From assembly GCA_963842855.1 (NCBI GenBank), contig CAWJHW010000004.1, positions 328,684 to 392,683 of the forward strand: DNA of 64,000 bases, written 5' to 3'. Shown here piece by piece: positions 1 to 64,000 of this stretch (within the stretch, counting starts at the first letter, position 1; every line of letters begins with the position of its first letter). Below the pieces are notes generated by a model. That model worked only from the letters and a program-made list of their open reading frames with translations, was not told the DNA's origin and ran no database searches. This stretch comes from an uncultured Methylomirabilota bacterium (GTDB lineage: Bacteria > Methylomirabilota > Methylomirabilia > Methylomirabilales > 2-02-FULL-66-22). The position numbers and the translations under genes were made by a program.

Positions 1-164
1 CGACCTGACCGGGGGCTCGGATGCAAAACACTCGACTGGCCGTGCCGAAGGGCAGCGGGTGACTTCACTCCCCGGCCTAGGGTCGCCCCCGAAGAGCCGG
101 ACCCTGCCGGCCTGGCCACCAAGACGGAATGGCAACACTTGTGAGATTGTGAAAGAGGGGCGGT

Positions 165-518
165 ATGCATCAGAATCCCAGCGTGTACATGTCCAAGCGG
201 CTGCACGAGGCAGCGAAGCGGGCCCTGGACGAGGAATTGTTGCGCCTGAAACAGGATCCGAAGCTCGCCGGGGCCCGCGTCACACCCCACGAATGTCTGC
301 ACGCCGTACTCTACAGCCTCCTGTCGCTCGCCTCGGGATACGCGGGGGGCCTGCTTGACCTTGACGTCTCCGTGAGCGATCAAGAATCGCAGGCCACCGT
401 GCGGCGCATTGAGGAGGCCCTCATCCCATCTGTCGCCGACATCATGCGGCACGAACTGCGGAAAAGGGGAGGGACCAAAGACCCGTCCTGGCCCAATCTA
501 CACCATGGGCATGCGTAA
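165..518 (+). CDS. hypothetical protein (117 aa), first ORF of mobile-element-like island
   Basis: Complete ORF in track. Purine-rich GAGGGG about 6 nt before the ATG. No recognisable domain. The 3' end overlaps the start of the next ORF. Confidence 0.35.
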   Translation: MHQNPSVYMSKRLHEAAKRALDEELLRLKQDPKLAGARVTPHECLHAVLYSLLSLASGYAGGLLDLDVSVSDQESQATVRRIEEALIPSVADIMRHELRKRGGTKDPSWPNLHHGHA

Positions 519-729
519 CACGGCCGGCCTGGCGCGTCTCCGAAGGCGAGAGCGTGAGACGCGGGACGGTGAAATCTGCCGCCTCGCCAGAGAGGGGCTC
601 TCCCGGCAGGCAATCTCGGACACCCTCCGAATCTCGTACCGGACCATTCTCGGGGTCTTGAAGAAAGCCAGTGTCCCCGCCCGGGACGCACGGCATGACC
701 GGCGCGGGGCCGTGGGGGCGCTGAGGTAG
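505..729 (+). CDS. small helix-turn-helix DNA-binding protein (74 aa)
   Basis: Internal ATG (aa 33 of track ORF 409..729). GEICRLAREGLSRQAISDTLRISYRTILGVLKK has the pattern of a three-helix HTH (resolvase / sigma70 region 4-like). Confidence 0.4.
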   Translation: MGMRNTAGLARLRRRERETRDGEICRLAREGLSRQAISDTLRISYRTILGVLKKASVPARDARHDRRGAVGALR

Positions 730-1011
730 GTAGAGGAGACTTGACATTTCTGAGATTAAACCGGGGCGACAGGAGGGCGCGCTGATGGGCGACGAGGCCA
801 AGCTCGGAAATAACTCCGTGCCCATCTAGCGGGAGTTTTAACCGTGTTAACCCCCGGGAGGGTGGCGATGAAGCCGAGCGAGGCGATCCGGCAGCTGGCG
901 GTGCTTCAGGAAAGGGGGGAGGTTAGAGATGGGGAGGTTCGATGAAACGCTCGCGCAGTTGCGAAGGGTCAGGGAGTTGATCGAGGGGAGAACTGAAGGG
1001 AGGAGGCAACC

Positions 1012-1461
1012 ATGCCCCCTGCTCCGGCGCAGGTATCCGCATTGGACGACGCGCTCAAGGCCCTCAAGGGGCTGCAGTCGGTGGTGAGTGGTGGGGTCAG
1101 CTACCGGGACTACGCGCCTCGGGTGACCGATGCGAAGATCATCGTGGACCGATATCTGGGGCAGCCAGAGCGCGGTGATGCGGCTCAACGTGCCACCATT
1201 GCGGGCGCGATGCGGTTCTACGTCCTGGCGGTCTCGGGGTGGAACGCGTGGGTATCGAATCCAGGCGGGTACGCGTTAGCGGTTGACGATGCGTGGGCTA
1301 GGGAGGAGTGTCCGGCGGTCAAGCATGCCGTAGCGGCAGATATCATGAAGATGTTTTCTCTCCCTCGGGGGGCGGCCGGGCTGAGGTTCGAGGGGCCGCC
1401 TGCGTTCTGGTCCTGCGCCGCCGACAGGATCGTCGAGGCGGAACGGGTGATATCGCGGTAA
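1012..1461 (+). CDS. hypothetical protein (149 aa)
   Basis: Complete ORF with a GGAGGAGG SD just upstream of the ATG. No recognisable domain. Confidence 0.45.
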   Translation: MPPAPAQVSALDDALKALKGLQSVVSGGVSYRDYAPRVTDAKIIVDRYLGQPERGDAAQRATIAGAMRFYVLAVSGWNAWVSNPGGYALAVDDAWAREECPAVKHAVAADIMKMFSLPRGAAGLRFEGPPAFWSCAADRIVEAERVISR

Positions 1462-1476
1462 AGGAGCAATGGACGC

Positions 1477-1752
1477 ATGAAGACGGATCAATTCTTCACC
1501 GTGAAGGCGCTGGCGGACAGGCTGGCCGTCACGCCGATGACGATTTACCGCCTGGTCGGGCAGGGGAAGCTCCCCGCCGTGAAGATCGGACGGGCCATCC
1601 GCTTCGATCCTGACGCGGTCGCCGCCTACCCAGATAGCCCCCCAGGGGAGATCGCCCCGGGGAAAGGCGAATCGCCGTACCGCTCTCAACGGTCGCCCAG
1701 CCAGAGCCACCCAGGGTCACCCGGCAGAGCCAGTCGGGGTCGCCCAGACTGA
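1477..1752 (+). CDS. excisionase-family (MerR-like HTH_17) DNA-binding protein
   Basis: FFTVKALADRLAVTPMTIYRLVGQGKLPAVKIGRAIRFDPDAV matches the excisionase/AlpA-type HTH pattern. AAGGAG SD lies upstream of the ATG. Confidence 0.7.
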   Translation: MKTDQFFTVKALADRLAVTPMTIYRLVGQGKLPAVKIGRAIRFDPDAVAAYPDSPPGEIAPGKGESPYRSQRSPSQSHPGSPGRASRGRPD

Positions 1753-1909
1753 GCCACCCCAGTGATCTCAATCAATGAGCTACAGTCCTGGTGGCTATGG
1801 GCGGAATCCTCTTATGTTCCAGAAACTTGACCTGTGCCGTTTTCCAAGCCGACGTTCCTGGACCCTATGGCTTTAGTGACTATTCGCAGGTGGCGGTGGC
1901 TCAGTTTGG

Positions 1910-2251
1910 GTGACCCCAGGTGGCTCTACACAGGCGACCGCTGACACCTGCCCCCCCTGTGGGCGGAGGCTCACGGGGCGGCAGACTTCCGCCTGCTCGG
2001 ACCGCTGCCGGGCGGCCAAGAGCCGGCAGAGACAGGCGAGGAAACAGGCTGGGCGAGAGGCGCGGGTGCAGGAGCTGGCCGAGGCGATCTTGGAAAAGCG
2101 AAAGCTAACGCAGGTGGCCCTGGCAAAGAAGGTCGGCGTGCATCAGGTGACCATCGCCCGGATCGAGATCGGAGAGCGAAATCCCTCCATGGACCTGCGT
2201 TAGCGACTGGCCAAGGCCCTCCAGGTGAAGGTGGCCGACCTCCTGGAGTGA
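1910..2251 (+). pseudogene. XRE/Cro-type HTH regulator with N-terminal Cys cluster, interrupted by in-frame TAG at 2201-2203
   Basis: LTQVALAKKVGVHQVTIARIEIGERNPS is an XRE-type HTH. The track ORF stops at TAG 2201-2203, but the same frame continues as RLAKALQVKVADLLE to TGA 2249-2251. That continuation is the expected last helix of the domain. Confidence 0.55.
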
Positions 2252-2471
2252 GGCATCCGATGGCCGATTCCCGCGTCCTTGTCCCTGAGATTGCCCCTCG
2301 CACATGCCCGGCGACACCCTCCGCCGGACCTGGAAGGAATACTCCCGCGAGCTGCCCAAGCTGTCGCGGGTGGACCTGAACGAGCCCGAAGCAAGCCGAG
2401 GATCCGCATAAAGATGACAGCACCGGAAAACGCCGAGCGAGAGGCAGCATAGGCGGAGGGAGGGAGATCCG

Positions 2472-3023
2472 ATGGAAGGCCACGTGTGGGTACATCGGGA
2501 CACGGAGTCGATCGCTGACAGCCCCTGCGATTCCTGCAAAGAGCCTCGGCGGGGAGAGGGCCTCCAGTTGGTTGTCGGCGAATTCCCGAACTTTCGCTCG
2601 ATCCGCCTCTGTGCCACGTGCGCCCGCTCCGCGACCGAGGCCCTCGCCGTTGTTCTCGACGGCCTGCGCAGAGGAGAGTCAGCAAGGACCCAGCGGTGCT
2701 CATGGGCTGGCTGCCCGGAAGCCAACGAGCTAGGACACATGATGCATGTTGGCGGGCATCCCTTCTGTGCCATTCATCACCTTGAGATGCTGCGAGAAAC
2801 CATCTTGCGTGGCCCACGTGATGGCGTCACGGAGGGGAAGATAAGCGACCACTGTTGGCTGAATAGGCGAGCGCGCTTTGTGGAATTGACGGCGACCGAG
2901 GAGGAGAAGTGTGGACTCACGAAGGGGAAAATCGAGAGGAGGACATTTCGTTTCGAGTGGACACCGCCGGTGGTGAAATTCTCGATTGAACGTCACCCGG
3001 CGGGCTTTGTCTACGAACAATAG
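2472..3023 (+). CDS. Cys-rich hypothetical protein (183 aa), two zinc-finger-like modules
   Basis: Strong GGAGGGAGGGAG SD. Module 1 is CDSC-x24-CATC and module 2 is CSWAGC-x15-CAIHH. No named family recognised. Confidence 0.5.
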   Translation: MEGHVWVHRDTESIADSPCDSCKEPRRGEGLQLVVGEFPNFRSIRLCATCARSATEALAVVLDGLRRGESARTQRCSWAGCPEANELGHMMHVGGHPFCAIHHLEMLRETILRGPRDGVTEGKISDHCWLNRRARFVELTATEEEKCGLTKGKIERRTFRFEWTPPVVKFSIERHPAGFVYEQ

Positions 3024-3086
3024 TGGAGCTTCGACGCCTTCCATGCTCGGTTGAACTTGCTATCTGAGCGGCTGGTGAGTACCGAG

Positions 3087-3218
3087 ATGAAAATCGCTCC
3101 GGATGGCCGCGTGATCTGCCCTGACTGCGGTTCGGAGGAAATCGAGAGCAGCCCGGGGCGCGCATACTGCCAAGGGTGCGGCTTCGAGATCCTCCATGAA
3201 CACTCTTTGGAGTGGTAG
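3087..3218 (+). CDS. 43-aa zinc-ribbon protein
   Basis: Not in the ORF track (too short). My reading is MKIAPDGRVICPDCGSEEIESSPGRAYCQGCGFEILHEHSLEW, a CxxC-x13-CxxC ribbon. Its stop overlaps the next ORF region. Confidence 0.4.
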   Translation: MKIAPDGRVICPDCGSEEIESSPGRAYCQGCGFEILHEHSLEW

Positions 3219-3229
3219 CGGAAGGAGAC

Positions 3230-3751
3230 ATGGAAATGTGTGAGTTTTGCACAGGCGTCCCGATCCTTCGGCGCACGGACCTCCCGGAAGACCAGCTTCG
3301 ATCGTGCGAGTGGCAGATTCGATCTCCTGCGAGTGGTGCCCTGGAGACCTGCGATCAACCTGCGGTGTGGATCCTCACACTAGGGGGCCTCTGTGAGCAC
3401 TGCTGCCCTGATCATTTAAACGAGCCTCACTATTACAGTGGGGAGGCACGCTCGATCCCGGACGGTACCCCCTGTGATGACTGTGGCCACCAGGCAAGCC
3501 ACATATATATTGCCGGGATCCCCTATCACGTCTGCCAGGAGCATGCAGACGACGAGCGCGGATTGTACGAAGCTCGGCTACGGGCTATGGGAGCTGATGT
3601 TCTCAGATTTCGAATCAAGGCCTCTTCCCTCAAGGCTCAGGCATCTTCACGCAAGGCTGAACTCGAAGCTGGGAAATCTTCCCTCGAGACACAGTTGAGG
3701 GATCTCAGACAAAAAATTGCCGACCTCAGGCTTCAACTTGGGGAAGACTGA
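3230..3751 (+). CDS. Cys-rich hypothetical protein with C-terminal coiled coil (173 aa)
   Basis: ATG at 3230 is preceded by GGAAGGAGA. It carries several Cys modules (CEFC, CDQPAVWILTLGGLCEHCCPDH, CDDC-x16-CQEH). The C-terminal segment KAELEAGKSSLETQLRDLRQKIADLRLQL looks heptad-like. Confidence 0.5.
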   Translation: MEMCEFCTGVPILRRTDLPEDQLRSCEWQIRSPASGALETCDQPAVWILTLGGLCEHCCPDHLNEPHYYSGEARSIPDGTPCDDCGHQASHIYIAGIPYHVCQEHADDERGLYEARLRAMGADVLRFRIKASSLKAQASSRKAELEAGKSSLETQLRDLRQKIADLRLQLGED

Positions 3752-3946
3752 GAGCACAACGCCCCCGGATCGGGCGGAGGGTTGTTTGATGAAGAACATT
3801 CGACAGCAGGCGAGTCCCAACCGGATCACGAGCCGCAATCCGGCTCCGGGTATTGAGATTGTCCCCCGGCGCCACACGACGGATGGGCAGTATCGGCAGG
3901 CGGCGCTCGCGCTGGCGGCCCTCGCGGGGCAAAAGGGGGGTGCCCG

Positions 3947-4252
3947 ATGAAGCGCACGGTTCCCTCTCCGCCTCATGTGCATTTCCTCACGATCTCCCAG
4001 GCGGCCCTACTCGCCGGCTTGGAGCGGGGCACGATCAAGCGCCTCGTCGAGAATGGTCGGTTGCGTGCCGTTATCATCCCCGGTGCCTCCGGTAGGTGGC
4101 GCCGGGTGTCGTGTGCCGACGTGCTGGCGCTCCGCCGGGAGATGGAGGAGCAGCTAGCACGATCCGCGTCCTGTTCAACGGGAAGCGAGAAGCATCATTC
4201 CAGGAAACGGATCTGCCGGCCGGCAGCCTGCGCGGTGGAGCTGCCACGGTGA
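3947..4252 (+). CDS. second excisionase-family HTH DNA-binding protein
   Basis: FLTISQAALLAGLERGTIKRLVENGRLRAVIIPGASGRWRRVSCADV fits the same HTH_17/excisionase pattern as 1477..1752. A purine-rich SD is present. Confidence 0.6.
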   Translation: MKRTVPSPPHVHFLTISQAALLAGLERGTIKRLVENGRLRAVIIPGASGRWRRVSCADVLALRREMEEQLARSASCSTGSEKHHSRKRICRPAACAVELPR

Positions 4253-4287
4253 GAGTGGGGGAACTCTTAGAGTAGGAGGACAGGGCG

Positions 4288-4605
4288 ATGATGAGAAGTG
4301 AAGCATTCAGAAAAAGAGTGGTCGAGGAGGTAAGAAGCGGGTCCTTTCGTCGCTACACCCGGCACACCACCGCTTGGAGGATGGCCGACACTATTGCCTA
4401 CACTATCAGGCTATTCCCCGTCGTCGCGAAGGACGAGCCGGCCAAAGCGGCGCTGATCAGGGAATTGCTCGACATCTCGAAACAAGGCGACAAGGCTGAG
4501 AAGGTCCTTGACCGCTGTCTCAGCAAAGCTGTGGACGCCCTTGAACGTTTGTCTGTCGGTCAGGCCTTAATGCCTCAGTATCCAGGGGAGTCGATTCAGA
4601 AATAG
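4288..4605 (+). CDS. hypothetical protein (105 aa)
   Basis: Complete ORF with an AGGAGG SD. No recognisable domain. Confidence 0.45.
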   Translation: MMRSEAFRKRVVEEVRSGSFRRYTRHTTAWRMADTIAYTIRLFPVVAKDEPAKAALIRELLDISKQGDKAEKVLDRCLSKAVDALERLSVGQALMPQYPGESIQK

Positions 4606-4691
4606 CACGCCCGCGCGTCGTCGTCTGCGCGGTGAAGCCGCCAAGGTGAAGGTAGGGGAATTGCTGGAGTAGAATGGGAAAGGAGAGGCTT

Positions 4692-5018
4692 ATGCCGAGC
4701 GAGGTGTGTGAAATGTCCGAATGCCGTCAGGTAGCGCGCACCTTAGTTGACGGGTTGTGCCCGCGGTGTTCCGCGCTTGCGGGGAGAATGCGCCTGCGAA
4801 TTCAGGCGGGGAAGCTTTCTCTTCCCGATGACAGCGCGTTTGTCCACAATGAAAAGGGCGTCATGATGAAGCTCGATCCGCAACCAAAGACCGGCGTGCC
4901 GTGTGGCGGTTGCGGGGAGATGATCGAGGCGGATTCCCGAGTAACTTCCATGACGGGAAAAGACCGCAAGGGGTACGTGCTTCACAAAGTGTGTGACGAG
5001 ATCCTCCGTTCTCTGTAA
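4692..5018 (+). CDS. Cys-rich hypothetical protein (108 aa)
   Basis: Second ATG of track ORF 4674..5018, preceded by AAGGAGAGG. Modules are CEMSEC-x11-CPRC and CGGC-x24-C. Confidence 0.5.
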   Translation: MPSEVCEMSECRQVARTLVDGLCPRCSALAGRMRLRIQAGKLSLPDDSAFVHNEKGVMMKLDPQPKTGVPCGGCGEMIEADSRVTSMTGKDRKGYVLHKVCDEILRSL

Positions 5019-5093
5019 ATGAAGTCCCCCCGGGCGAGCCGTCACTCGCCGGGGGCATGGCCCACACCCGCAACCCTGAGAAGGAGGAGAGGC

Positions 5094-5240
5094 ATGAGCG
5101 AAAGTAACTCTACCACACGCCCAAGCCCTCCGGAAGTTCTTACCGGTCCTCCGCCAGTCGGTGTCGCCACAGACTTCCCGCCGAACTGGGCGCAACGCCT
5201 CCGACGTGGTCACGTTCCACCATGCCAACGGTATCCATGA
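5094..5240 (+). CDS. small hypothetical protein (48 aa)
   Basis: Internal ATG of track ORF 5019..5240 with a strong AAGGAGGAGAGG SD. No domain. Confidence 0.3.
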   Translation: MSESNSTTRPSPPEVLTGPPPVGVATDFPPNWAQRLRRGHVPPCQRYP

Positions 5241-5779
5241 CCAGGGAGAGACCTCCGGGGCTCCCCCTCAGAGAGAGGCAGCGAGAGGAGCCCCCGACCG
5301 CCCGCTTCGGATCCAGTCCTGAGTATGGCTTAGCGGCGTTAGCGACCAACCTCGGGGGCCCTCCGGCGGGCCTCCTGCAGGTGCCCGGCTGGACGCGGCT
5401 CCCGCGGTCCCGGCATCGCGGCGGGGCCTGAGTCAAGGGTTCTGCTGGGGGAATCGGGCGAGCTGCGCTACGCTGGTTCACACAGCCCGCCTGCGCCTGC
5501 GAGGAGCAGCACACTATCGGCAACCCCTTGCCTACCCCGCAGCGGCGGCCCGCTCTCGACCGCGAGGGGATTCTCGCCGGTCCTCCGGGCGCTTCCCCCC
5601 GCACGCGTCCGCAAGGTGGTGTGCCCATCGCCCCTCGCTGACCCCGTTCACGCCGTCGCTGGCCATCTCCTCGCCGTTGGAAACTGGTCACTTCCAACCT
5701 GGCGCTTCCACGAATGGGGGGTGAAAGTTGGGAACACCAAACCTGGGGATATAATTGTCGTGAAAGGGGGTGACTGGAA

Positions 5780-5977
5780 ATGGGTGAAGAACCGAAGCCG
5801 GCGGCAGGGAAGGCAGGGGTGGAAGTGAGTTTCGTGCAGATCACGGCAGCGGGTGGTAATGTGATAGAGCTGTTTGGGCTGACGAGAGATGGGAAGGTGT
5901 TCAGGTACCACTTTGGATATGGGGCGAGCGCGGAGAAGTGGACGCCTCTGTCGATGGTGAAGCCACACGAGAAATAG
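5780..5977 (+). CDS. small hypothetical protein (65 aa)
   Basis: Complete ORF with non-repetitive composition and a weak SD. No domain. Confidence 0.3.
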   Translation: MGEEPKPAAGKAGVEVSFVQITAAGGNVIELFGLTRDGKVFRYHFGYGASAEKWTPLSMVKPHEK

Positions 5978-7112
5978 ATGAGGGCGTTGGGTTCTCTGAC
6001 CTTCGGTGAGAACCTCTCGACGAACGGAAATTGATGCCTGTACAAGGAAAGCGCCGGCGTGCCGGGCCCACCAGTGGACGGGGGCCTCGGAAGCTGCGTG
6101 GGTGGGGAGCACGATCGCAACCGGTCTCCCTCAACCTTCATCCCTTAGATGCGGTGGTGCGTGGGACCTGGTGCATCCGGTGCGGTGTCGGTAGCCAGCC
6201 TGCTCTTGCTCGTGGCCGAAGAGGAAATGGAGCACAGGGACCAGGACCGGGAGAAAACAGGACAGCCAGGTGACTCACTGACCGCGGGGCCTGGCCCCTC
6301 GGCAAATGAACCCCTAACGACACCCGCCCACCTGGTTTCAGCTTATCACCGATGGAGGCGCAACCCCCGCCTCCAGGACCTCGCGGACCCCGCCCTTCCG
6401 GCCCCAGGGACCGAAACTGGACTGCTAGCTTGCCCCAGGTTCCCCGATCTCGGGGCACCCCTAGTCCTGGCACAGCTTCCACCAGGTCCGCCACCAGGCA
6501 TCCACCAGGACCTCGGCCACGATCGGCCGGCCATTCGCCGGCGCTGGGATGGTCGTGAACGAAGATGACCAACGAGCTGTAGAAACATCCGGCAGCGCAT
6601 TCTACGCCATGTGGCGTATGGCGATGAGGGGGTCGGGCCCGTGCGTGTATCTGGGCGTGATGGTCAGGCTTGGTCTCCACCGCCCCGAGCTACGGATGGA
6701 CGATGGCGAGCGTCACACCCCCTCTGCCGCTGCAGGCGGCGCGGGAATCTCTCGCCCGGAAGTTAGGGCGGAAGTTAGATCACGGATTATGAGGGTTCGT
6801 GCCGGGGGACCGGTCCCCTAATGGAACAGTGGATCACCTCTCCCGCCAGCCGACGTTGGAGACTCACGTTAACCGTAGCCATGTAGCGCATGGAGAGAGG
6901 GCATCCGCACCGGGGATCTGGGCTGGATGCAGGCCGGTATACGAATTGGCGGCGAAGGGTCGGAGGAGCGACTCCCAGCGACCCTGATGCCGATGGAGCG
7001 AACCACCCGATCCGCCACCGGCAGGCAATGGAAGGTGATCGGCATTGGCTAGGGTGCCGGGGGAACGGACCACCAATTGAGCAGTACGGGAATCTGGGGT
7101 TCATTCCCCAGT

Positions 7113-7138
7113 GGGATTCGAACCCGAGTTATGGTTAC
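7113..7138. repeat. copy A of short repeated element (T-loop-like GGGATTCGAACCC + CGAGTTATGGTTAC)
   Basis: The 26 nt GGGATTCGAACCCGAGTTATGGTTAC are identical to 9089..9114. On the minus strand they are followed by the hairpin CTGGGG-AATGAA-CCCCAG. Confidence 0.8.
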
Positions 7139-7167
7139 CCTTTCTCTGATCACCCGAGTTCTTCATC

Positions 7168-7209
7168 AAAAAAGGGAAGCGCCGTGGTCTTTCGAACAAG
7201 ACGCTTCCC
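7168..7209 (-). terminator. Rho-independent terminator of galM
   Basis: On the minus strand: stem GGGAAGCG ... CGCTTCCC with an inner GTCTT/AAGAC pairing, followed by TTTTTT. It lies 25 nt after the galM stop. Confidence 0.75.
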
Positions 7210-7233
7210 TTCCATCGAAGCTTCGGACGATTC

Positions 7234-8373
7234 TTACTTGACGGAGAACTTGTACATCGTTCTGCCAGAAAACCACTCGCCGGCCTTGATCACGGTCGTG
7301 GGGAAAGCCGGCTTGTTGGGAGAATCGGGGAAGCGCGACGCTTCCATGTTAAAGCCCGAGCGGAAGATGAACGTGGAGCCCTTGCCGACATCGCGGGGGG
7401 CCTTTCCCTCGAGGTTGTTTCCGGTATGGACCTGCAGGCCTGGCTCGGTCGTATAGACTTCCATGAAACGGCCAGACCCCGGTTCCCACGCAATGGCCGC
7501 AAGCGAGAACTCATTGGGGGTCTTCTTGTTGAGCACCCAATGATGGTCATAGCCGCCGGCGAACTTGAGCTGGTCGTAGTCAGTCTGGATGCGGGCGCCG
7601 AAGGTGGTCGGCGTCTGGAAATCCATCGGGGTGCCTTTCACGGACTCGAGCTGCCCCGTCGGAATCAGACCCTTGTCTATGGGAAGGAATCGGCTGGCAT
7701 TGATAAAGATCACGTGGTTGAGGATTTCGCTGCCGAGGTTGCCGGAGAGATTGTAGAACCCGTGGCTGGTGAAGTTCCCGACGGTGTTCTTATCCAGCGC
7801 GTAGGCCTGATAATCGACCACGAGGGCATTATCCTCGGTCACTTGATACAACACGCGGGTTGCCAGCGTGCCGGGGTAGTTCTCTTCGCCATCCTTGTAG
7901 GTATAGAACATCTCGACGCTGGACTCATTAATCTGGTGCGCGTCATAGACGCAGAACCGCGACCCCTTCTGCCCGCCGTGCAGGCTGTTTTCGCCTTGGT
8001 TTTTCGCGAGCTGATATTCCTTGCCGTCCAGCGTGAACTTGGCGCCTCCGATGCGGTTGGCGTAGCGGCCGACGAACGCGCCCATTGACCCCTGCCCGTC
8101 CATCGCCTTGTCGATGCTCTCATACCCTTGAACCACATCGGCGAATTTCCCCGTCCTGTCGGGCACCATGACCTGTTCGATCTTCGCCCCGTAGTTGGTG
8201 ATCTTCACCACCATGCCTTTGCCGTTCTTGATGGTGTAGAGATCAACCTGCTTGCCGTCCACAATCTTCCGGTACATGTCGCTTGTGGGTTCAATGTACC
8301 CGCCCTGCTGAGCGAAACCAAGCTTACAACCCACCACCACCAGCACCAAAGCCAATAACACCCTTTTCACCAT
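7234..8373 (-). CDS. galM: aldose 1-epimerase (galactose mutarotase), secreted/lipoprotein form
   Basis: ATG at 8373 with an AAGGAGG SD. The N-terminus MVKRVLLALVLVVVGC is signal/lipobox-like. GRYANRIGGAKFTLDGKEYQLAKNQGENSLHGG is typical of the aldose epimerase family. The track ORF extends to 8589 without support. Confidence 0.85.
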   Translation of the reverse strand: MVKRVLLALVLVVVGCKLGFAQQGGYIEPTSDMYRKIVDGKQVDLYTIKNGKGMVVKITNYGAKIEQVMVPDRTGKFADVVQGYESIDKAMDGQGSMGAFVGRYANRIGGAKFTLDGKEYQLAKNQGENSLHGGQKGSRFCVYDAHQINESSVEMFYTYKDGEENYPGTLATRVLYQVTEDNALVVDYQAYALDKNTVGNFTSHGFYNLSGNLGSEILNHVIFINASRFLPIDKGLIPTGQLESVKGTPMDFQTPTTFGARIQTDYDQLKFAGGYDHHWVLNKKTPNEFSLAAIAWEPGSGRFMEVYTTEPGLQVHTGNNLEGKAPRDVGKGSTFIFRSGFNMEASRFPDSPNKPAFPTTVIKAGEWFSGRTMYKFSVK

Positions 8374-9074
8374 GAGGCCCTCCTTGTGTTTTGTTGTGCA
8401 TATATGCGGTGTCCTGCCGATGACACAGAGGACTGGCGCCAACGCGAAGATGAGAGGTGAGGCTAAATTTGCTTTTCGGGCGTGCGCCGCGACTCCCGCC
8501 GACATGGCCATCCTGGGCCACCACCGCCAGTTTCGAGGTGCTGCTCGGACCGTGGCGTCAGTATCCAGCCAACCGGTTGCGAGTGTCAAGGGGAAATCCG
8601 GACGATCGCGGGAGGGGACAGCCCCTCTCGGCCTCTCCTGGAAGGGGTGTCGCAGTCCTCAACGGCGGCGGCAGTGGGCGGGAGGGGATGTACGATCAGG
8701 CGAGGGTGCGCGCAGGGAGCAGAGGAGCAGAATGGACGCTTGCTAGCTGTGGCGTGCCAGCTCGATTCCTGCCAGGCTCCCCAGACAGGGCAAATCTCTA
8801 GCCGTTACATAGAGGTGTTGATCCCAACCTGCGATACGCGGGTAATCCCATGAATTGCTCGGCAAAAGAAGAATGGCCATTCCGAGCAGAATTCTTCCGC
8901 AGCCTTCCCATCGAAGGCGAACAATGTAACCTTTGAAAATGACTGCGCAGATCCCCGGAGGGACACCTCTTCACAGTCTGGTGCAGCAGCACCTTCCTTT
9001 GTGTAACGGCAAGCGCAAATCTGGGCACGGGGAGGTGCGGGTTTCACTGAGGTGACGGGAGCCAGTCAACGTGC

Positions 9075-9128
9075 GGAGGGGTCTAGGCGGGATTCGAACC
9101 CGAGTTATGGTTACGATCACGTCTTCGC
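9075..9128. repeat. copy B of short repeated element (most complete copy)
   Basis: 9089..9114 is identical to copy A. 9099..9128 (CCCGAGTTATGGTTACGATCACGTCTTCGC) is identical to copy C. The upstream GGGGTCTAG resembles GGGGGCTAG of copy C. Confidence 0.8.
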
Positions 9129-9212
9129 GATTGTTGGCGAATAGTTTGAGAGCTTAACGCTCCGTCGCCACCAGCGCTCTGATGAGGCGGCCTCTGCCTA
9201 GTGTGCCGGACT

Positions 9213-9362
9213 TCACGCGGCCGCAATCGCACGCTTGGGACGTTTCGGCAGGAAGGGCTCCTCCATCCGGCGCGATGCCTCAAGGTCGAAGAGCTTTTCC
9301 CCGCAATCCGGGCAGACTTCGAGCCCCAAACCGGCGATCGTAGCTCTCTTGTTCCGGACCAT
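9213..9362 (-). CDS. possible remnant of a YgiT/MqsA-type zinc-ribbon protein
   Basis: TVTLTAMVRNKRATIAGLGLEVCPDCGEKLFDLEASRRMEE resembles the second half of YgiT-type zinc fingers (VC..CGE..F..E). The first CxxC pair is absent and the start is uncertain. Confidence 0.25.
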   Translation of the reverse strand: MVRNKRATIAGLGLEVCPDCGEKLFDLEASRRMEEPFLPKRPKRAIAAA

Positions 9363-9629
9363 GGCTGTGAGCGTAACCGTCTGCCTACGAAGTCGCGTGC
9401 TGCCACTGAATACCCTTCGATTCGTGAAGGATACCCGGAATGGCAAGGACTTAGGTGGGCGAGAGTGGCAGATCGGCCATCGGGTGAGAGGAGGTCTTCG
9501 CTCACTTTGCATCCTCCGCTCCTCCCTACAGATGCCCTGCAGGGCCTTGACTGGGACCGCCTTCCGGGATAGTATATTCGCGGTCGAACGAGGATGCGGG
9601 CAATCCGATGGCAGAGGAGGTACAGGGCG

Positions 9630-10103
9630 ATGACACGGAACCGCTGGATTCGACTTGGGCTCTTGGCCTTCCTCGGGAGCGGTCTGGCCGCCTGCGGCCC
9701 CGAGGGAGGGCTGGGGCTTTCAGGCTCCACCCCCGAGCAGTATCCTCCCCCCGGATTCGCGCACCAGCGCAATTACATGGTGTTGGAACTCTATTGGAAC
9801 TGTACGCAGCCAACGCCCGACAGATTGCTGCTGCAGGGGGTCGCCGTCAACGTGGTGGAACCGGAGGTGCGCCTTTACGAGTTGACTGTGGTGGGAGTGG
9901 ACGCCCACGGCGCTACCGTCTCCGAAGCCACCGGCACGGTGCGCCAATTCGTGCTCCGTACGATGCAATCCACGCCCATGGAGGTGGAGGTACGGACGAC
10001 GGGGCACGAGGTCCGGTTCGATTTGTTGTACCGGTATGACTCCCCCTCACACGGAGGGGGGGAATGGGCGAGCTGCCCGCCGGGGCGCCCGCGGTGCGGC
10101 TAG
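9630..10103 (+). CDS. lipoprotein of unknown function (paralog of 11531..12112)
   Basis: MTRNRWIRLGLLAFLGSGLAAC is a signal peptide plus lipobox. It shares YPPPGFAH, ELxWNCTxPxPDxLLLxG, VGVDxxGATVxE and RFDLxYxY with the paralog. Confidence 0.65.
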   Translation: MTRNRWIRLGLLAFLGSGLAACGPEGGLGLSGSTPEQYPPPGFAHQRNYMVLELYWNCTQPTPDRLLLQGVAVNVVEPEVRLYELTVVGVDAHGATVSEATGTVRQFVLRTMQSTPMEVEVRTTGHEVRFDLLYRYDSPSHGGGEWASCPPGRPRCG

Positions 10104-10465
10104 TGGCCACGCACCCGTTCCTCCTGGCCCAGGAGGTGAATCGAATGATAGTCCGGGATATCTGCCCTGAAGTGCGACGCCGGGCGCCCTGAGTGCTGCA
10201 GTCACCCGAGAGGCCTCTCGCCCGCCCGGCATGGGTCGCCCCGCCGGAGCGAGGAGAATCGAGGTAGGTGGTCGGTTGCTGAGATTGGTCCAACGAGACG
10301 CCGTGGCTGAGATCGATCGCGCCAGCGTATCTGACGCGCAGAGCAAGGGGCAGGGGGGCGCGGCCGTCCTTGTGTGCGCATATGAGGATGACGAAAAGTG
10401 GAAGAAGATGAAACCCTTCGATCAAAGTAGCCACTACCGGTGAGCCCAGCCCCGTCTCGGTAACA

Positions 10466-10522
10466 CGGGGGGCTAGAAATACGTTCCTGGAGCCCGAGTT
10501 ATGGTTACGATCACGTCTTCGC
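10466..10522. repeat. copy C of short repeated element (T-loop-like part replaced)
   Basis: 10493..10522 is identical to 9099..9128. GGGGGCTAG lies upstream. The GGGATTCGAA segment is replaced by unrelated sequence. Confidence 0.8.
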
Positions 10523-10700
10523 CATTGGGAAATAAACGCCCTCGCTAACTGCTCAATTTACCGAGGGGTTCTTTGCTCGCCTGCGGCCCTTCAAGCCGAC
10601 AACGCAGCTCGATACGTTTACGATTTCGGGTCACCATCAGTCTGGGGTGTCCCGTCCGTCTGTGATCCTCCTATCCGCGTGGGGCGAATGTTGCCCCGTG

Positions 10701-11423
10701 CTACTGGCTCAGCATCAAGACCCCCTGCATGGGGTCAAGCTGCACGTGGAACCGCGAGAGGAAAGTGTTGCCCAGCAGGCCCGCCACCTGAGAGCCCCCG
10801 GGCAGGTCGAGCACCGCGACCAGCACGTCCCGCGCCTCGGCCCCGCCCACCTGGATGGACTCCACGCTGGCAACGGGGGCGCGGATTATGCCCGAGACGG
10901 TGGCGATGGTCACCATCGGCGAGCCGGCGCCGAAGGAGATGCCCAGCTCCTGCGCCAGCCCCGCCGAGATGGTGGCATAACTGGCGCCCGTGTCCACGAC
11001 GAACAGGGCCTCGCGGCGCCCGTTCACCAGGGCGCGCACGAGAAAGGCATTGCCCGCGCGGATGAGGGGCACGGCGACCTTCCAGCTCTGCGAACTCGGC
11101 AACTCGGCGAAACCGCCCAGGGTCACGTCCACCTGCGCCGTGACCCCTGCCCACACGGTCACGGCCCGGCTGGAAGAGGTGAAGCCCTGTTTGGAGACGT
11201 TCAGACGGTAGTTCCCGGGAGGCACGCGGCTGAAGGTGAACCGCCCCTGGCTGTCGCTACGGACGCTGCCCACACCCTCCAGGACAACGTCCGCCCCCTC
11301 CAGCAGGACGTTGTTCTGGGAGGCCACGCTGCCCATCACCGCCCCCACCGAGGCCGAGTCCTGCGCCCGAGCCGGGGTTGGCAGGAACAGCAACGCTGCC
11401 AGAGCTGCCACCAATGCCCGCAC
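10701..11423 (-). CDS. secreted retropepsin-like (clan AA) aspartic protease with CarboxypepD_reg-like N-domain
   Basis: GTG at 11423 is preceded by GGAGGA. VRALVAALAALLFLPTPARA is a signal peptide. GRFTFSRVPPGNYRLNVSKQGF is a carboxypeptidase-regulatory-like fold motif. ALFVVDTGASYATIS contains the DTGA catalytic motif of retropepsin-like proteases. Confidence 0.65.
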   Translation of the reverse strand: MRALVAALAALLFLPTPARAQDSASVGAVMGSVASQNNVLLEGADVVLEGVGSVRSDSQGRFTFSRVPPGNYRLNVSKQGFTSSSRAVTVWAGVTAQVDVTLGGFAELPSSQSWKVAVPLIRAGNAFLVRALVNGRREALFVVDTGASYATISAGLAQELGISFGAGSPMVTIATVSGIIRAPVASVESIQVGGAEARDVLVAVLDLPGGSQVAGLLGNTFLSRFHVQLDPMQGVLMLSQ

Positions 11424-11530
11424 GCGGTCCTCCGACGTTCGGGAGGATAAGCAGAGATCAGGAGCGCTTATCGACCATTGCCGTTCCTTGGCCGGCTGTC
11501 GGTTGTCGGTTTTCCCTTGTGCAATGCGCG

Positions 11531-12112
11531 CTAGCGCGCCCGGTGCATCGTCTCCGAGCACACATCCCAGACCATGAACCGAATCGGTGGTACCTGGGCC
11601 AGCAGGAATGGGGTGGAGGACACGAGCCGCACAGGGGGCGCCCCGGTGGGAAGGGAGCCGCTCCGTTGCCCGTCACCGCTGTCGCCCGGTTCCTGATACT
11701 GGTACTGGTAGAACAGATCGAAGCGGGTCTCGCGCCCCGTCGGCCGCAGGGCCAGTTGAAAGGGGGTGGAGCCCATCATGCCGAAGATGAGGTCTCGCGC
11801 CGCCGCGCTGGTCTCGGTCACGGTAGCGCCGCGCGAGTCCACCCCCACCAAGTCGAACTCCAGGAAGCGAATGTCCGCTCCTGACCACGGGTTGAACGCC
11901 CTCCCCTCCAGCAGCAGCGTGTCGGGCGCTGGCCGCGTACAGTTCCAGAAGAGCTCCACCGCCGGGGACGACACCTCATGGGCGAACCCGGGGGGAGGGT
12001 AGGGCGTGGGGGGTGTGGTCCGCAGCGCTCGCCCCCCCTCCGCAGCGCAGGCGGCCAGGCTGACCCCCAGGAGTACCAACAACCCGGCACGAGTCAGACA
12101 GATCCCCTTCAT
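11531..12112 (-). CDS. lipoprotein of unknown function (paralog of 9630..10103)
   Basis: MKGICLTRAGLLVLLGVSLAAC is a signal peptide plus lipobox. It has the same conserved blocks as 9630..10103. Confidence 0.65.
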   Translation of the reverse strand: MKGICLTRAGLLVLLGVSLAACAAEGGRALRTTPPTPYPPPGFAHEVSSPAVELFWNCTRPAPDTLLLEGRAFNPWSGADIRFLEFDLVGVDSRGATVTETSAAARDLIFGMMGSTPFQLALRPTGRETRFDLFYQYQYQEPGDSGDGQRSGSLPTGAPPVRLVSSTPFLLAQVPPIRFMVWDVCSETMHRAR

Positions 12113-12144
12113 CTCCCACACCTCCTCCGCGGCCGCCGCTTCCC

Positions 12145-12414
12145 TCAGGTGGGCACCGTGTGTGCTGTTCTCGCAGTTCCTCGGACGGCGGGGACATGCT
12201 GATAGACCGCCAGGGCGACCCCACTGCCCAGCAGGGCCCCCGCCAGAACGTCAGAGGGAAAATGGGCCCCCAGGAGAATGCGCGACAGCCCGACCAGCGC
12301 GGCCACGCCCACGAAGCCAACCGCCTGCCGCGGATACCAGGCGGCCAGGACGACCGCGGTTGCGAAGGCCGTCGTGGCATGCCCCGAGGGGAACGACGCA
12401 TACGCAGCAGCCAA
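12145..12414 (-). pseudogene. C-terminal fragment of a PAP2-family phosphatase
   Basis: It contains PAP2 motifs PSGH and SRILLGAHFPSD but lacks the N-terminal KxxxxxxRP motif. An in-frame TGA lies just upstream of the TTG used by the track. The 5' end abuts the repeated 320 nt leader. Confidence 0.6.
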
Positions 12415-12726
12415 TCGCTCTCCTCATCGCAGCACCCCCATGAACCTCCTGGACTCGGCTCCCTCACGCAGCTGCCCAGCCTGAGGGAAACCAGGTGGAT
12501 ACACTCCAGGATACCTGGAGGCAATACCTGCGACAGAGGCAAGGCCACTTCCAAGACAAGTTACGGCCCTGGGACCCGAAATGTTTCAGGGGGGCCCCGA
12601 AGCTCGATCCTCCGTCCCATCGAAAAGATTGAGCGTGGTTCGCACGAATCCGCCTCATCCTGCCTCACCCCCTGAAATTTCACTGAGACGCACGATTGAC
12701 CGATCTCGGATCGAGTCGTTGCGGAC
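12407..12726 (-). repeat. copy 1 of ~320 nt repeated leader (second copy 50004..50322)
   Basis: It aligns by eye over its whole length with 50004..50322, with scattered substitutions and few indels. In both copies it ends in ATGAGGAGAGCGATTGGCTGC (MRRAIGC). Confidence 0.85.
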
Positions 12727-13113
12727 GAGTGCGTCCAGCGAAGGCTAGTCTGCTCAGTGGGGGATAGTTCCACCGGGGGAAGAGTCAGGACCCCCGTAGC
12801 TTGAGTTGCCTCCGTGGAGGAAACGAACCGGAGGAAGCCAACTGACCAAGCCATCCTTGTTAAAGAGGGACCCGGCCGTTTCTGCGGTGTCAAGGTAAAG
12901 TTCTCCTTGCGACGTTGAAACGCCGTGCGTTCGTATTGTTGCCCGCTCCACCGGGGTGCCCCTCCCGTTGGATGCTTCCCCGCTCCATCGTAGTGGTGTA
13001 AATGGGGGGTTGCGGCTTTAGTTGTCGCTCCTCCCGATTCCGGAGACCCACCGCAACGTGGAGAGCCTCGGCATCCATTAATCGGGCTTCACCGCCGGCG
13101 GCTCGAAAACGAG

Positions 13114-13143
13114 TTGACGGGCGAGAGTCGCCTGTTCTAAAGT
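13114..13143 (+). promoter_or_regulatory. candidate sigma70-type promoter of ilvE
   Basis: TTGACG (13114-13119), an 18 nt spacer, then TAAAGT (13138-13143), about 45 nt upstream of the ilvE ATG. Confidence 0.3.
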
Positions 13144-13187
13144 GCGTTTGTGACCATTCGTCCATCCTGACAGGAAAGGAATGTCCG

Positions 13188-14267
13188 ATGGCCAAAAGCT
13201 TCGCGCTGAGGATCACGAGAACGACCCAACCGGGGCCGCGGGTGGCGGATCCGGACCTCGGCTTCGGTCGGGTGTTCACAGACCACATGCTGGTCATGGA
13301 CTACGCGCCGGGGACCGGCTGGCACGATGCCCGGATCGAGCCCTACGGCCCGCTGACCCTGGACCCGGCATGCCTGGTCCTGCATTACGGCCAGGCGGTC
13401 TTCGACGGGTTCAAGGCCTTCCGATCCAGCGAGGGTGGCGTGGTCCTGTTCCGCCCGACGGACCACATCGCGCGCCTGAACGCCTCCAGCGCCCGCCTGT
13501 GCATCCCGCTGGTGGACGAAGCGTTCGTCCTGGATGCGCTGAAACAATTGATCCGCCTGGATGCCGATTGGGTGCCGCGGACGTTCGGCTGTTCGCTGTA
13601 CATCCGGCCCGTCGTCATCGCGACAGAGGCAGGCCTGGGCGTTCGCCCGTCCAAGACCTACCGGTTCTATACCATCCTGTCCCCGGTGGGCGCCTACTAC
13701 AAGGAGGGCTTCCAGCCGGTCCGGATCCTGGTCTCGGACAAGTACGTCCGGGCGGTGCGCGGCGGACTGGGCGCGGCCAAGACGCCGGCCAACTATGCCG
13801 CCAGCCTCCTGGCGGCGGAAGAGGCCAAGGCGGCCGGGTTCACCCAGGTCCTGTGGCTGGACGGGAGGCAGCGGACGTACGTCGAGGAAGTCGGCACGAT
13901 GAATATCTTCTTCCGGGTGGGAAACAGGCTGGTTACGCCGCCGCTCGAGGGGACCATCCTCGCCGGCATCACGCGGGACTGCGTGATCCGGCTGGCCGCC
14001 CATTGGGGCATCCAGATGGAGGAGCGGCGGATCTCCATGCCGGAAGTGCTGGCGGCCCACGAGGCGGGAGGACTCCTGGAGATCTTCGGATCGGGGACGG
14101 CCGCCGTCATCTCTCCGGTGTCGGAACTCGTGTTCCAGGGAAGGTCCCTGATCATCAACCAGGGCCGGATCGGGGACTGGACGCAAAGGCTGTTCGAGAC
14201 ACTGACCGGCATCCAGTACGGGAAAATGGAGGACCCGTTCGGCTGGACGGTGCCGGTATCGCCCTGA
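13188..14267 (+). CDS. ilvE: branched-chain amino acid aminotransferase (class IV)
   Basis: Begins MAKSFALRI... at ATG 13188. Family-typical blocks are GFGRVFTDHM, YGQAVFDGFKAFR, RGGLGAAKTPANYAASL and GTMNIFFRVGNRLVTPPLEGTILAGITR. Confidence 0.9.
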   Translation: MAKSFALRITRTTQPGPRVADPDLGFGRVFTDHMLVMDYAPGTGWHDARIEPYGPLTLDPACLVLHYGQAVFDGFKAFRSSEGGVVLFRPTDHIARLNASSARLCIPLVDEAFVLDALKQLIRLDADWVPRTFGCSLYIRPVVIATEAGLGVRPSKTYRFYTILSPVGAYYKEGFQPVRILVSDKYVRAVRGGLGAAKTPANYAASLLAAEEAKAAGFTQVLWLDGRQRTYVEEVGTMNIFFRVGNRLVTPPLEGTILAGITRDCVIRLAAHWGIQMEERRISMPEVLAAHEAGGLLEIFGSGTAAVISPVSELVFQGRSLIINQGRIGDWTQRLFETLTGIQYGKMEDPFGWTVPVSP

Positions 14268-14333
14268 GGTCTCAGGCCCTGTAGGGAGGATGAGGGGGAG
14301 CCTTCGCATGAATGGGGGAAAGGAGGCAATGCA

Positions 14334-14537
14334 ATGAAAGCAGTGCTCGGGTGGTGTTCGCACGGGAGTTTTGCGCTCTCCGGTCTGTGCTTTATTCTGG
14401 CGATCCTGGCCAAGCTGGGACCGGGCGAGATCGCCGGGCTCTCGCCCCGTACGCTCTATGCCGTGGCGTTGATTCTGGGCATCTACAGCATCGCCTTCTC
14501 GATGTGCGGGGTTCGCAGCCAGGCCAGTGGAGGCTAG
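14334..14537 (+). CDS. small membrane protein (67 aa)
   Basis: AAGGAGG SD before the ATG. There are two hydrophobic segments (FALSGLCFILAILA and LYAVALILGIYSIAF). Confidence 0.4.
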   Translation: MKAVLGWCSHGSFALSGLCFILAILAKLGPGEIAGLSPRTLYAVALILGIYSIAFSMCGVRSQASGG

Positions 14538-14686
14538 GCCTGGAGGGAACCCGCCAGAAGAGACCAGGTAGACGTTCGGTGGGGAGGGACTCCGACTGTG
14601 CAGCCGGGGGCGCGCGGAAGTTTGAACGTTTCGGGCGCTCAGGACCTGCCGATTTCGGGCGCGAATCCCAAGGAGGACTCTTTCGA

Positions 14687-15124
14687 ATGACCATGCCTCG
14701 TCGACTCCAAACCGCGCTGACCATGGTGGTGTTGAGCGTCCTCGTCGCGCCCACCGCAGGCTGCGGCCTCTTCTCGCGATCCAAGGAGAAGCCTCCCGAG
14801 GTGTCACAACCTTCCACGCCACCGCTCCCGGCTGCGACTCCCGCGCCGCCGCCTCCGCCGCGCCGACCATCCGGTGCCCGGATTGCTGATGAGGAGAAGC
14901 TGAAGAATCTGATCCAGGGCAAAACCACCAAGGAGGAGGTGCGGGGACTCTTCGGCATCCCGCAGGAGATCGTGCTGGCTCCAGAGATCGAGACTTTCAT
15001 CTACTATCGCGAGACGTCCTCCGGCTGGATCTCCCGGACGACCGAGCGCGTCGAGACGCTCGCGATTCGCTTCGATGCCAAGGGCGTCCTGAAGGACTTC
15101 GAATACCGGTATTCCGGGCGATAG
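14687..15124 (+). CDS. lipoprotein with SmpA/OmlA (BamE-like) domain
   Basis: ATG 14687 after AAGGAGGA. MTMPRRLQTALTMVVLSVLVAPTAGC carries a lipobox and is followed by a Pro-rich linker. LIQGKTTKEEVRGLFGIPQEIV...FIYY fits the BamE-like pattern. Confidence 0.55.
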   Translation: MTMPRRLQTALTMVVLSVLVAPTAGCGLFSRSKEKPPEVSQPSTPPLPAATPAPPPPPRRPSGARIADEEKLKNLIQGKTTKEEVRGLFGIPQEIVLAPEIETFIYYRETSSGWISRTTERVETLAIRFDAKGVLKDFEYRYSGR

Positions 15125-15212
15125 AGTTTGCGGCAACGTGTGTGAATGGCAAGGCCCGGCGCTTGCGCCGGGCCTTGGCGTTTCAGGGGGACTCGCGTTC
15201 TCCCGCGCGAGG

Positions 15213-16145
15213 CTAGCGGCTCCAACCTTCCGGCCAGTTCACCAGGATCATCCCGCCAGTCACCAGCCCGGCGCCGCTCAGGAGCTTCGCCGTGAGGGGC
15301 TCGTGGAGCAGCAGGCCGCCCAGCAGAACGCCGAAGACGGGCGTGAAGAACGTAAAGCCGGAAAGGTTGCTGACCGGATAGACCTGGATGAGCCAGAACC
15401 AGACCAGGTAGCTGGCGAAGGCCACGATGATTCCCTGGTAGGCAAGAGAGGTGACCACCAGGGGGTCGAGGCCCCGGATCCATCGCGGCTCGAGGAATAA
15501 AGCCATGAAGGAAAGTTGCAGCGCCGAGACGCCGAGCTGGTAGAAAAGCATCTGGGACGGCGTCATGCTGGACCGGACGACCCGCTTGAGGTAGAGCGAG
15601 GTTGCCGCCCAGAGCAGGCCGGCCGTCATGCTCATCAGATCGCCCGCGATCTGTAGCCGGGTGGGCCGCCCGAGGCTGTCCCAGAGCGTGATGATGACGC
15701 CGGCAAAGGCCAGGATCAGACCGGCGAGCTTGCGCCCGGTGAGCGGCTCGTTCGGCAAAAGCCAGTGGGCCCCCAGCGCCACGAAGAACGGGGCCGTGTA
15801 GAGGAAGATCACGGCGTGAGAGGCGGTGGTGTAACTCAGGCCGAGGTAGATGAACAAGAACTCCGTCCCGAAGAGGAGTCCGATCGCCAGGCCGTGGAGG
15901 AAGGTCCGATCCCGATGGACGAGGGGGAGGGCGCGAACCCGGGCCCAGAGCGCGACGAGCAGGGCCGCCACGAGGGATCGCACCGCCGCCTGAAAGATGG
16001 GGCTCACACCGCGGTTCGCCACCTTGATGGAGACCTGTCCCATGCCCCAGAGGAAACACAGGGTCACGACGATGGCCATGGCCCGGCCATCCAGGCTCTT
16101 CTTGGAAAGGCTCACGCATGTGCCCCCTGAGCAAACGGGTGCCAC
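15213..16145 (-). CDS. DMT-superfamily (EamA/RhaT-type) transporter
   Basis: About 10 hydrophobic segments and a duplicated EamA-like architecture. The start is uncertain (16145 or the internal ATG near 16079). Confidence 0.75.
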   Translation of the reverse strand: MAPVCSGGTCVSLSKKSLDGRAMAIVVTLCFLWGMGQVSIKVANRGVSPIFQAAVRSLVAALLVALWARVRALPLVHRDRTFLHGLAIGLLFGTEFLFIYLGLSYTTASHAVIFLYTAPFFVALGAHWLLPNEPLTGRKLAGLILAFAGVIITLWDSLGRPTRLQIAGDLMSMTAGLLWAATSLYLKRVVRSSMTPSQMLFYQLGVSALQLSFMALFLEPRWIRGLDPLVVTSLAYQGIIVAFASYLVWFWLIQVYPVSNLSGFTFFTPVFGVLLGGLLLHEPLTAKLLSGAGLVTGGMILVNWPEGWSR

Positions 16146-16698
16146 TATACCCCGAGCGGCGACCAGAGTGAAGCGCCTGCTAACTCCAAGCCAAAACTAT
16201 CGACCGCCAAGTGGTCATGAACCGTGAACGGTCACCATGACGCATGAAAATTCGCCCGGGCTCCCCGGCACGCCCCTCCGGGAGCCGGTCCGCGACGGAG
16301 CCCCGCCGCACCCATAAAGGGCCCGGCGGGGCAGGGCCGGCTCCCGCGGGTCGGGGCCGAGGGGCTCGGCCCCTCCGTGCCGCGTCAGACCCACCTGCGG
16401 TGGGTACCACCCACCGCACGGCCCGGCTCTCCGGGAGGCACCGGGGAGCCCCTGGAACCGTCCGGGCATTTTCTTCGCAGGTGCCAAGGCCAAACGGATC
16501 ATTTGGGAGGAAACGAGCGGAACTTCTGAAGACCCTATGGACGCGTTTTCGCGTCATCCGGTGGAGAGATCGGAACATCCCATCTTTGGCGGCCTTGGCG
16601 TCATGGCGGTTCAAGGTTTTTCTCGGTGCCGGACTTCGGACTTGATCCTACGGATGGCTCCTGGTAAAAGGGGGTATAGAGAGATCACGGAGGCGGCC

Positions 16699-17007
16699 AT
16701 GAGCCAAAAACCGATTGAGCCTTTCGCTGTTGCCTGTCCGTGCTGCCAAGCGAAACTGCGGGTGGACCCGGAGCTCCGGGCCGTCCTGTCATTCGAGCCG
16801 CCCCCGGAGGAGCGGAGGATCAAGGACCTCAGCGACGGCGTGAAGGGTCTGAAGGACGAGGCGGTCCAGCGCCAGGCGAAGTTCGAGGAATCCCTCAAGG
16901 CGCAGAAGGGCAAGAAGGACCTCCTGGACAAGAAGTTCCAGGATGCGTTGAAAAAGGCAAAGGACGAGCCGATCACGAAACCGACCCGGGATATCGACCT
17001 GGATTGA
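16699..17007 (+). CDS. small protein with N-terminal CPCC zinc-ribbon-like motif and Lys/Glu-rich tail
   Basis: Internal ATG of track ORF 16537..17007. The sequence begins MSQKPIEPFAVACPCCQAKLRVDPELRAVL and continues into a charged helical tail. It lies upstream of the activase operon. Confidence 0.4.
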   Translation: MSQKPIEPFAVACPCCQAKLRVDPELRAVLSFEPPPEERRIKDLSDGVKGLKDEAVQRQAKFEESLKAQKGKKDLLDKKFQDALKKAKDEPITKPTRDIDLD

Positions 17008-17229
17008 TCAGGGCTTCCGGGGGCGGCCCCGGTTCCGACGTCACCCGAGCACTTGGGCAAACGGGACCGGCGGAGTACGCATGGATTGCGCCCGGTTGCT
17101 ATTCGGCCGGGCCGGGCTATATTCTTTGATGGGACTGTGGCCCCCGCGGGTCCGGCAGCATGGTTCTCCCTTCCTCAGTGGGGGTGCGGCCCGCCCCTGG
17201 CCAGGCCCGCACCCCGTCGTGAATCCCCC

Positions 17230-20200
17230 ATGGCTGTGAGCGCAGGCGTTGACATCGGTGCCGTGAGCGTGAAGGCGGCGATCCTCGGGGACCCGGAGGA
17301 TCGCGACGAGCTGGATCGCCTGGCCGCCGACGGAGAATTCGCCTGGATCCCGGCGCCCCGGCCGCTCTTGGTCTCCCGCTATCGCCGATCGTTGGGGGAT
17401 CCACTGGGCACGGCCGAGGCGATGGTGGCCGCCATCCAGAAGCACGTTCGCGACGTCCGCTGGGACCGCATCCGCGTCACGGGACGGGGCGCGACGTTGC
17501 TGCAGGAGCGCTGGTCGCTCGACCGGGTGAACGAGTTCAAGGCCATTGCGGCGGCGGCGGGATTCCTCCACCCCGAGGTGGCCACCCTCTTCGAGATGGG
17601 CGGAGAATCATCCAAGTTCCTGCGGCTGGCGCCCGATCCTTCCTCTGGGCGGGGCATCCTGGACTACGAGACCAACGGGGACTGCGCCGCCGGGACCGGC
17701 TCCTTCATCGACCAGCAGGCGACCCGCCTGCGCTACGACGTCGAGGATGTCGGCGCCATTGCCTGCTCCGCGCCCTCGGCCGCCCGGGTCGCCGGCCGCT
17801 GCTCGGTCTTCGCCAAGTCCGACATGATCCACGCCCAGCAGAAGGGGTACACCCCGCCCCAGATCCTGCGCGGCCTATGCGACGCTGTGGCCCGGAACTT
17901 CAAGGGGAGCATCACCAAGGGCAAGCCGGCCGTGCCCCCCGTCGCCTTCATCGGCGGCCTGGCCAAGAACGCCGGAGTGGTTCAGGCCCTTCGAGAGCTT
18001 TTCCATTTCGAGGATGGGCAGCTCTTCGTCCCCGAGGCGTACGCCTGGTTCAGCGCCATCGGGGCGGCGCTGCTGGTGGCCGAGTCCCCGGACCAACCGG
18101 GCAAGCAAGTTGGCAGCTCTCCAAACACGCCTCTGACTTCCTTGCCGAAGGATTCGGGCGGCGACGGAGCCACGACCCGACCCCTGAGCCTTGAAAACGT
18201 CCTCCTGCTCCGGGATCGGGTCCAACCTGCCTGGCGGCCGGGGGCAGGGGCAGGAGAACCGGCCTATCTGGGGATCGATGTCGGCTCGGTCAGCACGAAC
18301 CTGGCTGTCCTGAACGATGCGGCCGAAGTCCTGCACGAAATCTACGTGCGGACCGAGGGCCGCCCCATCGAGGTGGTGAGCGCCGGCCTCCGGACGATCG
18401 CCGGGGCATTAGGGGATCGCATCCGGATCCGCGGGGTGGGCACGACGGGATCGGGCCGGGAGCTGATCGGCGAGCTGGTGGGTGCCGACACGATCAACGA
18501 CGAGATCACGGCCCACAAGACCGGCGCCATGTACGTGAGCCAGACGCTCCTCCGCGAGCCGGTGGACACGATCTTCGAGATCGGCGGCCAGGACTCCAAG
18601 TTCATCGCCATCGAGAACGGCATCGTCGTGGACTTCGCCATGAACGAGGCCTGCGCCGCCGGGACCGGCTCGTTCCTGGAGGAGCAGGCCGAGCGCCTGG
18701 GGATCTCCATCAAGGAGGAGTTCGCCCGGCTGGCCTTCCGGTCGCGCCACCCCGTCCGGCTGGGCGAGCGCTGTACGGTCTTCATGGAGCAGGACGTCAA
18801 CGCCTGGCAGCAGCGGGGTGCCGCGCGGGAGGACCTGGTGGCCGGCCTGGCCTACTCGGTGGCACTCAATTACCTGAACCGCGTGGTGCGTGGGCGGTGG
18901 ATCGGGCGGGTGATCTACTTCCAGGGCGGCACGGCGTATAACGACGCCGTGGCCGCGGCCTTCGCCGGCCTCTTGGGCACGCGCATCATCGTGCCGCCCT
19001 ACAACGGGGTCATCGGGGCCATCGGCATGGCTCTCCTGGCTCGGGACAAGGTGCGGGGCACGGGACGCCCCACGACGTTCCGCGGCTCCGACCTCAGCGC
19101 CGTGCGGTTCTCCCTGCGCGAGTTTACGTGCCGGGCCTGCTCCAACGTCTGCGACATGCAAGAGTTCACGGTCGAAGGGGTCAAGACCTACTGGGGGGAT
19201 AAGTGCAGCGACAAGTTCCGCAAGCGGTCGCGGACGGAGCGCCGGCCGGTGATTCCCGATCTCATGACCCTGCGGCGCCGGCGCCTGCTGGACGGGTATG
19301 ACGGTCCGAAAGGATCGGGGCCGTGCATCGGGATCCCCCAGGCGATGTTCTTCCACGATCGGTTCCCCTTCTGGCGCGCCTTGCTGGAAGAGCTGGGGTG
19401 CGCCGTGGTCCTCTCCGACGAAACGAACCGGAAAATCGCCCAGGACGGCGTGGACCTCACCGTGGCGGAGCCCTGCTACCCGATCCGGATGGCGCATGGG
19501 CACGTGCAGGATCTCCTGGACAAGGGGGTGGAGTGGATCCTCCTTCCCAACACGATCAACGCCGAGGCCACGCCCGACGCCCTCGAGTCCCACGTGTGCC
19601 CGTGGGCCCAGACCCTCCCCTTCGTGGTGCGAAGCGTGCCGCGCCTCACCGCGGTGCGGGAGCGCATTCTGGCCCCCACGGTGCACTTCCGCCTGGGCGA
19701 GCGTCATGTCGCGGAGGAGCTCTTGCCGCTCGGGCGGGCGCTCAAGGCCGGCCGGGTCCGGACGCTCCGGGCGGTGGCCAAAGGATTTGCCGCGCAGCAG
19801 GCCTTCCGGGCTGCCGTGGAGGCGGCGGGCCGGGAGGCCCTGGCTACCATCCAGGCCAGCGGGGAGCCCGCGATCGTCCTCGTGGGCCGTCCTTACAACG
19901 TGCACGACCGCGCCGTCAACCTGGACGTCCCTGGGAAACTCCGAGATTACTACGGAATCAACGTCCTCCCCATGGACTGCCTGCCCCTCCACGGCGAGGA
20001 CATCCGGGATGTCAACGACAACATGTACTGGCATTCGGGGCGACGCATCCTGGCGGCAGGGAAGCTGGCGGCCCCCCATCCAAACCTGCACCTCATCTAC
20101 GTCACGAACTTCAAGTGCGGTCCCGATTCCTACCTCAAGCACTTCCTGGGGGACGCCTGCGGGAGGCCCTTCCTCAGCCTCCAGTTCGACGGCCACAGCA

Positions 20201-20286
20201 ACGATGCCGGGGTCCTGACCCGGTGTGAGGCGTACCTGGACAGCAAGGGGATGCTCCGATGGTGGCACACGCCCGGTCGGACCTGA
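17230..20286 (+). CDS. BcrAD/BadFG-type double ATPase (acyl-CoA dehydratase activase-like) fused to a DUF2229-type domain
   Basis: It has two actin-fold ATPase modules (GVDIGAVSVKAAIL and LGIDVGSVSTNLAVL). Each carries the NxxCAAGTGSF cluster-ligand motif (NGDCAAGTGSF and NEACAAGTGSF). A Cys-rich C-terminal domain follows (CRACSNVCDM, EPCYPIRMAHG). Confidence 0.8.
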   Translation: MAVSAGVDIGAVSVKAAILGDPEDRDELDRLAADGEFAWIPAPRPLLVSRYRRSLGDPLGTAEAMVAAIQKHVRDVRWDRIRVTGRGATLLQERWSLDRVNEFKAIAAAAGFLHPEVATLFEMGGESSKFLRLAPDPSSGRGILDYETNGDCAAGTGSFIDQQATRLRYDVEDVGAIACSAPSAARVAGRCSVFAKSDMIHAQQKGYTPPQILRGLCDAVARNFKGSITKGKPAVPPVAFIGGLAKNAGVVQALRELFHFEDGQLFVPEAYAWFSAIGAALLVAESPDQPGKQVGSSPNTPLTSLPKDSGGDGATTRPLSLENVLLLRDRVQPAWRPGAGAGEPAYLGIDVGSVSTNLAVLNDAAEVLHEIYVRTEGRPIEVVSAGLRTIAGALGDRIRIRGVGTTGSGRELIGELVGADTINDEITAHKTGAMYVSQTLLREPVDTIFEIGGQDSKFIAIENGIVVDFAMNEACAAGTGSFLEEQAERLGISIKEEFARLAFRSRHPVRLGERCTVFMEQDVNAWQQRGAAREDLVAGLAYSVALNYLNRVVRGRWIGRVIYFQGGTAYNDAVAAAFAGLLGTRIIVPPYNGVIGAIGMALLARDKVRGTGRPTTFRGSDLSAVRFSLREFTCRACSNVCDMQEFTVEGVKTYWGDKCSDKFRKRSRTERRPVIPDLMTLRRRRLLDGYDGPKGSGPCIGIPQAMFFHDRFPFWRALLEELGCAVVLSDETNRKIAQDGVDLTVAEPCYPIRMAHGHVQDLLDKGVEWILLPNTINAEATPDALESHVCPWAQTLPFVVRSVPRLTAVRERILAPTVHFRLGERHVAEELLPLGRALKAGRVRTLRAVAKGFAAQQAFRAAVEAAGREALATIQASGEPAIVLVGRPYNVHDRAVNLDVPGKLRDYYGINVLPMDCLPLHGEDIRDVNDNMYWHSGRRILAAGKLAAPHPNLHLIYVTNFKCGPDSYLKHFLGDACGRPFLSLQFDGHSNDAGVLTRCEAYLDSKGMLRWWHTPGRT

Positions 20287-21539
20287 TGGCCCGGCGGCTG
20301 TACATCCACCGCATGACGGACTGCGGCGCGGAGTGCCTGGCGGCCGCCCTCCGCTCCGTGGGGATCGACGCCGTGGTCCTGCCACCCTCGGACCCGCGGA
20401 CGCTGGAGCTGGGGGCGCGCCACCTGGCGGGGGAAGAATGCCTGCCGGCCAAGGTGACCCTGGGCGACTACCTGAAGGTGGCCAGATCACCGGGCTTCGA
20501 CCCGGGGAAGACCGCCTTCATGATGCCCACGACGGAGGGGCCGTGCCGCTTCGGCCAGTACGCGCCGTACATTCGCAAGGTCTTTCGGGACCTGGGGTAC
20601 CCAGAGGTCCTGGTCATCTCCCCCACCAGCGGCGATGGCTACCGACATCTGGGCGGCCTGGGGCGACAGGTCACCAGGACGGCCTGGCGCGGCTTCGTCG
20701 CCGCGGACATCCTGCGCAAGCTCCTGCTCAAGACGCGGCCCTACGAGGTGAATCCAGGGGACAGCGACGCCGCGTACGCCCGCTCCGTGCAGGAACTCTG
20801 CACGGCCCTGGAGGTGCCGGGGCGCCGGCCCGGGGAACAGATGGCAGCCCTGCAGGCCGCGCTGATCCGGGTCCGCGATCGGTTCCGCGCCATCCCGGCC
20901 CGATACGAGCGGGGGCGGCTCCTCATCGGGATCCAGGGGGAGATCTTCTGCCGGATGAACGAGTTCAGCAACGACGACCTCATCCGGCGGCTGGAGGCGT
21001 GTGGCGGCGAGGCCTGGCTCTCGGACATTGCCGAATGGGTCTGGTACTGCAACAGCGACCAGGCGTGCGCCCTGCGCCGCGAGGGGAGGCGCTATTCCTT
21101 CGCCATGCTGGGCGCCAAGCTGCGCGATCACATCCAGCGGGCCGACGAGGCGGCGCTCCGCGTCCTCTTCGCCGAGGACTTCATGGGATATGAGGAGCCT
21201 GAGGACATCGAGGAGATTCTGCGCGCGGGAGACCGCTACCTCCCTCAGGCGGGCGCCATGGGCGAGATGGTCCTCTCGGCCGGCAAGGTGGATTACTTCT
21301 TCCGCAAGGGGGCGGACGGCATCATCGACATCAGCCCCTTCTCCTGCATGAACGGCATCGTGTCCGAGGCGCTCTACCCACGCCAGAGCCAGGAGCATGC
21401 GGGCATCCCCATCAAGAATTTCTACTTCGACGGGAAAGGCGGGGACCTCACCCAGGACCTGGAGATCTTCCTGGAGATGGCGTGCGCCTACCGGCGCCGC
21501 AAGCCGCACCTGCGGCGGTACCCTCCCTGCTTCGTATGA
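20286..21539 (+). CDS. activase-associated protein (2-hydroxyacyl-CoA dehydratase-like / DUF2229-type)
   Basis: The start ATG overlaps the upstream TGA (TGATG). GEECLPAKV and GPCRFGQYAPY are motifs I associate with activase-partner proteins. It is translationally coupled to the next ORF region. Confidence 0.6.
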   Translation: MARRLYIHRMTDCGAECLAAALRSVGIDAVVLPPSDPRTLELGARHLAGEECLPAKVTLGDYLKVARSPGFDPGKTAFMMPTTEGPCRFGQYAPYIRKVFRDLGYPEVLVISPTSGDGYRHLGGLGRQVTRTAWRGFVAADILRKLLLKTRPYEVNPGDSDAAYARSVQELCTALEVPGRRPGEQMAALQAALIRVRDRFRAIPARYERGRLLIGIQGEIFCRMNEFSNDDLIRRLEACGGEAWLSDIAEWVWYCNSDQACALRREGRRYSFAMLGAKLRDHIQRADEAALRVLFAEDFMGYEEPEDIEEILRAGDRYLPQAGAMGEMVLSAGKVDYFFRKGADGIIDISPFSCMNGIVSEALYPRQSQEHAGIPIKNFYFDGKGGDLTQDLEIFLEMACAYRRRKPHLRRYPPCFV

Positions 21540-21670
21540 TCGCCTCCCGACTTTCCACCTTGCGCATCCGCGCCGTCGGGGGATATGATGCCGGCCGAGC
21601 CGTTGACAGGGCCGAACAGCGATCGGGGAAGGGCTGCCTTCTTTCCGAGAGGCTCTTCAGGAGCAAGGGC

Positions 21671-22543
21671 GTGACCACGACCTCCCGGTGGAACGGCTTC
21701 TTTGTGACCACGCGATGGCTGGATGAGCATCTCACGGATCCCGCCGTCCGCATCGTGGATATCCGCGGCGTCATCCGGCCGGCGGACCGACCCAAGCCGT
21801 GGTACCTGGAGAGCCGCGAGGAGTACGCCGACAACCACATTCCCGGCGCCGTCTTCGTCGGCTGGCTCACGGACATCGTGGAGCCGGACGCGCCGGTGAA
21901 GATGACCGTCGCCTCGCCCCGACGCTTCGCCGCGCTCATGGGGGGCCTGGGGATCGGGGACGAGCACCTGGTCATCGCCTACGACGACGAGGGCAACCAC
22001 ATCGCGGCCCGCCTGTGGTGGATGCTGAACTACTACGGCCATCCGGCCGTCTGTTTGTTGGACGGAGGGTATCCGAAGTGGCTGGCAGAGGGCCGACCCG
22101 TGACCGCCGAGGTGCCGGGCCATCCACCGGCCACCTTCACGGCGCGGGTGCAGCCGGAGTGGCGGGCGACGGGCGAGCAAGTCCGCCAGGCCATCGGGGA
22201 TCCGCGGGTTCGCGTCGTGGATGCGCGCGGGCCCCGCGATTTCCGGGGGGAGACCGGACGCGGGGAGCGGAAGGGACGGATCCCGGGCGCCGTGAATGTC
22301 CCCATCAAGAGCTTTTGGCAGGGCCGGTACAACACCTGGAAGTCCGAGGCGGAGCTGCGGGCGATCTACGAGGCCGCGGGGGTGACGCCGGACAAACGGG
22401 TGATCACCTACTGCAACGCCGGCGTCTCGGCGTCTGTCGGCCTGCTGGCGCTGAAGCTTCTGGGTTTCCCGTCGGCGGCCAACTACGCCGGCTCTTGGTA
22501 CGACTGGGAGCGGGATCCGAGGAACCCGGCCGAGACGGGCTGA
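21671..22543 (+). CDS. rhodanese-family sulfurtransferase (thiosulfate/3-mercaptopyruvate type, two domains)
   Basis: Tandem rhodanese architecture. The active-site loop is YCNAGVSAS, followed by C-terminal YAGSWYDWE. The start is uncertain: GTG 21671 follows AGGAG, and ATG 21536 is an alternative. Confidence 0.8.
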   Translation: MTTTSRWNGFFVTTRWLDEHLTDPAVRIVDIRGVIRPADRPKPWYLESREEYADNHIPGAVFVGWLTDIVEPDAPVKMTVASPRRFAALMGGLGIGDEHLVIAYDDEGNHIAARLWWMLNYYGHPAVCLLDGGYPKWLAEGRPVTAEVPGHPPATFTARVQPEWRATGEQVRQAIGDPRVRVVDARGPRDFRGETGRGERKGRIPGAVNVPIKSFWQGRYNTWKSEAELRAIYEAAGVTPDKRVITYCNAGVSASVGLLALKLLGFPSAANYAGSWYDWERDPRNPAETG

Positions 22544-22683
22544 GGGGGCCGGACACCCCCTGGACGTGCGTTCTGCGGTCTGCTAGGCTGTAGACGTCGT
22601 CATTTTCCAGCATGGTTCCGGGGGGCGGTGCGGCAGAGATCTCTGGACGAGGCCCCGACCCTCAGGAACCGAGGACACATGCG

Positions 22684-23586
22684 ATGACTGAATCTCCTTC
22701 TTCCCTGCGCATCGAGGATTTTCCATCGGACCTCCGCCGGCCGATGCTGGTGACCGCCTTTGCCGGGTGGAACGACGCCGCGGAGAGCGCCACGGCGGCG
22801 GCGCGCTTTTTCTGCCAGCGCTGGTCGGCGCGGCGGATCGCCCAGATCCTGCCCGAGGAATTCTTTCATTTCGGGCTGACCCGGCCCGAGGTCCGGATCC
22901 AGGAGGGGGCCCAGACCCGGGAGATCCGGTGGCCGGCCACCGAGTTCTTCCTGAGCCAGGAGCCCTCACTGCCCCGGGACGCGATCGTCCTGCTGGGCAT
23001 CGAGCCGCACCTGAAGTGGCAGACCTTCTGCGGACACATCCTGGAGGTGGCGCGCCGCGCCCAGGTGACGCTCGTGCTCACGCTGGGGGCCCTCCTGGCC
23101 GACGCCCCCCACACCCGTCCCGTTCGGGTCACTGGCGTGAGCACCGATCGCGAGCTGGCCGCCCGCCTGCGGACCACCCCCACGCGGTACGAGGGGCCGA
23201 CGGGGATCGTGGGGGTCCTGAACGATGCCTGCCGCCGCGCGGGGATTGAGGTCGCCAGCCTGTGGGCGAACGTCCCGCACTACGTGTCCGAGGTCACCAA
23301 TCCCCACGCCATCCTGGCTCTCGTGCGCCGCGTCCTCGACCTCCTGGAGTGGAACACGGATCTCGGCGAGTTGGAGGCGAGCGTGGCGGAGTTCGACCGC
23401 CAACTGGCCCGCATCCTCTCGCAGAAGCCGGAGGTGGCGCGGTACATCGAAGAGCTGGAGCGGCGCGACGCGAGGACCGAGGCGACGGAGGGGGAGGCCG
23501 CCGGCGATCTTCCCGGCACCTCGCAGCTCATCCGGGAAGTGGAGCAGTTCCTCCGGGAGCACCGGAGAGACACCGGGCAGAACTGA
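22684..23586 (+). CDS. PAC2 (proteasome assembly chaperone 2-like) family protein
   Basis: MLVTAFAGWNDAAESAT, GIEPHLKW, YEGPTGIVGVL and ASLWANVPHYV follow the bacterial PAC2 family pattern. Confidence 0.65.
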   Translation: MTESPSSLRIEDFPSDLRRPMLVTAFAGWNDAAESATAAARFFCQRWSARRIAQILPEEFFHFGLTRPEVRIQEGAQTREIRWPATEFFLSQEPSLPRDAIVLLGIEPHLKWQTFCGHILEVARRAQVTLVLTLGALLADAPHTRPVRVTGVSTDRELAARLRTTPTRYEGPTGIVGVLNDACRRAGIEVASLWANVPHYVSEVTNPHAILALVRRVLDLLEWNTDLGELEASVAEFDRQLARILSQKPEVARYIEELERRDARTEATEGEAAGDLPGTSQLIREVEQFLREHRRDTGQN

Positions 23587-23691
23587 GCCACCCTTGCAAG
23601 AGGATCGCTGCCCCCGGGCGCAGGACGGCCCGGGGATTTTTTTCCACGGACGGATCGACCGCCTGCCCGTCGGATACGAGGGGGGCGCCCC

Positions 23692-24015
23692 ATGCAAATC
23701 GTCACCGTGGCCGCCAGGATCCGGTTTGCCGAGGAGAAGATGCAGAAGGTCGGACTCTTCGAGACGGACCGGTGCTTGTTCGACCTGTACTGCCTCAAGC
23801 CCGGTCAGGCCCGGAAGGTCCACACGCATGCGGGCTCGGACAAGGTGTATTACGTCCTGAGCGGCCGGGCCACCGTGCGCGTGGGCGCCGAGCAACAGGA
23901 TATCGCGGCCGACCAGGCGGTCCTGGCCCCCGCGGGCGAAGAGCACGGCGTGGCGGCTGCAGGCGAGGAACCGTTGACACTCCTCGTGTTCATGGCCCCC
24001 AAGCCGATCCACTGA
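23692..24015 (+). CDS. cupin-domain protein
   Basis: 107 aa. HTHAGSDKVYYVLSGRATVRVG...APAGEEHGV matches the two cupin motifs. Confidence 0.7.
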   Translation: MQIVTVAARIRFAEEKMQKVGLFETDRCLFDLYCLKPGQARKVHTHAGSDKVYYVLSGRATVRVGAEQQDIAADQAVLAPAGEEHGVAAAGEEPLTLLVFMAPKPIH

Positions 24016-24219
24016 GGGCAAACACTGCAATTCAGCCGCAAAGGGCGCGAAGCACGCAAAGAAGGACCCCGGATTCCATGGAACCCCCGGGGCATACGAC
24101 GGTCTCAACCTCGGGACGGAACAGTGTGGCGCCGCCCCTCGGTAAGGTGGGGCCTGACTCCTCTTTGCGGTCTTTGCGAGCATTGCGGTGAAATCTTCGG
24201 GCTGAGGCGAGGGTCCCCG

Positions 24220-24906
24220 ATGGCTGAGGGTCTTCACGATCGCTTACTCCAAGTCCAGGAGCGGATTCGCTTGGCCGCCGGGCGGGCGGGAAGAGAGGCC
24301 GGCTCGGTCACGCTGGTGGCCGTGAGCAAGACGGTTCCGGTAGAGGTCGTCCGGGAGGCGCTGGCCGCGGGCGTCACGATCCTGGGGGAGAACCGGGTCC
24401 AGGAGGCCCGGGACAAGATCGCCGCGCTTTCCGGGCGGGCCACGTGGCATCTGGTGGGACACCTCCAGACGAACAAGGCCAAGCTCGCCGTCCAGCTCTT
24501 CGATCTGATCCACTCGCTGGATTCTCCGAGGCTGGCCGAGGCTCTGGATCGATCGGCGGAGCAGGCGGGCAGGGTAGTGCCATGCCTGGTCGAGGTGAAT
24601 CTGGGCGGGGAGGAGAGCAAGAGCGGAACGACCGAGGAGGGCGTCCGTCCCCTGCTGGAGGCGGCGGCGCGGCTCGCCCACCTGCGAATCGAAGGCCTGA
24701 TGACCGTCCCGCCCTTCCTGCCGGACCCGGAACAGGTGCGCCCCTTCTTCCGCCGCCTGCGGAGTCTGCGGGACAAGCTGGCGGGAGAGGGATTCCGCTT
24801 GGCCGAGCTTTCCATGGGCATGACGCACGATTTCGAGGTGGCCATCGAGGAGGGGGCGACCATGGTGAGGATCGGCACGGCGATCTTCGGCCCCCGGCCT
24901 GGATGA
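24220..24906 (+). CDS. yggS: YggS-family pyridoxal-phosphate-binding protein
   Basis: VTLVAVSKTVP (PLP lysine), ILGENRVQE, WHLVGHLQTNK, LSMGMTHDFEVAIEEGATMVRIGTAIFG. Confidence 0.88.
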   Translation: MAEGLHDRLLQVQERIRLAAGRAGREAGSVTLVAVSKTVPVEVVREALAAGVTILGENRVQEARDKIAALSGRATWHLVGHLQTNKAKLAVQLFDLIHSLDSPRLAEALDRSAEQAGRVVPCLVEVNLGGEESKSGTTEEGVRPLLEAAARLAHLRIEGLMTVPPFLPDPEQVRPFFRRLRSLRDKLAGEGFRLAELSMGMTHDFEVAIEEGATMVRIGTAIFGPRPG

Positions 24907-24981
24907 AAAAGCCGCAGGGACAGCGGAGATCGCTTTCCCCTGTCGGAAATCGCTGTGGCCATCAGAAGGAGGAGGTGTAGG

Positions 24982-25632
24982 ATGCTGATCTTTCTCGATA
25001 CGGCCGACGTGAAGGAGATCCGCGAGATGGCGAGCCTCGGCCTCGTGGATGGGATCACGACCAATCCATCACTGATCGCCAAGGAAGGCCGCCCGTTTCG
25101 CGAGATCGTGGATGAGATCATTCGCATCGTGGACGGCCCCATCAGCCTCGAGGTCGTGAGCACCGACGCCCAAGGCATGATGGCAGAGGCGCGAGACCTC
25201 GCGAAGATTCACGCCAACGTCGTGGTGAAGATCCCCCTCATCGCCGAGGGTTTGAAGGCGGTCAAGCAACTCACGTTGGAGGGGATCAAGACGAACGTCA
25301 CCCTCTGCTTCTCCCCCAGCCAGGCGCTCTTGGCGGCCAAGGCCGGCGCCGCCTACATCAGTCCGTTCGTCGGGCGGCTGGACGACATCAGTCACGAGGG
25401 CATGGAGTTGGTGCGGCAGATCGTGACCATTTACAGGAACTACGGCTACCCGACCAAGGTCCTGGCGGCCAGCCTGCGCAACCCACTGCACTTTGTGGAT
25501 GCGGCGATGGCCGGTGCGCATGTCTGCACGATGCCGCCGGCGGTCCTGCGCCAGCTGTTGAAGCATCCCCTGACCGATATTGGGCTGGAGAAGTTCCTGG
25601 CGGATTGGAAGAAAGTTCCCAAGGCGCCATGA
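24982..25632 (+). CDS. tal: short-type transaldolase / fructose-6-phosphate aldolase
   Basis: [29 protein letters not shown] (catalytic Lys context), [19 protein letters not shown]. Confidence 0.88.
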
Positions 25633-26075
25633 GCCCCTCGTGGGAATGCCGGCCGGTCGGCCCCGCGTCCGCGCGGCGTGCGCGGATCGGCCCCGAAGGA
25701 CGACGAGAGGTCGTGTAGCGTTCTGCCGGTGTCCCGCCTGATCATCGCGTCAGCCATGTCCCGGCTTGCCGCACATCCCTGCCGGTGTCCCAACCGCTCT
25801 GCCGCGCGGAGCGGATTATTGTTGAGTCACCGGACGGGCGCTAACCCGTCGAGGTCCGCAATGGATCGTTTCCGCGCTGCCAGCCGCTGTCGAGAGGTTG
25901 CATCCGCTGGATGACTGTCGAGGATCAAGAAGTGAATCGGCATTTTACTCTTGAGATTCTCACCGCGACTATTGCGGGGATTTGGAGTTGGCGTGTGTTG
26001 TATCCCAGAAGGACAAAGACACATTTAGAACGGGGAATGAGCCTTGACGGTCGGATGAGGTATAGCGCTGTCGTG

Positions 26076-26091
26076 TTCATAACTATATGAA
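26076..26091. promoter_or_regulatory. perfect palindrome TTCATA-ACTA-TATGAA in AT-rich intergenic region
   Basis: A 6-4-6 inverted repeat read directly from the sequence. It lies upstream of the IclR-family gene, so it is a candidate operator. Confidence 0.35.
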
Positions 26092-26200
26092 TATAGTCCT
26101 TTCTTATGTTTATCCGTTTCTCTGTCGATACCAACGATCGGGTAAATACCGAGCTGGCTCGCGCATGACATTGAAATAATATCCAAAGAGGAAGTTTTCT

Positions 26201-26229
26201 CTTGACATCGTTAGAACGATATTTTATAT
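26201..26229 (+). promoter_or_regulatory. near-consensus sigma70 promoter
   Basis: TTGACA (26201-26206), a 17 nt spacer, then TATATA (26224-26229). It lies about 135 nt upstream of the IclR-family ATG in the only strongly AT-rich stretch of this region. Confidence 0.55.
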
Positions 26230-26363
26230 ACACACGTCCCTCAAAACAAGAGGGGGCCTCTCTAGCTTCCCCGTCATGGTCTGCCGGCTCCAGGGTTCAT
26301 CCGCGAGGATTCCAGCCGGATGAGCCGGGGCGGTTTCATGTTCTCCCACCACGGGGCGCTCGG

Positions 26364-27170
26364 ATGGAGCATCGCCGGAAGGAAAAGTCAGAGTATGTGG
26401 TCCAGTCGGTCGACCACGCGCTGGATATTCTCGAAACGTTCAGCTACAACGAGGAGGAGTTGGGGGTCACCGAGCTTTCCCACAAGCTCAATCTGCACAA
26501 GAACAACGTCTTCCGCCTCCTGGCGACACTGGAGACTCGCGGCTACATCGAGCAAGACAAGAAGACGGGCAATTACCGCCTGGGCATCAAGATCTTCGAA
26601 GTGGCCAACGTCTTCCTTCATCATCTCGGCCTGCGACGCCAGGCGCGTCCCATTCTGGAAGAGCTGGTGGGCAAATGCAATGAGACCGCCTACCTGGCCG
26701 TGACCGAGGGGACGGATGTGGTATACGTTCTCATGCACGAGACGACGCACACCGTGCGCGTGATCCCGCGCCTCGGCCACCGGCTGCCCGCCTACTGCAC
26801 GGCCTCGGGGAAGATCCAGCTCGCCTTCGAATCGCAGGACCGCCTCCGCGAGCTCTTCAGGGACCGAGCCTTGCGCCAGTTCACGGCAAATACGATCGCG
26901 GATTTCGACCGGCTGCTGGAACACCTCGCAGAAGTGGCCCGCCTGGGATTCGCCGTAGATCACGAGGAACTGGAAGAGGGGGTATGCTGCCTGGCCGCTC
27001 CGGTGCGGGACTATTCCCACAAGGTCGTGGCGGGCGTGGGACTGTCGGGGCCGGTCTCGCGCTTTTCCCCCGAGCGAATTCAGAACGAACTCGCGGCCCT
27101 GGTCAAGGAGGCCGGGACGAAGATCTCCCAACGACTGGGGTATGAAATTCCCGGGGAGGTTCTCACCTAA
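26364..27170 (+). CDS. IclR-family transcriptional regulator
   Basis: SVDHALDILETFS...LGVTELSHKLNLHKNNVFRLLATLETRGYIEQD is the winged HTH. The C-terminal IclR effector domain shows AYLAV, LPAYCTASGK and EELEEGVCCLAAPV. Confidence 0.88.
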   Translation: MEHRRKEKSEYVVQSVDHALDILETFSYNEEELGVTELSHKLNLHKNNVFRLLATLETRGYIEQDKKTGNYRLGIKIFEVANVFLHHLGLRRQARPILEELVGKCNETAYLAVTEGTDVVYVLMHETTHTVRVIPRLGHRLPAYCTASGKIQLAFESQDRLRELFRDRALRQFTANTIADFDRLLEHLAEVARLGFAVDHEELEEGVCCLAAPVRDYSHKVVAGVGLSGPVSRFSPERIQNELAALVKEAGTKISQRLGYEIPGEVLT

Positions 27171-27193
27171 AAACGTAGTGGGGTCGGAACGCC

Positions 27194-27457
27194 TTGACCG
27201 AGCAGCCTGACCGTCTCTTGTGTCTGAAGTGCCGCCGGGATGGCCAGTCCTTCCGCTACCTGGACCTCCTTGAGCGCGTCCGGTTGGCCGACGATCCCGC
27301 CGATCCCGATGTCGGCCACTTCTGTCTCGAGACCATTCATATCATGCAGTGTCCTGCCTGCGGCCACCGCCAGGAGCGCCTTCACCGGCGGACCCCGTAC
27401 GCCACGCTCCGCGAGGCCCAGTCCCAGCTTGACGCCCACTTTTTCGGCAAAGGCTGA
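27194..27457 (+). CDS. hypothetical zinc-ribbon-like protein (87 aa)
   Basis: CLKC ... CPACGH Cys pairs. No family recognised. Confidence 0.35.
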   Translation: MTEQPDRLLCLKCRRDGQSFRYLDLLERVRLADDPADPDVGHFCLETIHIMQCPACGHRQERLHRRTPYATLREAQSQLDAHFFGKG

Positions 27458-27473
27458 AAAATACAAAAATATC

Positions 27474-27514
27474 AATGTCTGACCCCAATGTGAGCCAATA
27501 TGGGGTCAGACATT
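27474..27514. terminator. perfect 14 bp inverted repeat (bidirectional terminator-like hairpin)
   Basis: AATGTCTGACCCCA - 13 nt loop - TGGGGTCAGACATT, in AT-rich sequence between convergent genes. Confidence 0.5.
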
Positions 27515-27556
27515 AGTAATTCTATATCTGGCATGGGCGGGGGCGGGAAGGGAAGA

Positions 27557-27694
27557 TCAGAGATTGGTGGTGAAGGCCTGCTGGCCCTGGCCGGCTAGGG
27601 CCGCGACCGTGGCAGCGGCCAGCTCCGCGTCGTGGGCGTGGTCCAGGACGAAGGCCACAATCAGCAACGCGGCCTCTAGCCCACGGGACCTCAT
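27557..27694 (-). CDS. small protein (45 aa), last gene of receiver/anti-sigma module
   Basis: Its ATG overlaps the upstream stop (ATGA). The sequence is MRSRGLEAALLIVAFVLDHAHD... The analogous small ORF at 47794..47976 follows the paralogous anti-sigma gene in the same way. Confidence 0.35.
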   Translation of the reverse strand: MRSRGLEAALLIVAFVLDHAHDAELAAATVAALAGQGQQAFTTNL

Positions 27695-28146
27695 GGCGCG
27701 TCACCCTCCAGCACGGCGGCCAGCACGAGATCCGATTGAGGGGCTGCGACACCGAATGCGATCTCATCACTCAAGGACCAGTCATCCGTTGGTAGGAGGC
27801 TGATCGATGGTGGGACCGCGACAAACTGATTCAGTAGGACGAGTCCGGCCACCAGAGCCGCGAAGGCGGGGACGAGGCCCCACGCAGGGCGCCATGGATC
27901 CGCCGTCCTCGGTGCCGGGAGGTGCCCGACCGGAAGGGCCCCGAGGACGCGGTCCACAAACCGCGGCGGTAGCTCCGGCGCGTCGGCCAGCACCGCGAGC
28001 AACCCCCGGGTCATCCGCAGGGCCGCCAGGGTGCGGCGACAGGCCGGACACGCCGCCAGGTGCCGCTGGATCTCGGCGGGGAGCTGAGCCGGAGGGCGCG
28101 AGGCAAGGTCGTGCCTCCTCTTACCGACCTGTCGGCACGTGCTCAT
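27691..28146 (-). CDS. zf-HC2 anti-sigma-factor-like membrane protein
   Basis: The H-x3-C-x2-C motif (HLAACPAC) is present. There is one central TM (WGLVPAFAALVAGLVLL). It is a paralog of 47973..48431. Confidence 0.7.
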   Translation of the reverse strand: MSTCRQVGKRRHDLASRPPAQLPAEIQRHLAACPACRRTLAALRMTRGLLAVLADAPELPPRFVDRVLGALPVGHLPAPRTADPWRPAWGLVPAFAALVAGLVLLNQFVAVPPSISLLPTDDWSLSDEIAFGVAAPQSDLVLAAVLEGDAP

Positions 28147-28202
28147 CTCGCACCTTATTTACCGCGCGCTCGGGCCGGCTCCTCGGTGGGTCGGGGTGAT
28201 GC

Positions 28203-28565
28203 CTACAGCAGGAGGTAGGCGATTAGGGCCTGGAGGAGCACGGCCGCACATGGCTTCGCCAGGAAGCCGCGGGCCCCCAGGCGGCGCATGTGTCGCACGG
28301 TCTCCGGGGTGGCATCCGCGCTCATCATCACCACGGGGAGCCCCGGGCGCGACTGCCGGAGGTCCTGAAGGACGGTGCCCCCATCCCCGTCCAGCAGCCG
28401 AATGTCCAGGAGGACCAAATCCGGTGGGGACTCCCGGGCACTCGCGAGTCCCTCTGCGGCCGATGCCGCCTCCCGCACCCGGTACCCGAAGCGGGCGAGC
28501 ACCTTGGCAAGCGACCAACGAGTAAGCTTGTCGTCGTCGATGACGAGGATCTCGCGCGTCACCAT
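28203..28565 (-). CDS. single-domain CheY-like response regulator
   Basis: ILVIDDD, DLVLLDIRLLDGDG (phospho-acceptor Asp context), VVMMSA, FLAKP. There is no output domain. Confidence 0.85.
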   Translation of the reverse strand: MVTREILVIDDDKLTRWSLAKVLARFGYRVREAASAAEGLASARESPPDLVLLDIRLLDGDGGTVLQDLRQSRPGLPVVMMSADATPETVRHMRRLGARGFLAKPCAAVLLQALIAYLLL

Positions 28566-28754
28566 TCACTCCCCCGGAGGCGCTCCGACCCCTCCTCCCC
28601 CGTCCGCATCCCGTGCCTGCCAGACCCGCCGGAGCCAGGTCCCCCCGGTAGCGGCGACGGCCGGCCATATGTTCCTGACTCCCGCCCAGAAGCGCCACCA
28701 GCCGATCACCGCCAGGGCCACCCCACTGCAGCCGGCTTGCCAGGGTCCGTTCAT
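28566..28754 (-). CDS. small single-TM protein (62 aa)
   Basis: MNGPWQAGCSGVALAVIGWWRFWAGV... Its stop directly abuts the receiver ATG (TGAATG). A paralogous copy lies at 45749..45970. Confidence 0.45.
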   Translation of the reverse strand: MNGPWQAGCSGVALAVIGWWRFWAGVRNIWPAVAATGGTWLRRVWQARDADGGGGVGAPPGE

Positions 28755-29190
28755 CCGAGGGCACCCCCCACCATCACTCCCTGGTTCCGCCAGATCTCCG
28801 AAATCGGCCGCATGGCCGTCGGGGGTATGGGAGCAGCATGAGAAAAACCCGGCAGGTTTCACTGCGGCGTAGGTGAGGCCCCACCATCCCCCGTGGCGTC
28901 CTGCGAAATCTTTGGCCTGGTTCAGGAACACCATCTACCACTACGGTGCCGGCGACCGCTATGTTTCGGGACGCGGCGCATTATCTGCGCAAAAGGCGCA
29001 TGAGTTCCTCTTGGACTCGTCGTCAGACTCCCCCCGCAGGCGCGTCCGAACCCTGTCAGGCGAGACTATTCACTCCCATTCGGGCCGGCAAAGCCTCCAA
29101 GTGGTACTCGTGATGGCGGCCGACCGACATCAGCGTGAGAACCGATGAAGCTTTTGGGGACCGCAGTCCCGCTCCGCCAGGGTTAACCCC

Positions 29191-29832
29191 TCACGCCGTG
29201 CTTTCCTGGGCCCTCAGTGCGTTGGTCAGAGGCACGCGGCGAATCAGGCGGGCCTGCTCCACGTCCAAGAGGCCTTCTCGCCTCCCCCAGTCGGCGATGT
29301 CCGCCCAGGTGAGGGCCTCCGCGCGGTTCGAGCTCCTCGCGCCTGTCCGGTCGGCGCAGACCCGCCGAGCAATGTGAAGGACCAGGGGGTCTGAGCCTTC
29401 AACGAGGAGGCGGCGGATCAGGTTGCCCTGCTGTTGCCGATCCCGCCGCAGGGCCTCGGCGGTTGGCTGCCCCTGCGTTGCGACGATGCTGTCCACGGCC
29501 TCACGGAGCTGCACCCCCGAGAGAGGCTTGCGGAGCACATCGGCCACGCGGCCCACCTCTTTCTGGTGGAGGGCGGCCTCGCGCTGCCACGTGATGGCCA
29601 GCACAGGAATGTGCGCCGTCTCGGGATGGCTCTCCAAGCGGGCCAGCAATTCCTCTCCTCGCACATCAAGTAGCTCTAGGTCGAGCACGATTACATCCGG
29701 CTGCTCTCCGGCCTCGCGGAGGGCCGCCTGGGCAGTGGACGCCAGGGTGGGGAGATGTCCCGCCTGGCGTAGGGTGCGTACCATCTGTCGGGCCAGCACC
29801 CCGTCCTCTTCCACGATTAAGATCGCCGCCAA
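29191..29832 (-). CDS. response regulator: receiver domain plus C-terminal domain of unknown function
   Basis: The likely TTG start gives (M)AAILIVEEDG, matching the reconstructed MAAILIVEDDE of the IS-disrupted paralog. The receiver domain shows DVIVLDLELLD, VLAIT and LRKP. The C-terminal region of about 90 aa has no recognisable HTH. Confidence 0.65.
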   Translation of the reverse strand: MAAILIVEEDGVLARQMVRTLRQAGHLPTLASTAQAALREAGEQPDVIVLDLELLDVRGEELLARLESHPETAHIPVLAITWQREAALHQKEVGRVADVLRKPLSGVQLREAVDSIVATQGQPTAEALRRDRQQQGNLIRRLLVEGSDPLVLHIARRVCADRTGARSSNRAEALTWADIADWGRREGLLDVEQARLIRRVPLTNALRAQESTA

Positions 29833-30009
29833 GGCGTACCATCCTTTCTGGAGGGTGCGCTCCACCCCCGTCGCACGCCCGGGCGCACTACACCGGCCCA
29901 GAGCGCGAGGGGGGCCGTGCACCATCCGGCAATCGGCCTGTAAGAGTGTTCTCTGGAGAGGTGGCTCGCCAACATCCGGTGGCCACCATGCCTCCTTTCG
30001 GGTCAGTTG

Positions 30010-30288
30010 CTATCCCGACTGGTCCGCGACCGATCCAACCGTCTCACCGGTCCCGCGAAACCAACGACACTGGGTGAATTCCACTCTCGTGCAGTACCTC
30101 CCGTACTCCTCAATGCTGGGAATCATGAACCACCCCGGGGACCGGGACAGGACACAATGGCCTCGCACCGGGTACAGTCCCTCGAGGTCGCACGGCCGGA
30201 ATTGCGGGCACAAGGCTTGTGACTTCTCGCGAGGGCATTCCGCCCACGCCTCAACCTGGTATGGGTTCCTTCTCTTCTGAGCGTTCAT
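30010..30288 (-). CDS. Cys-rich hypothetical protein (92 aa)
   Basis: GAGGGGA SD. It has seven Cys, including ECPxxxxxxLCPxxxPC, GHC, YCTRVEFTQC. It lies directly upstream (same strand) of the response regulator. Confidence 0.4.
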   Translation of the reverse strand: MNAQKRRNPYQVEAWAECPREKSQALCPQFRPCDLEGLYPVRGHCVLSRSPGWFMIPSIEEYGRYCTRVEFTQCRWFRGTGETVGSVADQSG

Positions 30289-30783
30289 GGAGTACTCCCC
30301 TCAGCGGCAAATGATCAGGGCGCGATGCCCTCAGAGGCATGTATTCCTCCGACACATGGAGCGCCCGGTCATATCAGGGACCGGCAAGGTCCGTTCCCCG
30401 TGGCCGCAAACGTTGGCGTGCCCGCCAGTCGCCAGTCCCCCACACCAAACGGGGCTCAGGAAATACGCTCGCGGATATGGTCAGCCCTCCGACCACAGCA
30501 CGCTCTTCCTTGGACTTCCCCACCCTACATCTGGGTTCAACGGCCCAAGGCTCCCCCACCCTGAGCGAGAGTCCCGAAGGACCCAACGAGGCTGGCGTCG
30601 CAACGGCATTCCGGGACTGCAAGGCCACCAGAGACACCCACGACGTGCATGGCGCTAAGTATGGCTAGCCGTCCCAGGCTACCGGAAGTGGCCGGCGGCC
30701 CCGGGGACGCGGGCATGACACCGCGCGGCCCAACGCAAGAAATTTGAAGCCTTTACCAAACGATCGGAGCGAGTTGGGGAACG

Positions 30784-31188
30784 TCAGATCGCGCGGGCAG
30801 GGGTACTAGGCGGCTCATCGCCTGGTGCAGGTGAGGGGAGGGAGGCGCGGTGTATGTCCACGCGGGCACGGATCCTCGTGAGCCGTTCACAAGAGATGGC
30901 TGGAACGGCGACCGGACAGCGAGAAAAACCCGTGCAAGACTGTTGAAGGACTACCAGGGCGTGCAGGTGGCCCAGGGCCTCCTGGACCGCAAATGCCCCG
31001 TGACGCATGATCCCCTCCGCCTCAGCCACGGTGGGCTGCGAGGGGATGGGGGGCTGGAAGATGCGCTTGTACAAGTCGGAGCCGTCGAGATCGAGCACCT
31101 CGAAGACCATGAAGACCCCGACGGCTGCAAGTGAAATTAGAACTACCACCCACCAGGCCGGGGATCTCGAGGGAAGCAGCCGCCTCAT
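30784..31188 (-). CDS. hypothetical membrane-anchored protein (134 aa)
   Basis: N-terminal TM AWWVVVLISLAAVGVFMVF. No domain recognised. Confidence 0.35.
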   Translation of the reverse strand: MRRLLPSRSPAWWVVVLISLAAVGVFMVFEVLDLDGSDLYKRIFQPPIPSQPTVAEAEGIMRHGAFAVQEALGHLHALVVLQQSCTGFSRCPVAVPAISCERLTRIRARVDIHRASLPSPAPGDEPPSTPARAI

Positions 31189-31294
31189 TCCACGCCTCTT
31201 GAACGCCCTTGTCGGGTCAATGCCGTGGATCTCGGGAGCTGAGGTAAATATACCACACGCCTTCGACCACCCACCACCGGCCTAGCCGCCTGTG

Positions 31295-31940
31295 ATGCCG
31301 AGTAGCCCCGGGGACTTTCACCCCGAGGCCCTCACAGATCCGTACGTGACTGTCTCCAGTCATACGGCTCGTGCCACTCATCGAAGGCTGCCGCCTTCTG
31401 CCGATCCCGGCGAGCTCCTCCCGTTACCGGTTGGCCCGGGGGAATCGGTGGAGTGACCTGCCCCCTTCGCTCCCCAGGCGTTACCCTGGTTCAACGCTAC
31501 TCCGGGGCAGTCCGCCCCTTGCCAGCGCATCGGTACTTTCGGCCTCGCGGGTCCGCCGCTTGGGCCTTTTCCCTTGGCATCACCGGCAAGGTTCTCACGT
31601 TCCATACAGGAGCCCAGATTGGGGTCACGCCACCTATACACCGGACACCACATGGCCAGTAACCAGGTTCCCGCCATGCTGCTCCCAGACCGAGGGTGCG
31701 AGTCTGGTTTTGATGTCGTCTAAAGGCTTTCGATGCGTCAGCAGTGGTTCGCTTGCGCTCGTCTCCCCAACCCCCACCTGACATGATCACCGTCACGCCT
31801 TTTCCCCTGACGCTCACCACCACAGCTTTTGGCTGCAGCAGCTCAGGGTGGTTTGGAGCCTCTGCCTGTACAGCGGCTCCGAAGGGCCCTCCTTCATCTC
31901 CTGTACAGCAGGCACCCCATGGTGCGTCGTGACGCAACAC
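31295..31940 (-). mobile_element. group II intron ribozyme, apparently ORF-less (about 650 nt)
   Basis: Canonical domain V lies at 31337..31370. Domain VI follows as GAG-GGCC-TCGGGG [TGAAAGT] CCCCGG-GGCT-A-CTC, with a bulged branch-point A 8 nt before a terminal AT (3' end at 31295). No reverse-transcriptase ORF lies between the 5' region and DV. The 5' boundary is uncertain because no exact GUGYG was found (GUGUUG lies at 31940). Confidence 0.7.
31337..31370 (-). ncRNA. group II intron domain V
   Basis: The minus strand reads GAGCCGTAT-GACTG-GAGA-CAGTC-ACGTACGGATC. This gives the AGC triad, a 2-nt bulge context, a GNRA-like loop, and the 34 nt length of the DV consensus. Confidence 0.85.
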
Positions 31941-32252
31941 CCCCGGGCCTCCTGGCCGGTACCCCTTCGTAGACTATAATACGCGACTACCCCCAGTTGT
32001 GTTTCAGAGGATGGAGAAGATTCTGTGGACGGCGGAGGAGCATCAGATCGGGCGGCCGCTGGTTTCCTCTGGATCCAGCTCCTAAGGTGGATAATTCGCG
32101 TCGACCGGCGCCCCCGTCCCGAAACGCTCCCATGAGCCGCGAGCGCCGGAGTACGAGCACCATCGGTCGCGCCGCGTCAGTCCTTCCGCACTGCGACATC
32201 GGGACGGCTCATTCCGGGCTGGCCATGGGCACCGTCAGCATGGATACGCGCG

Positions 32253-32474
32253 TCAGTATCGACATGTTTCACCCGTGGTCCGGAACGCTTCGATACGATG
32301 CCTTCCTCGACCATGCTCTTCGCAAGGAAGCAAGCGACAACGCGAGAACGGACGGTGCCATTGCGGATCACGGCTCCCCCATAGCCACCCGAGGCTGACG
32401 ATCACCGCAGCAATCAGCACGCCGGTCGAAGACGGCTCATTCAGAATCATGGAAAGCTGGACGCTATTCATCAT
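32253..32474 (-). CDS. small hypothetical protein, hydrophobic N-terminus
   Basis: GGGAGGA SD before ATGATG, 12 nt after the upstream stop. The N-terminus is VLIAAVIVSLGWLWG. The C-terminal half is Arg-rich and may be out of frame. Confidence 0.3.
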   Translation of the reverse strand: MMNSVQLSMILNEPSSTGVLIAAVIVSLGWLWGSRDPQWHRPFSRCRLLPCEEHGRGRHRIEAFRTTGETCRY

Positions 32475-32486
32475 TCCTCCCCATCG

Positions 32487-33038
32487 CTAGTCATCGTCCG
32501 CCCGCGGGAGGAGTCCGCGTCCCACGTCGACCTTCAGCGTCCCTACCGCGCGGTCCTCGAACAGGAGGGAGACACCCCAGGCCTGTCCCTGTTCCATGGA
32601 CCACGCCCAGTCCCTGATCTCCAATTGGTGAAGGGCGCAGTCTACGGCCGGCCGGAGCCCCGTGAGATCCCGCACGTCGCCTCCCGCTGTGGGGGGCTCC
32701 TCCCCGGCCAGGAATCGCCCGGTTCCAGGATCCACTCGGAGATGGGCCACGACCCGCTCGTCGTCCAGGAGTTCGGCTTGAACCCACGGGCGTCCAAACC
32801 ACTTGGGGGGGGGACGGTCAGCCGACCGAGGCTCCACTAGGCCCGGCGCTCCCTGGCCGGGTGCAGGGCCTCGGTGGAGGTCGCCCCAAGTAGGCTCTCC
32901 GCCGCCTGGGCGAGGGCGCCACCACAGAGGAAGAATGCGGTCAAGACTGGAAGAAGTCGGGAGCCCATGACCCCGAGAAGATACTCGGGGATACCTGAAG
33001 GAATCCTGAAGCCCCGATGAATTCTTCTTCAGAATCAA
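32487..33038 (-). CDS. hypothetical protein (183 aa)
   Basis: Complete ORF. The C-terminal ~100 aa are non-repetitive (WVQAELLDDERVVAHLRVDPGTGRF...). Start uncertain. No domain recognised. Confidence 0.3.
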   Translation of the reverse strand: MILKKNSSGLQDSFRYPRVSSRGHGLPTSSSLDRILPLWWRPRPGGGEPTWGDLHRGPAPGQGAPGLVEPRSADRPPPKWFGRPWVQAELLDDERVVAHLRVDPGTGRFLAGEEPPTAGGDVRDLTGLRPAVDCALHQLEIRDWAWSMEQGQAWGVSLLFEDRAVGTLKVDVGRGLLPRADDD

Positions 33039-33382
33039 GCCGAAGCGTCAGCAGGCGGCCAGTGGGAGGCGGGCGATGAAGGTGGTTCCCGCCCCCGGCG
33101 TGCTCTCCGCGGCGCAATTCGGTGTAAAAATTTGCTTGGGGATAGGAAAGGATTTCAAGGACCTCCACGGCACGCCTGATTCTCACCCGTCGATTGCCTC
33201 CCTTCAACCGTTTTCGACGAGGATGCCCTCGCTCAGCTCCCGCACGGGCGCCGGGTGCAGCACGTGTGGCTCAAGCGGCGGTACCGGGTCTTCTCTCTCC
33301 ACGTAGCCCGTCTATGCTGTGCAAGCCTGCCACGGCGTTATCCGTGGTTCCCCTGTGAGGGGACCACCGGCATTGTCGGGGA

Positions 33383-34832
33383 CTAAGGCGGCACGGATTC
33401 CCAGCCGCCACCGAGGGCTTTGTACAGCGCGATCAGGTCGGTTGCGATGTTTTGCTCGCTCTGCACCAGCGCATTTTCGGCCTGGTAGAGTGCGGTCTGC
33501 GCTACGAGCACATTGACGAAATCTGTCAAGCCCTCGGAATACAACAGGGTTGACAGGTCCACGGCCTTCCGGTTGGCGGCGACGGCGTCCTGCAACGCCT
33601 GCCGATGCCGCTGTTCGTTCGTGAACGCAACCAAGGCGGATTCGACGTCCTGGAACGCCGCGAGCACGGTCTTCTGATAGGTGACGAACGCTTGATCCCG
33701 TAGTGCTTCCTGGACCCGGATGTTCGCCACCAGCGCGCCCCCCTGGAAGATCGGCCAGGTCACCGACGGCCCGACGCCAAACGAGCGGCTGACGTCGCTC
33801 CACCACGTGCCGAGCAGGTTGCTCTGCCAGCTTACCGACCCCGTCAGCGAAAACTGCGGGAAGAGATCGGCGGTGGCCACGCCGATCTGCGCCGTGGCGG
33901 CATGCAGTTGCGCCTCGGCCTCCCGAATGTCGGGCCGGCGGCGCACGAGGTCCGACGGCAGCCCGGCCGGCACTGCCGCCGGCACGCTGGGCAAGGGGCC
34001 AGTCGGCGCCAGCTCGGTCACCAAGGCGGCGGGGGGGCGGGCCAGCAGCACGCTCAGGGCATAGATGGCCTGCTGGGCCGTCGTTTCGAACCCCGGGATC
34101 TGCGCCGCGGTCGTCGCCACGTTGGCGTCGGCGTTGGCCACGTCCAGGAGGCTCACGAATCCCGCGCTGTACTTCTGGCGGGTGATCTCGGCAGTATGCT
34201 GCTGAGCGAGCACGTTCTTCTGCGCGACCGCGATCTCTTGCTGGGCCCCGCGGAGCTGCACGTAATTGAGCGCTACTTCGGCCACGAGGCTGACCTGGAC
34301 GTCGCGAAGGCTTTCCACGGCCGCCTGGATGTTCGCGGAAGCCGACTCGACATTGCGGCGCACCCCGCCGAACACGTCCAGTTCCCAGACGGCGTCCAGG
34401 CCGGACTGGAAGAGATCCGCGGTGCCGTTATCCGGGGTGACCCCGGCCGTGTGCCCGCGCTGGTACGCAGCGGACGCGGTGACGGCCGGCCAGAGCCCCC
34501 CGACGGCGACCCCCCGTGCGGCACGGGCCTGGCGGAGGCGGGCCTCGGCGAGTTGAAGGTCGAGGTTCGCCGTCACCGCCGCCTCGACTAATTCCGTCAA
34601 GGTCGGGTCCTTAAACTGCGCCCACCAGTGCGTCAGCTCTGCGGGCTCCGCGGTGGCGACGGACGGCTGGGTCGCGGGCGCCGTCGCCACGCCGGCCCAG
34701 GCATCTGGCGCCGTCACCTGCGGCGGGTGGTAATCGGGGCCGACCATGCAGCCGCTGGCCAGCCCCGCGAACACCCCGACGACCGCCAGCATGAGCGAGC
34801 ACCGCCGTCCGCCCCTCGTCATCACCGCCCCC

Positions 34833-34840
<8 letters not shown>
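33383..34840 (-). CDS. efflux outer-membrane factor lipoprotein (NodT/OprM family)
   Basis: Lipobox LASGC followed by MVGPDYHPPQ, the signature start of NodT-family OMFs. It has two TolC-like repeats and overlaps the upstream permease stop by 8 nt. Confidence 0.88.
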
Positions 34841-36202
<1,362 letters not shown>

Positions 36203-36206
<4 letters not shown>

Positions 36207-36913
36207 GCCGCACCGCCGCGAGTGGGATCCACACTGCCGCCGTCGAGAAGGCCGTCCTTGATCCGGATGATCCGGTGCGCGTGGTGGGCCACCCCCGGAT
36301 CGTGAGTCACGAGGATGATCGTGATGCCGTCGGCGCGGTTGAGCTGCTGGAACATCTGGAGGATTTCCTCGCTGGTGCGCGAGTCGAGGTTGCCGGTTGG
36401 CTCGTCGGCGAGCACCAGTTGCGGGCGGTTAACCAGCGCCCGGGCGATCGCGACGCGCTGCTGCTGGCCGCCTGAGAGTTGCGAGGGCTGGTGCTCGCTA
36501 CGGTCCGCCAGGCCGACTCTCTCCAGGAACTGGGCCGCGCGCCGTCTCATCTCCTGCTCCGTGAGGTTTTCCTTGGTGTAGTTCAGCGGCATCAGCACGT
36601 TCTCGAGCGCGCTCGTGCGCGGCAAGAGATTGAAGGTTTGGAAGACGAAGCCGATCCGCCGGTTCCGCAACCGGGCGCGGTGCTTGGAACTCAGACGGGA
36701 AATCTCGCTGCCATCGAACCAGTACTCGCCGGCCGTGGGATGGTCGAGACAGCCAAGGATATTCATCAAGGTGCTCTTGCCGGAGCCGCTGACGCCCATC
36801 AGGGCCACCAGCTCGCCCGAGTCGATCTCGAGCGAAATGCCCTTGAGCACCGCCACATCCACTTCGCCGAGGTAATAAGTCTTATGGATGTTCCGTAACG
36901 CGATTAACGCCAT
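36203..36913 (-). CDS. macB: MacB-type ABC transporter ATP-binding protein
   Basis: Walker [11 protein letters not shown]-loop, signature [15 protein letters not shown], Walker [14 protein letters not shown]-loop VTHD. The ATG at 36913 is preceded by GAGGGGG. It lies in the same frame as the upstream macA ORF (see finding). Confidence 0.88.
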
Positions 36914-36932
36914 GCGCGGAGCCCCCTCACGG

Positions 36933-38386
36933 TCAGTCCGCACCCTTCCGGGGTCCCCCGCCCTGGCTATCGCCGCGGCCGCCCGGCCCCGGACCGGGTG
37001 CGCCGGGAGCCGTGCCAGGGGTGGCCCCGGATCCGCCGCCTGGGCCACCCGGCCCTGGTGCCCGCTGACGCCCGAATCGGAGCTGCGGCAGGAAGGGGCT
37101 GACGCCCCCGGCGCCGGGGCGCCCGCCACGTCCGTCGTCATTTCTCCGACAATGACCCGCTGGTTTTCGGCGAGCTCGGGGCCACTCACCTCCGTCTGCG
37201 TTGCGTCCGTCAAGCCCGTGGTCACCCCGATCGGCCGGACAAAGCTCCCCTGCTCGACCCAGAGGGTGCCGCGCCCGCCCGGCCGGCTGCCGCCCCCTCC
37301 TTGCGGTGGGCTGGCGGGGGCGTCGGTCCCCCGGTGAAAACCTGGCGCGATCTGGCTGGGCTGGGGGGTCCACCTCAGCGCGGCATTGGGGACCTGCAGC
37401 ACCTGGTGCCGGCGACCCGCCTCGAACTTGGCGTTGGCCGTCAGGTAGGGCAACAGCATGCCATTCGCGTTATCGGTATTCACCTCCACGGTGTAGGTGA
37501 CGACGTTCTGCGTCATCGTGGCGTTGAGCCGAATCCTACCGACGCGCCCGTGGAACACCCGGTCGGGAAACGCGTCCACGGTGAAGGTCACCGCCTGCCC
37601 GGGGTGAATGGTGCCGATGTCTGCCTCGTTGACCGAGGCCCAGACCTGGATGCGCTTGAGATCCTTGGCGATGAGGAACAGGCTGGGCGTGCTCATGCTG
37701 GAGACCACCGTCTGTCCGATGTTGACCCGCCGGTCGACGATCACCCCCTCGACGGGGGAGGTGATCGTGCAGTAGTCGAGGTTCTCCTGCGCCTTCGCCA
37801 GCGCCGCCTGGTCTTGCACCAGCGTCGCCCGTGCCAGCTCGACAGCCGCCACGGCCACGTCGACGTTCGCTTTCGCCACCTCGTAATTGGCCCGGTATTG
37901 ATCGAAGAGTGTCGGGGCTAACGCCTCGGAGGGCCCGAGCCGCTGGGCGCGCTCCCAGTCCGCCTGAGCCTGCAGCAGCTTCGCCTTCATCTGCTCGACG
38001 TTGGCGGTGGCGCTGACCAGGTTGGCCTGGGCTTGTTGCACTTGGGCCTTGGCGGTGTCGACATCGGCTGTATAGAGGGTGGCGTCAATCCGCGCCAGCA
38101 CCGTCCCGACCCCGACGACTGATCCGTAGTCGACCGGTTTCCCATGCTTGTCCGTGCCGAAGGCCTGGATCATCCCCGCTACTTGGGCCCCCACGTCCAC
38201 CACTTCCTCCGGCTCCACCGTGCCCGTGGCGTTGATCGTGGCCACCAGATCCCCGCGTTTTACCGGAACCGTGCGGAAGGTCGGCTGGTTATCGCGATCC
38301 GCCCGCAACCACCACGCGCCGGTGCCGCCGATCACGGCCACCCCGGCGACCCCCAGGATCAGGATTCCAAGAGTTCGTCGCATCAT
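36933..38386 (-). CDS. macA: MacA-type periplasmic adaptor (HlyD/RND MFP family), 3' end ambiguous
   Basis: N-terminal TM, barrel-sandwich and coiled-coil hairpin (QVQQAQANL...LLQAQADWERAQRL), TITSPVEGVIVDR. The body frame runs on into the ATPase gene. An alternative frame (track ORF 36933..37373) gives a Gly/Pro tail ending at TGA 36933, 17 nt before the ATPase ATG. Confidence 0.8.
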
Positions 38387-38965
38387 TACTCTCCGCCGCT
38401 TCGTGCGCTGCCGCGGTCCCCTAGGCCAGCTCCCCCCTCATCCGACCTGGAGACAACCGTAGCCACGGAGCTTCCCCTGATGAAGCCACACCCAGCCGGA
38501 ACCCTGCGGAATGTTGGCAAATCAATAATCCAGCGGCGGGATGAGTGGTGGGGTTCTCAGTGAGACCCCGCGCGCTTTGACCCCCTCTCCCGGCAATCGA
38601 GATGCCGGGGAAAGTAATTGTCCGCCCCCGAGCCACCTTCCACATAGACTACCACATAGACAATTTACAGGCCACAGGCTGCATTTGTTTCAGGAGCCAT
38701 ACACACGGCCCGTCACACGTGAGGGTTCCTCCCACAAACGGGAGATCCCCCGCTGGGGCTGCTCTCCCAAAAGTGTCTGGTGCTAAGTACTCGAATTCAC
38801 GGTTCTGCACGTGCTAGGCCGTGCAATGGTTGTTTCCCGTTTTCCACCTACGTGGAGGGAGGGGTAGCGCGGGTGGCCCCCCCGATGGCGTCAGCCGAGA
38901 GCGCCCGGAGCCCCCGCCCTTGCCGTGACTCCCACGGCTGATCTTCCGTGATCCCTTGCTCTTCC

Positions 38966-39829
38966 TCAGTTCTTCTCCCGTTCCTTCGCCCCCCACCAGG
39001 CCAGGTGGATGGAGACGAAGGCGAGCCCCACGCCCTCGGGGATGTCCAAGAGGTAGTGGGTCTTGACGAGCACCGTGGAGGCCGAGATGAGCACGGCGAG
39101 GACGAGCACAGGCCACGCCAGGGGGGACCGGTCCCGGAAAAACACCCAGGCCACGAGCATGGAGTTGGCCACATGGAGGCTCGGGAAGACGTTATAGCCC
39201 GGGTTGATCTCGTGAAGATACTGGTGGAGGGCCCGGGCGGCGACCCCCGGGCCGGCGACCGGTGGCCGGATCATCCGCGAAGGGAAGAGGACGAAGCAGA
39301 CGGAGGCCAGGGCGAACTCAAGGAAATATGCCAGGGCCACCCGGCCGAACCGCTTCGCGGAGGTGAGGAGCGGGAGGACCACGAAGCAGAAAGGATAGTA
39401 GAGGGCGTAGGCCCAGAACGTCTAGGCGACGAACGGGATCCGTTCGTCGAGGGGAAGCGAAAAGTCGTAGATGCGGCTGCTGGGGACCTTGGAGAGATGG
39501 AGGTCCAGCCAATAGTATCCTGTGCCGAGGACGAGGCCCACGGCGAACCCGGTGGACCACCGCACCCACGGCAACAACAAATCCTCAGAAAAATCAAAAC
39601 GGGTCACCTGTGGCGCTCCCTGTTTCAGCGCCCCGCGCGGCGAGGAGGACTTCGGGTCTACCTTGCGGCGTAGCTCTTCCGCCTCGCAGCGTGCCTGCTC
39701 TGGTTCCTTCGCGGCCCGGGCCAGTTCCTCTGCCAACCGCGCCAGCTCTGCCTCCACCTCTGGGCGCGGTGGCAGGCACCGGCGTGGGCCGCGTGACCTC
39801 CGCCTTTGCCCAGGCGCCAACCGCCGCAA
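38966..39829 (-). pseudogene. PAP2-superfamily membrane protein interrupted by in-frame TAG at 39422-39424
   Basis: The upstream ORF ends ...SLPLDERIPFVA-TAG. The same frame continues as TFWAYALYYPFCFVVLPLL... into track ORF 38966..39382, which carries PSLH and STVLVKTHYLLD (PAP2 motifs C2/C3). Confidence 0.55.
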
Positions 39830-39837
39830 AGCCGAGC

Positions 39838-40008
39838 ATGATTGATGTCCATCACCACCACATTCCCCCGTTCTATCTCGCCGAGAATCGCGAACGCATC
39901 GCCGGATCGCGCGGCGGGCAGATCAGCCCCGCGTGGTTGAGCTGGACGCCGGAGCGGGCGATCGAGGCGATGGACACGAGCGGCGTCGGCCGCTGGCGGT
40001 GCTTATGA
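39838..40008 (+). pseudogene. N-terminal fragment of an amidohydrolase_2-type metal-dependent hydrolase
   Basis: MIDVHHHHIPPFYLAENRERIA...AIEAMDTSGV is the typical N-terminus (DxHxH metal motif). The ORF ends after about 56 aa, where it meets the 3' end of the convergent aminotransferase gene. Confidence 0.4.
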
Positions 40009-41145
40009 ATGACTTTGGCGTTCTTGAACCTCAGCTGGAAACGAGCCGACTGCGGAGGCGACGTACCGCACTTCTTCTTCCGTCAGCTCGGGATACAGCG
40101 GCAGCGACAGGACCTCTCGGCAGGCCCGCTCCGCCTGCGGGAGGTCCCCCTCCTTGTAGCCGAGGTGCCGATACGCTTTCTGGAAGTGAACGGGCATGGG
40201 GTAGTGGATGCTGGTGCCGATCCCGTTGTCCCGAAGATGCTTCTGGAGCCCGTCGCGCCGGACCGACCGGAGCACGTACAGGTGATAGCTATGCCGAGCG
40301 GGTGGCGCCTCGGCGGGTAGCGCCACCGGTGCCTGGGCCAATAGCTCCCCATAGAGCTGGGCAAGCCTGCGGCGGGCCGCAACCCACTCCGCCAGATGCT
40401 TCAGCTTGGCACGCAGGATCGCCGCGTGGATTTCGTCAAGGCGGCTGTTGACCCCCTCGATGCAGTTCTGATACTTCGCCTCTTCTCCATAGTTGCGGAG
40501 CATGCGCACCCGCTCTGCCACCCCGGCGTCGTCCGTGACCACCATGCCGGCGTCCCCGTAGGCGCCGAGGTTCTTGGTGGGGTAGAAGCTGAAGCACCCG
40601 GCGTCGCCCAGGCAGCCGGCTTTCCGGCCGGCATACTCGGCGCCGTGGGCCTGGGCGGCGTCTTCGATCACCTTCAGGCCGTACTCCCGGGAGACCTCGA
40701 GGACGGGACCCATGTCGGCCGGATGGCCGTACAGGTGGACGGCGACGACCGCCTTGGCGCGGAACGGCGGCGGCTGTGCCTTCAGGTAGGCCCTGAGCTT
40801 CTCGGGCTCCAGGGTGAAGCTGTCGGGATCGATGTCCACGAAGACGGGCTGGGCGTTGGCGGAGACGATGCCGCAGACCGTCGGGACCGCCGTGTTGGGC
40901 GCGGTGATGACCGCGTCCCCCGCCTGGACCCCGCAGGCCCGCAGCGCCAGGTGCAGCGCTTCGGTTCCCGAGCCAACCCCGACGGCCTCGCGGGCCCCGC
41001 AGTAGGCGGCGAACTCTCGCTCGAACGCCGCGAGCTCTTCGCCCAGGATATACCGGCCGCTTTCCAGCGTGCGCTCGACCGCGCGGTGGATCTCTTCGCG
41101 AATCCGACGATATTGCCGGGAGAGGTCCAGAAAGGGCACCTGCAT
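40003..41145 (-). CDS. DegT/DnrJ/EryC1/StrS-family sugar aminotransferase (ArnB-like)
   Basis: MQVPFLDLSRQY..., GSGTEALHLAL, VHLYGHPADM, DAAQAHGA, SFYPTKNLGAYGDAG (PLP Lys), NSRLDEIHAAIL. Confidence 0.88.
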   Translation of the reverse strand: MQVPFLDLSRQYRRIREEIHRAVERTLESGRYILGEELAAFEREFAAYCGAREAVGVGSGTEALHLALRACGVQAGDAVITAPNTAVPTVCGIVSANAQPVFVDIDPDSFTLEPEKLRAYLKAQPPPFRAKAVVAVHLYGHPADMGPVLEVSREYGLKVIEDAAQAHGAEYAGRKAGCLGDAGCFSFYPTKNLGAYGDAGMVVTDDAGVAERVRMLRNYGEEAKYQNCIEGVNSRLDEIHAAILRAKLKHLAEWVAARRRLAQLYGELLAQAPVALPAEAPPARHSYHLYVLRSVRRDGLQKHLRDNGIGTSIHYPMPVHFQKAYRHLGYKEGDLPQAERACREVLSLPLYPELTEEEVRYVASAVGSFPAEVQERQSHS

Positions 41146-41191
41146 CGCCGTCACGAGTGGTTCACTCCGGGGAGAGGGGTGACCCCAGCAC

Positions 41192-42193
41192 TTACCAGTA
41201 GTGCGCTTTGTATTGCCGGTAGTAGAGCACTGTCTTCTTGACGCCGTCCTCCAGGGGGGTCGTTGGTTGCCAGCCCACCACCCGCCCGATTTTGCGGATG
41301 TCGGAGCAGAAGTCGCCGGGCTCCTGGGCCGCGCGCTCCGGCGAGAACGGCGCGAACTCCCAGCGGCCGCTCCCTGCCACGCGCACGACAATCTCCGCCA
41401 GCTCGCGAAAGCTGGAGGCGCGGTTGTTGCCCACGTTGAAGACCTGACCGTAGGCGGCCTCGGTCGCCGCGCAGCGCAGCATGGCGTCCACCGCATCCTG
41501 CACGTAGACGAAGTCCCGCAGCAGCGAGCCGTCGCCAAACACCGGAATCGTCTCGTCGTCCACCGCTAGCCGGATGAACCAGTTGGCCACGCCGAGGCGG
41601 CTGTGCTTCATCTGCGCGCGCTCCCCGTAGATGTTGGTCAGGCGGAGCGTTACCGAGCGCACGCCGTGGTTGTCGTTGTAAATCTGGAACAGCTGCTGGG
41701 CCGTGAGGCTGGAGAGCTCGTAGATCCCCCTCGGATGCATGGGCTGGTCTTCCCCCACCGGCAGCATGACCGCGCGCCCGTACTCTCCGCGGGTGCCGCT
41801 GTAGACCAGCCGGGCGCCCGCATTGACGCGCCGGCACGTCTCCAGCAGGATCGCCGACCCCTTGATGTTGATGTCGATGTCGGGGAATGGGTTGGTCAGA
41901 CTGAGGACGTGGTCGTTCTGGCCCGCGAGATGAAAGAGGTAGTCCTTGCCGCGGACGAGGTACTTCAGGCTGCACTCGTCCCGGACGTCGCTGAAATTGA
42001 CCGTGACCTGGTCCCGGATGGGCTCGATGTTGAAGAGGTTGCCGCCGTGGTCGTCGAGCATGGCGTCGAGCAGCGTCACCCGCGCGCCCAACCCGACGAG
42101 CTTGATGGCGAGGTTGCTACCGAGAAAGCCGAGCCCGCCGGTGATCAGGACTTGCTTGCCGCAGAAACAATCGAGGCCGGTCGGTTCAGTCAT
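41192..42193 (-). CDS. NAD-dependent sugar epimerase/dehydratase (extended SDR)
   Basis: VLITGGLGFLGSNL Rossmann motif and a YxxxK context (YELSSLTAQQ). Typical length. ATGA overlap with the upstream GT2 gene. Confidence 0.8.
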   Translation of the reverse strand: MTEPTGLDCFCGKQVLITGGLGFLGSNLAIKLVGLGARVTLLDAMLDDHGGNLFNIEPIRDQVTVNFSDVRDECSLKYLVRGKDYLFHLAGQNDHVLSLTNPFPDIDINIKGSAILLETCRRVNAGARLVYSGTRGEYGRAVMLPVGEDQPMHPRGIYELSSLTAQQLFQIYNDNHGVRSVTLRLTNIYGERAQMKHSRLGVANWFIRLAVDDETIPVFGDGSLLRDFVYVQDAVDAMLRCAATEAAYGQVFNVGNNRASSFRELAEIVVRVAGSGRWEFAPFSPERAAQEPGDFCSDIRKIGRVVGWQPTTPLEDGVKKTVLYYRQYKAHYW

Positions 42194-43187
42194 GCCCGAT
42201 CTCCCGCGGTCCATCGACCGGGATCGTGACCCCGGCCGTCACGGGGAGATCCGAGGAAGCAAGGGGCTTGGCCTCCACGACCTCGCGGACGACAAACTGG
42301 GGGGTCTGGTTCTCCGTCAGGAACAGCCGACCCAGGTACTCGCCTATCAACCCCAGCAGCACCAGCTGGACGCCAGAGAACAAAAGGATGGCGACCAGCA
42401 CCGACGCCCAGCCGACCGGCACGTCCGGGCGCACGATCCTCTCGACGACCACCTCGATGCCCAGCAGAAGACCGAGGACGCTCCAGGCCAGGCCCAGCAG
42501 AGTGCTCATCCTGAGCGGCATGACCGAGAAGTTCATGAACATGTTGAGCCACAGTCGCAGCAGCTTGCGCAGCGTGTAGTTGGACCGGCCCTCCCTCCGT
42601 GGCTCGTGCCGGACCTGGATCGTGCCGATGTTCCGGGTGCATCGCAAGGCGAGGCCGTCGACGTAGGGGTACGGCCCGCGGTACTTGAGGATCTCGCCCA
42701 CGATGAAGCGGCTGAGGCATTTGAAGCTCGACAGGTAGAGATGCGGCGGCTTTTCCAGTATGAAGGTGGCCACGCGGTCGTTCAGCCGGCTACCGAGGTT
42801 GCGGACCCAGTGGTGGTGCTTGCGCGTGTAATCGGTGTAGACGATGTCGTACCCGTGCGAGCAGGCGTGGTCGATCAGGCGAGGCACCTCCTCCGGAGGG
42901 TTCTGGAAGTCGTCGTCCATGATCACCGCGTAGTCGCCGCGCGCATGGCGGAGGCCCGCCATCACGGCGTTGTGCTCGCCGAAGTTCTTGGCGAGCCTCA
43001 CGTAGGTGACGGTTCCGGCGTAGCGGGCGCTCAGAGCACGGCACGCCGCATCGCTGTCGTCGACGCTGCCGTCGTTGACGAGCACGATCTGCAGCGCGTC
43101 CACACTCAGAACGGCGATGAGCCGCTCGACGAGGGGACCGATGGTCCCAGCGCTGTTGTAGACCGGAATGACGATCGAGGTCATCAT
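42186..43187 (-). CDS. family 2 glycosyltransferase with C-terminal TM pair (ArnC / polyprenyl-phosphate glycosyltransferase-like)
   Basis: SIVIPVYNS, VLVNDGSVDDS, VIMDDDFQNPPEE (DxD), then two C-terminal TM helices (GVQLVLLGLIGEYLGR). Confidence 0.85.
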   Translation of the reverse strand: MMTSIVIPVYNSAGTIGPLVERLIAVLSVDALQIVLVNDGSVDDSDAACRALSARYAGTVTYVRLAKNFGEHNAVMAGLRHARGDYAVIMDDDFQNPPEEVPRLIDHACSHGYDIVYTDYTRKHHHWVRNLGSRLNDRVATFILEKPPHLYLSSFKCLSRFIVGEILKYRGPYPYVDGLALRCTRNIGTIQVRHEPRREGRSNYTLRKLLRLWLNMFMNFSVMPLRMSTLLGLAWSVLGLLLGIEVVVERIVRPDVPVGWASVLVAILLFSGVQLVLLGLIGEYLGRLFLTENQTPQFVVREVVEAKPLASSDLPVTAGVTIPVDGPREIGHD

Positions 43188-43240
43188 GTGCGGTGCTCTT
43201 CTCTGATCCCGCTCGGCCGGGAGCCCTGCCCTCCCGCCGG

Positions 43241-45439
43241 TCATCCCGAAGGGACCGGAACCACGCCCGCCTCGGGCCGGAGGTCGTACAGTTGCGAGTT
43301 GTTCACCCTGCCGCCGAAGCCGCGGCCGAACGGCCGGCGGGGGGCGTTCGGGTCTCGGGGGAGCAATGCCTGGTTGGGGGCGACGGCGCCGGCCTCCGGG
43401 ACGCTCGAGCGCCACAGGGCCGGGTCCACGAGCTTGCCGTTCGCACGGACCCAGTCCGCGACGGGTCTTCCCGCCGCCTCGGCGCCCAGCCTTCGACCGG
43501 TTGTCGAGATGTCGTCCACCATCACGAAACGAACCTGCTTGTCCCCGACCATCCGGGAGAGCTTCTCCGGAGACAGAATAGGGTCCGTCCCCATGAAGCC
43601 GCCCATTGCCATCACCGCCTCGCCGGTCTGGATGATGATTGGCGCCGCAAGCTGGGCACTCAAGGTCGCCAGCAGATAGCGTTCGCCCTGGTGGTTGGCC
43701 GTCAGGAAGCCCACCAGTTTCCGGGTGGTCGCGAGCCCCTCGGACCTGTCTCGCGAGCGCAGGCCGGCGGTGTCGTCCCCGGGAGCCAGCCGGGACAGGT
43801 CGGCCGATAGGAGCATGACGCTGTCTCTGGACAGCACGCTACTCAACGCCCACGCCCCAGGGGTGGCCAGCAGCGCCACCAGTCCCACTCCCAGCGAGGC
43901 GGCGGCCAAGCCGCGCGCAGGCCGGCTCAAAGGCCCACGGAGCGGTGGGGCGAGCAGCCCTGCCACAGCCACCAGGGTTCCGCCGAGGAGCGCGAGGTAG
44001 AGCCAAGTCCGCCAATCGCCCGACTGTTCTTTCGCGGCGATGAGGATGGCCATCAGGCTACTGCGCGACGGGTCGAGCGTCCACCCCAGGGCACTCGACC
44101 CGATGTAGGCCTCCCACGCAGCAGTCATAAGCAGCGCCCCGGGAAGCAGGATAGCGTGCCATCCTCGCCGGTGGTACCCGTCCCACAGGCTCACCACGCC
44201 GATGCCGGCGAGCGCCGCGAGCGGAGGGGCCATGGTGGCGAGGTAGTAGGCGCGAAAGATCCCGCCGGCATAGCTATAGACGATGCCATACGTGAGGGTC
44301 CAGCCAACCCACAGGATCAGTATCATATGCGCCGGGGCGAGGGGCCGGCGCCATCCCGCCCGGCGCGCGGCGACCCCCGCCCCCAGAAACGCCAGTGGGA
44401 GCAGCCATCCCACTTGACCGGCCAGATGGCGGTCGAAAAGCCGCAGCGGCCCGACGGGGACGCGGTCCCCGAACCCCGGCCACCCACCGCGAAGCCCGGG
44501 CCTGGCCGGAGGCCCAGCGCCAGGACCTGGTTGCGCTCCCGCCGTCGCAGATTGCGCGGTCCCTGGAACGATCCCGGCGGCCCGGAACAGTCTCCAGCGG
44601 GGGATGAACCGCTGGATCCCGTTATGGTCCACCGCCAGCTCAAGCATGGAATTTGTCCGACTGCTGCCGGCGAACGGTCGCTTGTCCGGCGGGGTCAGGT
44701 CGTAGGCGAGCACCCAGGACAAGGAGACCGCCGCCAAGACGAGGGCGGCCATCGTCAAGTCTACGAATCGGCGCCGCCCCCCGACGGGCGCACCCAGGAA
44801 GTATACCAGGACGAAAGTCGGCAGCACGACGAATGCGGCCAGCATCTTGACGTTGAACCCGATCCCGATCAAGGCCATGGACAATAACAGCAGGCCCCGG
44901 CTCCCCTTCTCGGCCGCCCGCGTGAGCGCCCAGGCCGCCAGGAGGAGAACCAGCACGAGGCAACTGTCGGTGTTACTCGAGCGGTCGATCACAACGCTCA
45001 CCGGGGTGATGGCAAGGAGGAGGGCCGCGAGCCGGCCGGCCGACGCCCCGAACCGGCGCTGGACCAGGTGATAGATCAGCCATACCGCGGCCACGCCCTC
45101 CAGGACCTGGGGCAGAAGCACGCTGAGACTGTGGAAGCCGAACAGCTTGGCGCTGGCTACCTGAACCCACAACGCGACCGGGGGCTTGTCCACGGACACG
45201 AACCCCGCCGGATCGAACGAGTTGTAGAAGAAATTATGCCAGCTCGTCAGCATGCTCCGGACGCCGGCGGCGTAGTATTCGAGACCGTACCCGTTCTGGT
45301 CCAACCGCCACAGCCGGAGCCCGGCTCCGAGCAGCACGATTGCCCCCAGCGCGATCCGATCCCGCTCCCGCCACCATGCAGAAGCAAGGGCCCTGCCGAC
45401 CACATTCTGCCCCGTGATGGTCCCAAGCCTCGTTGCCAT
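43241..45439 (-). CDS. GT39/ArnT-like (PMT_2) membrane glycosyltransferase with C-terminal extracytoplasmic domain
   Basis: It has many TM segments. The N-terminal part (YYAAGVRSM...DKPPVALW...) follows the ArnT/PMT_2 pattern. 732 aa. Confidence 0.75.
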   Translation of the reverse strand: MATRLGTITGQNVVGRALASAWWRERDRIALGAIVLLGAGLRLWRLDQNGYGLEYYAAGVRSMLTSWHNFFYNSFDPAGFVSVDKPPVALWVQVASAKLFGFHSLSVLLPQVLEGVAAVWLIYHLVQRRFGASAGRLAALLLAITPVSVVIDRSSNTDSCLVLVLLLAAWALTRAAEKGSRGLLLLSMALIGIGFNVKMLAAFVVLPTFVLVYFLGAPVGGRRRFVDLTMAALVLAAVSLSWVLAYDLTPPDKRPFAGSSRTNSMLELAVDHNGIQRFIPRWRLFRAAGIVPGTAQSATAGAQPGPGAGPPARPGLRGGWPGFGDRVPVGPLRLFDRHLAGQVGWLLPLAFLGAGVAARRAGWRRPLAPAHMILILWVGWTLTYGIVYSYAGGIFRAYYLATMAPPLAALAGIGVVSLWDGYHRRGWHAILLPGALLMTAAWEAYIGSSALGWTLDPSRSSLMAILIAAKEQSGDWRTWLYLALLGGTLVAVAGLLAPPLRGPLSRPARGLAAASLGVGLVALLATPGAWALSSVLSRDSVMLLSADLSRLAPGDDTAGLRSRDRSEGLATTRKLVGFLTANHQGERYLLATLSAQLAAPIIIQTGEAVMAMGGFMGTDPILSPEKLSRMVGDKQVRFVMVDDISTTGRRLGAEAAGRPVADWVRANGKLVDPALWRSSVPEAGAVAPNQALLPRDPNAPRRPFGRGFGGRVNNSQLYDLRPEAGVVPVPSG

Positions 45440-45619
45440 TTCCCGCCCCTGAGAGACCGAGTCTTCTATCTCGAACAGATGGAATGACAGGCTTGACGAA
45501 ACTCCACTGTATCATTGTAATCTTTGTTCGAACCGCTGTGAGAGCCCAACCTGCGAGCTTTGGTCTCGGAACCGCGCTGCGCACTCCGCGGGGAGGGGCT
45601 GCTGACCTGGCTCCCCGGT

Positions 45620-45780
45620 CGGGCAAGCGGATGTCCACCCTGAGAACCAAATCCGGCCGCGATTCCCTCCGCGGTCGATGCCGCTTCCCGCACCCGGTCT
45701 CCAGCTCGGGCAAAGACCTTGGTGAGCGACCAGCGTGTAAGCTTGTCGTCATCCATGACGAGGATCTCGCGTGTTACCGC
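45620..45780 (-). pseudogene. decayed copy of the CheY-like receiver gene (paralog of 28203..28565)
   Basis: AVTREILVMDDDKLTRWSLTKVFARAGDRVREAAS aligns with MVTREILVIDDDKLTRWSLAKVLARFGYRVREAAS. The ATG is replaced by GCG, an internal deletion is present, and the sequence diverges after about 45 codons. Confidence 0.7.
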
Positions 45781-45970
45781 TCCCTCCGGTAGGAGTAACC
45801 CCGGCTCCGTCTCCCCCGTCCGCATCCGGGGCCTGCCAGACGCGCCGCAGCCAGGTCCCCCCGACAGCGATGACTCCCGGCCACCCGTTCCTGACTCCCG
45901 CCCAGAAGCGCCACCAGCCGATCACCGCCAGGGTCACCCCACTCCAGCCGACTTGCCAGGGTCCGTTCAT
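45749..45970 (-). CDS. small single-TM protein, paralog of 28566..28754
   Basis: MNGPWQVGWSGVTLAVIGWWRFWAGVRNGWP... is clearly similar to the other copy. The stop is shifted relative to that copy. Confidence 0.4.
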   Translation of the reverse strand: MNGPWQVGWSGVTLAVIGWWRFWAGVRNGWPGVIAVGGTWLRRVWQAPDADGGDGAGVTPTGGSGNTRDPRHG

Positions 45971-45988
45971 CCGAGGGCCCCCTTCCCA

Positions 45989-47530
45989 TCACTCTCTGCT
46001 TCCCGAAGACCTCTCCAGTCCGCGGCTAGGCCGTTCGTCCTGGGTAACGCACCGGGCCGCGCGTCTCATTCCCTCCTGGGAATGATGGGCTGACCCGGCG
46101 CGGCGAGCGGTGCCGGCACTGAGAACGGTTCCCCCGCCCCTCAGCAGAGCCTTCCGATTCGTCGGGCATGAGCGTCGTTCGTTCGGCCTCATCCAGCACA
46201 GCCCGCGCCCGCCAAGGCTGGGGCTGTTCGGTGGCTTTACCCAGGAAGCGCCGACCATATCCCCCGCGGCACTGGTGTCACGGATCCAGTCGCCATATCT
46301 TTCGTAGCGCAGCGCGTCGATGGGATCGAGGAAAGCCGCCTTGTGCGCGGGATAGTAGCCAAAGAAAATCCCGATGAGAGCTGCCGAGCCGAAGGCCACC
46401 GCGATGGACGCCGGCGTGATCAGCGTGGACCAGTGGGCCAGCATGGCGATGAGAGTGGACCCGCCCACGCCCAGGAGGATGCCGACGATCCCCCCGATCA
46501 GGGCCAGCGTCATCGCCTCGATCAAAAACTGCCCCAGGATGTCGCGGGCGCGGGCGCCCACCGCCATCCGCAGGCCGATCTCCCGCGTCCGCTCCGTCAC
46601 CGACACCAGCATGATATTCATGATCCCGATGCCGCCGACGAGGAGGGAGACTGACGCAATGGCCCCGAGCAGCAACGTCATGGTCCGGCTGCTCTCGGCC
46701 TGCGCGGCAAAGGTCTCGGCAAGGTTGCGCACGTCAAAGTCGTTATCCTGGAACGGTTGGAGGTGGTGCCGCTGCCGGAGGAGGTCTACCACCTGCTGTT
46801 GAATGTCCGAGAGGAGGTCGGCTGACGCGGCCTTGATCTGGATTTGCCCGACGAACCGCGCGTTCGCCTGGCTCACCCCCAGGACGCGTTTCTTGGCCGT
46901 GGACAGGGGGATCAGCACCACATCATCCTGATCCTGGCCCCAACTGGATTGGCCCTTCCTCGTAAGCAGGCCGATGACCGTGAAGGGCACCTTCTTCATG
47001 CGGATGATCTGGCCGATGGGGTCGCCGTCGCCGAAGAGGTTCTCCTTCACCGTCTGGCCCAGGACGGCCACCTTGGTGGCGCCCTCCAGGTCTGAGGCTG
47101 TAAAGAAGCGCCCCGTCGCCAGGTCCCAATCCCGGATCACGAGGTAGTCCGAAGCGGTCCCTTGGATCGCGGTGGACCAGTTCTGATTCCCGAAGACGAT
47201 CTGGGCGCCCCCCCGCAGGGAGCCGCTGGCGGCCACCACCCCGGGGATCTCGATCGCAATAGCCTTCGCGTCGTCCTCGCTCAGCGTTTGCGTGGAGCCG
47301 GTCCCCATCCGCATCCCCCCGCTCGTGGCGGCGCCGGGGAGGACGATCAGGAGATTGGAGCCGATGCTGGCAATCTGCTCCTCGATGCGGGCGGCCGCCC
47401 CGCTCCCCACGGCCACCATGGCGATGACCGCCCCCACGCCGATGATGATCCCGAGCATCGTCAGGGCGGAGCGCAGTTTGTTCACCCGGAGGGCCCGCAG
47501 GGCGATCCTCACACTCGCAAGCACGTACAT
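45989..47530 (-). CDS. MacB-type ABC permease with lost stop codon (103-aa non-homologous C-terminal extension)
   Basis: The FtsX/MacB_PCD pattern is as in 34833..36206 and ends at the family terminus DPIDALRYE (E codon 46301-46303). AGA follows where the paralog has a stop, and the ORF runs on to 45989. Confidence 0.8.
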   Translation of the reverse strand: MYVLASVRIALRALRVNKLRSALTMLGIIIGVGAVIAMVAVGSGAAARIEEQIASIGSNLLIVLPGAATSGGMRMGTGSTQTLSEDDAKAIAIEIPGVVAASGSLRGGAQIVFGNQNWSTAIQGTASDYLVIRDWDLATGRFFTASDLEGATKVAVLGQTVKENLFGDGDPIGQIIRMKKVPFTVIGLLTRKGQSSWGQDQDDVVLIPLSTAKKRVLGVSQANARFVGQIQIKAASADLLSDIQQQVVDLLRQRHHLQPFQDNDFDVRNLAETFAAQAESSRTMTLLLGAIASVSLLVGGIGIMNIMLVSVTERTREIGLRMAVGARARDILGQFLIEAMTLALIGGIVGILLGVGGSTLIAMLAHWSTLITPASIAVAFGSAALIGIFFGYYPAHKAAFLDPIDALRYERYGDWIRDTSAAGDMVGASWVKPPNSPSLGGRGLCWMRPNERRSCPTNRKALLRGGGTVLSAGTARRAGSAHHSQEGMRRAARCVTQDERPSRGLERSSGSRE

Positions 47531-47613
47531 GGCAGTTCTCCGCTACACTCCGGCCGCGGACCCCCCGCGCGCCCGGCCTCACGTTCGGCGGCCAGCGAGG
47601 CCCGGAGGAGGGT

Positions 47614-47793
47614 TCACGTAAGGGCCATATGGTCGACCGTGGCGTCGTGTGGTGCCTCGATCTGCTTATCCTTCAGGATGCAACTATCCCGCAACAGGAT
47701 TCGAATAGCGTGGGCCGCGATATCCGGTTCGTGCGTAACGAGGGTGATGCTGGCCTCGCGATCATCGTTAGTCAGGAGCCGCTCCGGCCTCGC
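47614..47793 (-). pseudogene. C-terminal remnant of a MacB-type ABC ATPase
   Basis: ERLLTNDDREASITLVTHEPDIAAHAIRILLRDSCILKD matches the H-loop/C-terminus of MacB-type ATPases (compare [25 protein letters not shown] in 36203..36913). Walker A/B and the signature motif are absent. Confidence 0.65.
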
Positions 47794-47976
47794 TCAGGGG
47801 CTAACGGCAGACGGCGCTTGTTGGGCCTGGGCTAAGACGCCGCCGCTTTCCCGATCGGCGCGATCACGGTCAACACCACTGCCCAGTGAGATCATTCCGC
47901 TCGACGTGGCACCGGCGGCCGTGCCCAGCAGGAAGGCGAGCAGCAGGAGCAGGGCCCCTTGTACTCGCGGTTTCAT
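47794..47976 (-). CDS. small secreted/membrane protein (60 aa)
   Basis: Its ATG overlaps the anti-sigma stop (ATGA). MKPRVQGALLLLLAFLLGTAAG is signal-like. Confidence 0.4.
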   Translation of the reverse strand: MKPRVQGALLLLLAFLLGTAAGATSSGMISLGSGVDRDRADRESGGVLAQAQQAPSAVSP

Positions 47977-48431
47977 GTCCCGCCTCCTTCCATCACGGCC
48001 GTGAGGATCGCGTCCGGTTCCGGCGGCGAGGCCTCCAGGACGATGCGCTCGCTGGCTGATAGCCCTTCCATCGGGAGGAGTCCGATCGGGCCGGGAACCG
48101 TGCTGTCCTGGAATTGGAAGAGGATCAGGAGGAGGGCGACCGTGGCGGCGAAGACCGGCACCAGCCCCCACCCCAGGCGCCACATCTCCGCCTCGGGATG
48201 CGAGCGCCTCCGAGCAGGCAACGCGGCCAGGACCCGGTCCGCGAAATCGACGGGAGGCTCGGGTGCATCCGCCGCCGCCGCAAGCAGGCCTCGGCCCAGT
48301 CGGGCGGCTGCCAGCGCTTGAGCACAGGCCGGGCATCCCGTCAGATGCTCCCGGATACCCGCAGGCATCTCCGTCGCAGAGACCGCTGCCAGCTCGCTGA
48401 TTCTCTTCTCAACCTCTCCGCACGATTTCAT
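47973..48431 (-). CDS. zf-HC2 anti-sigma-factor-like membrane protein (paralog of 27691..28146)
   Basis: HLTGCPAC (H-x3-C-x2-C) and a central TM (WGLVPVFAATVALLLIL). It is collinear with the paralog. Confidence 0.7.
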   Translation of the reverse strand: MKSCGEVEKRISELAAVSATEMPAGIREHLTGCPACAQALAAARLGRGLLAAAADAPEPPVDFADRVLAALPARRRSHPEAEMWRLGWGLVPVFAATVALLLILFQFQDSTVPGPIGLLPMEGLSASERIVLEASPPEPDAILTAVMEGGGT

Positions 48432-48510
48432 CTTGTGCCCTCATCCCTGCGACCAATCCCTCAGCCCTCCGAGATTCCTGCGAGGAGTCAGGCTGGTCGT
48501 TCCAGATGGC

Positions 48511-49083
48511 CTAGTTCACTTTGCCATCCGAGTGGCTGGCGCTCTTCAGCATGGTCAGGGCGTCGGTCACGATGTCCTGCTGGCCGTCATTGGTGTAAAT
48601 CGTGAAGGGCACCAACAAGACCCCCACCGGAAGGATGCCTTGCGTCATGTGCTTGTAGTCGCCCGGTTTGGGCGCCGGATCGGTCACGGAGAAGTAATAC
48701 CCAACTCCCGCCGTGCCTTCGAACTCCAGGATCTCGATCGTCTTCTCGGCGGCCAGCAACCTGACCTGCTCTGCCGCCCGCTGCACTAACCGCTGTAACG
48801 CTTCGCGATCCGGATTGGGGGCGTCTTTCTCGGTCGGCCAGAGCGGCGTCAAGACGACGCCAAACGGCGCCCCGGATTTCGACGTGAAGACGATCGTCTG
48901 GAAGAGCCGATCGCGGTCCTGCTCGAGTTCCTCCTTCCACAACGTGGGCACTTGCAACTGCAGACGTCCGTGATCCGTGAGCGCATACTGCCGGTCGGCC
49001 GTGTCCGCGGCATGCACTGGGGTCCCAGCCATACAGATCAGGACGAACAGGATGGCGCCAAGCAAGCGGTAGGACTTGATCAC
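48511..49083 (-). CDS. secreted protein of unknown function (190 aa)
   Basis: GTG start after AAGGAGGG. The signal peptide is LLGAILFVLICMAGTPVHA. No domain recognised. Confidence 0.55.
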   Translation of the reverse strand: MIKSYRLLGAILFVLICMAGTPVHAADTADRQYALTDHGRLQLQVPTLWKEELEQDRDRLFQTIVFTSKSGAPFGVVLTPLWPTEKDAPNPDREALQRLVQRAAEQVRLLAAEKTIEILEFEGTAGVGYYFSVTDPAPKPGDYKHMTQGILPVGVLLVPFTIYTNDGQQDIVTDALTMLKSASHSDGKVN

Positions 49084-49124
49084 GAAGGGCCCTCCTTAGG
49101 TGACCTGCGCTCTGCTGGAAAACA

Positions 49125-49651
49125 CTAAGGCCCGGGCGGCGGCCCGGGGGGTGCCGGGAAGTAGCCAGGTGGGGGGGCGGCGGAGGGGGCACGGCCAGAG
49201 GTTGCCGAGGCCCCCGCACCACCCCGGGGACCTGGTTCCCCTTCGCGTACATGCACTGCTGGTACGCCATGTCGTACCGGCGCTGCGCATGCCATCCGGC
49301 CGCCTGATCGGCATTGGCGCCCGCCGCCGCCCCCGTGAGGAGGCCGGCGCCGGCGCCGATCGCCGCCCCGGTGCCCGCATGGCCGGCCAAGGCCCCGAGC
49401 CCTGCCCCGAGCCCCGCGCCAACGGCGGTGCCCACCGCCGCGCCGACCGCCGTATTCTGGGCCGCGGGCGCGCCTGGCGGCCCCACCTGCTGGGCCGCCC
49501 ACTGGCGGCAGGTGGCATCCTCGGCCTGGAATTGCTCAAAGGGTTTCCCCGGGGCGGGGAGCACCATCACGCTCGGGCCGGTCGGCAGCGTCGCACAGCC
49601 GCCCAGCGCCACCGCCGCGCTCCCGAGGAGCAGGACCCATCGTCTCTGCAT
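49125..49651 (-). pseudogene. glycine-zipper lipoprotein, frameshifted in a C7 run
   Basis: AAGGAG SD. MQRRWVLLLGSAAVALGGC carries a lipobox and is followed by the Gly-zipper AVGAAVGTAVGAGLGAGLGALAG. RRYDMAYQQCMYAKGNQVPG is the family C-terminal block. The expected tail PPPGYFPAPPGPPPGP-TAG (stop 49125) is in another frame (track ORF 49125..49502). Confidence 0.6.
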
Positions 49652-49667
49652 CGCGCCATCTCCTTTC

Positions 49668-50024
49668 CTATCTCGGCGGGGTTGCCGGCGGCACGACCTG
49701 CATCCAGCCGTTCGGACACTGTTGGACGTACGGATAGTACCCCTGCGGGTTCTGACAGTAGTACCAGTAGGCCGGCGCCTGGGGGGCCGGGGCGGGCTGC
49801 TCATAGACCGGAGGCGGTTGGACGACCACGGGGGGGGCCGGATACGGGTAGTAATAGGGAGACCCCCACCACGGGCTCGGTCCCCAGTAGCCTGGTCCCA
49901 CCCCGAGAGGGACGTCGAAGTTGAAAAAGACGTGCCCCCCCGCCTCGCTGGGGATCGGACTGGCCAGCAAGAGGACCAGGAGAACCAGGACCATCAGCAC
50001 ACTGCAGCCAATCGCTCTCCTCAT
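49668..50024 (-). CDS. small secreted Pro/Tyr/Trp-rich protein
   Basis: MRRAIGCSVLMVLVLLVLLLASP is a signal peptide. The C-terminus is YWYYCQNPQGYYPYVQQCPNGWMQV. It is the first gene downstream of the repeated leader copy 2. Confidence 0.55.
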   Translation of the reverse strand: MRRAIGCSVLMVLVLLVLLLASPIPSEAGGHVFFNFDVPLGVGPGYWGPSPWWGSPYYYPYPAPPVVVQPPPVYEQPAPAPQAPAYWYYCQNPQGYYPYVQQCPNGWMQVVPPATPPR

Positions 50025-50322
50025 TTCAGCACCCCCCTGAACCTCCTGGACTTGGATCCCTCACGCAACTGCCCAGCCTAACGGATACAAGTGGTTACAC
50101 TCCAGCATACCTAGAGCCAATTCCTGCTACAGACGCAAGCCCACTTTCAACACAGGTTACGGCCCAGGGACCCGAAATGTTTCATGGTGGTCCCGAAGCT
50201 CTGTCCTCCGTCCCATCGAAAATATTGAGAGTGGTTCGCAAGAATCCGCCTCATCCTGCCTCACGCCCTGAAATTTCACTGAGAAGCACGATTGACCGAC
50301 CTCGGATCGAGTCGTTGCGGAC
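50004..50322 (-). repeat. copy 2 of ~320 nt repeated leader
   Basis: See 12407..12726. Here it precedes an intact ORF that starts with the shared MRRAIGC codons. Confidence 0.85.
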
Positions 50323-50685
50323 CACCCGGGCGCGAGAATCCATGCTGCCAATCGGACAGTTCTGTCACACTCGGCTCGGGCTTGGGGCACAAAGAGGGAC
50401 GCCGACCTTCTCTTCCATCCTGCCGGGCGGAATATACACCCGCAACGGTCCCGTTTCAGTCGTCGCAGTGCTTTAGGTACGATCATGGTGATTCCGCATG
50501 AAAATCGCTTCGCATGCCGTCGGCATCAATCGGCACCAGCCTCGGAGTCTCCCGCCTCAACATGTGTGAGGACGCCATTCTTCGCCTGAAACGAAACCGG
50601 CAGGGGTTGCGTACTATAGAAAGGAATCGACTGAGCGGCATGGGGTCGCCGGGGGGTTTACCCTCGACAAAGAAAGGACCAGGAC

Positions 50686-51219
50686 ATGGTGACAAAGAAC
50701 GGACTACGGCATTTCGGATGGTGGGCAGCGGGCGCGCTGCTCATTCTCGGGATTGTGCTGGGCGCGCCTACGGGGGCCGGGGCCCAGCAGCCACCCACAC
50801 CCACACTTAAACAGCACTACTGGAACGAGATCCAGCAGAAACTCGGCCTGACCGCCGATCAGGTGACCACCCTCCAGAACCTTCTTGAGGCGAATCGGAC
50901 CACGATGCGCAACGACTTCCAGGTCGTGCAGACTGCCCACCAACAGATGCGAGTGGCCTGGAGCCATGCGAACGCCGGGGAGATCGCGAGCGCCGGCGCC
51001 GCGCTGCAGGCGGCCCGTGACAAGCTCTCCAATGATCGCTTGCAGGGGCAGTTGCACATCCTCAACGCGCTTGGACCGGATGTGTGGAAGCAGTGGACGG
51101 CGCTGCACAAGCACCACCGACGCGGGGGCCGCGAGTTCGGGAAGCACCACCGACGCGGGGGTTGCGAGTTCGGGAAGCACCAGCGACGCTGGGGCCGCGA
51201 GTTCGGGATGGGGATGTAA
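50686..51219 (+). CDS. periplasmic Spy/CpxP-like (LTXXQ-motif) protein with His/Arg-rich repeat tail
   Basis: Signal peptide, LGLTADQVTTLQNLL (LTxxQ), helical repeats, and three C-terminal 11-aa repeats KHHRRGGREFG. Confidence 0.6.
   Translation: MVTKNGLRHFGWWAAGALLILGIVLGAPTGAGAQQPPTPTLKQHYWNEIQQKLGLTADQVTTLQNLLEANRTTMRNDFQVVQTAHQQMRVAWSHANAGEIASAGAALQAARDKLSNDRLQGQLHILNALGPDVWKQWTALHKHHRRGGREFGKHHRRGGCEFGKHQRRWGREFGMGM
51109..51207 (+). repeat. 3 x 33 nt in-frame tandem repeat
   Basis: The units are 51109-51141, 51142-51174 and 51175-51207. They encode KHHRRGGREFG / KHHRRGGCEFG / KHQRRWGREFG. Confidence 0.85.
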
Positions 51220-51393
51220 CCGGCCCTCTGGAGGGGCGCACGCCGTGAGGAGAGACCCCCTGGGCTGCCAGCCACCGCGCAGGCGACCGGCCGGCCGCCC
51301 AGGGGGACACTGCGGTTTGTTCTTGCGGACCACGGGGTTTGGCCGGTGGCCGGGCAATCGGGGCTCGTGGGCGGTGTGGAGGGGAGAGCTGCC

Positions 51394-51473
51394 AGTACGT
51401 GCTCGCCTATGTGCGGATCGCCCTGCGAGCCCTCCGCGGAAGTAAGCTGCGCTCCGCCCTGACGATGCAATGA
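51394..51473 (+). pseudogene. 5' fragment of a MacB-type permease gene
   Basis: YVRIALRALRGSKLRSALTMQ-stop matches the N-terminus SVRIALRALRVNKLRSALTMLG of 45989..47530 at both nucleotide and protein level. Only about 22 codons remain. Confidence 0.6.
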
Positions 51474-51536
51474 AAGCTTCGGCAAGCGGACGAGCAAGCC
51501 GCGGAGATCTCGACGCTCCTGCAGGAGTGACGGACT

Positions 51537-51737
51537 GTGATCCGGGCGGACCTCCAGGCGCTCGTTGCGGGCCGACGTCAGTTGCGTCGACTCGTGGAAC
51601 AGCCGGGCTCAGGCCGGGCGGCAATCCGGGCGGGAGCGACACAAGTGAAGAATATTCGAGGGACGCTCCGCGACCAGCGGCTAGCGACCCAACTTGCCGT
51701 TCGGTCCATGCTCACGCCTGGCCGGTGGACCCGGTGA
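51537..51737 (+). pseudogene. fragment of a Spy/CpxP-like gene
   Basis: ADLQALVAGRRQLRRLVEQ...IRAGATQVKNIRGTLRDQRLATQLAVRSMLTPGRW parallels ADIQNLIAARRQLRGLLEQ...IQAVATQVKALQAKLFDDRLQTQLTLRTKFTLEQW of 55693..56229. The signal peptide and LTxxQ part are missing. Confidence 0.5.
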
Positions 51738-51863
51738 TTGAAGCTTCGGACAGCCAGGACGCTTTGCTGGATAAGGGGTGGCCGTGGTCCCGTCGCGGCC
51801 GGGAGTCCCCTCGGGATCACCGAGCACATTTTCTTATCACCCAATGACCGCAAGGAGGGCTTG

Positions 51864-52391
51864 ATGGAGATCTGTGGAGCGAGAGCGGACCGGTGGATCG
51901 GAGCCGTCGCGCTGGCGCTTGGTGTGCTGGCTGGCGTGAGCAGCGACACCACCGCCGCGTGGGCCCAGGAACGCCGCGAAGAGCGATTCGAGCGTCGGGA
52001 GGAACGCCGCTGGCGGTTCGTACCGCGCCTCGGCTGGCGCTTCGAGGTGCGCCCCGGGGTGTGGTCCCCCTACCACGTCTGGTGGTGGGTCGACAATCGC
52101 ATGGTCCTTCTCCCAGGGCCGACCGTGACGATCGTCCAGTACCCGACCGGATACTACCAACTGTACGGCAACGGCATCACAGTCCCATACTACTGGGTCT
52201 GGGTCCCGGCCATGAGCCCGCCGCCACCCCCAGCGCCGCCGTCGCCCATCGCAGCCCCAGCACCACCCGCACCGGCGCCTCCACCACCGCCGGTAGCCAC
52301 ACCACCCGCACCGGCACTCCCACCACCGCCGACCGCGGCCCCGGCGTCGCCTGCGCCTCCGGCACCGCCCGCGCCGCCGCAGCCGAGGTGA
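51864..52391 (+). CDS. secreted Trp/Tyr-rich protein with long Pro/Ala tail
   Basis: AAGGAGGG SD. The signal peptide is WIGAVALALGVLAGVSS. An ERREERFERREERRW repeat is followed by WWWVDNRMV...YYWVWVP and about 60 aa of PA-rich low complexity. Confidence 0.5.
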   Translation: MEICGARADRWIGAVALALGVLAGVSSDTTAAWAQERREERFERREERRWRFVPRLGWRFEVRPGVWSPYHVWWWVDNRMVLLPGPTVTIVQYPTGYYQLYGNGITVPYYWVWVPAMSPPPPPAPPSPIAAPAPPAPAPPPPPVATPPAPALPPPPTAAPASPAPPAPPAPPQPR

Positions 52392-52553
52392 GTGAGACCG
52401 TCGGGCGCACGTCGACCGCGATGCGGCCCGCTGGTCTACTCTAGAATGGAAGCCATGTGAGCAAAGTATTTATTGACTCTTGCGAGACGTATGTAACAGT
52501 GACCCTTGTCGAAGGAGCCAGGGATCAGCCGATTCGCGCATGGCCATTGTGCA

Positions 52554-52804
52554 TTACCTACTCAAACTTCGATAGTTCCCGATGACATTGCGGAGTGGAG
52601 CCTTCAGGTAGTCCGTGGCCCCCATAACCCAAGTGTCAGCGGATCCGGCAGCCCTAGGTCGAGCAGGATAACGTCAGGGCGGTCTACGGCCTCATCGAGG
52701 GCCGACCGCGCATCGGGCGCGAGGATCGGGACGTGTCCGGCCTTTCGCAGGGTTCGCGCCATCTGCCCGGCCACCAATTCATCATCTTCCACGATTATTG
52801 ACAA
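52554..52804 (-). pseudogene. response-regulator gene (paralog of 29191..29832), IS-disrupted and internally deleted
   Basis: IIVEDDELVAGQMARTLRKAGHVPILA...DVILLDLGLPD aligns with the paralog. After LPD the frame breaks, and GATDYLKAPL (the receiver alpha4-beta5 motif) appears in another frame, implying an internal deletion. The first 4 codons lie at 53891-53902, beyond the IS. Confidence 0.7.
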
Positions 52805-53891
52805 TTGCGTAAATAATGGGACGATGGTACTCTACGATGCATGAGACCAAACGGCAGCCCCGCGGATCTGGAAGCGCGGCGCCGCCGGGCCGTCGGCCTC
52901 CTCGACAAGGGGCTCGGGGTGCGCGAAGTCGCCCGGCAGATTGGCTGCTCGCCCGCCTCGGTGAGCCGCTGGCAGGGCGAGGTGCGGAGCCGCGGCCCCG
53001 ATGCATTGCGGCCGAAGCCGGCCCCCGGGCGCCCGCCCCGGATCAGCGCCCGGCAGCGCGCCAAGCTGCTGCAGCTGCTGCTCAAAGGGGCCACCGCCCA
53101 CGGGTTCACCACCGACCTCTGGACCTTGCCGCGGGTCGCCATGGTCATTGCGCGGACCTTCGGGGTCACCTACCACCCCGCCCACGTGTGGAAGATCCTC
53201 CGCGGCGAGGGCTGGAGCTGCCAGAAACCCGAACGCCGGGCGAACGAGCGGGACGAGGCCGCCATCCAGCGGTGGCGCACCGCGCGCTACCCGCATATAA
53301 AAAAACGCCCGCCGCGCCGGTAGAGCGCTCGTCTTCGTGGACGAGAGCGGCTTCATGCTCCAGCCAGTGGTCCGCCGCACCTGGGCGCCCCGCGGCCGGA
53401 CGCCCCTCCTGCGACAGTGGGACCGTCGCGACCGCCTCTCGGCGATCAGCGCCCTCACCGTGGCGCCCCGGCGCCGCCGGTTCGGCCTCTACTGGGCCCT
53501 GCATCGTGCCAACATCCGAACCGCGGAAGTCCTCCGCTTCCTCCGGGCCCTCACCCGCCATCTCCCGCAGGGCTTCACCCTCATCTGGGATCGGGGACGG
53601 CCCCACCGGGCGGTCAGGGTACGGGATTGGCTCGCCGCTCGGGCCCCGCGCATCGTCGTGGAGTGGCTCCCGGCCTATGCCCCGGACTGCAACCCGGCCG
53701 AGCATGTCTGGGGCCACACCAAGTACGGGGACCTCGCGAACTTCGCGCCGACCGATCTCGACCAGCTGGAAGGCGCGGTGCTCACGTCCCTTACCCAGAC
53801 GCGCGGGCAGCGGGCGCTCCTCGCGGCCTTCTTCCGAGCGGCCGGCTTACGGATCTGAGGTGTATCATTACTTACGCAAGGATCAATAATA
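52794..53891 (+). mobile_element. IS630-family insertion sequence
   Basis: The 25 bp imperfect terminal inverted repeats match at 21/25: ATTATTGACAATTGCGTAAATAATG (left) and the reverse complement of CATTACTTACGCAAGGATCAATAAT (right). TA flanks at 52796-97 and 53888-89 are consistent with IS630 TA target duplication. The element encodes an HTH + DDE_3 transposase. Confidence 0.85.
52841..53858 (+). CDS. IS630-family transposase in two frames (orfA 52841..53323, orfB to 53858) joined at an A7 run
   Basis: orfA has an HTH (GLGVREVARQIGCSPASVSRW) and a second winged helix. orfB reads ALVFVDESGFMLQP...TWAPRG (first D), then IWDRGRPH (second D), then LPAYAPDCNPAEHVW (E). The frames differ by +1 at AAAAAAA 53299-53305. 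Confidence 0.85.
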
Positions 53892-54177
53892 TCGCGGCCA
53901 TGGCTTACCTCCACAGGCTCCCGGGTCGGAGCGCCAGATACCCGGGATGGCACCGACTATTTCCCAGAAGGACCAACTTCTCGATGTATCTTTCCTCAGA
54001 CTCCGACATTCGCCCGAAACGAGTCCGCTCAATCATCCCCATGTTGGGTTCTGTGGCCGAGGAAAAGTTTCTACGCACGGACGGCGAGTTGCCCGTGGAA
54101 TACAGTGGATGCCATCTCTCCACTTTCCGGCCTCGTTCCGGACGGCCGAAGGGTTCACCCATGAACCTCCGAGCCGC

Positions 54178-55369
54178 CTACTGGCGGTAGCCCGTTCTAT
54201 CGCCGCGTCGGACGGCACCCAGAGGGGCAACGGAGCGCTGGGTGAGGAGGTCTTGGGGAAGGAACGGCCGCTCGGGGAGGACGAACTCCACGTCCTGGGT
54301 CTCACCCTCGCGAAAGAGCGTCAGGTGGACGGTGTCCCCGACCTTCAAGCGTCGCATCGCCCTCATGAGCCGCTCCGGGGTGTCCACCGGTCTGTCCGTT
54401 GACTCGGGTGATGATGTCGCCGCCGAGGAGGAGCGCATCTCCGCCGATGACGACATCGAGGCGGCCACCGCGAACCCCCGCATGCTCTGCCGGGCTCCCA
54501 GGTTCCACGACCTCCACGAGGAGCCCATCCGTCAGGGGCATGCGCAGGAACTCTTTCAGCGCAGGGGCGACGAGATGTCCTTGGACACCAAGCCAGGGGC
54601 GGATGGTCCGTCCCTTGTCAAGCAGCGAGGGGAGGACAGTCTTCACCAAGTCGATGGGGATGGCAAAGCCGATATTCTGCGCATCGGGGAGGATGGCCGT
54701 GGTGATGCCAATGACCTCGCCGCAGCGGTTCAGGAGGGGACCGCCCGAGTTGCCGGGGTTGATCGGCGCGTCTGTCTGGATCAGCGGCTCCATGAACGAG
54801 GATGGAGTGTCAGGCAAGATCCGGTTGATGGCCGAGACGACTCCCCGCGTCAGCGTCTGGTCGAGCCCGAGGGGGTTGCCGATCGCCAAAACTTCCTCGC
54901 CGACCCGAAGCTGCGCCGAACTCCCCGGCACCGCGACCGGTAGCGTTCCTGTGGACGGGGGAGAGATTCGGAGGACGGCGACGTCGAAGATGGGATCGCT
55001 CCCGACCACTTTCCCCGGGACCGTTGTCCCGTCGTCGAGCGTGACCATGATCGCCTGGCGGCTGAAGACGACGTGGGAGTTGGTCAGGATGAGGCCGGTC
55101 GCGTCCATGATCACGCCCGATCCGACCGCTCGGCTCACGCGGTCGGTGATCTGGTATGGGTTGATCGCCATGGAGGAAATCGAAACCACAGCCGGGGAGA
55201 CTCGGTCGTAGATCTCGGGGATGGGGTCGGCGCACGACCCTCCGTCCGATCGTGCTTGGCTCTGGGCGCTGGAAACGGCGGCACAAGCGACCAGGGAAAC
55301 AAGGACAAGGAAAAGGGCGAGGTGGCCGAAGCCCGTCGGGAAGCCGGCGTACTGTCGTTGGGTGCGCAT
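54178..55369 (-). pseudogene. htrA: HtrA/DegP-family (S1C) serine protease with one PDZ domain, one frameshift
   Basis: The signal anchor is followed by TNSHVV (His), DVAVLRI (Asp) and GNSGGPL (Ser). The PDZ domain begins in the main frame (GSPAEHAGVRGG...GDIITRVNGQ) and continues in track ORF 54178..54528 (PVDTPERLMRAMRRLKVGDTVHLTLFREGE...). The frame switches near 54386-54395. Confidence 0.8.
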
Positions 55370-55692
55370 GGGCTTTCTCCTGGTGATTTGGTTTCACGTA
55401 TGTGGGTGGCGACGTGCGCCCCGGGGTCTGCATAGACTCCGTCTGGCCCCGCCCTGTCCCCGCTGCGATAAGGATACAGCGGCACGCCAATGCGTGCAAC
55501 GCTTGGAGCACCTGGGGCACCACGGTACCCGAGGGCCGGCATCCTCCGCTGCCTGAGAGGCCCTCGTCAGAGATCTTGGGAGTAGCAGAAGGGGTACCCC
55601 GACCCTGCCCGGCGGACGATCCGGGGAGGCGCTCGGGATCGGGGCGCGGACGGTTCCCCTGCCCTAGACAGCGGCGCAGGACGCTGGGACCT

Positions 55693-56229
55693 CTAGAGTG
55701 CGCCCGGCCCGGACGCACGGCCTCTCTGCATCCAGCGGCGCCCCATGCCCCTCCGGAGGGAAAGCCACCCCTGCCATTGTTCCAGAGTGAACTTGGTGCG
55801 GAGGGTGAGCTGAGTCTGCAGGCGATCGTCGAACAGCTTGGCCTGCAGCGCCTTCACCTGTGTCGCCACCGCCTGGATGGCCGCCGGGTCGGTCGTCTGC
55901 TGCTCCAACAGCCCCCGGAGCTGCCGGCGGGCGGCGATCAGGTTCTGGATATCCGCCTGCGCTGCCATGCGCTGCGTTTGGAGCAGGGCTTGGATGTCCG
56001 TCCGCTCCTGATCAGTCAAACTCAGGCGTTCCTGTACCCGATGCCAGAAGATCTGCGCCATGGCGGCATGGTCCTCGGGCGTGAGGAGGCGCTCCTTTTG
56101 GGGCGGGGGCCCCGGGGGGGCCGCCGGCTGCCGGGCTAGCGCCGTTCCGGCCCCGCTCGAAGCCAGCCCGAGGAGCAGTGCTCCCGCTATGAGCCACCCG
56201 GAGTATCCAGTCCGTCCATTCGTTCGCAT
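55693..56229 (-). CDS. periplasmic Spy/CpxP-like (LTXXQ-motif) protein
   Basis: Signal peptide, LSLTDQERTDIQALL (LTxxQ), helical Gln-rich repeats. AAAGGAGGA SD. Confidence 0.65.
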   Translation of the reverse strand: MRTNGRTGYSGWLIAGALLLGLASSGAGTALARQPAAPPGPPPQKERLLTPEDHAAMAQIFWHRVQERLSLTDQERTDIQALLQTQRMAAQADIQNLIAARRQLRGLLEQQTTDPAAIQAVATQVKALQAKLFDDRLQTQLTLRTKFTLEQWQGWLSLRRGMGRRWMQRGRASGPGAL

Positions 56230-57315
56230 GCGGTCCTCCTTTGCCCGAAGATTGCATCAATTGCGACCGCGCGGCCGCATCATTCCATACATCTGTTATA
56301 TTACGCTTCTCTTGTTCCTTTTGTTTCACCTGGGAGGTCACATGCGCCCGGGGGGTGCCCGAGGAACGGATGGTCTTGAGCAATTTTCTGGAGGCAACAT
56401 GGTGGGAACAAGCCGCGGACCAATGGGACTCCCGGGCGACGTGCCGACCTCGACGAGCCGCTTGGAGTCTCGACCGGTGTTGGCGAAGCATGCCTTCGAA
56501 TACCCCCTGGTAAGCCCCGCTGCAAGAGGGAGGTCACCCGGGCGCGCTGTGACGGCGGAGCCGACTGTACCCCTCGACGCAGCACGCAGTGAGGATCGCG
56601 CGCTCGGGGGGAGTCGGGCAGCGGGAATCCGCCCAGCGTTCCACCAGGAACGTGGGAGAGTCCGGTGCCCCACAAAAGTATGGATACGATGAAGCGGGTG
56701 GATTATAATAAGCGTTTGAGAAAAATGCGGGGGGCCTTTCATGTGGCACGTCACGAGCGCTTCGATTATTTGGGGAACCCCGGAGGTGTTCGAAGGAGGC
56801 GTCCGCCAAAGGGTGGTGCCCGCGGGAGTTGCATGGCTCCGCTCCCTGCCTCGGAAATCTCAGGGGCGCCCACACTGCAACCCTTCGCAGGGGTCATTGG
56901 GGGTTCCGTGAAGGATGCATGGTATTTCTTCGGAGCAAAGGTAACCCCCTGCTGTAAGTCTTCATGAAACTTCCTCCTCTCGCTTTCCGTATAGGGGAAG
57001 AGGGCCCCGGATGCAGGGAGACGGCAAGTATTGGCCGGATTGGGGATGCTCGGTCCGAGGGTTGCCTCTCAGAGCAGAAGACTGCAACCATAGCGTCGAG
57101 CCTACGAGTGCTCCCGACCACAGCATCGGCCAGAATGTCCTGGAGTTCGTGTGCATCGCCGCACTCTGCGGCGATCGGGCACGCCTGGTGAGGCGGGTGA
57201 GGCATCACGTGCCAGACGTCCCCTTTGCCGGCCATGGTCGCATAATGAACCATGGGCGGGTCGCAGCGATTGGGATGTAGGCGGATCATGCGGCTGATGT
57301 GTTTTTCGTGAGGCC

Positions 57316-58543
57316 ATGACCATGACATCCACGCAGAAGGCCCCGAAGAACGACGTGCCGGAGCGGCCTCGTTCCGCTCCGGTGCGCAGGCGCTGGTGGA
57401 TCGGCTTGCTGGTGCTCTGTCTCCTCGCCATCGGGGCCTACGCCCTCTTGAGCAAGTGGGGCCGGGCGCAACCGCGCGCTGTCAGGCAAGAGGCACCCGC
57501 CGCGCGCGCGCTGCCAGTGGTGGCGGTGGCAGCCAAAAGGGCCGACATCGGAGTGTATCTCGCCGGGCTCGGCTCGGTCACACCGCTCAGCACCATCACC
57601 GTGAAAAGCCGCGTGGACGGACAACTGATGAAGGTCCCCTTCCGAGAAGGGCAGATCGTCAGAGAGGGAGATGTGCTGGCCGAAATCGACCCCCGGCCGT
57701 TCCAAGTGCAGTTGACCCAGGCCGAGGGACAGATGGCTCGAGACCAGGCGTTGCTGAAGAACGCCCAACTCGACCTGCAGCGCTACCGGGTGCTGGTCGC
57801 GCAGGACTCGATTGCCAAGCAGCAGTTGGACACCCAGGAAGTCTCTGGTTCGCCAGTATGAAGGAGCCATCAAGGTTGACCAGGGGCAGATCGACAGCGC
57901 CAAGCTGCAACTCATCTACTGCCACATCACCGCACCGATCAGCGGGCGCCTTGGGTTGCGCCTGGTGGATCCCGGCAACATCGTGCACGCGACCGATGCC
58001 AATGGGCTGGTGGTGATCACCCAGCTCCAACCCATTGCCGTGGTGTTTGCCATCCCCGAGGACAGTCTCCCGCAGGTACTTGCCGAGCTCAAGGCCGGGG
58101 CGCGTTTGCCTGTCGAGGCCTATGATCGCGAGGGACGGCAGAAACTGGCCGTTGGATCGTTGTTGACGGTCGACAATCAGATCGACCCGACCACCGGCAC
58201 GGTCCGGCTCAAGGCCGTGTTCCCGAACGAGGACAATGGGCTGTTCCCCAACCAGTTCGTCAATGCGCACCTCCTTCTGGACGTCAAGCGCGGGGCGACG
58301 GTGGTGCCGACCGCCGCCATTCAGCGGAGCCCCCAGAGCGCCTTCGTCTACGTGGTGAAGGCAGATCAGACTGTCGCCATGCGTCCCGTTACGATCGGCG
58401 TCAGCCAGGGAGATGAGACATCGATCAACGCAGGGCTGGTCCCGGGAGACCTCGTCGTCACGAACGGGGTGGAGAGACTTCGAGAAGGTGCGAGGGTGGA
58501 GTTGCAGGCGGGGGGCGATAATAGCCCACGAAAGAGCAACTGA
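57316..58543 (+). pseudogene. mdtA: RND membrane-fusion protein MdtA-like, one frameshift
   Basis: Two track ORFs (57316..57861 and 57812..58543) together align collinearly with E. coli MdtA as I recall it: ...QQLDTQE / SLVRQYEGAIKVDQGQIDSAKLQLIYCHITAPISGRLG...LFPNQFVNA. The frame changes by +1 near 57838-57846. Confidence 0.8.
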
Positions 58544-61500
58544 TGAATCTCTCCCGACCCTTCATCCTGCGGCCGGTCGCTACCACACTCCTGATGGCCG
58601 CCATTCTGCTGGCCGGTGCCGTGGCCTACCGCCAGCTACCCGTCGCCGCCTTACCGCAGGTGGATTACCCGACCATCCAAGTCCTCACCTTCTACCCCGG
58701 GGCCAGTCCCGGAGGTCATGGCGTCATCGGTCACGGCTCCGTTGGAACGCCAGTTCGGGCAAATGCCCGGACTGAAACAGATGATGTCGACCAGCTCCAG
58801 CGGCAGCTCGGTGATTACGCTCCAGTTCAGTCTGGACCTCAGCCTGGACGTCGGCGAGCAGGAGGTACAGGCGGCCATCAATGCCGCCTTCACCTATCTA
58901 CCCGCGGATCTGCCGAATCCCCCCGTCTACAGCAAGGTGAACCCGGCCGATGCGCCGATCCTGACACTGGCGTTGACCTCAAAGACGTTGCCGTTGCCTC
59001 AGGTTGAAGACCTCGCGGATACCCGGTTTGCGCAGAAGATCTCCCAGCTCGCGGGCGTGGGCCTTGTCAGTATCAGCGGCGGGCAACGGCCGGCGGTGCG
59101 GATCCAAGCCAACCCGACGGCCCTGGCGGCATACGGCCTGACCCTCGAAGATCTGCGAACCGTGATGATCGGCCGCCAATGTCAATCAAGCCAAGGGCAG
59201 CTTCGACGGGCCGCAGCAGGCCTACGTCATCGGCGCGAATGATCAGCTCCTGGCGAGCGGCGAGTACCGGCCGTTGATTGTCGCCTATCGCAACGGCGCG
59301 CCGGTCCGGCTGTCCGACGTTGCCGATGTGTTCGACGATGCGGAGAATGTGAGGCAAGCGGCGTGGATGAACGAGACCCCGGCGGTCATCGTCAACATCC
59401 AGCGGCAGCCGGGCGCCAACGTCATCGAGGTGGTCGACCGCATCAAGCGGCTGCTGCCGCAACTCGAGAGCGCGTTGCCCTCCTCGGTAACCGTCTCCGT
59501 GCTGACCGACCGGACCACGACCATCCGCGCCTCGGTCCATGACGTACAGTTCGAACTCATGCTGGCGGTGGCGCTGGTTGTCCTGGTGATCTTCCTCTTT
59601 CTTCGCAATGCCGCCGCCACGACGATCCCCGCCGTCGCCGTCCCGTTGTCCCTCGTGGGCACCTTCGGGGTCATGTACCTCATGGGCTTCAGCCTGAACA
59701 ACCTGTCCATGATGGCGCTGACGATCTCCACCGGGTTCGTGGTCGACGACGCGATCGTCATGATCGAGAACATCGCCCGATACATCGAGCAAGGGGAGCC
59801 TCCGCTTCAGGCCGCTCTCAAAGGCGCCGAGCAGATCGGCTTCACCATCCTCTCTCTGACCGTTTCGCTCATTGCGGTGCTCATTCCCCTGCTGTTCATG
59901 GGCGATGTGGTCGGCCGGCTGTTCCGTGAGTTCGCGATCACCCTCGGCGTCACGATCTTGATCTCGGCCGTCGTCTCGCTCACCCTGACGCCGATGATGT
60001 GCGCAAAGCTGCTCCGGCATACGCCCGAGGAGCAGCAGGGACGGCTCTATCGGGTGTCGCAACGGTGGTTCGATCGGGTCATCGCGGCCTACGGGAGCAC
60101 GTTGCGCTGGGTCTTGGATCGGCAGGGGCTGACGCTCGTGGTGGCGGTGGGCACCCTGGCTCTCACGGTTTTCCTATACATCATCGTGCCGAAGGGCTTC
60201 TTCCCCGTGCAGGATACCGGGGTCCTCTTGGGCATCTCCGAGGCGCCGCAGACGGTATCCTTCGCGGCGATGGCCAGGGCGCAGCAGGCGCTGGCCAGCG
60301 TAATTCTGCGGGATCCTGCGGTGGAAAGCCTCTCCTCGTTCATCGGTGTGGACGGGACCAACACCACCCTCAACAGCGGGCGGATCCTCATCAATCTGAG
60401 GCCCCTGGCAGAGCGGAAGGTGAGCGCGAGTGAGGTCATCCGCCGCTTGCAGCCCACCCTGGCGAAGGTCGAGGGGATCACGCTGTTCCTCCAACCTGTG
60501 CAGGACCTGACCGTCGAGGACCGCGTCAGCCGCACCCAGTACCAGTACACCCTCGAAGATCCGAATGCGGACGAGCTGAATCGCCTGGGCCCCCCGGCTG
60601 GTCGAAGAGCTGCGCGCGCTGCCCGACGCTACGCGACGTAAGCAGCGATCAGCAGGACAGGGGACTGCAGGCCTCGCTCCAGATCGACCGCAGCACGGCC
60701 TCCCGGCTGGGCATCACCCCGCAGCTCATCGATGACACCCTCTATGACGCGTTCGGGCAGCGGCAGGTCTCCACGATCTTCACGCAGCTCAACCAGTATC
60801 GCGTCGTCCTCGAGGTCAAGCCTGCCTACCAGCAGCACCCGAGTGGGTTGCAGGCGGTCTATCTCCGCAGCGCCGGCGGCGGGCAGGTGCCATTGAATGC
60901 GGTGGCGAGCCTCACCGAATCGACGGCACCCCTCGCCGTGAGCCACCAGGGCCAGTTCCCGGCGGTGACGCTCTCGTTCAATCTGGCGCCGGGGGTGGCG
61001 CTGGGGGAGGCGGTGACGGCGGTCGAGGACGGCCACGCGGCACCTGGGGCTGCCGGCGAGCATCCAGGGGAGCTTCCAGGGCACGGCCGAAGCCTTCCGG
61101 GCCTCGCTGACGAACGAGCCCCTGCTGATCCTGGCGGCGCTGGTGGCCGTCTACATCGTCCTCGGGGTACTGTACGAGAGCTACATCCACCCGATCACGA
61201 TCCTGTCCACGCTGCCGTCGGCCGGGGTGGGCGCGATCCTCGCCCTGCTCCTCTATCGCATGGAGCTCAGCGTCATCGCCCTCATCGGCATCATCCTCCT
61301 GATCGGCATCGTGAAGAAGAACGCCATCATGATGATCGACTTCGCCCTCGCGGCGGAGCGGCAGGAGGGGAAGTCCCCCGTCGAGGCCATCTATCAGGCC
61401 TGCCTGTTGCGCTTCCGGCCGATCATGATGACGACGATGGCCGCGCTGCTGGGGGCGCTCCCGCTGGCGCTCGGCACCGGGGTCGGGTCGGAGCTGCGCC

Positions 61501-61664
61501 GCCCGCTCGGCATCTCCATCGTCGGGGGCCTGCTCATCAGCCAACTGCTCACACTGTATACGACGCCGGTGGTGTACCTGGCGTTTGATCGGCTCGCGAG
61601 ACGCCTCCGCGGCTCGGATGCCGGGCAGGCGACCGGTGACGGCGCGGAGATGAGGCCGGCATGA
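58543..61664 (+). pseudogene. mdtB: RND permease MdtB-like, five single-base frameshifts
   Basis: The pieces in track ORFs 58543.., 58616.., 59274.., 60848.. and 61143..61664 are collinear with MdtB: [84 protein letters not shown]. Frame shifts lie near 58711, 59165-59172, 60582-60589, 60625-60634 and 61029-61033. Confidence 0.85.
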
Positions 61665-64000
61665 ACATCTCGAGGATCTTCATCGGCCGACCGGTCGCGA
61701 CGACACTCCTGTCGGCGGGGATGATCCTCACCGGGGCGGTCGCCTTCCGCTTGCTCCCCGTGTCTTCCCTGCCCGAGGTGGACTTTCCGACGATCCAGGT
61801 CTCGGCCTCGCTGCCGGGGGCAGATCCCGAGACCATGGCGACGTCGGTCGCCACGCCCCTCGAACGGCAGTTTAGCCGTATCGCGGGCGTGACCGAGATG
61901 ACGTCCACCAGCTACCGCGGCTCCATGCGCATCGTCTTGCAGTTCGACCTGAACCGCAACATCGATGGGGCAGCCCGGGACGTCCAGGCAGCGATCAACG
62001 CGGCGCGCGGGTACCTTCCGTCGAACCTCCCGAGCGATCCGATTTACCGGAAAGTCAATCCGGCCGACGCGCCCATTCTCCTCCTGTCGCTTACCTCCGA
62101 CTCGGTGAGTCGAGAGCGGATGTATGACGCGGCATCCACCATCCTCTCACAGAAACTCGCACAGGTCGAGGGGGTGGGCCAGGTGTTCGTGGGGGGCGGT
62201 GCGCTACCGGCCGTCCGCGTGGAGCTGAACCCCACGGCGTTGAACAAATACGGAGTCGGCCTCGGGGATGTGCGTCGCATGTTGGCCAGCACGAATGTGA
62301 ACCGGCCCAAAGGGCAGCTTACGGACAGCGCCAAGGCCTGGGAGATCCAGACGAACGACCAACTCCATGGCGCCGCGCAGTACCGGCCCCTGATCGTGGC
62401 CTACAATGCCGGAAGCGCCGTTCGACTGTCGGATGTGGCCAGCGTCGAGGATTCGGTGGAGGATCTCCGCGCGACCGGGCTGGTCAACGGCAAGCCAGCC
62501 GTGATGATCATCGTGTTCCGGCAGCCGGGGGCCAATATCATCGAGACGGTCGATCGCGTCAGGAGCCTGCTCCCGCAGCTCACGGCGGCCCTGCCCGGCG
62601 GCGTCACCTTGTCGGTCACGCTCGACCGCACGCCGCCGATTCGCGCCTCCCTGCGCGACGTCGAGCGGACGCTCCTGATCGCGATCGGGCTCGTCATCCT
62701 GGTGGTGTTCGCCTTCCTGCGGAATGTCCGCGCCACCCTCATCCCGGGCGTCGCGGTTCCGGTGTCGCTCGTCAGCACCTTCGGGGTGATGTACCTCTGT
62801 GGCTACAGCGTGGATAACCTGTCCCTCATGGCGCTCACGATCGCAACCGGGTTTGTCGTGGACGACGCCATTGTCGTGCTCGAGAACATCACCCGGTACA
62901 TCGAGCAAGGCCTCTCTCCCCAACAGGCCGCGCTGCGGGGGGCACGGGAGATCTCCTTCACCGTCCTGTCGATGAGCCTCTCGCTGGTGGCCGTGTTCAC
63001 CCCGATCCTGTTGATGGGCGGCATGGTCGGCCGCCTGTTCCGCGAGTTCGCCGTTGTGCTCTCTGTGGCCATCGCAGTTTCCCTCCTCGTCTCGCTGACG
63101 ACGACCCCCATGATGTGCGCCCGGCTCCTGAAGTCGGAGAGCTCCCGAGCCCATGGGCCGATCCACCGCGCGAGCGAGCGGGTATTCGACTGGATGCTCC
63201 GGCGCTACGAAGCGAGTGTGTCCTGGGCGCTCCATCACGCGCGATTCATGCTCGCGCTGACACTGCTGACCGTCGGGGTGAACGTCTATCTGTTCGTCGT
63301 CGTGCCCAAGGGGTTCTTCCCGCAGCAAGACACCGGACGCTTGGGGGGGACCATTCAAGCCGCGCAAGATATATCGTTTCAGGCCATGCGGGAGAAGCTG
63401 GTGGCGGTGGTGAACATCATCCGGAGCGATCCGGCCGTGGAGAGCGTGGGGGGCTTCACCGGCGGGACCGGCGGCGGGGGCGCCACCACGAACACCGCGA
63501 GCATGTTCATCGCACTGAAGCCGCAAGCGCAGCGGACGGTGAGTGCGGATCAGGTGATCGCGCGGCTGCGGGGGCGGCTCCTCTCGGTGCCGGGCGCGCC
63601 GGCGTTCCTTCAGGCCGTCCAGGACCTCCGGGTCGGGGGCCGGCAGAGCAACGCCCAGTACCAATACACGCTTCAGGGCGAGACTGTGACGGAGCTGAAT
63701 ACCTGGGCCCCGCGGGTCGAGCAACGGCTGCGCGCGTTGCCCGAGCTGCGCGACGTGAGCAGCGATCAACAAGACAAGGGACTGCAGGCCTCGCTCCAGA
63801 TCGACCGCAGCACGGCGTCCCGGCTGGGCATCACCTCGCAGCTCATCGATGCCACCCTCTATGACGCGTTCGGTCAGGAGCAGGTCGCCATCACCTATAC
63901 CCCCCTCAACCAATATCACGTCATCATGGAGGTCGCACCGCCATTCTGGCAACGCCCCGAAACCCTGCGGGACATCTACGTGCGGCCGGCGGCAGGAGTA
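61661..64000 (+). CDS. mdtC: RND permease MdtC-like, 5' 780 codons, continues beyond window
   Basis: This ORF is not in the track because it is open-ended. Reading from ATG 61661 (ATGA overlap with the mdtB stop) gives an uninterrupted frame to 64000. Blocks seen are [75 protein letters not shown] and [25 protein letters not shown]. Confidence 0.88.

Follow-up and report, generated by a model that had tools for sequence, protein, structure and literature searches.

The two copies of a repeat of about 320 nt, found in the 64,000-nt stretch of Methylomirabilota DNA analysed here (the window), are a promoter with its 5′ leader and not an RNA element in its own right or a new RNA class. In the reading that we regard as probable, the promoter is of ECF type, copy 2 still serves as the upstream region of an envelope-type operon and copy 1 is the scar of a rearrangement, running into a truncated PAP2 phosphatase gene (Table 1). 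An ECF promoter regulon, promoter reuse and a gene remnant are all known kinds of thing, met here in a new instance, and nothing about them is conceptually new. The result removes one riboswitch candidate and supplies in its place TGAAAC-N17-CGTA, a testable promoter motif for a candidate ECF-type regulon in the poorly studied NC10/Methylomirabilota. The candidate regulon comprises genes for Spy/CpxP-like chaperones, an RND pump, glycine-zipper lipoproteins and anti-sigma-like proteins.

Table 1. Features of the two repeat copies, their surroundings and the promoter motif sites in the window
Feature	Position	Strand	Remarks
Copy 1	12404..12727	-	Same promoter, UTR and 7 codons as copy 2; rearrangement junctions on both sides
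Copy 2	50001..50323	-	126 nt of upstream DNA, promoter, predicted 5′ UTR of ~125 nt and first 7 codons of the 118-aa gene
ECF-type promoter, copy 1	12560..12588	-	Hexamers intact, one spacer substitution; intact also in L095 and L098
ECF-type promoter, copy 2	50156..50184	-	TGAAAC (-35), 17-nt spacer, CGTAAC (-10)
5′ UTR of copy 2 (start predicted)	50025..50150	-	Last ~100 nt (GYGTAACCAC...GTTTYCC...GGAGGTTCAGGGGGGTGCTGAAATG) sequence-conserved among relatives
118-aa secreted Pro/Tyr-rich protein, operon gene 1	49668..50024	-	YWYYCxxPxGYYPYVxxCPxGW motif, signal peptide
Glycine-zipper lipoprotein, operon gene 2	49100..49651	-	Pfam Gly-zipper_YMGG, E=1.3e-5
Anti-sigma-like protein, last operon gene	47973..48431	-	HxxxCxxC motif, no Pfam match
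Relic ATG and 7 codons	12407..12427	-	Out of frame with the PAP2 remnant
5′-truncated PAP2 phosphatase gene	12145..12414	-	Pfam PAP2, E=1.2e-19, profile positions 49-126 of 130
196-aa lipoprotein gene	11531..12121	-	Downstream of copy 1; follows PAP2 in L106
Internal group II intron fragment (D1-D4 region)	12755..12898	+	Rfam RF02003, 75.9 bits; 144 nt
Motif site	12587	-	Copy 1
Motif site	50183	-	Copy 2
Motif site	50588 (50587..50613)	+	73 nt upstream of Metal_resist/LTXXQ (Spy/CpxP-like) gene 50686-51219; divergent
Motif site	56327	-	73 nt upstream of the ATG of a Metal_resist/LTXXQ paralog
Motif site	56966	+	RND membrane-fusion/pump operon
Motif site	28967	-	Small gene, then response regulator, then anti-sigma-like gene
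Motif sites	32270 and 32005	-	Adjoin an ORF-less group II intron

Global alignment of the two copies gives 287 identical positions out of 324 (88.6%), with 36 substitutions and one single-base indel, so that the repeat is much as the preliminary description had it, in two copies with few indels. The flanks are unrelated over the 60 nt beyond each end (20/60 and 14/60 matches). Transversions do predominate among the substitutions, 25 against 11 transitions, but the G/T and A/C changes that had been singled out (six of each) are not commoner than C/G changes (eight). In the frame of the ORF at 12561..12893 the substitutions fall 2/6/5 at codon positions 1/2/3; third positions are not favoured, as had been noted, the coding signature is absent and the segment is non-coding. 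Both copies terminate in ATGAGGAGAGCGATTGGCTGC; the ATG codons of copies 1 and 2 lie at 12427 and 50024, and the observation that each lies upstream of a start codon and takes in the first seven codons holds good.

The limits of the repeat are nevertheless not natural ones. Two metagenome contigs share the mosaic in which copy 1 is embedded, L095 (93–100% identical) and L098 (~91%). In L098 the ATG and seven codons have been lost by a 25-nt deletion between GCTGCG direct repeats, and a further 49 or so upstream bases are held in common with copy 2; for this reason the 320-nt element is no natural unit, and the shared ancestral segment measured at least 372 nt. The boundary at 12727 is secondary and the start-codon relic is dispensable. 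Both ends of the 320-nt unit are rearrangement junctions, and the unit as such shows no independent conservation, its upstream 126 nt being common to copy 1, copy 2 and close orthologs only. The preliminary description had named a recent duplication with no independent conservation elsewhere as one finding that would overturn it, and this has proved half true.

What is conserved over longer distances begins with the promoter. An ECF-sigma promoter had been proposed for both copies, and the class was right although the hexamers were not. The GTAAC of the proposed GTAAC-N17/18-SSTCT is present, but it belongs to the end of a −10 element (CGTAAC) and not to a −35, and the promoter reads TGAAAC-N17-CGTA(AC). 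Promoters were assigned to the ECF class on an AAC-core −35, a CGT(A/C) −10 and a fixed spacing of 16–17 nt, all of which both copies possess, and the motif also recurs across a candidate regulon and is conserved in homologs. In the 64-kb window GAAAC-N15-18-CGTA has eight matches where 0.46 are expected, and none of 100 shuffled windows had more than two; the background rate of the motif is 0.016 per kb. The spacer is exactly 17 in all eight matches, T stands immediately before seven of them, and A or T after most.

Comparison of leaders leads to the same motif. The GAAAC and GTA columns are invariant in two alignments of homologous leaders (A2 and A4), and the motif is kept upstream of genes of the 118-aa family in L001, L011, L012, L014, L016, L094 and L100, where the flanks have diverged. 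The distant leaders compared were those of the type B loci, which have an HD-domain gene upstream (L001, L011, L012, L094, L100 and L104), together with L013, L015 and L014. They keep two blocks only, one being TGAAACATTT-N-CCGTAACCTGT and the other the last ~100 nt before the ATG. Two further promoter candidates were rejected. A sigma-54-like TGGC-N10-TGCT in copy 2 (TGGCTCTAGGTATGCT) has both dinucleotides destroyed in copy 1, is absent from the type B leaders and from L014, and was judged to be a chance occurrence; an arrangement in which the downstream GCGTAACC block would be the −10 of a second ECF promoter fails for want of an AAC-type −35 at the correct spacing.

The motif would be recognized by an ECF-class alternative sigma factor, encoded outside the window, that reads TGAAAC and CGTAAC 17 nt apart. 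A regular-expression scan and phmmer searches with RpoE/SigW found no ECF sigma gene in the window, and neither of the anti-sigma-like genes has a sigma neighbour. Transcription would be expected to start a few bases downstream of CGTAAC, giving a leader of ~125 nt. Other envelope-stress-type genes in the window have this motif upstream as well (Table 1), and so the operon behind copy 2 appears to belong to a regulon.

In the envelope-stress regulons of E. coli under Bae and Cpx, a Spy/CpxP-family chaperone occurs together with an MdtABC-type RND pump. The gene content here is similar, with two LTXXQ/Metal_resist genes and an RND efflux operon behind the motif, whereas control is apparently exerted through a sigma-factor promoter and not through response-regulator boxes. 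The closest promoter counterpart, among those of ECF (group 4) sigma factors, is that of sigma-W, the consensus of which has a spacer of 16. In Bacillus subtilis the ECF-class consensus is tGAAACnTTTt at −35, with CGTA at −10 for sigma-W (PMC5758882). As in these sigma-W-type promoters, TGAAAC is followed by ATTT at −35, CGTA stands at −10 and the spacer is fixed; the motif recurs before genes of envelope, efflux and periplasmic-chaperone type, and an anti-sigma-like gene lies within one of the operons. The differences are the 17-nt spacer, the NC10/Methylomirabilota host and a cognate sigma gene that is not in the window.

Copy 2 is the native copy, since its orthologs on contigs L004, L005, L010, L096, L099 and L102 are collinear with it on both sides, at 94–98% identity. 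These orthologous contigs come from NC10/Methylomirabilota metagenomes, and the closest genomes are likewise NC10/Methylomirabilota. The operon encodes, in order, the 118-aa protein, the glycine-zipper lipoprotein, a 190-aa protein and the anti-sigma-like protein, and the earlier statement that copy 2 heads an operon ending in such a gene can stand. Homologs of the 118-aa protein are numerous (2063 found); no Pfam family matched it, and an exact-sequence look-up of the protein in the window returned no record. In every related locus the glycine-zipper gene comes after the 118-aa gene. That the 118-aa protein might begin further upstream was considered and rejected, there being in the window an in-frame stop 13 codons upstream and no start codon between. 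The anti-sigma assignment of the last gene is weak: the cysteine motif listed in Table 1 suggests it, and a paralog at 27691-28146 has a weak zf-HC2 match (E=8.8e-4).

Copy 1 lies in surroundings of a quite different kind. The PAP2 gene that follows it has retained the PSGH and SRxxxxxHxxxD motifs and is missing its first ~135 codons. In an NC10 genome (OY970067.1; locus L106) an intact 221-aa PAP2 gene lies directly upstream of the ortholog of the 196-aa lipoprotein gene, and homology of this locus to the window starts exactly at 12405, near PAP2 codon 135. Set against this intact ortholog, the PAP2 gene behind copy 1 is a remnant whose junction coincides with the end of the repeat. On the other side, a group II intron fragment adjoins copy 1 on the opposite strand and outside the repeat; it is present in L095 and absent from both L098 and copy 2.

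The arrangement suggests that copy 1 is a second copy of the upstream region and the survivor of a rearrangement. The missing part would run from codon 8 of the 118-aa gene through about codon 135 of the PAP2 gene; the downstream junction falls within a short GCTGC-type repeat, and the sequence upstream of 12727 would later have been replaced by the internal group II intron fragment. The most economical source, judged from gene order, would be a deletion within a paralogous copy of the operon, formerly located upstream of PAP2. In L003 and L007 the 118-aa operon is followed by the glycine-zipper gene, an EF-hand gene and an FG-GAP gene, and in L106 the order is FG-GAP gene, 568-aa gene, intron, PAP2 and lipoprotein gene, all on one strand. 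The FG-GAP gene of L106 has 77% nucleotide identity to that of L003/L007 and lies on the same strand. Among the loci retrieved from the NC10 reference genome no 118-aa gene stands beside the FG-GAP...PAP2 block, and the proposed deletion is for this reason built on synteny combined across genomes. A segment of at least 372 nt may instead have been copied into PAP2.

The promoter of copy 1, apparently intact, points into the PAP2 remnant and the lipoprotein gene, and the chances that it still fires seem nearly even. The 196-aa lipoprotein gene is a possible beneficiary of the captured promoter. Taken further, copy 1 might be a functional promoter capture, retained for placing this gene and an aspartyl-protease-like gene (10701-11561) under the ECF regulon; we put this somewhat below an even chance. 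The promoter hexamers are intact in three lineages, those of the window, L095 and L098, and L098 has kept the promoter while dropping the useless ATG and seven codons. An independent fusion in the NC10 reference genome, at locus L105, joins a different promoter of the same TGAAAC-N17-CGTA type to an 86-nt PAP2 remnant followed by a second copy of the lipoprotein gene, and the L105 promoter is itself duplicated before a lipoprotein fragment; this parallel hints at selection for having the lipoprotein under the regulon. At ~10% divergence, however, the nine motif bases would remain unchanged by chance ~40% of the time, and a junk leader of 430 nt makes an awkward 5′ UTR. Nor does any segment of the copy 1 locus evolve more slowly than the rest, identity between the window and L098 being uniform at 87–92% over the upstream DNA, promoter, UTR, PAP2 remnant and lipoprotein gene. 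Substitutions in the lipoprotein gene between the window and L098 are distributed 17/14/14 by codon position, with no excess at the third. The uniform divergence and the lack of a third-position excess thus give no indication that copy 1 is under selection, and the entire copy 1 locus may be in decay.

Promoter reuse is a documented phenomenon, in which highly similar upstream regions, putative mobile promoters, precede non-homologous genes in one genome (PMC3575422). The present case resembles it in the 88.6% identity over 324 nt before the 118-aa gene on the one hand and before the PAP2 remnant and lipoprotein gene on the other, and in that similarity stops near the start codon. It differs in having two copies only, in that copy 1 appears to be a by-product of a deletion or fusion that also left a gene fragment, and in showing no sign of an active mobilizing mechanism. 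A more far-reaching proposal would have TGAAAC-N17-CGTA cassettes of NC10 relocated repeatedly together with scraps of genes, copy 1 and L105 as parallel adaptive captures, and the 3′ block of the leader as an undescribed signal that travels with them. We think this unlikely; if true, such relocation would rewire genes such as that of the 196-aa lipoprotein into an envelope-stress regulon.

The repeat had first attracted attention as a leader with conserved, hairpin-capable stretches, among them GGGAC...GTCCC, that could be matched to no riboswitch class. The second point is upheld: a search of Rfam 15, both at the gathering threshold and at E≤10, gave no match within either copy and returned noise only. 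The first fails, as GGGAC...GTCCC spans the −35 and lies upstream of the predicted transcription start, so that it would not be transcribed. We accordingly think it improbable that a structured cis-regulatory RNA in the leader, either a riboswitch-like sensor or an RBS-hiding hairpin, controls the 118-aa operon and was preserved by the duplication on account of its importance. Such an RNA would fit the conservation of the last ~100 nt before the ATG, found in all close and mid-distance relatives though the upstream genes differ. It would fit, too, a UUUCC segment able to pair with GGAGG, a consensus structure in which 92.6% of cells form pairs, and a 7-bp hairpin kept in both copies (GCUCUAG/CUGGAGU versus CUCCAGG/CCUGGAG) despite three substitutions.

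The folding results tell against a structured leader. The RNAalifold consensus of 12 distinct leaders reached only −6.8 kcal/mol (covariation term −0.26), and each of five covariation measures was reached by between 198 and 331 of 500 shuffles, a comparison of limited power with 12 fairly close sequences; the conserved structure that had been proposed is thus unsupported. The predicted fold of copy 2 is no more stable than those of shuffled sequences (z = −0.07), the corresponding values for copy 1 and L004 being −2.1 and −1.1, and the structures predicted for the three differ. In type B leaders 63 nt are inserted between the two conserved blocks, and the GTAACCAC block is lost in L014. The leader of L004 is of type A in its 5′ half and of type B in its 3′ half, and 76 nt before the ATG several contigs break off. 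Since the leaders are closely related and show signs of exchange between paralogs, sequence conservation by itself argues only weakly for structure and may reflect shared ancestry and gene conversion. With the riboswitches and structured 5′ leaders of Rfam the element has in common its length (~125–190 nt) and a sequence-conserved 3′ part; unlike them it has no family match, covariation or conserved fold, and its length is variable.

The conservation of the last ~100 nt of the leader is a point that counts against a promoter-only explanation. A conserved upstream ORF (MDRAPERGIRVLEV in L001/L004) was also considered for the leader and discarded, being absent from copy 2 and truncated in L012.

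That the repeat is a mobile element or part of one (a MITE, the end of an IS, or the 5′ portion of the group II intron next to it) is very improbable. Apart from the intron fragment beside copy 1, the idea draws on a region that is rich in fragments and has an IS630-like gene, and on several metagenome contigs that break within the leader, 76 nt before the ATG. Against it, the 64 kb contain two copies only, neither bounded by terminal inverted repeats or target duplications; a 31-mer taken from the upstream half of the repeat has no match in 185,579 species genomes, and the 11 metagenome matches represent three locus types only. L098 and copy 2 carry the repeat without intron sequence, and the intron match is on the opposite strand and beyond the repeat; the fragment being an internal piece of the intron, the further suggestion that the plus strand of the repeat is domain 1 of that intron was likewise rejected. 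Paralogous operons with the 3′ leader and genes in common account for the contig breaks. If copy 1 is the scar that we take it to be, paralogous operons of a regulon leave promoter-bearing scars after rearrangement, and these can mislead motif hunters and metagenome assemblers alike.

Finally, although both copies are traversed by open frames of 64 to 110 aa, a small protein encoded by one of them is the least credible of the alternatives, in view of the 2/6/5 distribution of substitutions over codon positions, of a ATGAGGCGGATT ORF starting within the repeat whose ends differ between the copies and whose differences are all amino-acid-changing, and of a ATGAGGCGG ORF whose length is 64 aa in copy 1 but 35 aa in copy 2, with every difference changing an amino acid.

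Besides the match in each copy of the ~320-nt promoter-leader repeat, the inferred ECF-type promoter motif TGAAAC-N17-CGTA occurs at six sites in the window, and a weaker one is also present (see table). Together with their genes, the six sites form a candidate ECF regulon, as judged from sequence, crowded into a single 64-kb window; no sigma gene to accompany them was found in those 64 kb. The site at 32005(-) probably lies within domain 1 of an ORF-less group II intron (31297-~32192(-)), which has the promoter-like site 32270 on one side and gene 30784-31188 on the other, and whose D1D4-2 and domains 5-6 are separated by only ~400 nt.

Motif sites, operon-border pieces, cassette copies and intron pieces (window coordinates unless a locus is named)
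Feature	Position	Strand	Context
TGAAAC-N17-CGTA site	28942-28967	-	before response-regulator/anti-sigma-like operon 28565-27691
TGAAAC-N17-CGTA site	31980-32005	-	
TGAAAC-N17-CGTA site	32245-32270	-	
TGAAAC-N17-CGTA site	50588-50613	+	before Spy/CpxP-like gene 50686-51219
TGAAAC-N17-CGTA site	56302-56327	-	before Spy/CpxP-like gene 55693-56229
TGAAAC-N17-CGTA site	56966-56991	+	before RND efflux operon, 57316 onward
Weaker motif site	near 38692	-	
97-nt piece (HD-domain gene 3' end)	L001 4483-4579		
97-nt piece	L012 4527-4623		
97-nt piece	L012 ~7587-7683		
OY970067.1 cassette copy	L105 2469-2590		
OY970067.1 cassette copy	L105 5826-5950		
Group II intron D1D4-2	31776-31895	-	ORF-less intron
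Group II intron domains 5-6	31297-31372	-	ORF-less intron
Internal piece of a group II intron, isolated (RF02003)	12755-12898	+	between ilvE and copy 1 of the repeat

The 45-aa ORF that follows the anti-sigma-like gene has a 3' end (27557-27653(-)) ~90% identical to that of the HD-domain gene preceding type B leaders, those with a 63-nt insertion. In locus L012, this 97-nt piece flanks the entire operon of the 118-aa secreted protein on both sides, an arrangement resembling an insertion of the operon accompanied by duplication of the piece. Metagenome contigs encoding an identical 118-aa protein carry an upstream half that is either type A, resembling copy 2, or type B (L004 versus L001; L006-L009), and several of them begin 76-90 nt before the ATG of its gene. 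The two kinds of upstream half and these contig starts point to paralogous operons with a common 3' leader and genes, as a result of gene conversion or assembly chimeras. The glycine-zipper reading frame of the window (48587-49804(-)) has no stop at 49100, where its orthologs end, and extends ~170 codons further, across the next gene; as homology to L001 ceases at 49135, the 3' end of the gene appears to have been replaced.

A further cassette of promoter and leader, which carries the TGAAAC-N17-CGTA motif, is duplicated in the NC10 genome OY970067.1 (79% over 124 nt). Downstream of one copy lie a PAP2 remnant and a complete lipoprotein gene; downstream of the other lies a lipoprotein 3' fragment. 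The comparison also covered L105 5884-6618 against L106 5884-6618. Within the window, paralogous lipoprotein genes at 9594-10103(+) and 11531-12121(-) converge on gene 10701-11561(-), which encodes CarboxypepD_reg and retropepsin-like aspartyl protease domains, and they share an inverted repeat (9779-9851/11891-11963). The 9594 paralog carries no ECF-type motif but a sigma-70-like promoter (TTGACT...TATATT).

A 74-nt inverted duplicate of the first ~25 codons of the MacB-like permease gene (51395-51468(+) and 47455-47528(-), 84% complementary) sits stranded between genes as another gene-start fragment. An IS630-like transposase (52841-53858(+)) is broken into two overlapping frames and adjoined by a response-regulator fragment (52604-52804) similar to 29665-29819. 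The isolated RF02003 fragment has a counterpart in the metagenome locus L095 (471-614), and it appears to be eroding, since it extends ~50 nt further in L095 than in the window.

What the first reader, a model, noticed from the sequence alone, without database searches (positions are those of the whole stretch)
27557..28754. Four-gene module: small TM protein, CheY-like receiver, zf-HC2 anti-sigma-like protein, small protein, with no sigma factor
The four minus-strand genes are tightly coupled (TGAATG, a 56 nt gap, ATGA). zf-HC2 anti-sigma factors are normally encoded next to their ECF sigma factor. Here the upstream partner is a stand-alone receiver domain instead, and no sigma-factor gene occurs anywhere in the window. 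The window holds paralogs of all four genes. The small TM protein and a decayed receiver lie at 45620-45970, and the anti-sigma-like and small protein lie at 47794-48431. Nucleotide-level similarity extends over roughly 28395-28795 versus 45625-46012. One possible reading is a phosphorylation-controlled partner switch, with the receiver binding the anti-sigma-like protein. This would be loosely analogous to PhyR-NepR but with different domains. I know of no description of this arrangement.
Basis: partly seen in the sequence, partly recalled or inferred. Interest (0 to 1): 0.6.

Follow-up and report, generated by a model that had tools for sequence, protein, structure and literature searches.

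The report
Sigma-less anti-sigma gene beside receiver
In a Methylomirabilota (NC10) genome, a small operon pairs a CheY-like receiver with a spare copy of a membrane anti-sigma factor that has no sigma-factor gene beside it; it is a conserved offshoot of an ordinary envelope-stress sigma/anti-sigma operon and still carries that sigma's promoter motif, so it is a modest variant and not a new signalling principle.

Summary
The four minus-strand genes, their junctions, the absence of a sigma gene in the window and the paralogous pieces are all real. The anti-sigma-like protein (AS1) belongs to a family of about 150 aa with a Cys/His-x3-Cys-x2-Cys zinc motif and one transmembrane helix. In about 30 Methylomirabilota loci this family sits in a canonical operon: ECF sigma, anti-sigma, a 140-aa Spy/CpxP-like protein, [LTXXQ], then MacA and MacB. 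AS1 heads a monophyletic clade in which a stand-alone receiver lies upstream instead of sigma. This linkage holds in at least five lineages with different flanks. AS1 evolves with dN/dS of about 0.4, keeps every family-invariant residue and shows no clade-specific change in the cytoplasmic domain. The canonical sigma genes carry a sigmaW-like promoter, TGAAAC-N17-CGTA. The window has 8 exact core matches against 0.1 expected, and one lies upstream of the module. I conclude that AS1 is an orphan anti-sigma paralogue inside the regulon of a sigma encoded elsewhere, and that it most likely acts on that sigma in trans. A receiver/anti-sigma partner switch rests on adjacency alone. In one lineage the receiver is a pseudogene while AS1 is intact. 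The second locus is a composite of deletion relics. This is a new variant of a known kind, of moderate interest.

The parts
28942..28967 (-). ECF (sigmaW-like) promoter core GAAAC-N17-CGTA. It lies 188 nt upstream of the ATG of the first small ORF, between the 244-aa receiver protein and the module.
   Evidence: The motif was derived from the regions upstream of 15 diverse canonical sigma genes (of 17 inspected). There are 8 exact matches in the window against 0.10 expected. This site reads CGAAAC rather than TGAAAC and scored low on an over-fitted PWM.
28566..28754 (-). Small ORF 'sTM' (62 aa, Trp-rich), translationally abutted to the receiver (TGAATG).
   Evidence: It is intact in L009 and L054, frameshifted in L050 and degenerate in L016. 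dN/dS is 0.36-0.54. Hydropathy is weak. It has only 3 relatives in 1.84 billion representatives.
28203..28565 (-). Stand-alone CheY-like receiver (120 aa) with an intact phospho-acceptor site.
   Evidence: Pfam Response_reg at 4.8e-25. dN/dS is 0.14-0.23. Relatives at 56-80% identity occur behind other ECF/anti-sigma/Metal_resist operons or behind an HK-NtrC pair.
28147..28202 (-). 56-nt leader between the receiver and AS1, with a core conserved across lineages (CCGAGGAGCCG..CG.GC.CGCGG..GAGGTGCG.CATG).
   Evidence: Alignment. No sigma70 promoter, terminator or Rfam match was found. Similarity to the 3' ends of sigma genes is not significant.
27691..28146 (-). AS1, an orphan zinc-finger (ZAS-type) single-pass anti-sigma paralogue (151 aa).
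   Evidence: C4/H29/C33/C36 are present, and the TM helix spans 89-105. dN/dS is 0.37-0.50 against 0.22-0.58 in canonical copies (most pairs 0.22-0.50).
27557..27694 (-). p45, a truncated derivative of the 140-aa Spy/CpxP-like protein. It overlaps the AS1 stop (ATGA).
   Evidence: Its N-terminus matches the N-terminus of P140. Longer or other remnants occur in L015/L016 (74 aa) and L054, and none in L012. Of 12 differences to L009, 10 are at third codon positions.
29191..29925 (-). W_244, a receiver with an uncharacterised four-helix C-terminal domain. It is a recurrent neighbour of the sTM/receiver core.
47973..48431 (-). AS2, the orthologue of the canonical anti-sigma (73% identical to L001). 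It has no sigma gene upstream.
   Evidence: The same arrangement is found in MAG locus L023, 95% identical. dN/dS there is 2.15 on few changes.
47617..47970 (-). Deletion scar. It holds an N-terminal remnant of P140 (47970-47794), an LTXXQ fragment (47847-47752) and the C-terminal 52 codons of the MacB ATPase (47763-47617).
   Evidence: tblastn. This is the most diverged stretch against L023 and carries an indel.
46301..47530 (-). Intact MacB-type permease (83% identical to L001). The ORF reads on to 45989.
   Evidence: dN/dS is 0.10-0.21.
45652..45970 (-). sTM2 (45970-45749) plus receiver codons 2-43 (45777-45652). This is the remnant of the module at its ancestral site in front of the GT39 gene.
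   Evidence: L054/L055 have TonB_C-sTM-RR-AS1-remnants-GT39-GT2-epimerase with an 86% identical GT39.
48511..50183 (-). ECF promoter core (50183-50158), then p124 (50024-49668), a Gly-zipper lipoprotein (49651-49121) and a 190-aa secreted protein (49083-48511), leading into AS2.
   Evidence: In L009 and L050 the same p124 and Gly-zipper genes precede TonB_C-sTM-RR-AS1.

Best explanation
The module is a sigma-less offshoot of the sigmaW-like envelope-stress system of Methylomirabilota.

The ancestral unit is an autoregulated operon: ECF sigma, a zinc-finger transmembrane anti-sigma, a 140-aa Spy/CpxP-like periplasmic protein, [LTXXQ], then the MacA and MacB efflux genes. A duplicate of the anti-sigma plus the 5' part of the next gene came to lie behind a pre-existing small-ORF/receiver pair. 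This sat at the end of an ECF-dependent envelope operon (LTXXQ, p124, Gly-zipper, TonB_C, sTM, RR), without its sigma gene.

In this genome the module was later copied to 27.5-28.8 kb. The copy at the original site, in front of the GT39 gene, was truncated.

AS1 keeps the zinc ligands, the TM helix and the C-terminal motif of the family. It is transcribed from a promoter of the same ECF type. I infer that it sequesters the ECF sigma encoded elsewhere in the genome. That would make it an extra, separately dosed negative-feedback arm.

The co-transcribed receiver is a functional, phosphorylatable single-domain regulator whose kinase is elsewhere. It most likely links the ECF response to a two-component pathway and does not serve as the obligate ligand of AS1.

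Shown: homology, contexts, clade structure, selection, promoter motifs and the rearrangement history. Inferred: sigma binding in trans, co-transcription and the role of the receiver.
For: - Canonical context: homologues 37-55% identical to AS1 lie directly behind an ECF sigma, in front of P140/LTXXQ/MacAB, in about 30 loci.
- Clade structure: the receiver-linked proteins form one clade in a neighbour-joining tree (no bootstrap) — window/L026/L010, L016, L014 and L055. It is sister to L027/L028.
- Family features retained: C4, H29, C33, C36, R44, F63, W85, W89 and the LVLAAVLEG tail are all kept. Only 3 clade-specific positions exist, and they are scattered along the protein rather than concentrated in the cytoplasmic domain. 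The profile hits RsiW at E=1.6e-4. The N-terminal 55 residues are predicted helical with pLDDT 84-92.
- Selection: AS1 dN/dS is 0.37-0.50 at dS up to 0.77, against 0.22-0.58 for canonical copies (most 0.22-0.50).
- Promoter: TGAAAC-N17-CGTA precedes 15 diverse canonical sigma genes of the 17 inspected. It matches the published sigmaW-type elements, -35 TGAAAC and -10 CGTA (PMC5758882). The window has 8 exact core matches against 0.10 expected, including 28967-28942 upstream of the module and 50183-50158 upstream of the operon that contains AS2. The same core lies upstream of LTXXQ-p124-GlyZip-TonB_C-sTM-RR in L050, of the sigma-less anti-sigma in L027, and of miniAS-AS-LTXXQ in L044.
- Sigma elsewhere: MAG GcC5-40 has both a complete sigma operon (L018) and the sigma-less AS2 locus (L023).
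- Receiver dispensable: L015 and L016 are two independent assemblies, 100% identical over 722 nt. Both share a deletion of about 113 nt that removes the receiver's last 34 codons, next to an intact AS1.
Against: - The sigma itself is not in the window, and I could not retrieve it for this species.
- Binding of AS1 to any sigma is untested.
- The promoter site upstream of the module is a single core match (CGAAAC, not TGAAAC), 188 nt from the first ATG. It is confirmed only in contigs of the same species (L025, L026).
- Receiver/AS1 adjacency has survived several flank rearrangements. Receivers 66-80% identical occur next to a different ZAS-type sigma/anti-sigma operon (L056, L051). A direct functional tie between receiver and anti-sigma proteins therefore remains possible.
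- Foldseek did not recover an anti-sigma fold for the model (best was ChrR at E=6.1).
Confidence: 0.5

Rival explanations
1. Phosphorylation-controlled partner switch. The phosphorylated stand-alone receiver binds the cytoplasmic zinc-finger domain of AS1 and displaces a sigma, or otherwise changes AS1 activity. The receiver would then have functionally replaced the sigma gene's position as the upstream partner.
For: - The receiver directly upstream of AS1 is conserved in at least five lineages despite different flanks.
- The receiver has an intact phospho-site and is under strong purifying selection, with dN/dS 0.14-0.23.
- Close receiver relatives sit in or near another ZAS-type sigma/anti-sigma operon: L056 (SIG'-AS'-Metal_resist-RR) and L051.
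- No comparable system turned up in two keyword searches and a term search within one review.
Against: - The receiver is a pseudogene in L015/L016 while AS1 is intact.
- A probable converse case exists. P0007 is a degenerate AS1 (C33Y, lost C-terminus). It appears to share a contig with an intact receiver, P0055, judged only from equal contig length.
- The receiver is almost unchanged between AS1-linked and non-linked contexts, at 80% identity with the same alpha4-beta5-alpha5 sequence.
- The AS1 cytoplasmic domain shows no clade-specific substitutions.
- The receiver has no sigma-like domain, unlike PhyR.
- A complex prediction could not be run.
Confidence: 0.12
2. AS1 no longer binds a sigma. 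It has been recruited as a membrane accessory or sensor of a two-component pathway, modulating a kinase or tethering the receiver, as LiaF or CpxP do for their kinases.
For: - Both sigma-less subclades sit next to two-component parts. A receiver lies upstream in subclade A. An HAMP histidine kinase and an NtrC-type regulator lie downstream in L027/L028.
- A distant receiver relative follows an HK-NtrC pair in L052.
Against: - The kinases and regulators in L028 and L052 are only 30% and 45% identical, so orthology is not established.
- All anti-sigma-domain residues remain conserved as in the sigma-linked copies.
- The window contains no kinase.
- AS1 persists where the receiver has decayed.
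Confidence: 0.13
3. The module is a by-product of rearrangement in a recombination-prone region and has no function of its own. AS1 and its neighbours would be slowly decaying passengers.
For: - The region is full of relics: the AS2 deletion scar, sTM2 plus a receiver fragment, a truncated W_244 copy beside an IS630-type transposase, and truncated P140 remnants.
- sTM is frameshifted or degenerate in two lineages.
- AS2 shows dN/dS of 2.15 against L023.
Against: - AS1 is an intact 149-151 aa ORF in all five lineages, with pN 0.17 against pS 0.37 for window versus L016.
- The receiver's dN/dS is 0.14-0.23.
- p45 differences to L009 are 10 of 12 at third codon positions.
- The block of homology to L009 ends exactly at the module borders.
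Confidence: 0.1

Closest known systems
SigW-RsiW of Bacillus subtilis (ECF sigma with a zinc-binding single-pass anti-sigma)
   Same: - The zinc motif H-x3-C-x2-C plus an upstream ligand is present.
- Both have a single TM helix.
- The family profile aligns to the RsiW chain of PDB 5wuq.
- The cognate sigma genes of the canonical homologues carry a TGAAAC/CGTA promoter like sigmaW-type promoters.
- Both serve an envelope-stress or efflux regulon.
   Different: - AS1 and AS2 have no adjacent sigma.
- The extracytoplasmic part is only about 45 residues.
- The promoter spacer is 17 nt.
- Regulated proteolysis is untested.
- AS1 is co-transcribed with a CheY-like receiver.
PhyR-NepR-EcfG partner switch of Alphaproteobacteria
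   Same: It combines a receiver domain and an anti-sigma factor in one signalling unit. Single-domain receivers (MrrA, SdrG) feed into that pathway (PMC5964349).
   Different: - PhyR carries a sigma-like domain that mimics EcfG. The receiver here is a bare 120-aa domain.
- NepR is a short soluble protein without a zinc finger. AS1 is a ZAS-type membrane protein.
- EcfG is encoded nearby, whereas no sigma is encoded here.
- No interaction is shown here (PMC8999054).
Paralogous or extra anti-sigma copies within one ECF system (e.g. multiple NepR/EcfG in Methylobacterium, PMC4814048)
   Same: Several anti-sigma paralogues exist per genome, not all next to a sigma, and presumably act on shared sigma factors.
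   Different: The anti-sigma family is different. Here the orphan copy is embedded in the sigma's own regulon and fixed next to a receiver.
ECF sigmas governed by two-component systems (SigE-CseBC, ECF39; ECF234)
   Same: Genomic association of ECF signalling with two-component proteins (PMC8999054).
   Different: Those systems lack an anti-sigma and use a DNA-binding regulator to transcribe the sigma gene. Here an anti-sigma is present, the receiver has no output domain and the sigma is absent from the locus.

Membership tests
ZAS / class I anti-sigma domain (zf-HC2; RsiW, RsrA, ChrR type) | H-x3-C-x2-C motif plus an upstream Cys/His ligand about 25 residues before it | tested here: met
   C4, H29, C33 and C36 are present. 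H29, C33 and C36 are invariant, and C4 is present in at least 90% of 36 family members. That this spacing equals that of ChrR (H6/H31/C35/C38) is from my own knowledge.
ZAS / class I anti-sigma domain (zf-HC2; RsiW, RsrA, ChrR type) | Pfam PF13490 (zf-HC2) at or above the gathering score | tested here: not met
   The score is 19.8 bits against 22.2, and only profile positions 22-35 are matched. AS2 scores 14.7 bits.
ZAS / class I anti-sigma domain (zf-HC2; RsiW, RsrA, ChrR type) | Sequence homology to an anti-sigma with a solved sigma complex | tested here: met
   The profile of 36 members against PDB hits RsiW (5wuq_C) at E=1.6e-4 over positions 25-78. NCBIfam NF052375 'antisigma' scores 1.9e-10, below its cutoff.
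ZAS / class I anti-sigma domain (zf-HC2; RsiW, RsrA, ChrR type) | Helical anti-sigma-domain fold | tested here: inconclusive
ZAS / class I anti-sigma domain (zf-HC2; RsiW, RsrA, ChrR type) | Encoded next to and co-transcribed with its cognate ECF sigma | tested here: not met
   There is no sigma next to AS1 or AS2, or anywhere in the window. The feature is met for about 30 homologous loci.
ZAS / class I anti-sigma domain (zf-HC2; RsiW, RsrA, ChrR type) | Binds and inhibits a sigma factor | not testable with these tools
   This needs protein interaction or transcription assays.
Single-domain (CheY-like) response regulator | Receiver domain above the Pfam threshold, with acidic pocket, phospho-acceptor Asp, Thr/Ser and Lys, and no output domain | tested here: met
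   PF00072 scores 88.3 bits against 30.2 and covers residues 6-115 of 120. DDD10-12, D53, S82 and K103 are conserved in all intact orthologues.
Single-domain (CheY-like) response regulator | Cognate histidine kinase encoded nearby | tested here: not met
   No kinase-like ORF was found in the six-frame translation of the window.
PhyR-NepR-EcfG partner switch | Receiver fused to a sigma-like domain that mimics the sigma | tested here: not met
   The receiver is 120 aa with no extra domain. The C-terminal four-helix domain of the neighbouring W_244 has no detectable sigma similarity: sigma HMM E=0.31, and no Pfam or PDB match beyond the receiver.
PhyR-NepR-EcfG partner switch | Short soluble NepR-type anti-sigma and an adjacent EcfG sigma | tested here: not met
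   AS1 is a 151-aa ZAS-type membrane protein. No sigma is present in the window.
Regulon of the sigmaW-like ECF sigma of Methylomirabilota | Promoter core (T)GAAAC-N17-CGTA upstream, oriented toward the genes | tested here: met
   An exact core lies at 28967-28942 on the minus strand. It is one of 8 in the window against 0.10 expected. The motif was defined on 15 canonical sigma genes of 17 inspected. Activity was not tested.

The most novel reading that the evidence does not exclude
The bare CheY-like receiver, once phosphorylated, docks directly on the zinc-finger cytoplasmic domain of the orphan anti-sigma AS1. It thereby frees, or traps, an ECF sigma encoded elsewhere. This would be a partner switch that needs no sigma-mimic domain and would be mechanistically distinct from PhyR-NepR. 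The recurrence of this receiver family beside two unrelated ZAS-type sigma/anti-sigma operons (L056, L051) would then reflect a general receiver/ZAS interaction in Methylomirabilota.
Probability: 0.12. Interest if true: 0.8.

Novelty: new variant of a known kind. Interest (0 to 1): 0.4.

Why it matters
Anti-sigma factors are usually studied as one-to-one partners encoded beside their sigma. Here a lineage of uncultured nitrite/nitrate-dependent methane oxidiser relatives (NC10) keeps extra, sigma-less anti-sigma copies inside the sigma's own regulon. One of these copies is stably tied to a two-component receiver.

If AS1 titrates the sigma in trans, the case shows how feedback strength in ECF circuits can be tuned by gene duplication and operon reshuffling. 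If the receiver touches AS1 directly, it would be a new way to couple phosphorelays to ECF sigmas.

The work also yields a promoter motif (TGAAAC-N17-CGTA) that predicts a candidate envelope-stress regulon of this phylum from sequence alone.

Tried and rejected
- **Complex prediction.** I submitted a receiver-linker-AS1(1-84) chimera to AlphaFold2.
- **Leader as a relic of the deleted sigma gene.** By eye, AS2's last 26 nt resemble the L001 sigma/anti-sigma junction. Local alignment scores for the AS1 and AS2 leaders do not exceed shuffled controls. I therefore make no relic claim.
- **Other promoter types.** A search for a GGAAC-type ECF -35 element upstream of the canonical sigma genes found none. 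The promoter type of the second ECF system, GTAATC-N16-CGTC from L056, has no relevant match near the module.
- **PWM scan.** A PWM that included the spacer columns was over-fitted and missed three of the eight exact core matches. I rely on the core pattern with dinucleotide-shuffle statistics instead.
- **Other signals at 27300-29300.** No sigma70-type promoters or intrinsic terminators were found. Rfam gave no match over 26500-30500.
- **W_244 as a PhyR-like anti-anti-sigma.** The sigma HMM gave E=0.31. Pfam and NCBIfam match the receiver only. The Foldseek hits are all receiver domains. Its C-terminal domain remains unassigned.
- **GTDB genome scan.** It returned only sigma-linked or AS2-type loci and no further receiver-linked ones.
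Full report
**1. Observation.**
The window is 65% G+C. Its proteins have their closest relatives in Methylomirabilota/NC10 MAGs.

The four minus-strand ORFs and their junctions are exactly as described:
- sTM at 28754-28566.
- The receiver at 28565-28203, joined to sTM by TGAATG.
- A 56-nt gap.
- AS1 at 28146-27691.
- p45 at 27694-27557, overlapping AS1 by ATGA.

Third-position G+C supports the receiver and AS1 as coding. It is less clear for the small ORFs.

The receiver is a canonical Response_reg domain (4.8e-25) with all phosphorylation residues.

AS1 matches Pfam zf-HC2 only partially and below threshold. Its family nevertheless conserves C4 (in at least 90% of sequences) and invariant H29, C33 and C36. 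It has a TM helix at 89-105 and a conserved C-terminal LVLAAVLEG motif. The family profile aligns to B. subtilis RsiW in PDB 5wuq at E=1.6e-4.

No sigma gene of the cognate type exists in any frame of the window. No histidine kinase exists either.

The nucleotide-level paralogy is real. Region 28443-28819 matches 45658-46034 at 81.5% over 378 nt.

**2. What the anti-sigma family normally looks like.**
Context look-ups and two collection scans gave 57 loci. In about 30 of them, homologues 37-55% identical to AS1 sit 10-20 nt behind a 202-aa ECF sigma. They are followed by:
- a 140-aa protein with an N-terminal signal anchor (P140, weakly Spy/CpxP-like);
- often an LTXXQ/Metal_resist protein;
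- a MacA-type adaptor, a MacB ATPase and a MacB permease.

This is an ordinary ECF envelope-stress/efflux operon.

**3. The receiver-linked clade.**
A neighbour-joining tree of all retrieved family members, labelled by upstream neighbour, places every receiver-linked protein in one clade. The tree has no bootstrap support values. The members are window/L025/L026, L009/L010, L015/L016, L011-L014 and L054/L055. L027/L028 are sister to this clade. All other branches are sigma-linked, or linked to a short 'mini anti-sigma' ORF.

Within the clade the order sTM-RR-AS1-(P140 remnant) is kept while the flanks differ:
- TonB_C upstream with an SDR gene downstream (L009).
- TonB_C upstream with a convergent ABC transporter downstream (L050 plus L012).
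- TonB_C upstream with GT39-GT2-epimerase downstream (L054).
- A W_244-like regulator downstream (L015).
- W_244 upstream with a small ORF and an IclR-family gene downstream (window).

Homology between the window and L009 starts and stops at the module borders.

**4. Selection.**
- AS1 evolves with dN/dS of 0.37-0.50 at dS up to 0.77. Canonical copies show 0.22-0.58 (most pairs 0.22-0.50).
- The receiver shows 0.14-0.23 and sTM shows 0.36-0.54.
- All residues conserved in the sigma-linked proteins are also conserved in the AS1 clade. Only three positions (16, 61, 101) are clade-specific, and they are scattered along the protein rather than concentrated in the cytoplasmic domain. Nothing therefore suggests a new binding partner for that domain.
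- p45 is a truncated P140. L015/L016 keep a 74-aa version with an internal deletion, L054 has only fragments and L012 has nothing. Even so, 10 of the 12 differences between the window and L009 fall on third codon positions, so the short form is constrained in this sub-lineage.

**5. The sigma acts from elsewhere.**
The regions upstream of 15 diverse canonical sigma genes (of 17 inspected) share TGAAAC-N17-CGTA about 20 nt before the start codon. These are the -35 and -10 elements published for sigmaW-type promoters (PMC5758882).

The core GAAAC-N17-CGTA occurs 8 times in the window against 0.10 expected from dinucleotide shuffles. All eight have the same spacer. The eight sites are:
- 28967-28942 (-), between W_244 and sTM.
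- 50183-50158 (-), in front of p124-GlyZip-W_190-AS2.
- 50588 (+) and 56327 (-), in front of Metal_resist/LTXXQ genes.
- 56966 (+), in front of an RND adaptor.
- 12587 (-), 32005 (-) and 32270 (-).

The same core precedes LTXXQ-p124-GlyZip-TonB_C-sTM-RR in L050, whose close relative L012 continues RR-AS1. It also precedes the sigma-less anti-sigma of L027 and miniAS-AS-LTXXQ in L044.

The sigma-less paralogues are therefore likely members of the regulon, judged by promoter motif. The sigma must be encoded outside the window. Consistent with this, MAG GcC5-40 holds both a full sigma operon (L018) and the AS2-type locus (L023).

**6. The second locus is a set of relics.**
AS2 (48431-47976) is the orthologue of the canonical anti-sigma, 73% identical to L001. 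Downstream of it lie:
- only the first ~59 codons of P140;
- a 32-codon LTXXQ fragment;
- the last 52 codons of the ATPase;
- an intact permease.

Upstream of AS2 is a 190-aa secreted protein, not a sigma.

The same scar is present in L023. The P140 remnant is the most diverged stretch there. AS2 itself shows 8 non-synonymous against about 1.5 synonymous changes.

Directly after the permease come sTM2 and receiver codons 2-43, followed by the GT39 gene. L054/L055 show the intact ancestral arrangement, TonB_C-sTM-RR-AS1-remnants-GT39-GT2-epimerase. The window's intact module at 27.5-28.8 kb is therefore a relocated copy. The original copy lost everything from receiver codon 44 through AS1.

**7. 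Is the receiver the partner of AS1?**

For:
- The adjacency is conserved.
- Receivers of this family occur as the fourth gene of another ECF operon with a different ZAS-type anti-sigma (80% identical; L056, SIG'-AS'-Metal_resist-RR).
- Another (66% identical) lies 4 kb downstream of such an operon (L051).
- The sister subclade L027/L028 has a histidine kinase and an NtrC-type regulator behind the anti-sigma. A distant receiver relative follows an HK-NtrC pair in L052.

Against:
- In L015/L016 the last 34 codons of the receiver are deleted. This junction is identical in two independent assemblies. L016 also has a frameshift, and sTM is degenerate there. AS1 and its leader remain intact.
- P0007 is a degenerate AS1 (C33Y, lost C-terminus). 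It probably lies on the same 4829-nt contig as an intact receiver, judged only from contig length.
- The receiver sequence barely differs between AS1-linked and unlinked contexts.
- A structural test of the complex was not possible.

**8. Conclusion.**
The best-supported reading is that AS1 is an orphan paralogue of a sigmaW/RsiW-like anti-sigma. It is embedded in the regulon of a sigma encoded elsewhere and acts on that sigma in trans. It is co-transcribed with a single-domain receiver that ties the response to a two-component pathway.

The partner-switch reading is not excluded, but it rests on adjacency alone. Two keyword searches and a term search within one review turned up only PhyR-type partner switches, which need a sigma-mimic domain, and two-component control of sigma transcription. 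The arrangement is thus a new variant of a known kind, not a new category.

Noticed in passing
window 29191-29925 (-); truncated copy at 52604-52804 (-): W_244 is a receiver followed by a conserved four-helix C-terminal domain of about 90 aa, with no Pfam, NCBIfam or PDB match. The family looks largely NC10-restricted: 61 hits, and the few that carry names are all NC10/Methylomirabilales. It recurs next to the sTM/receiver core in three different arrangements (window, L015, L057). It could be the DNA-binding or output partner of the system.
   Followed up: partly
window 27650-28146 versus L009 1780-2280: Divergence is mosaic. AS1 is 98-100% identical at the nucleotide level between two lineages, while the adjacent receiver (82%), sTM (62%) and the 3' half of p45 (85%) are much more diverged. 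This suggests a recent recombination tract confined to the anti-sigma gene. A milder version is seen for AS2 against L023.
   Followed up: partly
window 12562-12587, 31980-32005, 32245-32270, 50158-50183, 50588-50613, 56302-56327, 56966-56991: Seven further exact ECF promoter cores (GAAAC-N17-CGTA) make this window an island of a candidate regulon. Two of the sites (12587 and 50183) are near-identical 26-mers. The two at 32.0-32.3 kb have no convincing ORF downstream.
   Followed up: partly
loci L022, L035, L036, L041, L042, L044, L046: These canonical loci carry an extra ORF of about 45-69 aa encoding only the N-terminal zinc-finger anti-sigma domain, with no TM helix. It sits just upstream of the full-length anti-sigma. 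In L042 and L044 no sigma gene was detected in the upstream sequence available (L042 has only about 400 nt).
   Followed up: no
window 52841-53858 (+): An IS630-type transposase (HTH plus DDE_3) is split into two ORFs. It sits next to the truncated W_244 paralogue.
   Followed up: no
window 33383-38386 (-): A second MacAB/TolC-like efflux system is present. Its membrane-fusion protein and ABC ATPase are fused into one 727-aa protein. A permease and an OEP outer-membrane factor follow.
   Followed up: no
window 45989-46300 (-): The MacB permease ORF reads about 100 codons past the usual C-terminus (...ALRYE). It ends just before sTM2, so the normal stop codon appears to be lost.
   Followed up: no
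window 28755-28934 (-): An in-frame ATG at 28934 lies 8 nt after the CGTA of the promoter core. It would extend sTM to 122 aa as a possible leaderless transcript. The extension is not conserved in L009 or L054 and has no clear coding signal.
   Followed up: partly
window 57316-64000 (+): The RND adaptor and pump genes appear broken into several consecutive ORFs (57316-57861, 57812-58543, 58616-59242, 59274-60641, 61143-61664, 61661-end). They are possible pseudogenes.
   Followed up: no

Follow-up and report, generated by a model that had tools for sequence, protein, structure and literature searches.

Introduction

Bacterial group II introns that lack an open reading frame (ORF) have already been described and counted: in one published survey, 888 of 13,041 bacterial group II introns carry no intron-encoded protein (IEP) (PMC8919778). 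These ORF-less introns have been stated to be rare and short-lived (PMC4424553, PMC3245105). In Thermosynechococcus elongatus, ORF-less introns are mobilized in trans and are often located at the start codons of reverse transcriptase (RT) genes (PMC2882425). The protein of the class D intron RmInt1 likewise acts in trans, and class D introns favor the lagging-strand template (PMC4615759). At its 3′ end, RmInt1 terminates in CC, and mutation of its penultimate base impairs the second splicing step (PMC4238363), for which a contact between the first and the penultimate intron nucleotide is required (Chanfreau and Jacquier 1993, as cited in PMC4238363). Another published intron has UUGCG..GU boundaries, which were reported as an anomaly (PMC7923331).

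Here, we analyze an ORF-less element located in a 64-kb stretch of DNA (henceforth termed the window) from an uncultured Methylomirabilota bacterium. With such introns already on record, the element is not a new kind. We consider it very probable that it represents a bacterial group II intron, ORF-less and non-autonomous but intact, whose RNA is of the class D, or IIB3 (RmInt1-like), type and which is spliced and mobilized by a protein made elsewhere.

Results

A scan of the whole window at Rfam gathering thresholds returned three matches, to RF01999, RF00029, and RF02003. The first two lie on one strand, the minus strand. RF01999 (group-II-D1D4-2) matches 31895..31776 over the full model (positions 1-118) with 117.5 bits (E 1e-23) against a gathering score of 36, and RF00029 (domains V/VI) matches 31372..31297 with 52.9 bits against a gathering score of 40. 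The RF02003 (group-II-D1D4-4) match at 12755..12898 marks a 5′ fragment on the plus strand (about 12729-12898) that is separate from the element studied here. A permissive Rfam scan of 30500..32800 added nothing relevant. The stretch folds better than its shuffled versions (z = -4.5).

An RNAalifold consensus of the window copy and 30 full-length ORF-less copies (31 sequences) contains all six ribozyme domains, DI to DVI, in 29 helices and 164 pairs, 113 of which show compensatory changes (Table 1). Among these 31 relatives, paired cells amount to 96.3%, compared with 79.3% after shuffling and 35-46% when the partners were slid, and the covariation score is 0.570, compared with 0.232 and about 0.1, respectively; in 500 shuffles, values this high did not occur. 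The window copy has retained every helix. Compensatory changes occur in 8 of the 11 pairs of the DI closing helix (columns 66-77 with 388-399 of alignment A2) and in all seven pairs of the domain IV basal helix, while the second, short hairpin of domain IV is variable. The 29 nt ahead of the DI closing helix comprise the 5′ end of the intron and a small variable hairpin. This hairpin had given rise to the idea of a class C-like element aimed at a terminator hairpin, a reading that is ruled out since the hairpin is a variable insertion inside the intron and since the exon-binding sites EBS2 and EBS3 are both present. Class C introns lack EBS2 and EBS3.

Table 1. Features of the intron and its flanking exons (window coordinates; intron positions are counted from the 5′ end)
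Feature	Coordinates	Strand	Description
IBS2	31947..31952	minus	5′ exon, GGAGGC, positions -15 to -10; 6/6 pairs (two G-U) with EBS2 GCCUUU
IBS1	31938..31946	minus	5′ exon, CCGGGGGUG, core = last 7 nt; pairs with EBS1 7/7, up to 9 contiguous
Intron, 641 nt	31297..31937	minus	5′ UUGCG ... CUACUCGGC 3′; absent exactly in ten contigs; head-to-tail copies agree
Domain I	31602..31908	minus	closing helix CUGUACAGGAG / CUCCUGUAUGG; RNAalifold helix 1
DIa, DIb, DIc	31776..31895	minus	RF01999 match
EBS2	31722..31727	minus	GCCUUU, intron 211-216; complementary to IBS2
EBS1	31690..31698	minus	CACCCUC(GG), intron 240-248; loop of hairpin 31707..31685
EBS3	31636	minus	U302; Watson-Crick with first 3′-exon nucleotide A
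Domain II	31514..31594	minus	RNAalifold helices 18-20, compensatory changes
Domain III	31458..31510	minus	helices 21-23; basal helix 99% of cells paired
Domain IV	31373..31457	minus	85 nt, no ORF; 7-bp basal helix, DIVa hairpin, short second hairpin
DIVa hairpin	31412..31437	minus	CCAACCGGUAACGGGAGGAG, CCAACC..GGGAGGA; conserved with covariation; Shine-Dalgarno-like remnant
Domain V	31337..31370	minus	34 nt, GAGCCGUAUGACUGGAGACAGUCACGUACGGAUC; RF00029; AGC triad, 2-nt bulge; helix 28 99.4% paired
Domain VI	31300..31333	minus	RF00029 alignment; helix 29, 6 pairs with compensatory changes
First 3′-exon nucleotide	31296	minus	A; pairs with EBS3 U302

The exact ends of the intron follow from ten related contigs in which it is precisely absent, and head-to-tail arrays of relatives (L096, L118, L090) give the same intron ends. 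Since the terminal bases are not repeated across the empty junction, the intron is exactly 641 nt long, running from UUGCG to CUACUCGGC, with GGC as its 3′ terminus. Two other placements were ruled out by alignment to the relative L007, by the family alignment, and by the empty sites: a 5′ end at GUGCC (31915), which came from a single-sequence fold, and the ends of the original prediction (GUGUUG at 31940 and AU at 31295), which were 3 and 2 nt too wide for true ends at 31937 and 31297. In place of the terminal AT that had been proposed, the intron ends in GC at 31297.

Much else of the original prediction held. The domain V that it quoted is found exactly as given, with minus-strand positions 31370..31337 reading GAGCCGTATGACTGGAGACAGTCACGTACGGATC, within the RF00029 match. 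The covariance-model search that it called for recovered the full DI core as well as domains V and VI on the minus strand, and the domains I-IV for which it saw room upstream of domain V could be modeled with support from covariation. Domain VI is present as a covarying helix with a bulged A; this predicted branch point, at 31303, lies 6 nt rather than 8 nt before the intron 3′ end, the difference resulting from the true 3′ end that the ten empty-site contigs define. The suggestion that the element might be a 5′-truncated relic is refuted by the modeled, covarying DI-DIII and by exon-binding sites that match the flanks: the intron is complete and not a relic.

The protein that such an intron would need does not appear to be encoded nearby. 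A tblastn search of the 64-kb window with three intron RTs detected no RT (best E 0.55); in other loci, the same three queries do detect RTs of other intron classes at 26-37% identity. No Pfam domain was found in any internal or flanking small ORF, and neither the window nor the 6-9 kb contigs of a second locus (see below) contain a candidate protein. These results agree with the earlier view that the window carries no IEP, and they support dependence on a trans-acting maturase as the main reading, the protein itself presumably being made elsewhere. The intron occupies an intergenic, non-coding spot. A 134-aa gene that had been placed downstream of it (30784..31188) contains no domain, and gene callers on related contigs pick the opposite strand, leaving its coding status uncertain.

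Domain IV preserves traces of a lost gene. In the ORF-containing relative L007, the same DIVa hairpin as in the window directly precedes the IEP start codon, and in ORF-less relatives of the GUGCG type, what is left of the ORF is its start codon with about six codons (AUG..GCAAAGCCGUA), fused to the final few. DIVa is the main docking site of the protein in subgroup IIA introns where this has been tested. The best explanation, which we hold with the same high confidence as the overall reading of which it is a part, is that the element is a deletion derivative in which the RT/maturase gene of domain IV has shrunk to an 85-nt stump that keeps DIVa.

With the class-defining protein absent, class membership is arguable from the RNA alone, and by RNA homology we file the intron as probably class D-like (IIB3). 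The hallmark of class D proteins is an RT-X architecture with a characteristic C-terminal extension and no endonuclease domain. RF01999, which scores 117.5 bits in the window, matches the curated class D intron Sh.dy.I1 at 90 bits. ORF-containing relatives of the window element (e.g., L005, L007, and L008) carry an ltrA gene for a protein of 415-422 aa in domain IV, and these proteins are 40-46% identical to that of Sh.dy.I1, which Toro and Martinez-Abarca list under class D (PMC3552965, Table S1). A blastn search against plasmids gave 504 matching records, most of which cover only domains I-III, with ltrA in domain IV. These matches are dominated by Shigella, Sinorhizobium, Serratia, and Escherichia, genera that hold curated class D introns. 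An ORF-less Rhizobium relative (L002) ends in GCC, i.e., in CC like RmInt1.

The intron recognizes its surroundings by base pairing. Its EBS1, EBS2, and EBS3 all match the window flanks, as a proposed check of the EBS/IBS pairings now confirms, with EBS1 (31698..31690) pairing with (CC)GGGGGUG at 31946..31938. To locate EBS1, domain I of every relative was searched for stretches complementary to the 5′ exon of that same relative. Across 38 introns, the resulting EBS1 column pairs with a mean of 5.45 of the last 6 exon nucleotides (background about 3.3), and in nearly every relative it covaries with the 5′ exon, as in CCCCUCU/AGAGGGG of L114 and UUUGAUU/AAUCAAA of L021. A 6-mer complementary to the exon, corresponding to EBS2, recurs about 30 nt upstream of EBS1 in relatives, and the EBS3 column is Watson-Crick complementary to the first 3′-exon nucleotide in 33 of the 38 introns. 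The single-nucleotide EBS3 in DI, together with EBS1 and EBS2, is target recognition of the IIB type, which shows that these copies arrived by reverse splicing. A variable loop near the 3′ end of DI (CCCCAAUCU) had been considered as EBS1; it shows no complementarity, and the covariation scan places EBS1 at intron positions 240-246.

Relatives without an ORF are numerous. Four of the plasmid matches extend end to end at ~606 nt (Methylosinus, two Rhizobium leguminosarum plasmids, and Methylomonas). Scanning one genome per species for the ORF-less pattern, i.e., domains III and V lying 75-105 nt apart, yielded at least 119 loci from about ten phyla, and in 77 of these loci, a total of 80 full-length copies (589-694 nt) were confirmed with an HMM derived from the alignment. 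Together with the published survey count given above, this number qualifies the description of bacterial ORF-less introns as uncommon. By a hand count of record titles, the matches listed comprise about 35 loci from Acidobacteriota, including one MAG with at least 8 copies, about 27 from Desulfobacterota and ‘delta’ lineages, about 20 from Bacteroidota, 7 from Rhodothermales and relatives, 6 each from Alphaproteobacteria and Gammaproteobacteria, and a few each from Nitrospirota/Nitrospinota, Chlorobiota, Bacillota, Chloroflexota, and Latescibacterota. Among the matches listed, those nearest to the window copy are 77-78.5% identical to it. In a crude neighbor-joining tree (no bootstrap, few ORF-containing taxa), ORF-containing introns are interspersed among ORF-less clades, which makes several ORF losses probable and disfavors a single origin of all ORF-less copies; the window copy falls into an ORF-less-only clade beside an ORF-containing pair from Streptomyces. 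Weak as it is, the tree also suggests that one or more ORF-less lineages have persisted for a long time.

Many of the ORF-less copies are nested inside other group II introns. In four loci (L005, L070, L099, and L022), they reside in DI of ORF-containing class D introns. Three further copies are located just after domain V of their host intron (L067, L096, and L045), the hosts in L067 and L096 being D1D4-4-type introns, and the copy in L040 is inserted into a D1D4-4-type intron 2 nt upstream of the start codon of the host IEP (RT). In L005, a D1D4-4 intron also adjoins an ORF-less copy. These insertions into and next to D1D4-4-type introns, the D1D4-4 fragment in the window, and the relaxed specificity of some T. 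elongatus IEPs (PMC2882425) are consistent with mobilization by a protein of the RF02003 (D1D4-4) type instead of a class D protein. We regard this scenario as unlikely, since both the ribozyme and the DIVa hairpin that it has kept are class D in type, since class D introns, too, are hosts to nested ORF-less copies (L005, L070, L099), and since co-location may reflect target choice only. A further point against a D1D4-4 protein is that a maturase as a rule serves introns of its own RNA class. Our default source of the protein is a class D intron, with D1D4-4-type introns as the alternative.

Direct evidence for movement comes from the window locus itself. A MacB-like protein encoded 2.9 kb away from the intron occurs on many peat-metagenome contigs and on one contig of an NCBI MAG (GCA_050011115.1 JBEKJS010000026.1). 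Ten contigs fetched with long flanks (L132-L141), which derive from peat metagenomes and include one NCBI MAG, lack exactly window positions 31937..31297 in megablast alignments, while their flanks are 99.4% identical to the window upstream and 99.8-100% identical downstream. The empty junction reads ...GGCCCGGGGGTG|ATCACAGG..., i.e., GGGGGTG|ATCACAGG, or, in a longer reading, ...AGGAGGCCCGGGGGTG|ATCACAGGCGG... Gene calls and contig ends had suggested that the intron is present in the related contigs and breaks their assemblies, an idea rejected by its absence from 10 of 10 in megablast. Five of the ten contigs end ~490 nt further downstream, from another cause.

An exact 27-mer from the 5′ region of the intron retrieved four more peat-metagenome contigs, which represent one other locus. 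The copy at this second locus is 99.7% identical to that in the window, with 2 differences in 641 nt: U414C and G218A, the latter in the same stretch as EBS2 and 2 nt beyond it. Around this copy, the sequence bears no relation to the window flanks except in 15 IBS-like nucleotides before the intron (GGUGGCCAGGGGGUG against GGAGGCCCGGGGGUG) and in the first two 3′-exon nucleotides. Ten empty alleles and a 99.7% identical copy at another locus mark recent mobility, and the best explanation for the window copy, again as likely as the overall reading that it belongs to, is a recent insertion into a non-coding spot matching its exon-binding sites. We take the insertion as real because the sequences would otherwise have to be misassembled at similarities of just 15 nt and 2 nt, and the 2 differences would be left without explanation. 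Precise loss from the ten contigs, instead of gain in this strain, is a formal alternative, yet such loss would itself need splicing and reverse transcription.

The same data bear on the view that the element is an immobile ORF-less intron that only splices, by itself or with host factors as in C.te.I1, and is inherited vertically. According to reviews, IEP-less introns have generally lost retromobility, and C.te.I1 resides in a genome without any IEP (PMC4424553); near both copies analyzed here, no RT was found. However, the site is polymorphic, with ten empty alleles, a 99.7% identical copy occupies an unrelated locus with a matching IBS, and relatives occur in multiple copies within single MAGs, at differing sites that each match the EBS1 of the respective copy. 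An immobile intron is therefore quite improbable, and we retain the reading of an element that is mobilized in trans.

The termini of the window copy, UUGCG ... GC as set by the empty sites, deviate from the consensus 5′ GUGYG ... AY 3′. A copy with U1 and a GC end might splice poorly; yet the two positions covary across the family. Among ORF-less copies with resolved ends, at least 20, including that in the window, combine a first U (UUGYG) with 3′ GGC, i.e., a penultimate G, and at least 25 combine a first G (GUGYG) with GAC or GAU, i.e., a penultimate A. Three copies pair a first G with CC (penultimate C), and one pairs a first C with GGC. No combination of U with A or of G with G was found among these copies. 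A nested Streptomyces copy with uncertain ends seemingly has U1 and AAC. The terminal switch arose repeatedly, as seen from L042, a UUGCG..GGC intron within a clade of the GUGCG type, and from the separate lineages L071/L118 and L111. An ORF-containing Streptomyces intron likewise has UUGUG..GGC. Because the U1-G and G1-A pattern matches the first-penultimate contact, the odd termini appear to be compensated rather than degenerate. The family thus provides natural covariation (G1-A, U1-G, G1-C, C1-G) for a contact earlier defined mainly by mutagenesis. That the deviating U1/GC termini and the lack of a detected protein partner mark a decaying, inactive copy, its polymorphism being due to recombination or assembly artefact, is highly improbable. 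At least 20 relatives show the same deviation, and it covaries, U1 always being accompanied by a penultimate G and G1 by A, which argues for selection on the contact. Every helix of the window copy is intact, and an artefact would have to bridge the sequences over no more than the 15 nt and 2 nt that they share. The window copy also differs at 2 nt from the sole other one found.

Discussion

In the mechanism that we propose, the intron would be transcribed within a host transcript and its RNA would fold into the six-domain ribozyme. A maturase from another intron elsewhere in the genome would aid excision as a lariat via the bulged A at 31303, with GGGGGUG|AUCACAGG as the expected junction of the ligated exons. 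The lariat-protein particle would then enter DNA by reverse splicing wherever a site can pair with EBS1, EBS2, and EBS3. Nascent lagging strands at the replication fork would act as primers for cDNA synthesis, a priming mode expected from the lack of an endonuclease domain in class D proteins. As such, the RNA would supply chemistry and targeting, and the borrowed maturase/RT would supply folding help and cDNA synthesis.

On a broader scale, we tentatively propose, as a possibility somewhat short of an even chance, that the element belongs to a large uncharted non-autonomous class D lineage. This lineage would correspond to an ORF-less-only clade of ~65-78% identity that spans many phyla, bears compensated U1-G termini, homes into and borrows proteins from other group II introns, and is jumping today in peat bacteria. 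The literature searched, largely without subscription journals, yielded neither a description of non-autonomous ORF-less lineages nor one of terminal covariation.

Three aspects go beyond the literature covered. The one filled and ten empty alleles prove a fresh insertion at the population level, the wide spread of the ORF-less class D family contrasts with the notion of rare and short-lived elements (PMC4424553, PMC3245105), and U1-G/G1-A covariation connects the intron termini. The present case shows that introns of the ORF-less type are commoner and more active in environmental bacteria than textbooks say. The class D ribozymes of this family are moreover compact (~640 nt), and their EBS/IBS rules can be read, which could make them useful as targetron scaffolds.

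Among known systems, TeI3 of T. elongatus (Mohr, Ghanem and Lambowitz 2010, PMC2882425) resembles the window element in being an ORF-less derivative of ORF-containing introns that has kept DIVa and remnants of the ORF ends. Mobilization in trans by TeI4 proteins was demonstrated for the TeI3 introns (PMC2882425), and a corresponding process is what we propose for the window element. TeI3 and TeI4 belong to subgroup IIB1 (PMC8643678), whereas the window element appears class D-like and has U1...GC termini, and the TeI3/TeI4 system is confined to one cyanobacterial genome, whereas ORF-less relatives of the window element extend across about ten phyla. C.te.I1 of Clostridium tetani is likewise an ORF-less bacterial intron with a non-standard 5′ splice-site arrangement; it resides in a gene and undergoes alternative splicing, and its genome contains no intron related to it (PMC4424553), whereas the window element is intergenic and polymorphic and has a near-identical second copy.

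The nesting seen in relatives is reminiscent of archaeal ORF-less introns in Methanosarcina that home into related intron ORFs (Dai and Zimmerly 2003, as cited in PMC4424553), although the window copy lies within no other intron. UHB.I2 of Halorhodospira halochloris (5′-UUGCG..GU-3′, PMC7923331) shares the 5′ UUGCG and the penultimate G and fits the U1-G covariation. In contrast to the window element, it encodes a protein and lies in an integron cassette array, and its termini were reported as an oddity and not as a covarying pair (PMC7923331).

RmInt1 (Sr.me.I1) and other class D (IIB3) introns share the DI family of the window element, RF01999 also matching Sh.dy.I1, and use EBS1, EBS2, and EBS3 of the IIB type. 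Unusual 3′ ends occur in this class as well (CC in RmInt1, PMC4238363; GCC in L002), as do head-to-tail copies (PMC4615759), and the RmInt1 protein acts in trans. In RmInt1, the first nucleotide is G and a 419-aa protein is encoded, whereas the window element begins with U and is without an ORF. RmInt1 donors from which the ORF was deleted are a laboratory construct, and the window element is their natural equivalent.

Additional features of the window

The window contains the 5' fragment of a second group II intron, which differs from the ORF-less class D-like intron, starts with GUGCGUCCAGC at about 12729 and matches the D1D4-4 family at 75.9 bits. Neither a domain V nor a reverse transcriptase (RT) was found near this fragment (11500-16500), and a branched-chain aminotransferase-like ORF lies ca. 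300-450 nt downstream of it. The tRNA-Gly call listed in the table is probably a false positive, since its sequence is very G+C-rich and resembles part of a coding region.

Cumulative GC skew climbs to a maximum near 26-28 kb (26000-28000) and then declines. This maximum could reflect a switch in replication direction or in gene orientation alone. Were it a terminus, the sense strand of the intron would serve as template for lagging-strand synthesis, in line with what is expected of introns that lack an endonuclease; the signal is too weak to count as evidence. The same locus, with an empty insertion site, occurs in five contigs from independent assemblies (L136-L140), all of which end at one point, at about 30806 in the window and ca. 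490 nt downstream of that site; a strain break or a repeat could explain this.

Coordinates of group II intron sequences, their inserts and the tRNA call
Feature	Locus	Position	Strand	Remark
5' fragment of second group II intron	window	12729-12898	+	RF02003 match
RF02003 (D1D4-4) match	window	12755-12898	+	
tRNA-Gly, anticodon ACC	window	19819-19894	+	ARAGORN
ORF-less class D copy	L040	6399-7048		host RT gene from 7051 onward
Insert in ORF-less relative	L038	850-1700		
Insert in ORF-less relative	L047	6474-7297		
Insert in ORF-less relative	L014	4775-6152		
Triple nest of UUGYG-type introns	L008	878-4871		Streptomyces sp. NBC_00826 plasmid

Target flanks and nesting among relatives

The ORF-less introns L042 and L056, which are related and come from different phyla, share the 5' flank AGACUUGUAGGUGAA but differ in their termini (UUGCG..GGC versus GUGCG..GAC), and the common flank suggests a target sequence that is conserved and perhaps itself mobile. 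Three further ORF-less relatives carry insertions of their own, none of which matched an Rfam family: two copies from one Acidobacteriaceae MAG (L038, L047) are interrupted in domain III, at HMM position 440/441, by 820-850 nt, and a third (L014) has a 1.4-kb insert in domain I. In the plasmid-borne triple nest, every insertion occurred at the same DIc position, after ...GGCUGA; two of its three introns are protein-coding, and apparently no more than the 5' part of the outermost is present.

ORF-less class D copies are also nested within D1D4-4-type introns at three loci (L040, L067, L096) and adjoin one at a fourth (L005). In an Acidobacteriaceae MAG (L040; L085), the ATG of the host D1D4-4-type RT gene lies 2 nt downstream of the ORF-less copy, a position from which the copy could alter translation of the host protein. 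This placement is the same arrangement as that of TeI3 inside TeI4 in T. elongatus.
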